64,000 nt of DNA, taken from assembly GCA_965153455.1 (NCBI GenBank), contig OZ234493.1:23736213-23800212 (forward strand), read 5' to 3'. This document shows, in pieces, positions 1 through 64,000 of the stretch; position 1 is the stretch's first letter; every line of letters begins with the position of its first letter. Origin of the DNA: Sphagnum compactum. Taxonomy: Eukaryota. The notes beneath the pieces are model-generated. The model saw only the letters and a program-made list of their open reading frames with translations. It was not told the origin of the DNA and made no database searches. Position numbers and translations under genes: made by a program.

Positions 1-249
1 ATAGGAACATGAAATGTGCAAAAAAATATGAAAATAAATTTTTATTATGGTAACATATGCAAACATGAACATGGAAAAAGAACATGATAAAGCTATGGTG
101 TAAGATTGTGCTTAAGAATAATGTTGAACAGACCAAAGGAAATGAGGAGTAGTATAAATCTATTTATATTTATACTCCTTTGGGGAAGCTTTCAAGGAGG
201 CTTCTATGTGTGCATTGAATAAATAATTTTTTTGAAAACCTTCCTAACT

Positions 250-570
250 GAGAGTCAATTATGAATTAATTAATATTTATAGTTAATTTGGACTTATATA
301 GGAATCAATTGGGAGTTAATTAAAGTTAAATAAGACTTAATTAAAAATTAGTTAAAACTTAACTACGAGTTAACTATGAATTAATTGGGACTTATTTAAG
401 ACTTAATTCGAAATTAATTAATAGTTAATTTGGAGTTAATTAAAATTTAACTAGAATTTAATTAAAACTTAACTAGAGTCAACTAAGAATCAACTGTAAG
501 TGAATTATGAGTTAAGTGGAAGTGAACTAAAATTTAATTGGAAGTTAACTAAAAGTTAGATAAATGGATG
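250..570. repeat. AT-rich degenerate short-period repeat (TTAATTAA / AACTTAACTA units)
   Basis: Recurrent motifs ttaattaaaacttaactag and gagttaatt, with no coding potential. Confidence 0.55.
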
Positions 571-607
571 AACATTTAAATGAATGAACTCCATAGCATT
601 TGCATTC

Positions 608-2775
608 GTGACACCTATTGGGAAGACTGTTGTTTACTCTAGCTCACCTTCGTGGTCTTCGCCATATAGTAGTAACCCACCCTATTTGTGTTTTCCCTTC
701 GTTGGCAGATGATATGCATATAATAAATCTCGCATAAAATGCGGTTCTTATTTTTTTACGATTGGAATGGGAGTTTTTAACATTAAGGCAACCAACGAAG
801 TGTGTAACTTGGTTTGGACACAAAGGTTGAACCATTCTATATCATTTCTTCCTGACTTTCTTTCTTTGATTCAATTTTTTGTATTTTGGGTGCACTAGTG
901 GGATGTAGATCATTTGTTGAATCATTTGTGGCTAAAGTTCTTCATGAAAATCTTGGGATCACATCTAGTCTCCCTATGTTTGCGAATCTTCAAGCGACTT
1001 TTGCGATGCTCTTGTTGTGTCATGCCCAACGCCCTGGTTATTTGCTTTGTATAATGTTTCCATTTCTAGGTATTTTACAACATTATGCTGAATTCAATAA
1101 TCGTACCACATCTACATTGGAAAAATTACTTGGTGCAGAATCTTTTGGTGGTTTTATCGATCACCTAACTTGTCATCAAGGCATTCTTCTTGTTTCTTCG
1201 AATGGGTTCAGCCTCCCTTTTATAATTCAGATTGTTGCCCTTGCATTCTTGGGATGTTGGACATTAATTGTTTTTACAATTGTTATTCGTTCTAACAAGA
1301 CAATCATCCTATTCTTTTGGATGAAGTAGCACCTGTTGAGATTTACATTTTCTCGTTCAAGATGGCACTACCAGATACTCGAACCCTGTTACCCTAGGTT
1401 GTCCATTCTTAAGGCCCACCCTTTGAAAGTCTAGTGGTTCAATCTTACCCCTAGTTGCAGGTTTTTTGAATAGATCACCTACACAAATAAAAGTTTGTTT
1501 TGCTTTTAATAGATGTTTTTTTAAATATCACGTGAACACGTCTTTGCTCATGTGCAAGTCCAAAGGTAGGCATTTGGTTATTAGTTCATCCTACCATGCA
1601 TGCATTTCATTTATTCTCAACCCATTTCCTTGTAACATTACGTACTTGTCTTGACTTACCACATCCTATGGTTGCCCATCTTTCATGGTCTTAGTGTGAT
1701 CATACCATTAATGATCTAAGTACCCATTTATTTTAGTGCCTTTGTGAAAGTGAACATACAATAGCTCACGATACACTTCAAGATATTGTCGCAACTATTG
1801 CTTTGGAGAGTGGAACACATGTTTAGAAGGAGGTCTCCCACCTTTTCCCTTGCCACACTCAACGTCAAGTGGATATCATTATCACTAGAAATGACTTCTG
1901 GACCTTGATGGACATTGTCATTATTGATTCGACTCGTACAGATACGGTGCAACGAACATCGATGACGACAACACATGCAACAATGATGGTTACTCAAGAA
2001 AAAACATGATCATACGCTAAATGAGTACCAAGTGATGACTTCATTCTCCTTGCTATTGATACGTATGGGTGTCTTCATTCTTGCTTTGATTCATTTTTTA
2101 CCACTTGTGCATAGACCACTATTGTGTGTCATCAATGGTTTTCTTTAGTCCCTTCAATGCTTGTTTCTTACTATCAACAACGTGTGTCCATAATCTTATA
2201 ATGTGTGCAAGCCATAGCATTCTTCAATAGGTTGCTACACTTGGCCGAAGTTCTTCATCTCTTCCACACATCATAGTTAGTGCACCTCTTCTCACAATGC
2301 GTGTCCATAGTCTTGTAACATGTGCAAGCCATAACATTCTTCAACAAGTTGTTGCACTTGGTTGAGGTTTTTCATCTCTTCCACACATCATAGTTAATGC
2401 ACCTCTGCCACTAGCCAATTTGTGGTAGATGACAACTCTTTCATCTTAAGTCTTCTTTGTTATTGTTTATTGTCATTTTATACTCATAGGGTCTTTAATA
2501 AATTTTTGTTGATTGTTGGCTTTTGTTTTTTTCTTTGGGTTGTCTCTACTTGTGTTCTCATTTGCTTTGTACTTTGGATGGATGGGTTCCCGTAATTGAT
2601 TTTTATTTACAAGGTTTTTCTTTTATTTTATTAGTGTATTAATGATGTGCTTATTGTTATGTTCTTTGGTGACATGTGTTCTCTTACTTTTATTTGCCTT
2701 ATACTTCTTGTGGATGGGTTCCCATCCTTGTTCTGTTTTTTATACACAGGGTTTTTCTTCATATCATCCTCCATG
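608..2775 (+). mobile_element. 5'-truncated, decayed non-LTR retrotransposon with RT, Zn-knuckle and restriction-like endonuclease (CRE-clade-like)
   Basis: Read through stops and frameshifts. RT: LLGRLLFTLAH...VFPSLADDMHI (LADD at 702-713)...QPTKC. Thumb/linker: LGALVG...CHQGILLVSSNGFSLP. Knuckle: CDHTINDLSTHLF*CLCESEHTIAHDTLQD (~1696-1785). Endonuclease: QRQVDIII...LMDIV...QEKT*SY...FILLAIDTYG (~1860-2070). Internal duplication at ~2175-2410; duplicated 3' tail (GGATGGGTTCCC at ~2580 and ~2712). Confidence 0.75.
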
Positions 2776-4323
2776 AAAAGTTGTAATGAGGAACCTCCAC
2801 ATGGCATGGAGGAATGTACATACGATGTACATACGACTTTCTTAACTACCTTCTTTAACTACCTATCCTACTAGGTACCTCTAGCCTACCTTTCTTCTTC
2901 TTCCCCTTTGGCTTCTTCCCCGTCTCCTCGTCAAGAAACGAGCTTCCTCCGGCATTGCAGCTTTGGAACCGATTCTTAACTCTTAAGTGATTGTATTGTG
3001 TTCGTGTGTTTCCGCATGTGGGGGAAAGAAATGCCATTTTGATGATTTTGATTTTCTTTTTCTCTGCAAAAGAGGTTTTTGCTCTTGTGGCAACTTGTTT
3101 GTTTGTTGTAATTCTTAAGTGATCGTCTTCCGAGCTCTCTTTTGTTTTTTGGTTGGATCATGCGCCTGCCATTTGTGAGGGTGAAAAAGCTCAGGATTGC
3201 GAAAAATAATTGCTCCAACATGCTGTTTTCCTGATTCTGAATCGCCTTCCAATGCCGGATTTTGATCAGTTTTTTGCGCGTGGTTTCTTTTCCCCCTTTT
3301 TTGGTTAGTTTGCAAGCGGTGGCGGTGATGAGAAGCTCTGTGAATTGTCTGTGTAATGTCCCTACCATGTCAGGACTGTTCCCGGACCTCATGTTGGGAG
3401 ATCGTGTGTTGTGCTCGCTTTGAGGCTTTACATAAATTCAAGGGTTTGTGATCATGTCCCTTCGAATCGTTAATTCAAAGGCTAATTCTACTTGTTCCGA
3501 ATCCGTGTCGATATGCAAATCCGTGAGAACTTCGCAGCGTTTGGCACGTAATTCCTTCTTCTTTTTCCCCCTCCTCTAGGAAGACTTGCAGATGTTCAGG
3601 AAACATTCTGTCTGAGCATGTTCTGCGAAGAAGAAGTTGCTGAGATGCATGTGATCTACTGCATGTGGAGTGCTCGCCGTTATCGTTTTCGACGTCGGGA
3701 GACATCGAGATTGCAGTTGCTCAAATTTCGGTAACTGTTTCTATCTTAAGCAAGTCTTCGAATTTTGATCTGGTCGCATCCAATTCTAGATTTTAAGCGG
3801 TCCTATAGATGCATTGTGTGAGGGACACGAAGCCTGTCAACTGGTGTGGTTATGAAATCAAGCAAGGAATTGAATAAGAAAACTTGGAAGGAACCGGAGA
3901 TCGCAATGAAGCAGCCCAATTTAAACCTTGCAATGGGTACAAGCTGTACATGAGATCAATATGCAACAGACAAAAGGATAGAGTCCCAGGAGTCCATACA
4001 GAAATCAGGGCATTTCCAGCAGCAATGAACAGTCCTTAGATCTAGAATCCATGTGCTCTCTGCGGGCAGGCCTTGAAATGGAGACAAATTAGCCCTGGAC
4101 ATGATGCTACATCTCGGTGTAAATTGCAGGGCTGCTGCAACTACCATGTCATGGTAGCAATGCCAGTGGTGATTTCAGTGGAATTGATGACTTGAGAGAT
4201 CCTGGATCCCTGTTGTTGTTGCCAGCCTCTGGCAATTAGCCTCCATATTTGTCTGTAATCAAGAGAAATATTTATTTGAGTAGAAAGCAATTGTAAGCAA
4301 AGGAAGCAAACTGGAGGTCCATC

Positions 4324-7300
4324 ATGTCGCTGGCACGTGATTTGTACAAGACAAAGCTGTGCACACTCTACTTACAACGTGGACATTGTCCAAGGCAGAG
4401 CTGCTCATTTGCACATGGAGAAGTGGAACTCCGCAAGTTTCCTGGTAAGCAGTAGTAAGATTTTTCTGGTTTTCTGTTCTCCAACTCAGAGAGAAAGAGT
4501 GGAGGAATAATCATAGCTTCACAATTCCAAGCTACATGTCAGGCATGAGTCTGAGCTTTGTGGTAATCAGAAGATTTCAGTCATCTGCCATTGTCCTTCC
4601 AAAACATTCAAGATGTCACATAAAAACAACATTCATGGAATTTTGCAGCCATTACGGGTGGGCTCAAGGCCCTTCCTTGTTTATGATATTCTCGTTATGT
4701 CAGGAGAAATGTAGCTTAGCTAATGCAGATTTCTACAGAGGTGTCTATTACCTTGCAGAAAGCAAGATCTGGATGTTCAACTAAGAGCCAGAGACAAGCA
4801 ATGATACTTCCTACTTCCAGTTGTGTTTTGAGCAATGGAATTCTATTGTTCATATTGTGTCTATTTTCATGATGGAGGTATACATATGTATCCCTGCAAG
4901 GCAGGGGATGGGCTTTACCTTACCTTGTAGATCTATGCATATGCATGGTACTCTTGTGATGGGGAGGAAACTTACAGATAATTGTCATGAGCCTAGTCCT
5001 TGGTGTCTGAACTTGTAAAGGAATACAGTATTCACTGTTGCTGAGGATGATCTTCAAGGCAAAGTGATATGTTGATTATAGTGACTGTCACCTGCAGGCC
5101 ACGCTTACAACTATTTAGTATGGCAATATAAAATCAGCATATTTAATGAGGGCGATCATTTGTCTGGACGCATGCTTGCAGATTCGTATGATGCTGGATA
5201 GAGTCCCTAATAATTTGGGGGATGGAAAGCTTGTGCTCTGTTATCTATTTTCACATGGAGGGCAATTTTTCTTGTTCAAGTATTGTATTGTCTTTATTGT
5301 CAGTTGTAATTGCCAAGTGCACAATTCATCAATTTTTTGGTGAAAAGTTTTCTCATTAATCATACCAAGAGTAATCCCTGTTTTTTCTGTGGTAACATCG
5401 GGGGTAGCGCTCCCAGAAGAAATGGTTTATGACCTATGTTGAATATTGAGGAGAGATATATACATATGGACATGGGACATTTCTTGTGCACAATTCCTTA
5501 ATTTTACTACTGTGCCCCCCAACAGACAAATGGTAAGCATCATGTGAACCTCTATGCAGTGATTAACCATGTGTGGACTCTTCAATGTGATTACTTGGTT
5601 AGAGCTTTGGGACAAAGATCAGAGGTTGCAACCAACTTGAAGTGTCATTGGGTGCACTCCCCAATTGCAGGCCGATATGGTTCCTCTGGTGCTGGTGACT
5701 TGAGGGAAAGATTGGATCGTAGGAAATCACCACTAACTTACCGGAGGCGATCTCCAGGCAGGGATGACAGAGGTTGTGACTTTCACCACACCCGCAAATC
5801 ACATGCACATGACAGAGGTACAAATATGCTTACTCACTGTTTGGTAATTTCCTCTAGCAGAACCATTTCCTTGTATAGTACTTTGATAGGCACTGGTTTC
5901 ATCAGTACATGTTCCTCCTTCAGATTCACCTCCCTGAGAGGTCAGTAGCTGACTGCAGTCAACACACTGCATGTCAGAGAAGATTCCATCTGCAGTGTTA
6001 ATGTGTTCATAAATGGCTGCACGAATGTACTTGCATATGAATGTATGGGTGTACTAAAAATTTAGATGAACTGGGTCACCAAGGCAGGGCGGAGTCATTC
6101 AAGGTCACCAACAAAGCACAAGCGAACCCGATCTCTATCAGCACCAAGGTCGCCAGCATATATGAAGTGAGTGAACCCTCAGGTGTTTTCCTGTATTGCA
6201 GTTAGCAGCACTTTAAGAAGATAACAATTGTTCCTGGAATCAACCAGTGATGCTCTCAAATATCTGGTGGTAATCATCTTCTGTACCAGCTTCCATGTGA
6301 CTCAAAGTTTACTATCACAAGTATGCCACAAGCAAAACTATTTTGATATGTTTTGTACAAAACAGGAGGGAAAAAAAAAGCCTACGCTCAGATGCAACAG
6401 ACACACAGATCAGTGATGTTTCAGGGGATGGTCATGAAGGAGATTATGCTGCTGCCAACCTGATTGTGTCAAGAAGGAGTCCATCACCCAGCATCCGAGA
6501 AGCTCTTGAAGAGCAGGCATGTAATTCAAAGAACTCACTCCTTAATTATTTCTTTCATCCAATTTTGTTGTGGGAATCATGCCTCCAAATACCTTTACAC
6601 AACAACAAGGGTAAAAGAAGCAGAAAATGTTGCTTTGTTCAGTTCTGCCCAGATGTTATACTCACTTTCTCTCACAATTTGACAACCGGGACAGCCAGAT
6701 AATCCATCATTGCATTAAAGGTAAAAGTTGCATAAACACAAGAGGTCTTCTTGAGGCCGGATGTTGCAATCTGTAAAACTTAAGCAACTGCATGGAAATC
6801 CTTGAACAGAAGAGTGAGTACAGTAAGATTTGAACCAAAATGAGGACATTTTACGATGGAGGGGTTACTAGTACTAGCCAATGTCCTCCAACTTGGCATG
6901 AGTTTAATCACTTGCTAAGTCTCCTTCACATGGGATTTGTGCATTTTATTTTGCAGGTGAGGGAGGTTGAGGCTGAAAAGATGGCATTGCAGGTTCAGAA
7001 AGCAAAACTTGAGGTGACCTCTGACAAACAGATTAGCTATAGCTCAAGTATACATGTTGCACACTCACTGGTGTGGCAGAATATGTGCAAACTTACCAAC
7101 ATAATAAAAAATATACTCAGGTTTAGTCATGTTGTCAATTTTTGCCAATTGATGCACAATAGAGGGCATAACATTGTGGTCATGAGTCCACCCACAGAGT
7201 GCTCCTTCAGAGAGATATACCAGCATGTGTTCTATATAGTTGTGTGTACATCTGTGGAACTATGTATATGTTTCTTCATTTCCAGTGAAAATCAGTTCCA

Positions 7301-9165
7301 CTCAAGAATCTTGTTTTCCTGATGGCGGATGCAGTAGTCTAATGTCTCAGTTAATTTCAGAGAGTTGTGTAAGAGCAGGCTCTTTTCAACCATGGTATGA
7401 TGCAGCTGTTACTGCAGAAAAAGATCCAAGAAACAACAATGTTGTCAGAGAAAGTTGAAATGCTTGAAGCTCGGGTGGCCGGTGCTGAGGAGGAGTGCAG
7501 AGGGTGCAATTCCTCACCTTCTAGTAGTGTTTGTGATCATCATTGTCAGTACTATTCTCAAGCAGTACGGAAATTTCACATCTTAAGTAGTTCACCTGTC
7601 CACATTGTTGAAGCACCAAAGAACATTGTTACGAGTCATGCCTGTGCCACTCAGGTTACAATCAAAGACCAAGAAATTTCTGAAAGTCTACACTCGGTTA
7701 ACTCGTGCTCAAGAGGAGTTGAAAAGGTATGCCTTTACCTCCTCACTTAATTATCAACAGCACTTATGCTGGAAGTCTCAGATATTTTGAAACTCTTTTG
7801 CAATCAAGCAGAAATGCAATAGAACACTGGAAGCTGGTTACAAGAGAATGGAGTTCATGCTAGGGGAAATTCCTTTTTCTGGGTTCCAGCCTGATCTTAC
7901 TGGATGCCAACAAGTGCCTACAACTGATATGTGCAAACTTCGTGTCCAGAGCACAAGCCAGAATGGTGAAGTTGGTGGAGGTTGAGGTGGGTGCAAGTAA
8001 CCTGGTCAAGGTGTTGCCAGAGATGGAAGACTTTGACATGAATATGACAAGTGATTTGGAGCTCACAAAGCGAAAGAATCTTTGCAAATTAGGAAATTGT
8101 GTAGTTGAAGGTGGGTTGGGTGCCATACTCTACCTGGGTTGGACAGATTGGACTGTTGATTAGAGTAGTCCTCAGAATGCATGTAACTAGTGAAGATACA
8201 TTTCTCTTATCATGTTATCTTGTGACATGCTGGTAGCAGGTATGTTGAAATACAAATTGCGGGGGTTGATTCCCATCATCACCTTTGTTTGGTGGAAATC
8301 TGCAGATTCAGGTACACAACATAAAGAGAATGTGCTTCACAACAACAGCAGCCCTGTGTTACAGAATGAGGACACGACATCTGGTGAACCCCAACAACAT
8401 AACAATTTGGCTGCAATCAGAAGAAAGGCTTTAATGCAGAGAGAATTGCAACAAAATGGCATTAACATGAGGGCAGTCAATGGAGCAGATGGCAATCAAA
8501 CAGATGGTAAGGTATCTACTCCTGGAAACAAGGAAGAGACTTTCACAGAAGAGTTGCGAACAAATACACAAGCCAAATCTTTGGACTCAACTCCATCTCC
8601 ACCAGCTTGTCAGGTCAAGGTATGCATGTCTGTCTCTCTCTGGTGCTGTCATTCTTTCAGGGTTTTTACTCATGATCCCAGAAATGAAGTGGACAAAAAA
8701 CATGGTTCTCTTCTCTGTACTGTCTGCAAATGCCATGACATTGGCATTTGTAACACATCCATGTTTGTTGATAAAGGCTGGAGTAGTTGGGTTATAAACT
8801 TTGCTATATTTCATCACCTTGTTTTCTGAGCAGGTGAGCAGATGATGGACCATGTTTCTTTCTCTCATATATAGGCAATTCCACAGTGAATATAAACATC
8901 CCTGCTATATAAGTCAGGACTTTGTCGGCCTCCAAAAATATTCCATCAAGCACCAGGAAGGCTTTAACCTGTCCACCAGAAAGACCCCTGTATTGCTCAT
9001 TCTTTTTCAGCTATTGTATTACTGAATATTCTCTTTCATGTTTTGCCAATCCAGGAGAAACCAGACCTGAAATCTGAAGAGAAGGCTATGGATGATGGCA
9101 GCAGCTCTGATGGTGTGAATGATGGAGGAGACAGTGATACAAACAATGGACCTGTGCAAGACTAG
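4324..9165 (+). CDS. CCCH zinc-finger protein with RS-like region and coiled coil (Arabidopsis C3H40 / rice C3H13-like)
   Basis: N-terminus MSLARDLYKTKLCTLYLQRGHCPRQSCSFAHG (C-x8-C-x4-C-x3-H). Phase-consistent exons: 4324-4444, 5671-5817, 6088-6166, 6366-6516 (GC donor), 6957-7013, 7406-7503, 7655-7726, 7950-8110, 8306-8619, 9055-9165. Coiled coil LEEQVREVEAEK...KTKKFLKVYTRLTRAQEELKRAQARM. The last exon is less certain (alternative acceptor near 8874). Confidence 0.85.
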
Positions 9166-10331
9166 AATTGGGTATCCACTATATCCGAGCTCCTCAATAA
9201 AGAAGCAATGTGCTTTATGGTGAAGGCATGTACTCTGACCAAGCCACCCATTTGCAAAAACTCTCAAGGACAGATGGTAGCACAGCTAGATATGCACCTC
9301 CTGCCCTTATAGGTTATAGAGACGTACAATGCAAAGTGTTAATCCCACATTAGTGCAAGACTACTCATCAATCTTTTCATAGCACAGCAGTCAGCCCTAT
9401 TGCTTCTTTTGGTGAGTGATTAACAGAAAATGACTAAGCTAAACCCCCCCACCTCATATAGTTTGCTCTGCTAATCATTTACCAGAAGAAAGTCTGAGAA
9501 CAACCTCAGCTTCTCTTTCTATTTCTTATCTGCTCCACACAAAAATCAGATCACCTTTGAACAGGGTGCACCAAACAACAGAAACTGTTCCTATGTTGGA
9601 CATTTCAATCAAAGATAAGAAACCCTACCAGGTGCAAGGTGTATCATCTTTGAAGAATATGCAATGTTTATACATAGCATGTTGCTTGGTATTTGTAAGC
9701 ATCTGGCTGACACTCTCTGTGTGGCTGATTCCTGGGTCACCAGTGATCAAGCCCATTGTATAGATCAAAGACCAGTTCTCCAATGCCAATATGCCTCGTC
9801 AAAGCTGGGATTGCAATGTTCAACACTCTCTCTAAACACATGGCAAGGTCCTTGTGCTCTTGCCAAATCAGAAAGATGTATTGCTTTGCTCATATGAAAA
9901 ACTGCATTGGCATTAGGATGCATGAAAGAAGGGCTGGTAATTTGCTTCATCAATCAGCAAACTTGCATGCTCTTGTGCTTTAGTTCTCCATTGAACAGAG
10001 ACCAAATGACTGAAACCTGATTCTGTCAATGAACACAGTGATCTCAACAGTCCTTTGTTACAGGAAATTGACTGACCAAAATTGGTACCTGCCCTTCTTG
10101 GCGACACCTTTAGACGAGCATTGACATCAAGCAAATTGAGGCACATTATTGGGTTTAGTTGACAGTTCCCTCTGCAACTGTAGCCATGATGTCTAACTAA
10201 AACATATGTCTTCAGGAGTACTAACAATTTCCACATGATTCAAGGCAACCTGAACAAAATCGAGAGATGGCCAACTAGTAAGGTTACAGAGTACAAAGAC
10301 TTCAGATCCACATTATAACAGCAAAAAATCC

Positions 10332-11096
10332 TGTATTCAGTACCCCCACAAAAGTACCAGAGTCTAGCCACACACCCTTGTGTTGCATTGGTTGAAATAG
10401 TTTCAGTGCCTTCTGCCCTTATGCACATTTCACATGTCCCATAATCATGGCATTCCGACAGACGACAGTACGTGATGGCATGTTGTTGAACACTCTCTGA
10501 GCATCCTCCATGCTTCCACATTTTGCATACATATCAACCAAGCTAGTCCTCAAAAAGACATCAGCCTCACAAGCAGTTTGAATTATCTGATCATGAACTC
10601 GCCTGCCCTGTTCAAGTGCTCTTAAACTAGCACATCCATCGAGCAGCGGAACAAAAGCGAATCTGTCAGGAGTCATGCCCTCTTGTCGCATTTCTCGGAA
10701 AAACTCAACGGCCTTTTCAGGTTGCCCAGCCTTAACATACCTTGCAAGCCTTCTATTCCATGAAAAGCTGTCCAATTGGACGGTCCCTGGTGCCATGGCC
10801 GCCAGGGCCGCCAGCTTTGCTCCCACCTATGGGGGTTTTCCACGGTTGTCAAGCCAGAGTGCGTCCTGCGTCCTCTTATGCTTGAAATCCGAATATCTTT
10901 CATTCACCTTCTCCTTCCTGCAATCGCACCACTGCGAAGGATCTAAAAAGAATTGCCGCCAAAGTTTCTCTGTCTGGTATGGTACCGTTGGTGCAATATT
11001 TGCATCCTAAGTCGTTGCCAACGCTCTGTTACCACAAGTCACCACTACATGTCGTATCTGTCGAGACTCAAGGATGTGTCGATGGCGCATTGCCAT
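10332..11096 (-). pseudogene. PLS-class PPR pseudogene with N-terminal transit-peptide-like leader and OSB-type PDF motif
   Basis: One reading frame from ATG 11096: MAMRHRHILESRQIRHVVVTCGNRALATT*...EKLWRQFFLDPSQWCDCRKEKVNERYSDFKHKRTQDALWLDNRGKPP*VGAKL, then P-L-S-P PPR motifs (SWNRRLARYVKAG; LLDGCASLRALEQG; SLVDMYAKCGSMEDAQRVF; MIMGHVKCA*GQKAL) and a truncated L motif (TFVGVLN). In-frame stops at 11009-11007, 10829-10827 and 10421-10419. Confidence 0.85.
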
Positions 11097-11949
11097 CACC
11101 ACTAAAAATTCAAGGACCGACAAGAGTACCAGTATCACAACCAGAAACAAGCTTCAGAAGATTGGTTCAAAAACCATCTCGCCACAGATAAGATGAAACA
11201 ATCGAGAGTGTTGTGTACAAAGAAGTCACAGCAGGCACACATAAACAACGGTGAAGAGATATAAGCAAGGGAGAAGGAGAGGAGACACGAGGCACAAGAA
11301 CTGACGAAGTGTCTCTTGCCCTCTTCATCTCAGTTGTTGTGATAGTTGTGTTCATCATTACAAAAGTTTAGATGAAGTAAAACATGGTGCTCTTTACTCT
11401 AAACATGGCATCTTTGTTATTTAGTCTCTATGACCTGTTGGGATTAGCCATGTTTTATGACGACTACTGATTGCATGTATGAGAATCAGAGGCGCTTGCA
11501 TTAAGTTGAGAGGTTGAGTTGAAGAAGGCAAGGTCTATATATTTTCTCGTGTTCTTTGTCAGGGCTTTGGTTTTAAAAGCAAGAGGATGTGAAACCTAAT
11601 GTTGGAAAGTTTGTCTGTTCCCTGAAGAACCAGTAACAGCCAAGTGGCACCTGGATTGAATTCAATATTATGCATACATTTGTAGTCTTGATCATCCTCA
11701 GGTTATTGAAATCTCTGTGGAATTCCGAAGATAACAGGCAGATGCATGATATGGGATATGTGCTAATACAAAGTCTGTGCCAGTAGTCAAAGTTGTGTGG
11801 GCAGATGCATGAGTTGACATCTTTTCACTACATTTGAAGCTGTAGCAACCACTCAAAAACTCTGAAGAATTCCACCGGTGGTACATTTTTCCCACTTTCA
11901 AAATCATTGCAACCAAATGTTGATTAAAAGCCTCTACCATTCATACCAC

Positions 11950-12228
11950 TTTGTGGGTACCAGCTGGTTGACATGTACGCAAAATGTAGGTGGATAGAGG
12001 ATGCTCAAAGAGTGTTCAACAACATGCCATCACATGATGTGATTGCTTGGAACACCATGATATTGGGACATGTAAAATCTGGGCAAGGGCAGAAGGCACT
12101 GAAATTATTTCAAAAAATGCAACAAGGTATGTTGTGAAACTCTTACTTTTGTGGGGGTGCTGAATGCATGTGCGAGTATAGTTGCACTGGAAGAGGGCAG
12201 CTGTGCTCATGAGCAGATCGCCCAAAGT
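11950..12228 (+). pseudogene. PLS-class PPR fragment (S-P-L motifs) with frameshifts
   Basis: LVDMYAKCRWIEDAQRVFNNMPSHDVIAWNTMILGHVKSGQGQKALKLFQKMQQ, then after a deletion TFVGVLNACASIVALEEGSCAHEQI. No start codon or C-terminal domains. Confidence 0.85.
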
Positions 12229-12301
12229 TTCTCAATAAAAAAAACAAGAGATTCCTGTGAACAATCACTACTCAGGTAATCACTATTCTTATCTGAAGAC
12301 A

Positions 12302-12481
12302 GGGGGGGGTTCAAAGGCTGATTAACTTCTGATTATCTACTTGCAAAATAATTATGAGATAAGCAACAAAATCAATTTGGGGGTGTTCAAAGCTTCAGCC
12401 TTGATGATCACATAATCGACAACATAATCGGACTTTAAATAATCGATTAATTGAACAACATAATCAACCTTTGAACCCCCC
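12302..12481. mobile_element. MITE, 180 bp, with ~21-bp terminal inverted repeats
   Basis: Left end GGGGGGGGTTCAAAGGCTGATTA; right end TAATCAACCTTTGAACCCCCC (reverse complement GGGGGGTTCAAAGGTTGATTA). No clean target-site duplication. Confidence 0.7.
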
Positions 12482-12632
12482 TATTAGTCCTGATGTCTGA
12501 ACTGTTCTGATGTTTTATCATCAGAACTGTCATATTCTCTTGGAAATTCAATGGTGTGCACAGAAAGAGCACACTCTGTGTTTACCAGTAAGAACAAAGG
12601 CAACTTCATACCCAGTGACATAAACATGACTA

Positions 12633-14014
12633 TCAAAGTTTAGACAAAGGATGAGATGAAAGTCTCATTGAGATGCGCCCTTGAGCAACAAACTTCCGAG
12701 AAGCGATGTCACGAAGGTCAACAGACACAGTCACAGTTTCACCTTGTTGCAGTAGTTTTGCCTCCACCTCCACTTCTCTCTGTTCAAGGTCCAAAACCAT
12801 CACAAACTTACACCCCTCAGCACACCTTTACATTAAGATTCTTCAATTGCTGGTGAAAGTGAAAAAACTAGGGTGCAACTGGGAAGCCAAAGATGCATAG
12901 TAAATCAACAAAATACACAATTGCAAGCAAGTTTACATCAGCTGGAGCTGCTGCAATGTAAGAGATGTTCATGTCCGTGGTGACCATCGATCTGCTGGGA
13001 CCAATGAGGCTTAAGCTTGCAAGAGTCCCTGACAGGTCAACCAGTGAGGCGATAACACCTCCATGCATTGTCTGATACCGGTTCTGCACACATGAATGGG
13101 CTTCAATCCTCCTTGAGAAATCTACCCTTCACAGCATGAGCAGGTGCTTGCAACCCCTAATAATATGGAACTCCTGACAATCTTACATGCATACCAAAGC
13201 GTTGCTCCCTGCTGAACACAGATTGCAGAGTCCACACAAAGCCCTACCGTCGCTTGTACTAAGATGTCTAAATCTTGTACAGATTACTAGGTAGAAAAGA
13301 ATTGGCAGACTATTACTTTGCTATGAAGCAATTCTCAAGCAAGCCCTGAAAGCAAAATGTGGCAAGACAAAAATCAAGATCACAAGTTGCAAGATCAATA
13401 CCCCTAGGATGAGACTTGCATGCATTCAGAGAAACGCTGCAATAAAAAATCCTAATCTGCAGCCTTTTCCGCCTGTTAAGCTTTTTCCAGAATCACGAAT
13501 TCAGTGTTTCTATAGACGTACTCTTTAGTGCAAATCAGTTTAATATCCTCCCTTAGATTGTACTTCCAAAAGCTTAATCCCGTGTCGAGACTCTGTGATT
13601 AATGACCGAAATCTGAGCACACCGATTCCTCGGTTGTTCCGCCATTTCCCAATCTACATTGTCGCTATTGTGGCGAATAATACGGGCACTAAAAAACAGA
13701 GCAGAATTCAGCATCACGGAAGACAGTGAGCTTAACACTCGAAACGGGAGCAGGAACCAAACTTCAAAGCAGCAGGAACGGGAGAGTCGAGAGCAATTAC
13801 TTACAGTGAGGCGGGCCGCAACAGGAACGGTGAAGACGACATGACCAGGCTGAAAGAACAGAATCTGCATGTCCTTCGCATACAACATGTCATGAAATCC
13901 GACCATCTCGAACTCCGGCTCCAAACCCCCTCGTGCGCGGGAATTCATTCCCTCAATAAATGTTTGCGGCGTTGCCTGTCCATCCTCCCTCGATGCACCA
14001 CCTTCTGACACCAT
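12633..14014 (-). CDS. Hotdog-fold (PaaI / acyl-CoA thioesterase 13-like) thioesterase, peroxisomal PTS1 (SKL), 167 aa
   Basis: Exons 14014-13805, 13083-12937 and 12779-12633, all phase 0 with GT-AG introns. Motif NRYQTMHGGVIASLVD; C-terminus VAQGRISMRLSSHPLSKL*. Confidence 0.9.
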
Positions 14015-15316
14015 CGTTGCTCCTCTGTTTCTCTCTTTCTTTCTTTTTCTCTCTTTCTCTCGCTCGAGCTTTGCAATCGTCAAAGCTCGAAAACCCTCGA
14101 CCCTGGAGACATGGGTGATCATCGAGCGTGCCCTTACACTCACGCTTCCTTACTTTGTTTGGATATAAGTCATCCATTAGTTTGGATGTAATCATTCATA
14201 TATGATGAATAGATTGAAAGTAAAGAACTAAAGTAGAAAGTAGTGAAAACCATAAGTGTGCCATGTGATTATAGTAATTATCGGTTTGTGTTATCGATCA
14301 TTTGTAGCCTTTCGATTTAGTTCGACGAGTTCATCTCATGGCCCAAATTGTTTCATCGAAAGCGTTGTGGTTGTTCCACCATCGGATGCATGCATAATTT
14401 TGCAGTCTGATGGCCTAGGTGTTTCACCCAAAGCAGAAAGCTCGACGCAAGGACATTTTCTTACTTTCGCTGAAAGAGAATCGGACGACAACGGCACCTA
14501 TTTCTTTTTGCTAGAAGCGGAATGAAGGTAGGCAAAATGTTTGTCAATGATCCTCATTCTACTCATCTCTCTATGCCGCATATGTGTCTTGTTGTGTCAT
14601 TGCACATTATTGTTGTGTGTGTTGTTTTTATGGCTATTTCTTTGCAGTTTGGAGAAGGTTTGTTGTCGTTGATGTGTTGTGAGCTTTCAAGCGCTTTGGG
14701 ACCTATTCTTCTGGCGTTGTTTCTCTGCACATTGAGGCACTAGCTATTAGTGGTTCTTGCTTGTAGATCGTCATCATCAGCACGAATTTTGTGTTGTTTT
14801 GTTGGGTGTGGTGCTTCATCGCATGAGTGCTATGGGTTCATCTTTGCGACTTTAGTGCTATAGATGTGTTTCTGCTTATGGCAATCTCCATGGCTTTTGT
14901 GCTTTCTCTACATTATAGCTACTCCTACATTGCAGATGTTCCTACATTGCACCTGCTCTTACATTGTGATTCTTCTACGGCATGGATCCTTTTTTTTTGT
15001 GTGCAAAATTTCTAAGTGGTTTTAATGTTTGTGTGTTTTGTGTTGTTTGCAGGGTTTTTGGTTTTGTGATCTTCTATGTCGAATCTACACAGATTTCATG
15101 CATTCTGCAAGGATGTGGCCTTTTGTGTTTTATTTTCATTTTGTGTGTATTGGTTTTAATTTTCTTTGTTTTTTTTTAACAAAATTGGAGTGTTGTATGT
15201 GCATTACACGTGTGTCTCTATGGTTGCAACCACGAGCAGGTTCCTATAACATATTCATTCCTTCTTTCTTCTGTTTTTTTTTCTGTTTTGTTTTGTTTTG
15301 CGCAATGTCTAGTGCC

Positions 15317-15745
15317 TCCTATTGGGTTTTTTTCTAGTTTTACATTTGATCCTATTGGGTTTTGTTCTGGTTCTACATCTCGTCCTGTTGGGTTTTGTTC
15401 TGAATCTACATCTGATGCTAGTGATTTAATGTGGTCAACTTATGGTTGTGACATATTTGTTAATTATGTTGGTAGTGGTCAATTTTTTGTTATTTCTTCT
15501 TCTATTTCTGAAAATGTCTATGAATTCCTTGAATTGCATGCTCCTATATGTAGTCCTAATGTGTTTGTTCAATATTTTGATCTCTCCATTTCTCTAGGCC
15601 TTCAACAGTATGGCATCCCTTCAAGTTCATATTCTACATATGATGTTTTTGTTCATCCTTTTACATTCAATGTTGTTTTTTGTGCATCCAATTCCATTAG
15701 GTGTCCTACCTCTATTATTGTGTCTTCTACATTAGATTGTTAGAT
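15317..15745 (-). mobile_element. Decayed ORF with three 33-bp repeats (DVEPEQNPTG-like), probably transposon-derived
   Basis: The minus frame reads as protein interrupted by TGA/TAA/TAG stops. Repeats DVDSEQNPTGR, DVEPEQNPIGS, NVKLEKNPIGG at ~15420-15317. Confidence 0.35.
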
Positions 15746-16404
15746 GACTCGTGTTTCCAATTTTGGTGATGCCATGTTTTCTAGTTTCAAAGTTGGAGAG
15801 GGGATAAAACCTAATTCTCTTATTAAGGATCTTGAAGCCCCCCCCTTAGACTTCCATTCACTAACTATGTCATTTGTTGCCACTAGTGACCTAGTATTCT
15901 AGTATCCAACCCCCACATGTAATATGATCCTTTAGCTTTTTGCTGAAAACTCATATTGTATTTTAGGTCATCATTGAAAGTTTGAGTGAATGAACATTTG
16001 CTGGCTTGTTTATACATGTATCAACCATTAGAGGAAGTGGTCCTAGTAACCATTGACCTTTCCACTCATAGGTTGGTGAAATGTGCCAATATCATTGCAG
16101 TGGATTTGGTCAATGATTTGGTGAATTGTGCCAATGCTTGAGTTTGTTGACATATGACTAATGAGTTTTGGCATGAATCCACCAACATATACAAGGTTAA
16201 AAGTCTATTATATTTCCACTAATTGACTTAATTTCCAAAAGGTGATGATCAAACAACCACCCACACCTAGTTTGCACCCATTAATCTTCCATTCTAGAGT
16301 GCACCCTTGTGCATATCCCACTGTTATTGCCCTAGATGGGTGGCAAACTAATTTTTAGATATTCACAAATTGAGTTAACATATGTGGAAGGTTGATCTTA
16401 CCTT

Positions 16405-16600
16405 CCAATACTCCAATTGAAACAATATGCTTAGTCTTTTTAACTTGGATGTTTTTGTTGGGTCATTACAATAAGGTCGACCCCTAGCTAGCCATGTTGT
16501 TTGTGCTGCAGTTGCACGATATATTTCATCAACTATCCTCCTTTGTGGTGCCATCCCTTCTTTTCGCACTCCATCAAATGAAGACGTGTTCTGACGATAA
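16405..16600 (-). mobile_element. CACTA/En-Spm transposase fragment
   Basis: SSFDGVRKEGMAPQRR...WLARGRPYCNDPTKTSKLKRLSILFQLEYWK followed by a GTAAGA donor. Resembles the F(D/N)G...P...KRxSIxFxLxYW segment of CACTA transposases. Confidence 0.55.
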
Positions 16601-17342
16601 CACTACACCAAAATGCATCCTAGTTCACTATTTTGATGGGCTAATCAAAAGTTGGACTTGTGAGGCATCCCCAACTAATTAATATGAATAATAAGTACCC
16701 CAAGTTTATAATGGGGGAACAAATTAAAATAGCATCAAGTGCACAAGTGTGGGAATGGGGTGTGATATAGCTCACCACCCCTATGAGCAAATTTGTTGAC
16801 TAATGGACAGCTGTTACATGCATGTTATCCCTCATTTTGCTGCATGAATATTGTCATACAAAATCATCCAGGGAGAACAAAATGAAATTCTTATCCAAGG
16901 CTACCTAGAGAGGAATCCTGGTCCAGGGATATAAATACATATTTAGAGGTCCTCAGGAGGGAAGGGAGTTTCTTTAGTGTTTTTTTCTCACATTTAGAAT
17001 CTGTTTGTTGCACTGCAGACTGTGCATTCACCAGACAATATATCTAATTCGGAGACAATTGTTGTACTATTCTTAGCATACACACACACACATATATGCA
17101 CACATACACGTGCATTTGAAGGACATTGTTTGTAATTAGGTACATAGATTGCAACAAATCTATCTGTTCAAACTGTTGCAAGCATCGTCTAAATTGTACA
17201 TATATGTACATACATGCGCATCATTTTCTGATTTTACTCACAAGTGCTCCTCGTATTAGCAGAGAGGGTTGTTAATGAATAGATTGCAATAGAATCGAGC
17301 ATGTTCAAAACTGTTGCCAAGGATCTTCCGATTCATTATGTA

Positions 17343-17476
17343 CATGAATATGCTCTTGTGTTTTAAAATGCAATTTTGGTAACCAAGCAGAGAGAGGTAC
17401 CTAATACAGCATGAATATGCTTTTGTGTTTTAAAATGTAATTTTGGTAACCAAGCAGAGAGAGGTACCTAATACAG
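17343..17476. repeat. 67-bp tandem duplication upstream of the ABIL gene
   Basis: CATGAATATGCT(C/T)TTGTGTTTTAAAATG(C/T)AATTTTGGTAACCAAGCAGAGAGAGGTACCTAATACAG x2. Confidence 0.9.
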
Positions 17477-17871
17477 TACAAATATGTACATACATAGAAA
17501 GGTCTACAGGATCTCCGCAGCAAAATGAATACATGTGCAGCTTGTTCTATTCTCTATGTTGGGTAGGCCAAATACTCACTTCTTTTTTTTCCTTGTGGTT
17601 GGTTGTTGGTGTTCATGGGTTTTTGTGGAAGCAAGGAGGAATTCAACAAGACCCATCCTGAATTCTCTGCAAGTATTTTTATTTTTATTTTGTCGTTGGA
17701 TTTTTTCCCTGGGTTTGCTTGTTCAAGGATCTAGGATGGAAGCCGAATTGAAAACAAAGACCCAGCTTGACATTGAGAAAAGCATTATGTACTACTTGGG
17801 CACCCATAGTTACATTTCTTTTCAGTTTGAGGCTGTGGTGATGTAAGTGTGCTGGTGAGTGAAGAAGGTAG

Positions 17872-19403
17872 ATGAGCATGATGAGCATGGCATTGAGGAA
17901 CCCACAAGCTAGATCAACATCATCTTCCCCACCACCTGGGAAAGATGAAGATGGAAAGGATTCATCTTCTTCTCTTGCTCATGATGAAGCTGGAATGGAG
18001 AATAGTTGCACTTTTCTCATGGCCTTGCAGGTAATATAATAATTGTGCTAATTTCAGTCTGCTGCACACAAGGCGTGTCAAAAGATTTATGTGTGTTTTG
18101 CAGGAGCTCAATTACATCATGAGTACCAAATTGCACTCATTAAGGGTTCCTTCTGTTGATGCTCCAAGTTTCATGAATGTGGCTGGGAAGGAAGTAAGAG
18201 AAGTGGAGTGAATTGCATAACCGTAAGAATGTGTGGATTCTTTTATCTGGAGATAGCAACTTATTTCCATTTGGTTTGGATTCATATATGTGCAGCTGAA
18301 GAATTTTTGTTCTGGGTTGTGTTCTCTACCTTACAGGAGCTCCAGAGTTTGCGGCCACGGCTTTATTCGGCAGCTGAGCATTGTGAATCTTCTTATCTGT
18401 ACAACCACCAGAAACAAGTGTAAGAATCATGTGCTGGGAAGCCCAAATTTTTTTTTCCCTCTTGTTGGTCGCTTTATGTGCATTGAAACAATAGCATAAA
18501 GACTTCAGGGCTTTTTCTGGGAGAAAACAGCAGTAGAATTTGAGTGTTTTCTTATAAAAATGGTATGGTGTTCAATCCCTTTGTACAGGGTGCTTGACCA
18601 CCTGAAGAACTATTCAATGAAGGCACTGGTGAATGTGGTTGACCATTTGAGCACAGTTGCATACAAGCTCAATGGTCTTCTTGTGCAGCAGACAACACAT
18701 GTTAGTGCAGCTGATCTCCAGACAGCAGCTCTTGCACAGGTAAATTCACGGTCTCCGTATATTTTTCAAAAAAGAAATTATGTAAGTGTAAGCATTCAAT
18801 CATGTATCAAATAACCTGTGGCAGAGCTTGTGTATTGTAGCGTTTTCGTTCCTGCCAAGAGCATTGTGACCGGGAGGGGCTGAAGCAGCAAACTATGGCC
18901 AAGACCATGCCTGTCACATCTAGGCACTATGCTCTTCCAGGTGTGAACCTTCTTCTGTTGATGATCCTTTTCTTCTTATTATTCTTATTATACCACTCTG
19001 CTCAATGCTCAATGTGATGCCCGATAGGGTTTGTTTATAGACCACATTGTTGTGAGATCCTGCATAAGCAATTCAGCAGTGCTCATAACATGTGTTCTTG
19101 GAAGAGAATTGTTGCATGTAGACATTTCTGCTAAGTCTCCATGATGTTTTTCCAGTCTCAATAATCATGCCTTACAATTTCTCCTGACCACTCCTACAAA
19201 ATAGTAAGAATTGAACAATTTCCATAGCGCTGCATGGTACTTGTGTTGCAGATCACGCAAATCCCATTGCTGACTTGGCTGGAAAACATGCTGGCCATTA
19301 CTGTACATTGTTGCGGGAATCTTTTGATTTTCAAACTAGCCAACCCCACAAACTCAGAAACTTCCACAACCACCATCACCTCGACCACAGACACCACCAG
19401 TAG
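17872..19403 (+). CDS. ABIL: ABI-1-like (ABIL) SCAR/WAVE complex subunit, possibly C-terminally truncated
   Basis: Exons 17872-18030, 18337-18419, 18589-18739, 18841-18940, 19252-19403. Hallmarks FLMALQELQSLRPRLYSAAEHCESSYLYNHQKQVVLDHLKNYSMKALVNVVDHLSTVAYKL and RFRSCQEHCDREGLKQQ...RHYALP. Confidence 0.85.
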
Positions 19404-20746
19404 GAAGCTGCTTCTGGTAATCATTCAGGAATCAGCATGTATTTTCTGTTAAGCACTTAGAAGTCAATGTAGCAGATAGACTAATTATTGCCATCATGCT
19501 TTTCTTATCAAGCAATTCTTTGTGAACTGTATTTCAGATTTGTCTTTGTTGTTTCTATGCTTTTGGTACAAGTTTGTTTGTTCTTTGGGAGCGCTCAGGC
19601 AATGTTTGACATTTCCTTTTGCCTTTTCCCACCATCAGTTAAAAGTCTGTTCAGTGGGTTTCTCTTGTTTCCAGTGATGATGCTCTGTGGTTGAACATCA
19701 TGTGGCAATAAGGATTCAATGGGTCACAATTTGCTACAGTATAATGAATGATGCACAATATTGCAAATGTATTCCAGAAATGCTTGGAAATCTAACATGC
19801 TCATAGCATCGACATATCTTTTGACAAATTTTCCCAAAGGTGTTGGCTGTAAATATGTTGCCAGTTGGGTTGGGTAACATGTGTCGGTAACGGCCTCCAC
19901 CATCTGGACTTGAGTGAAAGTCCTTAAAAAATCACTGTCAGTGGGATGGCAACCTTCTGATTGACAACTCTTGATGGGAGCCTTGCTTGGGACCAGTGTG
20001 TCAATGAAAAGAAAATGTTGCAGTCCTGTCCACATAGTCTCTATTGGTAACAAGGACTTTGGATCATGTTGCATGATCCATCATTGTCTTGGCTCCAGTG
20101 AAATTGAATGTGAGATGTCCTGGTACATTTCATTTCATCTGAGCCATGAAGAGCACTTTTCCAAGTTGGGATTTTCACCCCCCTTACTTGTATCATGGAT
20201 TGGGTTGAGAACGTGCAAAGCTCATGTTTTAGTTGAATTTGTGAACTTGAGTTGAACATCACAGACACACAATATACAATACACAATAGGAACCGTAATT
20301 ACTCTCTCTCTAATTTGGACACCCGGGGAAGTCACTCCTTTGTATGTTTATAGAAATGATCTTCAAAAGCAAACTTCTGCAACTAAAATAGTAGCTAATA
20401 GCTAAAGCTCAATTTCAGGTCTTCTCAATGAGAATTCAAATCAAGGGGATGGAGAGTTTTAATGCCTCCACTACATTCTATTCTCTCCCCTTTCATACAA
20501 TTCCCAATACTGAGAATGGTCACTAAAAGGAGTCTTTGCTAGCTCATGTGGATCATACGGATTTGCGCTTTGTCCAAATACATTGTGCGAATACATAATA
20601 GTAATGCATGTCCATTGTTTTAGCTATTTATTGTGATATCCAGCGGTTACCTTGCTGGTATCCTATGGGTATCATAGCAATTTGTTTTTTTAAAAGTAAA
20701 AAATTCATGATTTTTATTATGGGCAATTCCTTCAGGCCAAGGCATT

Positions 20747-20794
20747 CCCAAAATAACGGCCTCGAGGCCAGAACCAAGGGCTCGTTATTTTGGG
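20747..20794. repeat. Inverted repeat / hairpin (12-bp arms) enclosing a 12-bp palindrome
   Basis: CCCAAAATAACG (20747-20758) and CGTTATTTTGGG (20783-20794); GGCCTCGAGGCC at 20758-20769. Confidence 0.7.
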
Positions 20795-21239
20795 CCTTTG
20801 GGTTCAAATGCTTATTATTTCAAGAACGACCCAGCCCTAGTACATTATGCTACACAAAACTTATTCGCTCTCGATAAGTATTTCGATAAATATGTGTTAT
20901 TTGTGCTATTTGGCCATTTCAATCAAAAGTGGCTACATTTGATGGGTTAATTGGGTTTGTAGATAAAGTAGAGTATGTCCATGACATCAATATTGAGGTG
21001 CTTGAAAAAAAATTAATTATTTGTAAAAGCATTTTTTAGGTCTAATTTAAGTATTTATAAGTAGATTTTTAAAAACATGATTACAACAATTTAGCTTTTG
21101 AAGTTCACATAAACAAGAGTTTCAAAATAATGTACTCAAAAAAATATTATTATCTTTATAAAATTATTTATTTATTAGTCATTTTATTTAGAGACCTAAT
21201 ATTTTTTTGTTTACATTATTTTTTGTGTATACTTTACGA

Positions 21240-21720
21240 TGCTTTCACCTCCAAACATTTGTAATTAAAATAAAAAGATAAGGAAAAAAGGACAATTCTG
21301 ACTTGATTGGAATGACTCCCAATTATCCCATTGATTACCTTAATGGTTGATATAAATCCTTTATAAATAGTAGATAGCCATTTAATCCAAAAACTACAAA
21401 ATCCCAAGGCTTGCATACAAGTTGAAAAGAAAAAACTTAATTTATTTTATCAAATCTTTTTTCAAAGTCAAGCAACAAAAAGCTAGACTATGGACATCCT
21501 GATTCGTGGCCTCTTGAGCCAAAAAGATATTATCCACAATGTTACAACTTATCATAAAACCCATTTGATTTGGTTGGATTATTGATAGAATATGCTCTTG
21601 GAATCTTTTAGCTAGGAGTTTGGTGAAGATCTTCTATATGTTGCCTAAACATGTTATTTGGGTGCTAATTCCCAATTTGAACTTGGTCACTTGTTTTGGG
21701 GATGACAATTATAATGCCTT
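21240..21720 (-). mobile_element. LINE (L1/Tx1-like) reverse transcriptase fragment
   Basis: GIIIVIPK...IFTKLLAKRFQEHILSIIQPNQMGFMISCNIVDNIFLAQEA...LLLDFEKRFDKI...MQALGFCSFWIKWLSTIY, with frameshifts. Confidence 0.8.
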
Positions 21721-21849
21721 TGTGCAAATGGAACTCTAGAGGATTGAATGTGCATAATAGAGTTGTGATGCATAAATAGATGTTGTTATTGCTTCAAATT
21801 AATAACTATGAAAGTGAATATTACTAACTATTTGAAATTCATGCCTATC

Positions 21850-22140
21850 AATGATACCTAGTTGATTTTTAAATCCCACGAATTTTATTATGCCCAAAGG
21901 TTTTACAAGGATGTTCACATGTTGTTTTGCAATGGGAATGCGTATTAGCTTGATTTTTCTTTTATGTTTATTTCTTCATATGAAGTGGTTGCAACTTTAT
22001 ACAGTTAGTCCTAGCTTGCAAGACGTCATTTTTATGGCATTATTCACTAACTTTAAAGTGCTTTGAATATCACAAAGTTATAACAATGTTAATCCATGAT
22101 TTTCAATTTTCAATTCATGTAATAACCATTTAATCCATTT
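21850..22140 (-). mobile_element. Ty1/Copia RNase H C-terminal fragment
   Basis: WIKWLLHELKIE...LCDIQSTLKLV...IKLIRIPIAKQHVNILVKPLGIIKFVGFKNQLGI resembles the Copia CDNQSA...Q.ADI.TKPL...F..LR..LG segment. Confidence 0.65.
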
Positions 22141-24299
22141 ATTTTGTAGTGCCAAAATGATTCCCAACCATTATTTTGATGTTTTGAAAAGTCAAATCAC
22201 CTCTTATTGAAGACTATGATCTAGATTTGAAAATATGTTTTGGAGGACTACACTAAGGTGCATTCATGGGTGGGGTATCACAACAAGAACCATGACACCA
22301 TTTTGTCATGTCTCCTAAGTCTTGAAGCAAAATGAATGTTTTGAAATGTTAAACAATGAAAGGGGACATGTATGTTTAAGCTTTCAACCAATAAGTATTA
22401 TAATGAATGATTAAAATCAATTGAACAAATTTTGAATGTCATGTTCAAGTATAAACCAAAAAGGAATGCAAGAATGACATTTTTAAAATAACACTATGAT
22501 TTGGAGTGTCAAAACCCTATTAGAAACATAAAATAATTTCTTTTTATTTTTGCACCCACATCTCCTATAATTCTTTTCAAACCTTTGGAATGTAATTTTG
22601 TAATTAACAAAGTTAGTTTGATTATCCTTATTAACACAACCTTTTTTATGAAAAAAAATCCAAGATTCTAACATCAATTCCACAAAATCTAATGATTTAT
22701 TAGACTAAAAATTTATGCCATCATATAAAACATAATTTATTCTATTTTTGATTAAAATATGGAGCAATTTGAACAAATATTAAATTATTCCTATTGATTC
22801 TTTTTCGATAAAATTGTGTAGTGAGACACAGTTCCTAAGCCATCTTTCAAAACATTTAAAGACATATTTTAATCATCCAAATCATGAAAAATCACCATAA
22901 TTTTAATAAAAGAATATATGAATATCTAATGGAAAAAAAAAATCTACCAAATGCATTATTTCATAAATGTAATGATCATTCAAAGTAATGTCTTGGGACA
23001 AGACATTCCTTTTGTGTACCTCCACCATTCATCGTGAAAGCTTTTGGATTAAAATTCATATGAGGAAGTTATGAATGCACAAAATAATGAGATTCATAAC
23101 TTGACAATTTTGGCAATTCCCGCATGAGAGTTCTTAAAATGTTTTTTCATTTTAATGTAGTCTATATTGCCATCTATAGAGTATTATAAGGAGGAGAGTG
23201 GTGATTCCTCCCCAATTCAAATTGTGGTGTGCTTGTGAGTTGCTCATGATTCATTCATGCATCATTTTGATTCCAATTTGTGCTAACCACTTCTTTCTTG
23301 GCTTGTGCAAATTGACTTCACCTTGAGTTGAACTTTTTGAACAATCCCATCAAAAAGTTTCACATCCACTTTTTGCCTTAGTGCATGAAGCTTAAAAATG
23401 TGTCTAAGGCCTTCAAATATTTTGGAACACACCACGTTGGAAGATTTAACCCAATTGCTTGTGAAAAGGCTTTGGGGCACATCACCACTATTATAAACTT
23501 CCAAAACACCTTACTACCCACCAGCATGTTAGCACAACATGTGATAAAATGTAATTTCTTTTTATATGTCAAAAAAAGGTTAAGGGTTATTGCAATTTGA
23601 TGGTAAAATCATTAAATCAAGATTGTGTTCATTAATTCCATAAATAAAAATCCAAATATGACATTTAATATTCAAATCATCATCATTATTTTGACAACTA
23701 AACAAGAAAAATAATTTAGATGCAACTTATTGATTGACACATGACATTAATAGATTAGGCCAACTTTGAAGGAACAAAGAACATGTATTAAACTTTATGT
23801 GATTTGTATGAGCTGTCACAACCTTGATGTCAAACTCACAAAAAACTTATGCTACACATACCACCTTGCTTGCATGAAAATAGTTCGCAAAAATAAAATT
23901 ACACACCAAATAAAAACAAAAATCTGTTAAAAAATAGAAGAATTTGCAACTTGCAAGTGCAACTAATTTTTAGTCATAAACAACATTTATAACGAACAAA
24001 TTATTAACTCTTTTCTAAAAATTGCATAAAACATTGCTTACAAATTTGGATGAAGTCAACAGTCAACACATACACTTCATTTGTATCTAACCTATATATC
24101 CTATGCAACTAAGGTGATTCCTATGCAACCAAAATGGTTGGACTTTGCATTGTGCTATATGTATAATTAGCAATAAATGTTGATATGACAAATGGTGTAT
24201 TTATATAACATTGGTTAATTAAATAACAATATGTCCCAATATAAGGTTATCTTTGTGGACAAACGATCATTTGTCACATGTCATTCTAATTAGTTTAGG

Positions 24300-25060
24300 C
24301 TAGTAATTAAGCCTAGGTAAGTACGTAGACTTAAATACAAGTATGTAAGTAGGTAGGTAGGTAGGTAGGATCTTATTTATTTTTGATAACAAGTCTCATT
24401 GATTGGCTCATCTTTAATAACACTTGCACTTTGAATCTTTCTAATGTATACTATATGTGTAGTTTATTATTCACCTAGCTATATAATTAGTAAACTAAAA
24501 GTTGTGAACAAAGGATATATATGGGATAAACTCTAATGAAAGGGAAACACTACAACATTATCCCACATCCTTTGTTCCATATAAGAACATTATCCCTTAT
24601 TCACACAATAATACTTACTATTTAGTGACTTATTTACCCAACTTAAGTAAAATAACATATATATAATTAAAATTTAAAAAGTATGTAGCCTTGCTGGCTT
24701 ACCCTACCTAGTTATTACCTACCTACTTACACAACTTAATTAATTACCTATCTACCATATAGGTATGTAAATAGGTTATGTAGGTAATTTATATTAGTTA
24801 TTATTAATTAGGTACATAATAAGTAGGTAGGTAGGTAGGTAAACTAAACTAAGTAAGTAACCTAGGCTACTTACCTACCAATTTGGCCTATTAGCAAGGC
24901 TTAAACGTAACTAGTAGCTAGTTAGCCTACTACCTTGTTTAATTAACTTAGTTACATACTTACCTACCAAAATTACCAACCCTTAACCTATGGATTACTA
25001 AGCACCAACCTATCTACCTTACTACCTATTATTAACCCTCAACCTACTTCTATACCCATA
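24300..25060. repeat. TAGG/CCTA-rich low-complexity blocks in alternating orientation
   Basis: (TAGG)n at ~24350-24369 and ~24824-24841; ACCTAC-rich at ~24700-24760 and ~24860-25050. Similar tracts at ~55470 and ~62060-62200. Confidence 0.6.
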
Positions 25061-26337
25061 AATATATACCCCTACAAAATATACCCCTAATAAACCTTGA
25101 TATACATGTAAGGGCTTTAGGTCCATATTTTCATTGCTATCAATATTTAATAATTTTTCAACTAATGTGATATATAATGGGATAGGTGGATGAAAAATCA
25201 CCCACAATTCATTCCCCTCAAAAGATTAGTTGATTTCATTATATCCCAAGTTGCAAATATGACCAAAGATAGAAATGTTAGAACTTAATTACAAAAACAA
25301 GTTGTGCAAGTTGCACATGTTGTACCTACAACTAATGTAAGACATAAAAGGTTGAGCCAAAAAATAAAATAAAAATTATTGATAATTTTTTGAAATTGTT
25401 AAAAATTGAAACCCATTGGGTTATTATTACAAATGCACAACAAAAGATGTATTTTTCATACTTATTTTTCAATTGTTGAACTTATGGATTTCTTAATTTT
25501 AATTTACCAAACCTCATTTTCTAAAATAAATAAATATTCAACAAAGGAATGTTGAACATTAAACATAGGTATGATAGTTACAAAATGCATGGCTAACATT
25601 TTAGAAGATTTCTTTTAATGTTTTCATTGCATAATCTATCACAAATATTAGAGTAGGGAACCAAATGACATTTTTAAAAGAAAAAAAGAAAAAAGAAAAA
25701 TACATTATGTAAAACTTAATGTCATAATGGGTGAAAGATCTAGGATAAACAACATTTTCATTAGAGTTTATTTAGTTGCAAAATTTTGTTTTGAAACTCA
25801 AATACAAATGTATCCATTGCCTTTCACAAAAACATATCGGCTCCACCATATAGCAAAGATGCATGATAACAAAATAATGTAAGGTGGCATTGGTGGCATT
25901 GTAGAATAAGTTTTTTTTTTTTAAATGTAAATAATTTTACAAATTTATTTTTTGTAATGTGACATTTGTTTCAAATATGTGTTAAGTATGTTTTTAGCCA
26001 AAATGAAATATAAATTTTAAAAATTTTAAAAATAATTTTTATATCTGATTTAAATAAGCATTAGTTTCACTAGCTTTTCAAATTTTTTTTTGTTTTGAGC
26101 ACCAAATTGATTATTCAATTTCAAAAATATTTGCCCTGTATATTTATTATTCCAAAGTTTTAAAATAATCATAATCAACTTATCATAAACTCAATAGAAT
26201 GCACAATAATTTCATAATGAAACATAAATTTTTGGAATTCACTGTTTTTCTGTTTATCAAAAAATTGTCTCATTTAAAAACTCAATTTTACATAGTCAAC
26301 TTTTAAAAATGTTTTTTACCATGCTTTCATCCTCTTC

Positions 26338-26602
26338 TATTGAGCGATCCAACTCAATTACATTGATATTGGGAGTTTTTCCTGCAATGTTGTAGTCAGT
26401 GTAAACTATGATAGAGATGCTCAAACTATTGAGTGATCCAACTCAATTACATTGATTTTGGTAGTTTTTCCCACAATGTTGTAGCCACGTCAACTATGAT
26501 AGAGTTGCTCAAACTATTGGGCAATCCAACTCAATTACATTGATTTTGGGAGCTTTTTCTGCAATGTTGTAGCCATGTCAACTATGATAGAGTTGCTCAA
26601 AC
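26338..26602. repeat. Tandem repeat, 3 x 88-89 bp
   Basis: Units start at 26338, 26427 and 26515: TATTGAGCGATCCAACTCAATTACATTGAT...AACTATGATAGAGTTGCTCAAAC. Confidence 0.9.
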
Positions 26603-27366
26603 TATAACTCAATGAAAATACCATAATTGCTGAGTCTATTTGTATTAGGGAATTGAACATCAATTTACGCAACAAAATCAAAACTTTACTTGGACTTGCT
26701 ACTAACACCAAACATTTGAAAATGGCATTCCGATGGTTCCAATAGTAACCCACCCAATGAACAAATAATGAAATGATTTTATATCTCTAGACCACATTCA
26801 AGAGCCCATCGACAACACTTGGCTAATAGCTACTAAACTTGATCACACAAGCGCCTCTCAACTGGGCTCCATCTTCTCCTCCTAAAAACCTCACAAGAGA
26901 ACACATGAAAAGCTACCCCATCAAGATGGAAGGGGATTCTCACTCAATCCCTTCTTTTGCCTACACAATTCCCCTTGTTTGCTACTTGATTCAAACTTGC
27001 CATGAGGTTGTAAAACCTTAGTTTGGGTCCCAAGGTAAATGGACATTAGTAGAAGATGGTACTTAACAACAAATTGGCAACATTGGGTTCATTTGATTGT
27101 AGAGGAACTTTTGAAGATGTGATAAAAAATAAAGTCTCAAAAGGAAAAGGGTTTGGATTTTTCTTTCCTTTGGAACTATCAAACAGTTTGTGTCAAAACC
27201 CCAAAAAAGTGAAACATACCAAATTTCTGAACTCAGAACCATACCTCATTTCTGAAGCATTGTTGCCTATGTCACAAACATAATTGAATTTCAAATGACA
27301 TCAATTTGAAAAATTACACTTTAGAAACTTAATTTCCACAAGTGTCCATCTGCAACTTTTAGATAT

Positions 27367-27394
27367 AAACCCTAAACCCTAAACCTTAAACCTA
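27367..27394. repeat. Interstitial plant telomeric repeat (AAACCCT)n
   Basis: AAACCCTAAACCCTAAACCTTAAACCTA. Confidence 0.7.
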
Positions 27395-27614
27395 GTCTAT
27401 ATAAACAAGTGCTGATAGACCTGTCCCTTAACATTTGAAAATACAGTGCCAATTTGCAAGGAACCTGCAAGAACATTTAGATATATATATATAACACCAG
27501 TAGTCACAATAGGCACTAATCTGTTACAAGAGAGTGATGCCATTTTGCATGAACAATTGTCAAATTGAGATCCAATGTCACAGCGGCAAAGCACAGAGAA
27601 AGCCAGCAATCTGT

Positions 27615-29100
27615 TTACATAGTCCTTAAAGCAATTGTAAGAGATTGTCTGCAGGTTGCTTGAAAAGATGATATATTGGTAAGAAGTCTTGCAAACCTTG
27701 TAAGGACAATCAAATTCTCTGTTGCCAATATAGAAAAGAAACTGTAATACATCAAAAGTTTCAATCCAATAGCTCCATTCCACATGACTGCAGTGATGGG
27801 CACCTAGCTATGATACTTGTGAAGTCAAGTGCATAAAATGACAATACAGTTACCTCAATCCTGGAGATAATAACTCTCATGAGAATCGAGAAATCTCCAT
27901 ACTCAATCCTTGCAATAAGCCCAAAAGAATTTCCCACTGCATGATTTGGATTTTGACATTCTCATTGAGTTCTCCAACCGGCAAGAATACACATCCACCA
28001 CCTGCAATGATCACAGACCTGAGTATCCTGTGAAAGGCGAAGGAGGATGCTGAAAATGTAGTACAAAAATGTGAATATGAGAACCTTATGGGTGTGTTTC
28101 CAGGTAAACCTTTATACAAAACTGTCTCAAACTCAATAGTATCAGTGTCTGAATCTCAGTCCTCACAACCTCATCGTTATGTATGCCACAAGGCTGGTTC
28201 AAGGATGGCAGACTCTAGAATCCTTCCCTGCTGCCGCCTTCTACCACTGGAAATTTTCAATAGGCTTTTCCTCCACCTTGAGCTGATGTAGTAAAATTCC
28301 AGATCCTCAACAAAAACTGTACCCAAGTTTCTGAGGCCCAGTGTTCATGCCCAATTTGCTTTGACTGGGAGAACACAACACTTGTGACAAGATCTCCAAC
28401 CTGTGATGGAGGAACCCTAGTATGCAACTGAATCATCATCATCTGCATGAAAGAGATTGTCTGCAGCAGCATGTGAAGCTTGTTAGGCCGTTGCAGACCT
28501 ACTGACAAGCTGCAGAACCGTACACCTTCTTCTACATTCTCATCAATGTTTCTTTTTCCAGCAATGCTGCTTCCTTTCAATCACTTGCACACAAAGGTGT
28601 TGACAATCTTTCTGGGCAAGTGACTGAAAGCAAGCATTGTCTTCAGCAGCAGCAGCATCTTCCTGCAAGCTCTATTTGCTCTCTCCTCTGTGCATACCAT
28701 GCCATGCCATGCCATGCCATGAAGTTTTCCAACTGTTGCAAAATATTTACAAAGCTTGAGATAGCCTTCGACAATGAAAAAAGGGGAAAAAAACACACAT
28801 ACATACAAACACGGATCACAAACCAAAAGAAACAAATAAAGATGGCAAGCAGCAGCTTACAAACAAACTCAATCCCACAGAAATCTGACCTCAGAATGGA
28901 AGAACTCCCGCACTACTGTGTCTCCCAGCGGCAATTCTGCTGCAACATGAAACCGCAGAACCGCAACCACTCCAACCACGACGACAAGCTCCGGAAACTT
29001 GCAGCGACACAACTGTCTTTGTACAAGGGCCGCAGACGTGCATCAATCAAAGCAGATCCGCAGTCAAGATCATAGCATTTCTCGTCGGATGCGCAGGTTG
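27615..29100 (-). pseudogene. Putative decayed multi-exon gene or spliced lncRNA, head-to-head with HLB1
   Basis: Series of GT-AG-bounded, GC-richer blocks (exon-like 28687-28401, from 28282, 28001-27854, from 27803). Protein-like frames are broken by TAG/TAA/TGA; family not recognised. Confidence 0.3.
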
Positions 29101-29345
29101 GTAATGCTCTTCTTCTTCTTCTTCTTCGTCTTCTCAAAGAGCCTTCTCTTCCTTGTCGCGCTCGGGTCTGTAACCCTACTCTCTGTAGAGCGGGTGTGTT
29201 GTTCTGCACGTCGTTCGTCCTACAAATTGACCCGAGACGCAGAGGAGAGATAGAAGAAATAAAGCAAGAGGAAGAGAGACAGAGAAGAGAGATAGAAGAA
29301 ATAAAGCAAGAGGAAGAGAGACAGAGAAGGGACCGGGAGGAAGAG

Positions 29346-32300
29346 ATGGATATAGAGAAGTTGAAGCCTTCTTCTAATCATCGGCAAGAAGAAGATGTGA
29401 TGATCCTTGAGAATGGAGGAGGAGAAGGGAGAGAGACTGATGATTTGAAGGAGAAGAAGGGAGAAGAAGTAGAAGAAGAAGAGTCTGATGAATCATCTCA
29501 TCGTCAGGAACAAAAGGATGCAATCCTTGACAAAAATGAGGGAGAGGAGGGAAGAAGAAGAAGAGACAAAACTGTTGGCGAGAAGGAGGAGGAGGAGGAG
29601 GAGGAGATCAAGACTGTAGAGGAAAAAGGAGGAGATCGAGACAGCAGCATCATAAGTTCAAGGGAAGAAGAGATTGAAACCTTGAGAGAAACTAGCAGTG
29701 AAGAAGCTCTGACCAAGAACAATGAGGACATGCCAGAAGCCCCTGAAGCAAACTACAATGGTGGTGATGACATTGGTGAAGACATCGGTGCACAAGCTAG
29801 CATGGATCAGAATGCTTACAAGGTGCCTGAGGAGATTGTGCTGCAAGGGTTGTCAATTACTTCAGAGAAGCAGCAGCAACCCAATGGTGATGGCAATGGT
29901 GGTGGCAATGGTGGTGGTGATATGTCATTCCATAGAATTGCAACATCACCCATTCCCATTCCTGATGTGTAAGTGCCTGTTTTGTACAGTTTCTCTCTTC
30001 TCAATTTTCATGATTGTAAGCAGCTGCTTAGTCATGGATGGGTGAAAGCTTCTGTAGTATCTCTGAAGAATGCTCATCTCATCTCTTTCAACATCTGGGT
30101 TCCCTTGTTCATGAGACAAAGATTGTGCCTTCGAGACTTGGTTTACATTTCTGCAGATTGATAGTTTACTTGAAATAAGTGCAATCTTGTCCAAGAGGAA
30201 ATCTTTTGTGATTCTGGCCATCCCTAGAGTCATAGGTCTGCAGCAGCAATAAGACGAAGAACAACAACAAACACAATATCACCACACATCAAAGGATGAG
30301 TGCTTGTGAATGAGACTGGCTGTGATTGCTTGCCCCACTGCTTTTGTTTGTCTGAATGGAGGTGGGTGAGATTTGGAAGCATGGTGAAGTAGGAGTTTTT
30401 GTCTTTGTACAATGTCACAATGGATGATCAGCCATTGCAGATAGAGAGAGTGTAGTTGTGCTGATGTTTTTTTATAAACACTTCGTGATTCTAAAACTTG
30501 GAAGGACCCATTGATGGTGTTGTGAAGTAAATGAAATCATTTCAGAGAGTTTGACATTTGAAGCACAATTGCTGATTGCTTTACACCTTGATGTTATGTG
30601 ACAGGCAAGAACCTGCCACTCAGTACCCATCCACCAGTGGCTCAAATATAGTTGGGGACATTCTTTACAACCTTGCTGTCAGTGATGAGGAAGGACACTC
30701 TCGACAGCACATCCTTGCATTTGCAGCTAAGAGGTATGGACTTGATGGATTCTCCATGGACTCGATGGACTCTCTATGGACTCGATGGATTCTCTATAGA
30801 CTTGATGGGTTCTCTCTGGACTCAATGGATTCTCTATGGACTTGATGGATTCTCTATGGTGATGCTTTTTAGACACATTCATTTTGCTGTTGGTGATGTA
30901 TTTGTGTTTGGAGACCAACTGGAAGGAGAGCTTGATAGGACCAGATGTCAGGTGGCAGATTCATGTACAGGAAATCTATAGCCTGTCTGGCAGTTGAATA
31001 TGTTGTGTCTCTCTCCAGATATGCAGCTAATGTGGAGAGAAATCCAGAAGATCATGATGCCCTCTATAACTGGGCCTTGGTTCTTCAGGTAAAGATGTCT
31101 TACACATTGGTTCAAACAGTTTTGTGCTTCAAAGTTCAGTTTTGTGTTGGGTCATTTTTGTGAACAAACTTTTGGAGGCTACGATATACAACAATCTCAA
31201 CAATCAGTTGATTTGCCTTCCCATGTGATTTGTGCACCATTGAACATTAGTTATTTGGGTACTTCTTTGATGTGTTCTTTGACCTAATAAGAGTGAGCGT
31301 CTTGCTTTTTGAGATGTGTTGTCTGAGAGTCTCTGTTCCCTGTTTGTAGCCTTAGATAAGATTCTGAACTGCAGCATTCAATTGTTGGTTGTCATTGGTT
31401 CTTACAGGAAAGTGCAGACACTACAGGATCAGAGATGGATTCCATCAGCAAGGATGCATTGCTTGATGAAGCTTGCAAGAAGTATGAGGGTGCTACCCAA
31501 CTCTGCCCCACCTTACATGAGGTAATCCTGATATAACCTGTTCCAATTGCACGCCTCTTTTCATCACAGCCTGTCCTCAGAGTGGATAGTTGGGAACTTG
31601 GGCAGGTTCATCTGCTTCTGTATGTCAAGTTCTATTTGCGACGTATCTCAGAACAAAAGCTGCTTGTTGTGTAGTGTTGACAAAACATTGCAATGTGGAT
31701 GTTTCAAGCTGTAACTCTGGAGTGCTAGCTGAAATCATAACTGAGTCTTCTCCTTGCTTCTGAAAGTGCAACAGAACCTCAGGATGCAAATTATTGTATA
31801 ATGTTTTGCCCTAAGTTTTAGCAAATTCTACCTATCTAACCCTATTTTTGGGATCTGATGAAATTTTGTGGGGAGTAACAGCAGCTAGTTGATGGCATTC
31901 ATGACAAAGGTGTTGGGTCTGTTGCTTTGTGAGTGACACTCACACGGTTGGTTAGACACACTTGCTATTGTTGTGTTTGGTGTGATTTCACTGGCACTGA
32001 CACAACATCTGTTTGGCTACCTTACACATGTCTTCGTGGATTTTCTTTCTGCAATCACCTGGTTTAAGAGTGGACTAGGGGACATACAGCAACATGGGTG
32101 TAGCTTTCTTAAGAGACTTGTGCCTTTTGCAGGCTTATTATAACTGGGCAATAGCAATATCTGATCGAGCCAAGATCAGGGGCCGAACAAAAGAGGCTGA
32201 AGAGCTTTGGAAGCAGGTGCACTCTATTGTCCCTAGGCATATTCACTCCCATCAGAGAGTTTTTATAGACCTCTCTATCCATGCAGTATCCTCCATATTA

Positions 32301-35300
32301 GGTAGTAAACTATGGTTAAATTGGCAGGATCTTCAACTTCTGAACTCGTCAGCTTGTCCACCTTGCACCCTAATCCTTGAATTCCTACCAGATGAGGTCT
32401 GTTCCTTGTATTAGCAAAAGAAAGTAGGGTTTTAGGAGGTTTAGAAGTGTTAAGAGTTTTCTCTGCAGTCATAGATGTGTATAGTGGGCACGGAGACAGG
32501 GCTGGTGAGCATTCACAGCATGAAATTCATATGCTCATGTTCTCCTTTTCTTGTCTGATCCTTGACCTAAGGATATTGTCTATGCAGGCATGTGTCAGAT
32601 ATGATCAATCTGTTCAACTCAATTGGAACAATCCTCAGGTTCTTCAATTACAATCCTTATGTAGGAGTTGCTACTGGAGCATTATATTCTGTGTACTCTC
32701 TCCCACATTCTGCAGTTATAAATTGTCTCCAAATTTCACTGCCATAAACTCAGAGTAGCCAGAGTTTCTTTTAGGTTGATAGAGTGATGCCAATGCTGGG
32801 TTGAAGTGACAGAGGCGTTGCTGTTACCAGGAGATATGTGTTCCTTATCATTTGTTCTCTTGTTGGCCAGGCTTTGAACAATTGGGGCCTTGCTCTTCAG
32901 GTAGATCTTCTCAACTGTCTCAATTGTTTAGTTTGGAGATTCAGCACGGTACATGAAGGTGATATATAGACTTCTTGGCTATGTGACATTGCATCATTCC
33001 TGAGTGAAAACTATGACATTCTTAGAGAGAATGGGATGGAACCCTGTACAACATGGTAGTAAAAGTACAGACCAGTTTGTGACATATCTATTGGCTCACC
33101 TGCTCATCTTCCTATTTTAGGAGCTTGGTGCCATTGTTCCACTCAAGGAGAAACATGCTGTTGTCAAGAAGGCCATAAGAAAGGTAGGTCAACAAGAGCC
33201 ATGCTATAATTATAGTAGAACTATCAACATGGCACCCTAGAAAATGTTTCTCATGTGCTTTGGTAGGTGTCTGACTGAGCACAGCATGAGTCTTGCTGCT
33301 CTCAATGTTTCATTCTTCATGGATTTAGTTGCATACATGCCATTTGTCTCTGCTTATTCCTTCGATTATGATGAAGATGGTCCCCGTTGGTGCCTGCAAT
33401 GTGAAAACCTAGCAGTTGATTGCTTTTCAGGTCTGATGACTGAGAAGAGTCAAGAGAGAGTGCTAGAGTGAGTTATCAAGGATGAGATCCTTCAGAAGAC
33501 AGCTCAGTTCTTTGTGTGGGTGGATGGGCTTTGCTGAAAGCAAATCACAGTTCAGGGCAGCATTTCAACTACAATTTGATTTTCACCGGGCTGTATACAA
33601 CTTGGGCACTGTTTTGGTGAGCGAATCAAGACTATCTTCCCAAACACTTCATGATATTGCTGTGTCTGCTAGTGCTGTATCTGCCCTGGCTGAATTTGAA
33701 AGTCACAGGATATAGAGAATTTGACCAAGGATAACATTGGAACAGCTGGACTTGTCCGAACTGCATGGTATGCAGACTTCTGATATTTGTCATGTCACAG
33801 TATGGGTTGGCAGAGGACACTTCAAGAAGTGGGCAGAAGATGAACACAAAGGAGCTGCCGCCAGCAGATCTGTACAGCTTGTCTGCTGTCTACATAGCAG
33901 CTGCACATGCCCTCAAACCTGAGTACCCTGTAAAAGTTTCCTTTCCATTTCTCCCTGGTTTCACAATGCATAAGAGTCCAAGAGATTCTTCGTATGATTC
34001 CTGATAAAATGTACTTCAGATCCACCAACACTGTGTTCTTGTCTGGGTACACAAGGCCATCTGATGAATTGGGATATTAAATACACAATTGATGTAGTTG
34101 CATGTGCTTTTTGCAAATGAATACACATGATATGCAAGATACCCAATTTTGTTAGCTTGTAACCTTGGTTGTGAAGGGGATAACGTGTTAGACTACTGAA
34201 AGCGAAGCATAATACATTGATATGTGGTGGAAAGGATCCTGGAGTCTCTCAGAGGAGATGGTGTGCTTGTGTGGGAATGCAGGTGTACCGAGGTGCCTTA
34301 CGTCTTATGCGCTCAATGGTAACTTTCTTACTTCCACTTGATGTTTCCTGACTAGTATTGTTGACTCTCAGATCAACTTATTTGGACATTGAGGTCCTGA
34401 TTATCACTTTTGTATCCATATATGCAGTTGCCTTTGCCATACATGAAAGCAGGCTGGTTGAAGATTGCCCCTCCTGGGAACCCACTTGCTCCTCATTGTG
34501 ATTGGATGCGGTTATGGTTTGTGCTTGACCACAAAGCACTTTATGAGGTATGATTGACAGTAGCATTGGTGTCATAGCTTTTTTCTATCTCAGTGTCTTT
34601 TGTTGATCAGGTGGATTGTTTTAGTTTGAGTGGCATAGGTTTGGTCCTTTTCTTGCACTAGCACTGCTCTTTTTGAAGTGATACTAGCTGTATCCTTCAC
34701 ATATCCAAAGGAATGCCAATAGCAAGCACGATGCAGAACAGTTCCAGTAAATCCGCGAATTACTGTGTGTCATCTGTGTGTGCTAGATAGGAGTACAGAT
34801 AGAGTGTGCTAGATATTGTGATGACTGTTTTCTCCAAATGACTTGTGCTGTGTTTTTGTAGATGGAAAAAGTTGACCGGAAGTCTTTGGCACATAGCTAT
34901 TCAAGGCGTGTCACATTTGCAGATAGCTTACCAGCAAGGCCATCCTTGCTTAGAATAGGGATGGAGGATATTGTGCACATGGCTCCATCTGCTGATCTGA
35001 GCCTTCCTCCTGGAAGTGGCTTTTGCATAGACACCGTTTCTGGTCCACACTACCTGGTCCATTTCTTCCTCACCCAAGTTGTGGAGTCTGTCTTGTCTAT
35101 TCCTCTGCTGATTGTCTATTCTTTGAGTCACATGAAGACCATCTGCAGCTACTCAACATTCCCCTTGATAACTTTGAAAAAAAGACTCATTCTGGGATCC
35201 TTGTGATCCTTGTGATCCTTGTGTCTTCCCCCCCAATAGTCCAGAATTCATAGTTGGTATTTTCTCTCCTGTCTTCCACACCAGTTCCTGTTCTGGATCC

Positions 35301-35561
35301 AAAAAGGACATGTGGGTAGTGGAAGAAAAAAGCTGCATGATGATGATTAATAAGCAGAACTGCAGATCCACACTGTAATTTGTCAATATTGATGAAGCAA
35401 TAGATGTTTAGATTGTGAAGGGTTGTGTGGTGGTGCATGGATGTGCACAGATAGCAGAAACATGGAATGCAATGGATGCATGGGTGGATGCTGTGCGCTT
35501 GGTGTATACCATCTATGTCCAGGGTAAGAAGGATGTACTTGCTGGAGTGCTTGCTGGCTAA
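29346..35561 (+). CDS. HLB1: HLB1 (HYPERSENSITIVE TO LATRUNCULIN B 1) homolog: acidic N-terminus, TPR region, C-terminal PH-like domain
   Basis: 14 phase-consistent exons: 29346-29968, 30605-30733, 31019-31088, 31408-31521, 32133-32216, 32588-32638, 32871-32900, 33121-33183, 33551-33616, 33801-33929, 34283-34318, 34428-34547, 34862-35056, 35451-35561. Motifs [80 protein letters not shown]. Confidence 0.93.
30736..30859. repeat. 20-bp minisatellite x6 at the start of HLB1 intron 2
   Basis: Consensus ATGGACTYGATGGATTCTCT, beginning right after the GT donor at 30734-30735. Confidence 0.9.
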
Positions 35562-36687
35562 CAAAGCACAAACCCAAAAAAAATTTATGCTGCCAACCAC
35601 AGATCGATTGCCAGCAGGTTTCTGCAGAGTCTTTGACTCATAAAAAGTTGGAACCTTGTCAATCTATAGCACACGTTTTTAGGAGTTGTAAAAAATTGAG
35701 AATTGGATATTTGGAGTATTAGTGGTATCTTGCATGCCATTCCAGTAGCAAGGCGCTATTTGGTCATAAGAATGTGCAGTGTAGCACCATGGCAGCACTT
35801 GGCTTCATACAACTAGGCTAATGCTCACTCCCTAGTCGAGATATGTGCATATTGCTTTACTTAAAAACATCCAGACTCATATCACGATTGAGTGCCCATG
35901 CATGCTTTGAGAGAGAGTTACAGAGAGAAGCTAATAATGGTTTCTCAGGTTCTCTCAGGGCATGCTTGGAAAGAGGGGCATACAGAGCATACATTAGAGA
36001 CATGCAGGATCCATGAATTGAAGTAGTGAAGATAGTCTGAAGAGCTGATTATCTATGCACCTTATACATGTTAATAATGAAATTGTTACTTAAGCAATAA
36101 ACCCAGTTGCATTATTGATCAATCTTATCTCATGTGCTTCCTTTGCATTACTAAGAACTGGAGGTTTTTTATGTTGGAAATATTTTGCTTACTATTTATG
36201 TTGTAATATAACTTCCTTTTATGTTGGCAATCAGCTTTGCAAGTCCACAACCTGAGTATGACATATGGCAAGTGTAGCAAATTGATCTAGACATAATTGA
36301 GGATCGAAGGCAAAAAAACTAGTTGTGTAAGTTTGTGTAGGGTTAATGTGGTTGGTTATTTTGATCAAGTAAGGCAAAATCAACATCCCAACAAACTTTA
36401 AATGAATGTGAAAGATCGTAGGTCAGTTGACCAGAGAACCTGAAGAAGCTTGAATAGAGATTTGTTGTTTTGGGGCGGGGGAGGGGAGAAATAGAGGATG
36501 CTAATATCCAGAAGTTTGTCAAAGGTTTGTGAGCCATGCAAGTTGCGCAAGAGAACAAAAGAGTTGACAAATAACTCAAAATATATGAGATACAAACAAA
36601 TTGACAATGAACCAGAGCATGCATAACCCAATCTTTTGCTCACAATTTTGTAGTCTGCATACCACTGCTACCACACCTAGAAAGATC

Positions 36688-38776
36688 TCATTTCAACTTC
36701 CGGAACAGTTTGTGTGCAGTCTGCAAGCAACAACAAATTCCAAAGTTAGGTTCTTATTGCAACCCATAAAGTGCCAAGAGCATGCACTAAGTCCACAAGC
36801 ATTAGAAACATGAATTGCTGTTTTGATGGCTCAAATCAATCTACTTGGTACCCAAATCTTTACTCTACTTTTAACTTATGCAGACCCAATAGCATACAAT
36901 CTTACTATTTGGTTGTGTATATTTTGCAGGCATGGCGCATCCAAACATGGGAAACTATGTACTTCCAAGATCTTGGGGGCAGAATGGAAAACTATGTTAT
37001 CATGAGAACATGTCCACCTTCAGAAAGGGGGCAGTAGTCTTGAGGGTGAAGAGATTTTCGGACACCTGATCAGCAGATATTGTAACAACTTTCTTTTGGA
37101 TCCCTCCTCCAAACCCACACATAGAGAATAGAAGTATTAGACAAGAAAAAGGAACTTACACACTTATCAACACAACCCCAGTAGTCAAAGTATTGTCCAG
37201 TGCAGTGCTTTTGATCTCCTCCCTCTTCCTCCTCCACACGCTTCTCACAAGCCTGGTACACCAATATCCAAAACCCATAAGGATGTCAGGTCACACATAA
37301 CACACATCAACACACTTGTCAATAGCACTATTCGGAGGGAAGACCCCACACATAAAACCAACGAGTGGCCCCACACTACAAGTACACCAAAAGAACTTTC
37401 AGCTTCTATGCCACACCTGATATGCAAGCAAGTACTTCACACATCTCGGCTTGCATGATTCCTCCACCTCAGGTTTTGGGTCAACTGGCTCTTCCTCTTC
37501 TTCCTCTTCTGCTGCCTCTTCTTCAGGAGCTTCCTCAGCAGCAGGTTCTTCAGCCCCTGCATCTCCATCTCCACTCTCTTCAGCAGCATTCTCCTCTGGA
37601 GTATCCTGAGCTTGTTCTTCAGCCTCGTCAGCCCTGAAATCCGTATGCACACAAAAAGCACTCAGCAGCATATAGCTCAATGGGCCAACATTCTCATGAA
37701 AATGGGATGCACTGCATCAGCAAAACACATTCCTACTCAAAACTTTTGGAGTGAGCTTTCACTTTCACACCAACAACCTTGAATTGTTATGTCAATAACT
37801 GCAGCTATTTCAGAAACCTGAAAAGCCACAGCCCATGATACATTTGCTCAAAGGAGAAACAGCTTGCTCTTATCTTCCACTTTCTGCAAGCTCAAACCAC
37901 TATTATGCACTGCAACTGGTTGGCCACATTCATGAAACCAGAGACCAGAAATGAAAGTGTAGTCTTTTCATCACAAGAAAGTTTTCTTTGTCCATACAAG
38001 AGATTTTCTTCTGAAAAAGCAAAAGAGAACAAACACAGCCCCTTAGACCCCCAGATCTAAACCCACACAACACCTGGATCTGATCTGATCCAGCTACTCG
38101 GCTCAGCAACCTTCCTACCTGAGGGATTCCAATCCAGCAAGGCAATATCAGATGTCCTTTGGTAGGTAGTCAAGGAACTATCTTCCTTCCGATTGAAGGA
38201 TCACAACAAAAAGGAAGCTAGAATGGCCCAAGAGAGATGATAAGAGAGAAAGTGACAAAGGCAGAAGACGAACCCTAAACTATCATGGCTCTTGATCTTA
38301 ACTTGCTGAAGGTTAAGTTTCCTCTTCCCGCTTGTCTAAGTTCCTATCCTCAGCTTCTATCCTCAACTGTAGCTGCTGAGCAAAGAAACATACACAAAGC
38401 AATCCAGGAGGAAAGGGGAGGAAAAAGAAACAACACTGACGAATCGCGTCAAGCACCAGAGGCAACTTCATTATGGATCCCACTCAGAAAACAGATCCGT
38501 TCCGCATTCGAATTCTACGCCAGTACGGGAACAAAAAGCCAATCCACAGCGACATACACAGACACAAACAAAAGAACAAGTTCATTCCTTCTGCTGCTTT
38601 TACCCCTGTCCACGATTCCATCCTTCTCTCTCTCTCTCTCTCTCTCAAGGCAGCAAGAAAAGAAGACTCGCCTTCTTCATCACCGCCTTAAAGACGAAAA
38701 ACAGACCCATTAATCAGGGGGAAAAACCAGAAAAGAAAAGCAAGAAAGCAATGGCGGATGAATCCGTTTCTTACAT
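36688..38776 (-). CDS. QCR6: Cytochrome b-c1 complex subunit 6 (hinge protein), 114 aa
   Basis: Exons 38776-38775 (AT), 37633-37417, 37252-37160, 36720-36688. Core VDPKPEVEESCKPRCVKYLLAYQACEKRV...KHCTGQYFDYWGCVDKCTAHKLFRKLK*. Placement of the 2-nt first exon is inferred from phase. Confidence 0.92.
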
Positions 38777-41081
38777 GTTCAATGCCGAGAAGCTTTGCCG
38801 GGAAGACGCCGGGCGATTGGGTTTTAGGGTAGAAGCTTTCGCACCGCTCAGCTGAAACAACAGCAGAGGCACAGACACCAAAACACAGAGAGAGAGAGAG
38901 AGAGAGAGAGATACAAATGCCTGTGATGCTCAAATGCCCAAAACAAAGTAAGTGCGAAATAAGTGGAAAAAAATCCCTTTTTTATGACATAATACCAAAC
39001 AGGGGTCGTCCTACGAGTTTTTTTTTTTTTTTTTTTTTTTGTTTTTTCCGCCATTTTGTGATACCGAAAACTTGGCGAATTTTTCCCAAAAAAATAGAAC
39101 TAATAGAAATAACAATTTGTTTTTAAAAAAAATTTAAGTCAGAAAAAAATGAATAAAAACGCTGAATTGTGTGGCTTGTATTATTTTTTTGGGGGCGGAG
39201 TAGGGAGGGAGGGGGGGGAGGGGGAGATTTTCGCATTTTTTGACCTGAAAAATAAGATTTTGACACATTCAAAGGATTTTTGTAAAAACATGGCCCTACT
39301 TCACCATGTTTCCAGAATTTTTTAAATTTCAAATAGCCAGATTTCTACGACGGGTTCTAGGCTCTAGCCAGTGATTTTTTCGAGACAAAATTCGTCCTTT
39401 TTTTGGAATTTTTTGGGTAAATGTGTTTTCAAGTGGAAATTTGACTATTCTTTGGCAAAAGAGCCAAATTTTTTTTTAAAAATCTCAGAATTGAAGAAAA
39501 CAATTCTGATTTCTAGCATGTAGTAAAAAATATTAAATGATTTTTCAACAAAAAATTGCTTTCATATCTGGTGTACAGCTAAATTTGGCTAAACATTTTT
39601 TTGATAATTGGCACTTTCGCACCACCACAAAATTGACCCAAAAAAAAAAACACTGGCCTTGTGCTTTAATTTTTGACAAAAAGACTTGTGGAGAATGTGC
39701 AAAATAGGTGAAAGTTCGCCACCCCAAAAAGAAAATGAATAATGATTTTTGGGAATTCTCTTCTGAGAAAAGTTGCAAGCAGGATTTTTTTTTTATAGGG
39801 TTTTACCCTCTGTGAAATGTGCGTTTTCCAGCAAGAATTAGCCACTTTCGAAAAAAGAGGAAAAAACAGAAAAAAAACAAATTGGGCTTCAATCGCATAT
39901 TGGAACCATTATTGGAGTCTAGAAATTGCCTATGTGTGCAAGGGAAATTGTAATTAATATTATTATTGAGAGAAACAAGCCTCCAAAACAACTCATGATT
40001 CTCACTTTAGTAGTGGGGCTATGTGCACTTGCATGGAACCAGTGATTTTTTTTGCCACAATAGTTTTAAAAAGGAATAAATTCTCTGTTTCTTTTTTTAA
40101 GAAAATTAAATCACCAAAAACCATCACACCTGCAAACAACATGAAAAAAATGCTTCAGATTTCTCTACTTTTCATAAATTGAAGATCAAAAAAATTGGCT
40201 TTAATATTCTTATGAATAATCACCATTTCAGCAACATTACAAAATTGGGAAAAAAGAAAGCAACTATTGCTTGTGATTGTACATTCTACAACCCTATTTC
40301 TCAAGTGTATATTTTGCAAATGTTCTAAAGACCATTTTGATTGATTGCTCAATTGATTTGTCTTTGATCCATTGCAAATGTTCTAAAAACACACCAATTT
40401 CTCCCATTTGAAATTTCCTGCCCACTCCACTACTGATAATTTAATTCATAGGGATGTGAGGCTCGTGCAACACAAGGATGAGACGAGAAGAGACAAGGAT
40501 GATGATGAAGAAGCAATGTTTTAGAAAAGCTCCTCAGTGCAAAGCTGAGGTGAAAGCAACTTGCGACAAGCTTGCACAACAAGAAGATGACCATAACTGC
40601 TCATGCAAAGACATCAGGACCCAAAAGGATCTTCATTGGCAGATCATACACTCTCCTTGTGGCCTCCCAAGCAAATTCACAATGTTGGAACAACCCACCT
40701 TCAACAGAACTCGCAAAGAGTCTAAAGCACAAAAAAAAATCTTGTTTTTTTTTTTTGGAGCCCAAACATTATACTTTATCTGGCAATCTGCCTCTTTGTA
40801 ATATTTATGAAACTCCACAGATTGGTCATACTAATGGGAAGTCACTATGAAAGATTGGCATGATACCAACACAACTTAAAACAACTTATGAAACAAATAG
40901 AGAAACATAACATTGAGCTCGAGAAATATGGCTTTTGCCCAGAGCAGTTTCAGTCCCAGGTACATTTGAACCAGAGCATCATCAGTTAACAAAACACACT
41001 ATGTACACATATTAAACTCCAAGTTGGAAAATAGATAGACTGTCAAACCAGCACCAGTCTATGTTCCGACAGATGATTGAT

Positions 41082-41168
41082 GCACAAAACACTTCTACAT
41101 TTCAGTTAGCAATAAGCGTTAGCACAAAACACTTCGACATTTCATTTAGCAATAAGCGTTAGCACAAA
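41082..41168. repeat. 40-bp tandem duplication
   Basis: GCACAAAACACTTC(T/G)ACATTTCA(G/T)TTAGCAATAAGCGTTA x2. Confidence 0.85.
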
Positions 41169-41753
41169 TCCATCTAATGCACCACTAAGTCTATACTCTG
41201 CTTAACAAATCCACAGCAACTAGGGCATTACTACATGGCATTGCATGAGTTTGTATGCCCCTTCTTGCTCATATTGTAAGCATAATTCCATAAACCTCAT
41301 TGTCCTTGAAAATAACCTGGTTGGCTTTAACTTCTTTACTGAAAGAGCTACCTGTCACAAACAATCATTTGCTCTACAAGTGTCCCCCCCTTGGATCATT
41401 GGGTCACTGGAGCAAAATTTCCAGCAGTCATAATTCAGAATACATACAATCATATGGTGCTTATCAAACATAAATAGACTCTGCTAATTGTATCAAAATC
41501 TGCAGCATCTTCTTCTAGTTCCTTCGGTTTACAAGATCACAGAGGGCTAGCATACCTGTCAAATCTACAGATTCAATGAATGCCATTTGGCAATACATCT
41601 AATCAGTGGAAGCTGAAGTGATTAGGATGAGCACCCCTTACAATGCAACTCACAACAGGTCACCTCACCCTTCACCAATGTGTTGTGGGTTCTTACCACT
41701 CAAACAAATACACTCCTCAATTTACAGGGAGATATCTTAGCAGCCGGCTAATT

Positions 41754-41779
41754 GAGCCAACCATATATATGGTTGGCTC
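41754..41779. repeat. Perfect 26-bp palindrome downstream of the large gene's stop codon
   Basis: GAGCCAACCATATATATGGTTGGCTC is its own reverse complement. Confidence 0.9.
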
Positions 41780-42022
41780 TAACACTGTACAAATTGTCAA
41801 ACTCAGTTCAAACTTCTTCATATACTGTGCTCCCTTGCTGTTAAACTTCCATGGAGACAAAAAGATAACAATTTGGACTGCCACGTTATACAGGTTTTGC
41901 ATCTAATGGCAATTGGGTCTGGGAGCGAAACTCCGAGGATGATTCTCTTCTGTGAAAGATAAAGAATATATGCATATATATATATGCCTATGTATGAGGG
42001 CCCACTCAAAAAGTGAATAGAT

Positions 42023-45000
42023 TCAGCCATAGTGATTCTTGTGACCTATTTGAACAGCAGAGTCACCAAGGCAGATATTCCAAGCTGATGGTTTTTTCTT
42101 CCTTACCTGTTTGATATCTTTGTCCCCAGACTTGGTGGTGCCCATAAGACGGGAGAAGAGCCGTTTCAACGGGGAACTTACTAGCCCTGTTGGGAGGGGT
42201 ACCTTGGAAGCATCTTCTGCAAGTAAGCTCCTCAATGGGGTGCGTGCCTTTCCTTTTCCAGTCTTCCCTTCATTAGTGCTGCCATTCTCAACCATGCTTG
42301 AGCAGGCCATAGCATCTGATAGGGTATTCTCCACAGGGCCTGAAGCAGGTAGAATCTGGTCATCAAGAGAGGTTGCTGCACCTGATTGAACTCCATTTGT
42401 AGCGAAATCCTCCAAGCAAGCTGGGGTCTCTCTGCCTCCACTTGAGAATACCTCTGTTTCCTCCACGAGCAAATGGTCTTGATGGGAACTTGAGAGTGGG
42501 TGCTGCTCAAGTACAGGAAGTAAGGAAGCGGCTGGTTCTTGACACTTTGCAGTTTCACGGGCTGACTGCCCAGTTGTCATCATTGACCAAGGTTTCTCTG
42601 GCAACGCCAAGTCTTTCCAAGCAATTGAACTCTGGTCTTGATCAGCTGTTTCAACCTGCATGACCTCTGTGCTAGAATCTCTGTGCATTTCAGTTACAGC
42701 TATAGCTTGCACTTCATCACTGATAATATTTGTGGATGAAGCCTGTGACACCTCAAAGCTGTACTCCTTTGGTTTCCTGGAATCTAACAAAGGAAGTGCA
42801 TTATTACTCATATCAGCTCTTTCAGATTCATTGGCATCATCATCATGGTTGTCCTGGTTGCATGGTTCTCTGCCATCTAAAACACTGAGTTCTGCAACTG
42901 GATCAGATTTTTGAGCCTGTACACCATCATGGCTGATGTTGTCCTGGCTTAGTTTGTTTGATTTGCTGAAATCAACACTCTCTGCAACAGTTTCTGCACA
43001 CCCAGATCAAACTTCAGAAGTCTATGGTTTTTACCAACAATAGTTCTAGAAAGACAACACAAAAAATACCCACCTTTATTGCCTTTGACATTTCACTGTC
43101 TGACCTACACACGAAGGTGTAAGAGATTATCTAAACATTTGCAGAAACAACTCTGAATCTTCAAATAGTGTACCACATCTCTCATACCTCCCAATCTGCA
43201 AGGACTTCCTGTTCCCATACCCTCAGAGAAATGAGACATCATAAATTCCATCACATTTCTCTTCCTTTCCCCTGATAACTTTGGAAACAAACAAAAAGAG
43301 GGCATTGCAGATAGTGTACCTTGGGCAGAACCTAGATTAACACTGCTGTTATTCCCATCCAAACTCGGATCTGTCTCAGCACTTTTTGTTTCATCCTCAT
43401 TACCTCCAATTGCATAAACAGGTGACACACCCACTAGAGTATGCCAAGAAACTGTATTTACCATTTCCCCTGCATTTTCATGTGACAATGTCTCCTCTGC
43501 CTGACTGGAAGAACTGTCTTCTTCAGATAGCACACATTTTGTCTGCAACTGGGAGTTTAGCTGTGTAGCTAAATCAGTGGCTACTTGGGTTCCTTGCTCA
43601 TCCATATCATGAGCTCCTTCAAACCCTCCTGATTTGGCTGGTTTCTCAATCAGTTCGGTGGAAATACAGCTTCCACCTTGAGATACTGAATCTTGGTCAT
43701 GCTCTGACTCCTCTACCTCATTTCCTGGGTTGATATCTCTCACTACACAATCATGTGCAACCAGCGTTGTGGGTGCCACAGAATTTTCCTGTGTAACTGG
43801 AGCATGATTTGTCTTGAACCAAGCAGACCCAGATTCCACTACAGAAGAAAAGGTTTGTTCAGCAGGAGACCTCAGCAGTCGGTCATTAACCTCAGTTTCA
43901 GATCTGTCATCCTCTAGTACCTCCAGATTAGCTGCTGGGATGAGCCCCTCAGGGATATCTGCTGTTCTCACTAACATATCACTTGTTTCAGCTGTAGGAA
44001 GTTCATCAAGACAATTCAAATACTCCTCATCGCCAAGTATGTCCACTGGGTAGGCCTCTATGTAAACCTCCCTTGCAAGAGGATTGACCTCCTCTTCAAC
44101 AGCTTCAACCTTTGTCTCTTCACTAGGAAACACAGTTTTATCCTGAAGTGTTGGAGCAGTTGTAGTCTCCAGAATAGGAAGTATATCAGTAGCAATTTTG
44201 TCAGCTTTTTCCTCTTCTTGCTTATGGAGAATGTTTTCTCTTGGGGTCCCTGGCCTTTGCACTACTTCAGTTCTTTCACAGCTGCCAAGCCCAAGGTAGC
44301 CAGGTTCTGCCTGATGTTCTCCCCTCATGACATTGTCAGAATATGAGGAAACTCCCATTGCAGAATGTTCAGTGCTGATCTCAGGGAGTATATGCATAAC
44401 AACTCTATCATCTTCTGACATATCCAAAATTTGTTCTGACACCTTGTTGTATGCAACTAGTTCCTCAGCTACATCAGATGTATCAAAGACAGGATCTCTG
44501 AGAGATAAAGGACCTGCAAAGAGACAATGCAATCGACTGTAAAATGTTAGGACTCTGAGACATATGGACATGCAAAGAGAAAATGGAATAGACTGCAAAA
44601 TATCAGTATTCTGAGAGATAACGGAACTGAAAATTGAAGAGACAATGGAATGGACTGCAAAGTGATAGGACCCATGACAAGCTTTTCACACATAAAATGT
44701 CCCAGATATTTAGACTTTCTCAGTACTGTACTTGCACACTATTGCGGGTCCAACTACAAATCAAAACAGTACTCAAGCTTAGAGTTCATTTTAATCTAGT
44801 GAGATCAAGATTCAAGGTTGTCTGCTGAAGTCCTCTTCAGAGACCCACAACAATTATACCTGCTCTGCCCTCATTCAAGTTTTGTGCGCATAGGACTTAT
44901 CTGAAGAACATCTATCAAGAAAACAGAGAACTAACGTGAAAACAAACATACCTTCAGAACTGGCAAGAGTATTCAGAAATAGACCTGACTTGGGGCTCTT

Positions 45001-48000
45001 CTCCTCCTCCAAGATGCCTGGATCTTCCTCTGTTAAACACTTCACTTCAAGACCCTCAACATTATCCAGTTTCTCTTTCAGTTGTTTGTTCATGTCTTCA
45101 ACTGCACTCCCAAGCACACCATCAGTGTTTCCAGTGCTTTTTCCTGCTTCCACCACAAAAATGGCATCAGATCCTGCCATTCTTGTTGCTCTTGTCTCTT
45201 GATGCTTCATTGGTGAGGGTGCAACACCATGGCCAACAACACCCTCAAGATTTTCAATCTTCTTATCAGTGTCTATTGAAGCTTCATATGCAGGAAGATC
45301 CTGTTCTGTGGTTGAACTCACCTGCCAAATACCAAACAAATCCAGCTCAAAATCCAATTCACTGAAGATTCTCTTACAAATTGAAACTGCCCAAGCAACA
45401 GTCCAGTGAAACAGTATCAAATATTCATCACATTCCACCGCTCTTGGACACCAATCTTTCACATGTCTATGCCAATGGACAGATGCAAGTATCAATATTC
45501 TCCTCAAGGATACTGCCTCTCATGCCTGTGCTCCTCACAAAACAGGATTTAGATATGTTTCAAGGGTGTTTAAGAACAGAAACAGTTTCTCACCTTCTCA
45601 CCAACACCTAGTCCTTGATGGATGGTGACCCCTTTAGTGTCATCCTGTGTATCAACATTCAAATGATGTGCATTCTCTGTCATGGGAGTCATGTCCCTTC
45701 CAATTCCTGGGGTATATGGCAGTTTCTCAACAGGCCCTCCATCAGCTGGCATCAGGTCCTTCTGTGCTGCTAACTCAGTCTCTTCCTGTATAGCCTTCAC
45801 AAGTATCAATGGTGCACCAAACCCCACCTGTAAAGAATTCGAACCTGTTTCCTCCAGCAAACATGTCCTGCTTCCTCCATCCGCACTGCCTGTAACTTTG
45901 TCTGCAAGGGAATCATTCTCAGCGGGGGCAGTCACCTCTTCTTCTGATACTTGGTGGATTTTTGGTGAAGTGATGTTTGTAGATTTTGGGCAATTCACTA
46001 GTTCCTGAGGCAGGTATGCTGTGCTCCCATCATCCCCTAAGTCTGGACGCCCCTCTGCACCTGCATCATTCTCAGGAGCATCAGTCACCCCTTGTTCTGA
46101 GAATCCGTGGATTTCTGGTGAAGAGTTGTTTCCAGATGTTGAACCATCCAGTGGTTCCTGAAGCAGACTTCTTGTGCTCCCTTCCTCCACAATGCCTGCA
46201 GCCACCTCTGCACATCCAGCATTCTCAGTACCATTGGTCACTTTGTCTTCTGCGACTGCTTGGAATTCTGGTGAAGTGCTGTTTTCAGAGTTTGGGCAAT
46301 AGGGTGTTTCCTGAAGAAGATATGCCTTGCTCCCTTCATCAAACTTATCTGTAGCATCCTCTACTAATGCACCCTTCTCTGAAATGTTGGTAATCCCTTC
46401 TACTACCCGGATGTCCTGTGAAGCGAGATATTCAGATTTAAGACTACTCAGTGGTTCCTGAAGTGAGCAACTTGGGCAACCAATATCTGTAGCTAGTTCA
46501 CCATTTTCAGGAGCATCAGTAACCCCTTCATCTGATACTTGGATTTTTGATGAACTGCTGTTCTCAGATTCTGGGAAATCCAATGATTCCTGAAGCACAC
46601 AAGCTGTGTTCCATTCCTCAACACTGTCTGTAGCATCATCTGCATATGCATAATTTTCAGGAACATTGGTCACACCTTCTTCTGATACTTCTTGGATATT
46701 TGGTGCAGTGTTGTCTTCAGGATTTTGGAAAACCAGTGGTTGCCGAAGACAAAATATTGTACTCCCTGCATCCACATTGTCTGTAGTGTCCGCTGCACAT
46801 GCACTATTCTTGCAGGTATCGGCCACCCCTTCTTGTGATACTCCATGAATTTCGGGTGAAGGATAATTTTGAGATTCTGGGCAATCCAGTGGTTCCCGAA
46901 GAAGACATGCTGTGCTCCCTTCATCTACAATGTCTGCAGCCTCCTCTGCACATGCAACACCCTCAGGAGAATTCATCACCCCTTGAGATGATTGCAATTG
47001 TTGTGAAGTGCAGTTCTCAGTGTTTTGGCAATCTGATGCTTCCTGATGCAAACATGCTGCACTGACATTATCCAGATTGTGTATAACTTCCTCTCCACCT
47101 GCACCATTCTCAGTCAACCCTTCCTTAGAAATATGATTGATTTTTAGTGAAGTGCTGCTATTTTCAAATTTTGCACAATCCAAGAGTTCATCAAGCAGAG
47201 ATGCTGTGTTCCCTTCATGAAAACTGTTTGTAGCTTCTTCCTCTGCATATGCAATACTCTTGGGAATGCTGGTCACCCCTTCTTCTGGTAGCTCTTGCAA
47301 CTTTGGTGAAATGCAGTTGGCAGACATTTGGCAATCCAGTGGTTCCAAACTTCCACTCAGATCCATCATACCATCAGCAGAGTCCTCACAAGTTTCAACT
47401 TTGGAGACTGCAGCCTCTACAAGATCCTTGTTGCCTTTACTGGAAATGAAAGTGGCAATCACGTTGTCTGATCTCATTTCAACTGAGTGATCTGCAGCAG
47501 GTGACTTCTGGAAAGAATTGAGTGCAACAGAACTCTCCTGATCCAATTGGACTGGGTTCACTTGGGGGATGTTTGGTAAGACAAGCACATTTGTGGCACT
47601 CTCTTCCCTCTCAGGATATTTTTCAAGTTCAAAGGCATCCTCCCCATCACCAGCGTCTGGTGTAGAGGAGGGTAGCTCCTTGTGGTTCATAGCTGCTCCT
47701 TCATCATCGAGGGAACTTGATATCTCCTCGTTGAAAGAGGACGTGGCTGGCTCTAACTCTTGTGATGACTCCGGTCCTGAAGAATGATGATGGAAGCCTG
47801 AGTCTGGCTCCAGGAAGATATCACTGGATTCCTGCTTAGAAACAGATCCCTCAAGCCCCAAGTTTGAGGTAACCAGCTTTCCAAGGGTGAAAGAAGCTGG
47901 CCTGATGTTCCCTGATGTAGCTTCGGGCTCTTGCTTAGGGCATGGCATGGGAGATACATGGTAAATTGCATGAGATGTGTCCAAATGAGGTGATATAGCA

Positions 48001-51000
48001 AACACCATAGAAGTCATCCTTGAGGTGGCACCGTGTTCCTGATTGGCATCAGTGACAGATGTGCGCTCCTCTACATCCAGTTCAGACTCTTGTGCCATGG
48101 CAGACGTTTGTGATTGAATGTCAATCTCCTTGGTAGCATTAGGTGGAACTATTATCTCTTCTGAAGGGATGTCATGCTTACTACCAAGAGAGTCTGTTTG
48201 CAATCCTGATTGGCAAGTGGACATCTTGTTCTCATGCATTTCCTGGTCATGTTCAGGAGGCATAATGACTTGTGAAGCATCAGGAGAACATGCTGCACTT
48301 TCAGAATGGGTCCCCACAGCATGCAAGTCTTCCTCCATTCCACCAAGAACATCAGGATGAGATTTACTTGGATAGACCAGGGTCTCCTTCATCATTGTGG
48401 CTGCAGTCAACTCCTGGTTAGAATCATGCATACTTCCACTGCTCTGAGCCGAATGACACACTGAATCTGGTGGCAGCACCATAAGCAGAGAATCTGCCTT
48501 CGCAAGGTCTTTGCCTATTCCACGATCCTTGTCAACATCAAGTGTAACTGACTTCCCCTCGAGTGATGTGTGTGAAAGTAACTCCACAGCTTCTTGCTCA
48601 TGAGCAGGCAATGCATCACTGTTGGTATCCACCTCAGTGAAATTCACCAGATTTACAGAAGTATGAAATAAGTCAGAAGAATATAGGACATTATCAGACA
48701 GGAACCCAGTTGGGATTCTTGTCTCCGGGTTCGCTCTGAACTCCTCCAATATATCTTCAAAGGCTGCCTCTGAAGAGATTGCATGAATGGATGCACTTTG
48801 CCTTGAATCTGTAATCTGCAGATCAGCCTTCTTGTCTTGCACATCCCTGATATTATTGGGAGCCTGGTAGATTGAGAAGTCGTTCACTGCACTGACAATG
48901 GGCTCCTCAATATCACCTTCATTCCAACCTTGCTGCTCACAGGCGAGCTCTGAAGAAAATGATTGTAAAGCTTGGAGAGCTAACTTGATTTCATCAGTGT
49001 CTGCACTGTCCAGCTCTTCTTCTCGGAGGTTCTCCACATCCACAACTTTCTCCAAAGGCAAGCAACCCATACCTTGGGTTCTCACCTCAACATCTGGTGT
49101 AACCACCTGCCCCTCTTGCTGCCAAGGAACCACTTGTGCAGAAAGCGATGATATGGAGATTATAGATGCTGAAGTGCATTCTCCTGGATCTGAACTGTGG
49201 AGGGCTTTATGGTTATCCTCAACATTGCTCATTTCCTCTAGGGATGAGCAAGTTGGGTTCTCCTCATCTTGTCTAGAACTTGTCTCTGAGTTGATACCTG
49301 ACACTAAGGATAGCTGTCCCAGTTGTGCATAGTTGAGGCTTGGTGGCAACTTGGGACAAACGACTGAACTTCTCTTCTCTTCTGTATCAGAAGTAGGAAA
49401 TTGCTGGTGGTCATTTTGGACATGATCAACTTCCTTACTATTGCTGTAAGCTGGCAACTCTACAGAGTCTGGAATCTCTGGCCTGGTCAAGACTTCACTT
49501 GCCAATCCTTCTGATATCAATCTCCTGTCAAGGTCTGTGCAGCAAGCAAAACACTTGCTGAGTGTGAGGATTCAAGTTCAAGTCAGGAGTAAGGCTGGGG
49601 CAAATTCAAGGGGAGTACTACTGCCATCAAAAATAATTTTCAACCAGCTACAGAACAACATCTGGAACACCAACTGAGCTATGTGAAACAAAGAACCTGC
49701 TTCATAAACCTGAGAGTCAAACAGCAAAATCTTTCTCATTCTCTCAGCCACAGAGACATTCCCCTTCCGTGCCACAACCTCCATAATCTAAAAATCACAG
49801 TTCTTTCCAAAATTTGATAATCTTCTTCTGCATCTTACAAACACACACAACACAATGGAGAAACCGATACAGCAATACCAGGGTGGACATAGGAAACTGA
49901 CCGGGTTTTGATGGATGAAGAACATCAGTGGATGCAAGGAGAGGGCAACTCTTCTCAGTAGGAACCAACTTCCCTGTTCCTTGAAGCTTCACACTCCGGT
50001 TCTGCTTCGATCGTCCAATCACAACAGAATCCCCCTCCACTCGTTTAGCTGTTGGGATCTCTGTTAAAGAGTGTTCCTTCTCTGCTTTTCTGCTGGTCAT
50101 GTCGAGTTTTCTTGGTGAAAGAACTGAAGTGGATCCAGATCCAGCTCTTGCTCGTGCTGTCTTCTCTTTACCAGGTGGTGTAGAAGTTGTGCATTGTTTC
50201 GCCCCAGGAGATTGCATTGGCTGAGATGGACTACCAGATCGCACACCATTTCTGCCAAGCCCTCCTGAACCCATCCATGGTAATGCACATTAAGGTCAAC
50301 ATTTCCACCACTCTTCTCACTTGAAGGAATAGATTGCAAGGCACTTGTGTACTCTGACACCTCTTTGTAAAAGACTATGATGAGATCAGTCCAGTATTTG
50401 GTCTTTCAAAATCAGCTATGAAATGTGTTTACCATTCTGCAAAATGTCTCAATTTATAAGATGAAATAGCAAGCACCAGTTGAAGTCTTTGTTCAAAGCT
50501 AGTGGGGTTACCTTGAGGTTGCCAAACAACATTCATAGATTTCTCAACAGAAAACAACAGTGAGTGACATTTCTGGACGTCAGCAGCATACCTCGTGCGA
50601 GGAGAAAAGGGTGTTTCTTCTCTTCAACAGGTGGTCCAGTGACCTTCTCATCAGCAGGCGGATTGCCTTGATTGAAATCAATGCCAAGCTGTACAAAATC
50701 GTCTGTACCTCCCAAAGAAGATCTGGATCTCCTTCTTATTACTCGAACATCTTTCACAGCAGGTGACTGTGTACCTTTCTCCCCAGATCCTCCTCCTCCA
50801 CCAGGGCCTGCAGTGGAGCTGGCTACAGATTTTCCAGCTCCATTGCTACCCTTTTCAGGAGAAGCCACATCTTGTTTCCCAAGACGATCAAGACTTCCGG
50901 GAAGAGTTGCAGAAGAAGAAGGTGGGTGGCGATGACTTGTCGTCGTCTTTGAGGGCGTTGTAGTCTTCTTGAGTTTGGAACCTGGGGAAGGATTCCCCAT
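42023..51000 (-). CDS. Very large (~2415 aa) acidic, Ser/Glu-rich, likely disordered protein of unknown function with ten ~50-aa repeats
   Basis: Exons 51000-50592, 50264-49902, 49534-45594, 45321-44952, 44513-43320 (alternative donor after 43221), 42993-42023. All GT-AG and phase-consistent, summing to 7248 nt. Includes a single 3941-nt open exon. Basic N- and C-termini; C-terminal RTPLRSLLAED...KKKPSAWNICLG. Confidence 0.8.
44497..44671. repeat. Three ~56-62-bp tandem copies spanning the exon 5 splice acceptor of the large gene
   Basis: Units start at 44497, 44554 and 44610 (TCTGAGAGATAAAGGACCTGCAAAGAGACAATG...). Confidence 0.75.
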
Positions 51001-52165
51001 CTTTTTCCGCCACGAAGGAATGCTGCACCGTTATGTCAGCAATTGCTACAAGCTGCCTAGCAAACCACCTGGACTTCTGGTTGCAACCTGCAGCTGTAGT
51101 CCCCGCGTGTGAGTCGGTCGACTCCTCAGACCAGCAGCATGTATCACATCTCACTTCTCAGTGAAAAGAGCTCGCTCTCGAGTTGATACAGCTCTGGAGA
51201 GTGTCCGTAAGAGAAGGTGGCTGGAAAGAAACTCTGTTGCTGTTGATGCACGATCCTCGGTGACTCATCTGAAGCCAGACAGAGACAAACAAACGTCAAC
51301 CAAAGCTCAAGAGGCGTGAGTTCTTGAACAGCATTCATGCAGTTTTCACCAAAAGTGATAGTGGTTCCATTCGGCTCTTGTTTGCTTCAGTATCATCTGA
51401 TTATCACCACCGCCTACAACAATTTCCGAACCTTTCCCGGACACTTTGGAGCAGTTCATGAATACACAAACACCCAGTACCCACAAGGGATCTGCTGAAA
51501 AGAAAGGAAAGAGAAAGAGGAGGAAACAAAGCGCTCGAAACGTGATTTTCGCAAGCGGAAGAACACCCAAGAGTCGAAGAGAACATGATATCGATGGTGA
51601 TACAAAGAAGTTAGACGGTGCTTCGCCACAATACAGTAATAGCAGCAGCATTGTTCTCGAAACCGAAAAGACATTGCCAGCAGTGCGAAAAGCAGAGCAG
51701 GAGTCACCACTGCCAAGCCGAACCTCTGCTCACAAACAGCATGCTAAAAGCATGCATCGACCAAGAAAACAGAGCTCCGAACAATTCATAAAAGAACGAC
51801 AAAAGAGACCTCTGACTACTCCCCTTTGGAGCGCGCTCACCTCCAGCGTTTCTTCAAGAGTCAGTCGCTGCTTCAACAAGCCTACTTCCCCTCACAAAGC
51901 AAAGAGATTGTGGCCAGCGCCCGATTCAGCTGCACAATCCAAGTTCAACAACCATCAACATTATTACAGTCGTAATAAGCTCTTGAAGAAGAGCTGCAAC
52001 AAAAGAAAAATTGTGTCCTCCACGACTTAACAGCTAAGCCCAAAACATCAACACACACAATACAACACAAATGCGCTTTGATGTATTATCGCATTTCAGA
52101 CGGTCGATCACTGCTACACAAATGCAACATCAACATCAAAAGCGAGAACAACAACAAAAGCTAAA

Positions 52166-52168
<3 letters not shown>

Positions 52169-52207
<39 letters not shown>

Positions 52208-52332
52208 GCGCCATGACCCCACTGCCTTTAAGATCATCACTGCTGCACAAATGCAAAAACAACGTAGAAATGCGAGAAAGGACTACGACGTTAACTACAT
52301 TTGCATGCACGAAAGCTATCGCTATTGCTCTC

Positions 52333-52372
<40 letters not shown>

Positions 52373-52671
52373 CAACAAGAAGGGAAAACAAAACAAAACA
52401 AACACCCATTAAAAAACAGAATGTCAGAACTCGCAAAATCACTTGCACGAAACCACATACCTTAGAATCTCGTGAAACTTGGAATAGAGAATGACTCTAG
52501 ATTTCAACTTCACTTACCAAAGAACACGAGATAATAGTAACGATTTCACAAACAACAGGATTGTAAGCTGGTTTCACAATCTCTCTCTCGTGTATGTATG
52601 TGTGTGTATGTGTGTGTGTCTGTCTCTCTGTCTCTATTTCTGTATTGGTGTGTTTGTGTGTGTGTGTGTGT

Positions 52672-52717
<46 letters not shown>

Positions 52718-53192
52718 GTGTCTCTCTTGTATGTGTCCGTGTCTTCGTCTGTTCCGACTCGTTGGTGAAATGTTTGGCTGCAAATAAGTGTGCGGTGTGT
52801 TTGTTTGGCACAAGACAACAATGCACCTGAAATTTTGCAGGAGGATGCTGCTGTTATTTTCTTGGCGGAGAAGAGCATGGAAGGAAAGGGGCTGCTGGCT
52901 CGATTGCGTTTACAACGGAACAGCAGCAGCAACAGCTGCTTGTCTGACAGGACTGACAAGACTCACTGACACAAGTGTTGCAGCAAATATGGCGGGATTG
53001 TTGGAAGAAGAAGAAGAAGAAGGGTTTTCTTTCCCCATCTGCTGCAGCAGCTCCTGCAATAAACAAATGCAAATTGCAATGCAACTGTGGTGTGGGATTT
53101 GTGTTTTGTTTAGTCTTTTGTTGCTGTTACAGGAAAAAAGCTTGCGCAGCACAAGAAGAAGAAGAAGACGGAGTAGAAGAAGAAGAAGAAGA
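52169..53192. repeat. Microsatellite cluster in the 5' region of the large gene
   Basis: (AC)18 52169-52204, (GA)15 52336-52365, (TG)10 52655-52674, (TC)19 52675-52712, (GAA)n at ~53005 and ~53155-53192. Confidence 0.9.
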
Positions 53193-55022
53193 AGCAGTCG
53201 ATACATTTTTTATTAAAAAACCTCAAATTAACTTAACCTTTTGCAAAAACAAAAATTAATTAGGTAGAGACTAGAGACTAAAAACAAAAATTAAAAAAAT
53301 TAAAAAAATTTAAGTGTGTTATAAATAAATTAATCAAACTTTCACAAGAAACACACAAAAAATTCAATTTTCATTTAAAATTTAATAAGGTAAGCTGCTA
53401 CTAACTTTCTTCCACATTTTGGATATTGTGGTTCCCTATTTGTAGTATTAAAGTTACCCAATTTGCATACCTTAGTACCTTACCAACTTCAACCCATCTA
53501 TTAATTTATTAATTAATTTTAAAATTTTCATTTCAACAAATGGAATATTTTCTTTCCAAAAAAAAATTAGTCACAAATTTTGACATTTCAAAAATCTAAA
53601 AAAATAATATAATTAAAATTTTCAAGTTGTTGTCAAGGTAGTATGGGAATATATATGTTCCTTGCACTTTTAAGTGACCTTGGGTGAACAAGTAACCTAC
53701 ATTGATTATATAACACCAAGATGGGTTATTAAGGGTAAAAATAATAAATAAATAAATAAATAATGTTATTTTAAAGTAGAAAGATGAACAAACATGAAAA
53801 TAAGTAATTCAACTTGGGGACCTTACCTTGAAAATAATTGATTAAGGACATAAGCTTGAATTTATGAATAATTTAATTAAGTATTTTGAGTTAAACATAA
53901 TTTAAATGAATTATTTAAACTTGACTAGATCTTAGAGGGAAAAAATCAAATAATTGGATGATTTGTTCATTAGAATTATTTTTTTAGAAGGATAACATGT
54001 GACATAATATTAATTGATTTGTAAGTGATGAATGAGATTGATTAATAGATGTAGACGAATGGGAAAAAAAATCTATTGATTCATTTTTTTAAATATACAA
54101 CGGGGTTGTGAATGGAGCTTTTAGCTCATATTCTTATTTCCATAATTTCATGTTGTTGATGTGTTTAGCATTGGGATAAGTTTTTTTTGTGTAACAAACC
54201 TACATTGCAATAATATTTATATGTCATTTTAATTACGAAAACATTCACAAACGTAAACATACATGTTTGTTTTTGGTGAGTGATCCCCATAAAAGAAAGT
54301 CCTTAATGTGTGTGACAAACTCTATAATAAATAGATGTAACTCACATAAGGATCAACTTTTAAACATGTGAATGATCTTAACACAAAATATGTAAGTTTG
54401 ATTTCTTGTATTTTTGAATGTTTTATATATTGTGTGAATGTTATGTGGGACTTTAGTAATGCAACTTACCTATGTGATAATATGGACACATTCAAAATTA
54501 ATTATTGTAAATCCAAACCTTTCTTAGGCTATAGACTCATTGAAAAAACCTCCAATTCTTTTCCCCCTCAAATATTAAACATAACATTCCAACCTTAAAC
54601 TAAATACATATATCACATTTCCCAAGTGAAAAATATAACCATTATGAAGTTGCAAGCCTCATAACACCTAAGAGTGGGAAGATTCTTAAGTTTACTCCTT
54701 TCAGCTCATTTCCCATTTTCAACCAACTTGTGAAAACTAGGAGAACACGAGGATTGGCCTTTGCAACGAAGCTTGTCAGCTTACAAAGAGTGTGTACCTA
54801 CTACTACAAACTTCTTCATCATAACAACAACCTCGGCCCAACACCTGCTTTGTTAGTTGGGGAACTCCCAAGCGCCATATCCCCCAACCTGGGCTGATGA
54901 CATATTTAGGTTTCACGGAAATCCCATGGTGGTGGGGGCATTTGTCTCACAGGCAATAGTAGCGAATCTCAAGTTTGGTTGCGATCAATTTCAGCCATCC
55001 GAGAGCTGAGGAGCTCCTTGGT

Positions 55023-55236
55023 AGGCAAGGATATTGTGTTTAGATTCATTATAGAGTATAGTAGCTTAAGGGATTTTTATAGGTCCCTAGGTAATAATAA
55101 TAATAATAGGTCTATTTTTATACGAGGATTTTTGAAAGACGATATTTTGGCTTGTGTTGAAAACTTGAGATTAATTATAGAGTTGTAATGTCTTGAAGGA
55201 TTTTGATTTCTTTTTTTAGAGGATTTTTTGAAGATT
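55023..55236 (+). repeat. ~210-bp direct repeat, copy 1
   Basis: AGGCAAGGATATTGTGTTTAGATTC...TTTAGAGGATTTTTTGAAGATT; aligns by eye with 58842-59052. Confidence 0.9.
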
Positions 55237-58084
55237 CATCATCCCTTGGTGACCCATTACGATTCAGTTGTGAATGAACCGTTCACAAATGAGTTACCAA
55301 GGTTTCCACTTGGGTAACAAATCTGTAGTCTAAACCCTCTAGATTCCCCCCTTCCCCTACCTAGGTAACTCTCCATGTAAGTGGGTAAGTACTAAGTAAC
55401 ATGAGTAAGTGCGTAAAGAATGCAAGCAATTAACAATTTTTTATTAATTAAGGCACACTTTGTGGGTATTAGGTAGGTAGGTAGATGCATGTGAATGCTT
55501 AGTCTATAGCCAACCATTATGGTTAACTATGGTATGGTTAACTATGATACAAGAGTCAAACCTCATCTTGCCATAACCTTATAGTCCCGAGGATCTCAAG
55601 GTCTTGATTGGTTGCCCACTTGTTGTTCACCAAGAATAACTTCTCACCCTTCTTTCTCCATGTGTACATCATCTAAACAAGACATCGGACCAGAGTTTTT
55701 TTTTATCTATTTGAGAGGAGCATTCGACGACATTGATCCATTGTAGGAGGTAATGTTGTCACTCTCAAACCTCAATAGCAGATTATGGTAACCATGGCTG
55801 GTTACCTAGTCCATAAGTTATGAGCCTGGGCCTTGCTTTCTTATGAGGGTTTGTTTCATCATAAAAAGAAAACATCTCTTTGGGTCATTCATTATTAGTA
55901 GGTGCGCAACATTCCAAGTGCACAAAACCATCACATGCCACAATGAACTATGATTCATTGGAGCACAAAATAGTGTGAGAGAATAATTTGGTGGCAAAAA
56001 TTAGCTAGCAAATTCTCTTGATGCACCTGACTTGTTTTGATTTTGAAAAAAACACCCGTTTTGTTCATAGTTTTGGTTGCACGGAAGAACATAATTCCAG
56101 CACACGGAAGCTGTCCAGAGCTCATGCAACATTACCGATGAGTGGGAAGAGTGAAATCAGATTAGATTGAGAGACTGATTGATAGGTTGGTGGTGTAAAT
56201 GCTCACCATTTTGATGAGCATATGAGAGAGAGAGAGAGAGAGTGAGAGGCCATTCAGGGACTGGAATCAATCAGTTTTCATGTAAGTACAAGTTCCATGT
56301 TCCTGAGAAAGAACAAAAGTAAATAGATACTAGATGATGGATAGGTAGTAGATGCCCTTTCGGATCCCTGGCAGCTTCCAATCCCATCTGTTGCAATCAA
56401 TTTGTGGGACCCATTTCAACATCCCCACTTTCAGTGGTATCGGCAAGCCGTGAAATTTTATTAAATCTCAGTATGAAATGCTGAAACTCAAGCATTCAAT
56501 GCACAGAGACTAATCTAAATAGGTGTACAGGGAGGAGCACTGAAAATATATACGTAGCAGCAGTGGAGGCGCTCAACAAAAAGGAGAGACAGGATGAAAC
56601 TCAGTTTACCACCAAATTTGATGGTTTTTTTTTTTTAGTTTCACCCTCATTGAATCCTAATGTACTTTTTTCAGGTTTTTAAAAAATCTCACCCCATGTA
56701 TGACCAAACTCAGGGTTGTGGTGCTGTGTTTTGCTTACTTTATTATCGATGACTCTACTATCATCATAAGAACAAGTATATATATTTTTCTAGTTTATTT
56801 TATGTGAAATCCTCCTTTCCTTCAGGCAAATCTCTGCCACAATCAAAGATGGCACCTTTCATTCACTTAAAGCTCATTAAAAACACTAACAAATTCTCAC
56901 CTCCCGCCAATCTATTGGTTTTGCTTTGAGAATGAATGAAAGAAAAGATACTTGTTCATTGTTGGCAAGGGTGGAAATTTATGTGGGCTCTTTTGTTGGG
57001 AGTGAGGGGAACACAAGAGAGTGTGGATCATTGCTCTCACAAAGCACCCAAACAAGTACAAATGATAAAAAGCAGACAAAGATTATGAACTTCTTTCCTT
57101 TGTTGAAAAAACAATGTACTTACATTTATTTAAACTGCTGGTGGGAAATTCAGTCGACGTTCCAATCATCACCTAAGATCGAATGTGTAAAACTTTGGCC
57201 AAAACCACTTGATACCGCTGACAAATGCTGAGTACTTGATCCCCTCTTTTCCCTAGAAGAAAGATAGACACACATTCTAATTGCCAGAGAAAGGGTAATG
57301 TTGATTCTTCTGCTCTAACAGGATGGGGTATTTCTTTTGGTGGTAGTCCATGCTTGACACTTGGATGTGTGATTGTGGCACATATTACAACTATGGTAAA
57401 CACCTCATACACTTTACAATAATGTGTATGAAACCACAAATTCCTGTTGCGGATGTGCCATAAATTATAGTTATATCAAATTGAATCAAATTTCCATACA
57501 ACACAATATAGAAAACTAATCTCCTCCCATAAAAGAGAGAGACAGTATTATATAGCTTAGAACAAGAAGATCCCAAACACCTGAAGGCATCTGGACTCTG
57601 GAGTCTATGCATCTGACCTCCTCATAACAACAGAAGTCCAAGAGACAATACCACCAAATTGTCCAAGAGAGGATAGAAGAAACATACGATTGAGTGAGTG
57701 GATAACTGCAAAGGGAAACCTCTCAAAGGCCCCTGTAAAACTCAGAAGTCAGTACTGAAGACCAGCTGGTAGTAGGTAGACGAAACTGAGGCTCCTGAGT
57801 CCTGACTCAGAAAACAAATCAGATTCTTCCTCTAGTCCTGGGGATGTGTGTACCCAAGTCCTCACTCAACTTTCTGGACCAATTCAGGAGAGCCCCAAAG
57901 GTGGGGCACAAATCCACCTGCAGCATCCAAACATACTTTACTTACACACAGAAAGTAGCTTAGCTGCTTAGATACTAGGCTGAAGACTCTGCAACACACA
58001 AGGACTGCAACAACAACCTTCCAACAACCTTTCCTACTCTTATTATGCCAGAAAACCAAGCTGAAGTACTTGAACAGCTAATGA

Positions 58085-58561
58085 TTACTCACAAACCCCA
58101 ATTATGATTTCCTTTTGCAAACCCATTAACCCAATTTTTTATGACATACTTCTGCAAAACCCATTTACTCATTAAACTTAGTTTATGATACATGTTTGTA
58201 AATGCCTTTACTCACAAAACCCAATTAAGATATACATTTTCGGAGCCATGTTTACTCACAAACCCAATTATGGTATACTTTTTGCAAAGCTCCCTTTACT
58301 CACACAAACCCAATTATCATATCCTGCAAAGAAACTTTACTGACAAATCCCAATTATGTTGCCCTACACTTGGAAATGAAATCCATCACTCACAAAAACC
58401 CAATTATGACTTGAATTTTCCAAGGCTCATTTAATACTCTTACAAAACCCAATTCCTGTATCCTTTTGCTTTAGCCATCACTGACAGAAATCCAATTATG
58501 ATATCCTTTTTGCCAAAGCCCATTTATTCACAAGTACCCAATTAACTGTATTTGCAAAGCC
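58085..58561. repeat. Degenerate ~44-bp minisatellite, ~11 units
   Basis: Core TTACTCACAAAACCCAATTATG at ~58085, 58126 (partial), 58165, 58209, 58252, 58296, 58337, 58387, 58434, 58478, 58523, each followed by a variable half often ending TTTGCAAA(G)CC. Confidence 0.8.
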
Positions 58562-58841
58562 TGACACTCCAAGAGATTTTATTACTACAAAACCAAAGAT
58601 TGAAAGACCCGTTGAGACTGAAGGAAATTGCATTTATGTGTTCAGAGTTCAAACTTTTAAGACAAAGTAAAGGAGTAACTGATTAAAACTCCAACAGATA
58701 TATTCCTTCAATGCAAGGCTTCCTCCTTTATTACTTTGGGTTCCTAGTTCTTCTCTCCCTATAGCTATCATATTAGCAATAATACATAAGGACAACCTTT
58801 TCTTTGGCCTTGCATTGAACCCTAAACCCTAAACCCTACCA

Positions 58842-59052
58842 AGGCAAGGATATTGTGTTTAGATTCAGTATAGAGTATGGTAGCTTAAGGGATTTTGGCC
58901 CCTAGGTAATAATAATAATAGGTCTATTTTTATATGAGGGTTTTTGAAAGATGATATTTTTTGGATTGTGTTGAAACTTGAGATTAGTTATAGAGTTATA
59001 ATATCTTCAAGGATTTTGGTTTCTTTTTTTAGAGGAATTTTTTTTTAAGATT
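58842..59052 (+). repeat. ~210-bp direct repeat, copy 2, preceded by (AACCCTA)3 at 58818-58838
   Basis: Same sequence as 55023-55236 with scattered substitutions and indels. Confidence 0.9.
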
Positions 59053-59954
59053 ATATTTTTGCATGGTGAAATATATTTGAGTTTTTTCCTTAATTCTTCT
59101 TTTGCCTTAAAATACTTTTTAATGTAAATGGCAAGGCCACAGTGTGACACACCTCTTTTTGAACCATATTCAATGTCTGGAACTTGGGTCTTTGGATGTT
59201 GAGACCTGGGTAGGTAGTAGGTACTCCAAAAAAAACCCCCCAAAAAAAGCATAAATTGTGAAAATTTTCATTTAATGCTAATGTACATGCAATTATTAAG
59301 GACTCTTTATTTTCAAATTTACAAGTTGATCTCCAGACTTGTAGAGTTTGACTACTATTTTACAAATGCTAATATACTTAAACCCAATGCCACACACCAA
59401 ATTGAAAGATGGCAATTGCCTTTCACCTTGTCAAATGATACTAAACTTTAAGGGCTACAATATTTGCATGATTTAGGCCTTAAACCAAAACCATTCTTTT
59501 GAGAGCAAGTACAATGTTGGGTCCATGAAAGGACTTGTAATGGCAAAGTATAGATGTATAGATGAGTGTTGGGTGGTTCTGGGTAAGGGTAAAGTGAACT
59601 TAACCCTGACTTGACCCATGATTCAATAATTGGAACTAAACCCTAACCTAGGATCCACCTATTTACAGGATTGTGGTTTGAAGTTTGAACCAGGAACCCT
59701 AGAATGAGTATTTCACCTTTTCTTTTTTGGTCTAGAATTGTGAATAACAAATTGATTTTTTCGACAATGTTTTGGTTGTTAGGGTTTAGTGGTCATAGTC
59801 ATAGTCTCTTGGCTTATGCTCATGTAGACACTTGGCTTATGCTAGAGTTTTCATTCAACAATTCGGAGCTTTAGATTCACAATACTAATAAGAAAAATAT
59901 TGTTTTGACAAGAACCTTAACATACAGGAAGTGTAAGTTAATGGGGACTTAGTT

Positions 59955-60262
59955 CCCCTCTTGATAGTTCTATCGCATCTTGGTCATGCACAAAATTGAA
60001 CAATAGTCCAAGCTTCCCCTCTTGGTAGTTTTAGCACAACTTGGTGGTAAAAGAAAATTGAACATGTGCACTTGCATTGTTGAATCAAGAAATAGTAATC
60101 AAGACTTTCTCTCTTGGTAGTTCATTCTATCATAACTTGGTGGTGCATAGAAATGAATGCGTGCACTTGCATTATTGAAGTGAGAAATAGTAGCTAGGCC
60201 TTCCAAGCTATGCACAAACATGAATGTGTGCACTTGCATTATTGAAGTAAAAATAGTAGTAA
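59955..60262. repeat. Degenerate tandem repeat with units of ~60-95 bp
   Basis: CTCTTG(G/A)TAGTT...CTTGGT and GTGCACTTGCATT(G/A)TTGAA...AAATAGTA each recur three times. Confidence 0.65.
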
Positions 60263-62320
60263 AAAATTTTGTTGTGAGAACTAAATTTATTTCTTTTGAC
60301 AATCTAATTGCTAACCTAAAACTTAACCATTATCCAAATTGACCCCTTCCAAAAATACTTACACCTTAATATCTAAAAAATCCTTATGTTTGGGGAAAGG
60401 AGCATTAACCTTAACCAAAGGTTATGAAATATCAAAAAAATTCAAAACCTTACCCAAAGGTTCCCAAAAATTCATTTAGTAAAAAACAATCAACTTTGAA
60501 AGTTCCTCAAAATTCACAAAACCCCACAACATATATATATAGACCAACTTCACTTTTTGCATATTTACCAAGCTAAATATATTTCTTAACATCACCATGC
60601 CCATCAACAATGAAAATGGTCCATAAAAATCATAATTTGCATTAACATGACATGGTGTGAACTTCATAATGTCAATTGCATCAACTTCAAGCTAGCAATT
60701 TTTTGACCTTTTTGTCTCGTTTTATACCATGTTTTTTCAATTTCAATTTTGGTTATGTAAAATTTATATGTTATTTTATTGTCCTTTTATTTAAATAACT
60801 TTCTCAATATGGGTTTAAATTGGACTTTTCTTAACCTTTGGTGAAATAGGTTGTGGTTTGAAAAAACTTGAGCTTCTTGACTTTGAAGGACTTGATGTAA
60901 TTCCACCACTAATGGGAATTACTATCAAAACATGTTGAATGGGTGAGATTTGAAATGATGAAATGAATGGTGGCAAGTCAAGTATTTTGTAAAATCCATC
61001 TTCACCATGGTCTATTTCAAGTTTTGTAGAGTCCAATTGTTGTTCATGGAAACTCCCCTTTGAAAATATATGGAAACATCATTGAAGATAATGTTTTAAT
61101 TTTAAAACATTTTTTTCTATTAGAATTGTAAAAGATACCTTTGAACCCTTTGAGGATTTCCACTACCCATAACGTTACAATTAATGACCTTTCATAAAGT
61201 TTTCAAAAAAATCAATTGGTACAAGGGCATAGTGCAAACATCCTTTTTAAAAAAAGGATGGCTAATTTGAGGCTTGTGGTTAAATGAAAGTTCAAATGGG
61301 GTGATTGTGTGTAAAGAATCTGTAAATGGCATGTAATGGCTACAACTTTTCTTTAACATGAATAAGATAGTTGAATTGAATCCTCAAGTGTTCTAAACCA
61401 TTTCGGGTTAGCTTGTGGGGCACCATCTATTGGAGTTGTATTGCATTGTCAATACAAAATTGATTAAACTTTAAATTACATATGAATTCACCACCATTAT
61501 CAAAACACAATATTTTATTTTATTAGCAGTGTGGTTTTTCAATTTACTTTTGTATTTTTGAAATTTCAAAGATGTATTTGATTTCTAGATAAGAAGAATG
61601 CATTATTATATTGTGAATAATCATCAACAAACAAAAATTAAATAAAAAGTTCCACCCATTGAAGGGGTTTGCATTGGACCACACAAGTTGATATGCAGCA
61701 AACCTAAAAATCATGTCCTTCACATCACTACAACAAAATCATGTCCTTTTCATCATTTCAATTTGATTACACAATCAAATTTTTTTGATTGACATGACTA
61801 AACATGTCCATTTGACTAATTATGAAAGTAGTAATGTCCATTATGACTAAATTCAATCATTATAACATGACATAAATGATGACATGTTATTTTTGATGTT
61901 TTATGTGGCATTGCGACTAAAATGTGATGCTTTTAAAAATCTTATGTGGCATAATGTATATGACGTCTTTATTTTTTAATTAAATGTAACATGTTTACCT
62001 AATTATTTATATCCATTAAAACATCATATACATTATGCCATTCTATTTTTTTTGGTCTTACGTGGGTAGGTAAATAAGTAGGTATTAACTACTAGTTACC
62101 ACACACACTTTAGCTAGCTACCTACTTACATGGATACCTACATACCTATTTACCACCTACTACATACTTACATATTAATTTATAAGCACCACCAATTACC
62201 TATTTACATAATGAATTTGATTTTCATTGTGAATTTAAATAGGTATTTTATAACATTTGAAAATTGTTCAAATTTCAAAAATATGTTGTGTTTATATTTA
62301 TGCAATTAATTTGTTATCAC

Positions 62321-62395
62321 GTGAAGTGGTGGTTGGATGGTTAAAAGACTTGCCATATGGCCATGAAGGTGAGGATTCAAATCTCACTCTTGACA
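62321..62395 (+). other. tRNA-like relic (SINE head or tRNA pseudogene)
   Basis: A-box-like TGGTTGGATGGT, T-arm-like GTGAGGATTCAAATCTCAC, and ends GTGAAG/CTTGAC that nearly pair. No intact anticodon arm. Confidence 0.3.
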
Positions 62396-64000
62396 TCCTA
62401 TGAATGTGATTAAAATTGATCATGTTATAATTGTGAGTAGTCACATTGACATGGCACCTTTTTTGTTGTTAAACCATACATGAACATGTAAAATGTTTTG
62501 TATGTGTAAGCATTTACGAAAGTCAAGATGTATGGTCACAAAATTGATGCCTATAGCATCATGGAACTTATTGTCCCCCATATAAATTGTTTTAGTAATA
62601 CCAAGATACCATTAATATTGAAATAAATTCCATTGGAATGACATGTGTTGATTTGCCCCAAAATCAAAAAAAAAAAAAATCAAAATGAAAAGGGAATTTC
62701 ATTAACACTTTGAAGAGGTATAGTTGACCATCATTGGTTGAAATTAAATTTAATCAAGGTTTTTGGAACTTGATTAAACATGTCCTTCTTACATTTTCAA
62801 CATTTAAGTTACTTGTGTTTTTTTTCCCCAATATTGACATTATCACAGGTGGAAATCAATTTGGATTTGAATGTGACATAAAATATTGAGATTTTTGAAG
62901 TTTTGTAATCTTATTCACTTTCAAAAAATACTTTGAGTTTAGTCCCCAAACAACTTAAGTGTATTAGGAAGGATAATTACATCCATTATGGATTGGGCAC
63001 ATTCACCACTAAATTTCCCTATAAAAATATACAAATAGACACAACTTTGTTTATACTTCATTTCATAGTCCTTGATGAGCTTTTAAATTTTTTGGTTTTT
63101 GGATAATCTAAAGGATCAAATTTGCCACTCTAGCATTCATTCAAGATCTACACCCACACATTTAATACAAAGATGAGTAAGTTTGTAAAGTTGAAACATT
63201 GCACTTATGATGATACACTATAATTTGGTGTGCAACATACCACATGATTTAAATTGATACAATTAATACAACTTGATATATTAAAATACTAAAGGAAAAA
63301 AATTGAATGTCACATTTTAAACTCATAAAATATATTGCATAATGTATGTTCAAATGTTATATTTGCTCAAATGTTAATACATTACAACATTAATACATTG
63401 ACATTTTAATATTGATGACCAAAATTGAACTTTTCAACCTACATGGAAACCTTAGAAAATTTTGGAAAAGAATTTACAAATTGCATAATTTGACGAAAAA
63501 ATGGTTCATAGACTTAGTATCAAATGTTGTGAATAATGAATGGTTAATTTAAGAATTAGTACTAAATGATCAAATGTGAATGTACCACAACTATGATTTT
63601 TGTGTAATATTATTATGTTCTCATTTGATCCAAACCCACAAAATTTCATGAAAAAATTGTTTCAAAATAATATTCTTTTTCTTTTCTTGAATTGTTTTGT
63701 TTCATTTAATTTCATTACACTTTTACATTCTAGGGTACAAGATTACTAGCTTCACCATTCCTAAGGATCATTTTTTGAATTTTGAAACTAAATAAAAGGG
63801 TTAAGAAGCTAAAGAAAATATGTGCAAACAATTGCATAATACACCTAGTATAACAAAATATGTATTATAAGCTTGGTAAGTGTACCACAAGGTTTTAAAT
63901 CAAAGGTGATTCAAAATAAGTTCACACAATGAAAACAATCAAAATATATGCCACACACTAAACATCAAAAGCTTTTCCACAAGAATATAATGCATTGCAG

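Follow-up and report, generated by a model that had tools for sequence, protein, structure and literature searches.

PPR arrays bind RNA with their N-terminus directed towards the 5' end, and proteins of the PLS-E-DYW type are site-specific C-to-U editing factors. Such PPR-DYW factors are treated as composed of a transit peptide, a PPR array, E motifs, and a DYW domain, and synthetic editors follow that plan. PPR tracts combined with an accessory nucleic acid domain are found in maize PPR4 (N-terminal RRM), in the PPR-SMR proteins, and in PRORP (NYN domain). In the work on PPR56, the last PPR of an editing factor is placed at position -4 from the edited C, and the N-terminus is treated only as a signal peptide (PMC10482289). 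The OSB proteins are described as carrying, behind an SSB-like OB domain, between one and four 50-residue motifs that take their name from a conserved Pro-Asp-Phe (PDF; PMC6963530, PMC4166229, PMC6451138). According to the available portions of these papers, the PDF motif is plant-specific and organellar (PMC6963530, PMC4166229), the PDF of AtOSB1 suffices for the binding of ssDNA, and ssDNA binding by PDF motifs is known only for AtOSB1 and AtOSB2 (PMC6963530, PMC4166229, PMC6451138); OSB1 and OSB2 are stated to favour ssDNA over dsDNA or RNA (PMC4166229). No fusion of PDF and PPR is mentioned in the same portions of the three OSB papers.

The window (the whole stretch of DNA analysed, 64,000 nucleotides) contains, on the minus strand between 11096 and 10332, a leader, a PDF-type motif, and PLS-class PPR repeats in one frame with three stops. 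The reading from ATG 11096 is MAMRHRHILESRQIRHVVVTCGNRALATT*DANIAPTVPYQTEKLWRQFFLDPSQWCDCRKEKVNERYSDFKHKRTQDALWLDNRGKPP*VGAKLAALAAMAPGTVQLDSFSWNRRLARYVKAG..., in which the leader MAMRHRHILESRQIRHVVVTCGNRALATT comprises 29 residues and is followed by TAG 11009-11007, a short stretch, EKLWRQFFLDPSQWCDCRKEKVNERYSDFKHKRTQDALWLDNRGKPP, and the second TAG (10829-10827). Beyond that codon the same frame continues with VGAKLAALAAMAPGTVQLDSFSWNRRLARYVKAGQPEKAVEFFREMRQEG... and more PPR repeats, and it contains a TAA at 10421-10419. The features are listed in Table 1. The locus is highly likely to be a truncated, non-functional copy from a nuclear family with the build leader, PDF, linker, PLS-class PPR array, E, and DYW.

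Table 1. Positions of the features of the two PPR-bearing fragments in the window.
Feature	Position	Strand	Remarks
N-terminal leader, residues 1-29 (MAMRHRH...ALATT)	11010..11096	-	Arg-rich, one acidic residue
In-frame TAG no. 1 (residue 30)	11007..11009	-	Arg in P0205/P0206/P0211, Trp in P0046/P0073/P0038
PDF-type motif, residues 43-89	10830..10970	-	13/15 family-invariant residues kept
TGC (Cys) codon, the 'WC' position	10926..10928	-	Codon read
TCG (Ser) replacing invariant Pro of the eponymous P-D-F	10890..10892	-	Codon read and family alignment
In-frame TAG no. 2 at invariant Trp of ...PPWV	10827..10829	-	Codon read and family alignment
Linker from PDF to first PPR, VGAKLAALAAMAPGTVQL	10773..10826	-	3-residue insertion absent from the four aligned relatives
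PLS-class PPR remnant, P-L-S-P and start of an L	10332..10772	-	Homology ends at 10332; no E/DYW after
CGG (Arg) for conserved Trp of VVSWNAM	10455..10457	-	Codon read and alignment
In-frame TAA no. 3, Gln in the family (CGQGQ/CAQGQ)	10419..10421	-	Codon read and alignment
Headless PPR fragment, S-P-L pieces	11940..12258	+	Frame change near 12125-12136; strand opposite to first fragment

An earlier, sequence-only reading had described this frame as an OSB-type motif joined to a PPR array behind an organelle-targeting-like leader. Its translation and coordinates, including TAG 10829-10827, were confirmed by translation and codon check; it had overlooked TAG 11009-11007 and TAA 10421-10419. The leader from ATG 11096 is Arg-rich and acid-poor as it had stated, but is severed from the motif by the first of these overlooked stops. 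It had also listed three single-base deviations from the motif. TCG for Pro and TAG for Trp are genuine, whereas the 'WC for WW' is common to P0205, P0206, and P0211 (SQWCDCR), the three closest relatives, and is thus a trait of the subfamily and no lesion.

The identity of the motif was determined with a profile made from 141 PDF instances, all taken from proteins also bearing an SSB/OB domain. Compared with the six-frame translation of the whole 64-kb window, this OSB-only profile gave a single significant match, at 10970-10830 (57.6 bits, E 2.8e-19; next domain E 3.1). Because of this match, which lies far outside the range of chance and was obtained in a profile comparison of the kind that the earlier reading had proposed, the upstream motif is classed by its sequence as an OSB-type PDF motif. 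When 1.84 billion representative proteins were searched by phmmer with the 59 residues encoded at 11006-10830, there were 396 matches with E<=1e-3, 98 with E<=1e-10, and 10 with E<=1e-30, many of which carry the motif repeatedly (up to 13 stretches). A Pfam scan of the 150 matches listed of the 396, with the threshold for SSB set to 1e-3 for one batch and to 1e-5 for the others, gave the SSB family in 23, PPR families in 11 (among them P0046 with a weak match, 1.7e-4), and a kinesin motor in one. When the listed matches were classified by phmmer, 58 had an SSB-like domain, 11 had PPRs, and 81 had neither; these 81 comprise short fragments and arrays of several PDFs. The PPR part of the window reading was matched by PF13041 (3.1e-17), PF01535 (6.2e-15), and PF12854 (7.1e-07), and the alternating P, L, and S repeats of the PLS class were recognised from the Pfam matches and from collinear alignment with PLS proteins. 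In the same Pfam scan of the window reading, no SSB match was obtained and no Pfam model covered the PDF motif; a MavL-like row (E 0.13) was dismissed as chance-level.

Unusual PDF proteins were noted in passing. P0047 (1526 aa) has three PDF stretches and a kinesin motor (PF00225, 1.8e-86) and represents either a PDF fusion or a merged gene model. P0002 (1160 aa, Kingdonia uniflora), P0003, P0004, P0005, and P0007 have 8 to 13 tandem PDFs, against one to four in OSBs, and most of these five lack a recognisable OB domain.

The window copy was aligned collinearly with P0205 (75% identity), P0206 (73%), P0211 (76%), and the fragment P0046 (66%), the collinearity running through leader, PDF, linker, and first PLS repeats. 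Its leader is homologous to those of P0205, P0206, P0046, P0073, and P0038, its PDF is nearest to that of P0205 (86% identity over 50 columns), and residues 8-217 of P0070 were placed by tblastn onto 10970-10332 with 57% identity (E 8e-71). The family layout, which the window copy shares, consists of a leader, one PDF, ...PPWV, a linker of ~15 residues, and the first P motif (FSWNxxLARYVKAG). In P0115 (957 aa) the PDF lies at residues 81-127 and is followed by PPRs, E, E+, and DYW, and the order PDF-PPR-E-E+-DYW recurs in P0081 (564 aa); in P0070, P0088, P0108, P0015, and P0036, between one and three PDFs precede the PPRs. That PDF-like and PPR fragments adjoin merely by chance, the null hypothesis named in the earlier reading, has next to no probability. 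No observation speaks for it, residue-by-residue conservation of the junction (PDF, ...PPWV, linker, first P motif) extends over 47 aligned members, which belong to three plant lineages, and the collinear family alignments refute the proposal. The PDF-PPR fusion, as judged from these alignments, is real.

The extent of the family was assessed with two queries. The PDF-linker part of P0081 gave 54 proteins of 310-987 residues, all with PPR Pfam families, and the first 135 residues of the window reading gave 47 among longer proteins; the union of both searches comprises 81 relatives. A PDF that spans 45 or more of the 51 profile positions is present in 74 of the 81, and 33 of the 81 combine such a PDF with HxE, CxxCH, and a terminal DYW-type tripeptide. 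Intact proteins with PDF and PPRs that end in E/DYW, sought in the earlier reading as paralogues of the window copy, thus exist. By source, the complete PDF-DYW proteins are 22 of 52 from Sphagnum, 4 of 5 from Calypogeia fissa, 1 of 4 from Diphasiastrum complanatum, and 6 of 20 with no source name. The named sources (seven species of the moss Sphagnum, the liverwort C. fissa, and the lycophyte D. complanatum) come from word-index searches, which cannot show absence from seed plants or Physcomitrium.

With the three-PDF protein P0015 as the query, PPR proteins of the ferns Adiantum capillus-veneris, A. nelumboides, and Ceratopteris richardii were obtained, together with a protein of 1374 residues (P0232) from a protist/algal collection. 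Each of the seven proteins that this search added has N-terminal PDFs, and none of them has a DYW end. P0015 (1371 aa) and P0232 (1374 aa) each show three well-formed PDFs and a long PPR array with no DYW; the three-PDF form may reach beyond land plants, P0232 being derived from a protist/algal transcriptome collection.

The PDF of these proteins is the same motif of ~50 residues as in the OSB proteins, and the conserved W, F, P, W-D, R, K, P-D-F, H, L-W, and W are common to both. The two groups differ in their arrangement: OSBs have an SSB-like OB domain and one to four C-terminal PDFs, whereas PDF-PPR proteins have an N-terminal PDF, no OB domain, and a PPR-E-DYW body. The PDF-PPR members have a single PDF, but two or three are present in P0154, P0088, P0108, P0015, and P0232. 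An SSB domain was absent in all seven larger PDF-PPR proteins scanned (P0070, P0081, P0115, P0088, P0108, P0015, and P0036) and from the precomputed Pfam lists of the relatives, and the overlap of PPR and SSB in the protein set was zero. A tree of the 396 PDF instances (55 columns) was poorly resolved. In this tree, 64 of the 65 PPR-linked PDFs fall into one group of 92 tips (support 42), which also contains three SSB-linked instances and encloses an inner group of 88 tips with a support of 88; this placement suggests a single origin of the PDF-PPR fusion.

Compared with PLS-class PPR-E-DYW factors such as PPR56 and PPR65 of Physcomitrium, the intact family members likewise consist of a PLS array, E, and a DYW domain with HxE and CxxCH, and differ by an additional conserved domain that follows the transit-peptide-like leader and precedes the first PPR; the window copy differs further in being broken and in lacking E and DYW. 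With PPR4, PPR-SMR proteins, and PRORP the family shares the idea of a sequence-specific PPR tract joined to a second nucleic-acid-handling module. It differs from these in the module itself (PDF), in belonging to the PLS-DYW class, and in its named sources, all of which are non-seed plants (mosses, a liverwort, a lycophyte, and ferns).

Conservation within the family was expressed, region by region, as the average frequency of the most common residue, and columns with a frequency of at least 0.9 were counted. The values were 0.81 for the PDF (26 of 51 columns), 0.85 for the DYW domain (55 of 93), 0.76 for the E motifs (31 of 92), 0.74 for the PPR part (63 of 220), and 0.44 for the leader (2 of 91). 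By this measure the PDF is about as conserved as the DYW domain. In the 47-member alignment, 15 of the 20 invariant columns lie within the PDF; they correspond to E92, W95, F99, P102, W105, D107, R109, K112, P118, D119, F120, H122, L129, W130, and W139 of P0081. The near-invariant positions were identical in a mixed alignment that included OSB-type PDFs, and by its conservation the PDF is a module maintained by selection and no relic.

In the AlphaFold2 model of P0081, calculated with the family alignment, residues 1-83 are disordered (mostly pLDDT <50). This stretch corresponds to the leader of the window copy; its disorder and the composition of that leader are the only hints of import into mitochondria or plastids. 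The pLDDT values over the PDF, in blocks of ten residues from 91 to 150, are 93, 86, 76, 89, 87, and 85, and values of 82-89 continue into the first PPR helix at residue 156. The PDF is modelled as a helix (84-100), short strands (105-107, 120-122, and 128-129), and a second helix (140-146), and the PDF alone, modelled from P0054, adopts the same fold with a pLDDT of 86-95 over residues 31-87. Searches with the PDF-only model gave no usable match in Foldseek (best E 3.0, a WW domain) or in VIA-align against 48,161 chains (best Z 2.6), and these two fold searches gave no functional hint. In the sequence-profile search of the PDB, the PPR part of the profile was matched and the PDF was not, and the ESM Atlas returned one row at 0.75, under its lead threshold. 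No solved relative of the PDF fold was thus found in these searches, which is not proof of a new fold.

By its domain composition, the family is built like an organellar factor for site-specific C-to-U RNA editing, with one more module at its N-terminus. In living members the PDF could be an accessory single-strand nucleic-acid-binding module that acts independently of sequence. Because the N-terminus of a PPR array points to the 5' end of the RNA, a PDF located near the first PPR would sit 5' of the PPR footprint and might contact the strand just there, and it could strengthen the binding or hold the target in single-stranded form for the deaminase. That the PDF grips nucleic acid and does so on the RNA substrate is a tentative proposal to which we give slightly less than an even chance.

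The main rival to such a grip on RNA, because OSBs reportedly prefer ssDNA, is that the PDF tethers the editing factor to organellar ssDNA (nucleoids, transcription bubbles, or R-loops) and thereby couples editing to transcription or DNA maintenance. A link of the family to nucleoids or R-loops had been suggested in the earlier reading. In favour of a tether, the PDF of OSBs binds ssDNA, OSB1 and OSB2 are reported to prefer it to dsDNA or RNA (PMC4166229), and the residues conserved in OSB PDFs are those conserved in the PPR-linked PDFs. The modelled PDF, however, is only ~15 residues away from the first PPR helix and is predicted confidently throughout, which would suit contact with the same strand, and a tether to DNA is considered unlikely, if a serious contender. 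Should the PDF bind organellar ssDNA, or both DNA and RNA, the family would be an editing-factor lineage from early land plants with an integral OSB motif as conserved as its deaminase, through which C-to-U editing is coupled to nucleoids or transcription; this wider proposal is possible yet clearly less likely than not. If it is true, the PDF is a general single-strand module common to genome maintenance and RNA editing. In a bolder and much less likely version, ssDNA might be the target of the DYW deaminase in some members, as it is for bacterial DYW-like toxins.

The continuity of model confidence from the PDF over the linker to the first PPR (pLDDT 82-93) would also suit a different role, in which the PDF caps the N-terminal end of the PPR solenoid as a structural element or serves in protein-protein interaction or oligomerisation; AtOSB2 is reported to be a tetramer (PMC6963530). 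The conserved residues, however, are aromatic and basic (W, F, R, K, and H), as would be usual for single-strand binders. Most PPR proteins, moreover, need no such cap, and a role as cap or interaction module is regarded as improbable. The preferred function of the PDF remains the tentative one of a grip on the RNA substrate.

In the literature covered, no description of a PDF motif joined with PPR or DYW proteins was found; an earlier mention is possible. The databases do not name the PDF in these proteins because no Pfam model covers the motif, and the family members are entered only as 'hypothetical', 'unnamed', 'DYW domain-containing', or 'pentatricopeptide repeat-containing'. The statement of the sequence-only reading that it knew of no characterised class with this architecture agrees with these results. 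What is new is an undescribed accessory domain in editing-type PPR proteins, the proteins themselves being already public and unnamed. Many such proteins from the sampled groups (peat mosses, a leafy liverwort, a lycophyte, and ferns) have an additional conserved domain at the N-terminus, of a type previously linked with the maintenance of organellar DNA alone, and the known range of the PDF motif is widened beyond the OSB proteins. Whether the PDF raises RNA affinity or editing efficiency, or instead places the factor on nucleoids, is a testable question, and the PDF could serve as a small add-on for designer PPR editors. The value of the dead locus in the window is that of a pointer to this family, which is likely to come as a surprise to the field of plant RNA editing.

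The locus itself does nothing visible, and the feature in the window is an ordinary pseudogene. It retains the leader and the PDF, together with roughly 4.5 PPR motifs, and everything beyond about residue 255 is lost. The lesions also include, relative to the family alignment, Leu for Ser in FFSDP, and an intact open reading frame is precluded by the three in-frame stops. When tblastn was run with five family members, PPR similarity was confined to 10317-10976 on the minus strand and 11850-12258 on the plus strand, and no similarity to E or DYW was found anywhere in the window. The three stops, the replaced Pro and Trp, and the loss of E/DYW bear out the earlier description as a dead copy of a PDF-PPR family, and that the locus is a pseudogene of a genuine PDF-PPR-DYW family is very likely.

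The closest relatives, P0205, P0206, and P0211, keep the HSE site and lack the C-terminal CxxCH zinc motif of the DYW domain, ending before it or out of frame with it; the tail of P0206 seems to resemble a frame-shifted CGDCH region. Since its closest relatives lack this zinc motif, the 'SQWCDCR' subfamily may be degenerating as a whole in several Sphagnum genomes. Decay of an editing factor would be expected once the edited organellar site has been lost.

The stops were compared with DNA contigs. Contigs from another DNA run of the same organism (X2, which may not be independent of the assembly) showed no differences over 10000-10512, 10751-10975, and 10948-12172 and span all three stops: the base at TAG no. 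1 was unchanged in record 14, TAG no. 2 was confirmed by record 11, and TAA no. 3 was confirmed by record 9, the latter two with no differences. A second, sister species (X8) has the locus at about 99% (12 differences and three gaps in 1538 bases), with no difference at the stops among the differences listed. Because X8 also has the locus, the fragment is older than the split of the X2 and X8 species. The window copy is single-copy. The summed contig depth over the PDF bin was ~30 times the single-copy level; this depth figure does not equal a copy number and hints at many paralogues.

From a polyA RNA run of the same organism, 12 of 499 placed reads were at least 99% alike to the locus. RNA depth over the unique stretch 10972-11538 (leader and upstream part) was 0.3-1.05, with the first mate always on the plus strand, and a metatranscriptome contig of 159 nt matched the PDF part (10841-10984) with one difference. 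At place 10945, 15 of 17 RNA reads carried the paralogue-type base (Ser codon), and the paralogue reads had a Trp codon at place 10457 and CAA at place 10421. Because of the 15 paralogue-type reads, it is the PDF-encoding paralogues that are expressed and this copy is faint at best; transcription of the window copy is faint at most, and a few RNA reads on the unique part and the single 159-nt contig mean that the locus is not proven silent.

The faint, strand-consistent reads over 10972-11538 and the near-identical metatranscriptome contig over 10841-10984 could also be taken to indicate that the locus is still a working gene, whose stops would be assembly errors, intronic, or read through, or which would encode a short PDF-only protein. 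The contigs of the other DNA run, however, show all three stops with no differences, homology continues in frame across every stop, the invariant Pro and one conserved Trp are replaced, and the window has no E or DYW part. The first stop, moreover, precedes the motif, so that no ATG-initiated product would contain the PDF. A working gene is thus very improbable and already largely refuted, and the locus is best regarded as a pseudogene.

The second PPR fragment, on the plus strand, forms an inverted repeat with the first. The arms lie at 10332-10540 and 11965-12168, about 1.4 kb apart, and consist of a 160-nt pair with 82% complementarity and a 25-nt pair with 92%; the inverted repeat points to a local rearrangement. 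PPR genes are known targets of small RNAs in flowering plants, and it was considered whether a hairpin RNA formed from these inverted fragments, for which the complementarity of both arm pairs would speak, yields small RNAs against the PPR family. The polyA RNA depth between the arms (11539-11943), however, was 0, and an identity of 82% is the usual level for unrelated PLS repeats of the family, which makes a hairpin source of small RNAs highly implausible. Joints of the type 'opposite strands' between PPR fragments in DNA contigs were rejected as cross-matches of paralogous repeats and do not indicate a hairpin transcript. Among recognisable neighbours, the one closest to the PPR fragments is an exon-sized frame at 12868-13089 (minus strand) with similarity to the 4HBT thioesterase superfamily (PF03061, E 4.5e-09).

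Other parts of the window were noted as follows. The minus strand at 45570-49571 contains an open frame of 1333 residues with no Pfam match, which is acidic and Ser-rich and has degenerate repeats of ~45 residues (...EGSTACLLQEPLDCP.SENS.SPEI..VSEEGVT...); the frame probably represents a single giant exon that encodes a disordered protein. Open frames at 43105-44685 and 42023-43006 lie on the same strand. Low-GC blocks were found at 20001-28000 (0.31) and 60001-64000 (0.29), compared with about 0.40-0.46 elsewhere in the window. At 15317-15415, a unit of 33 nt is present three times in tandem, the copies having 79-100% identity to the reference copy.
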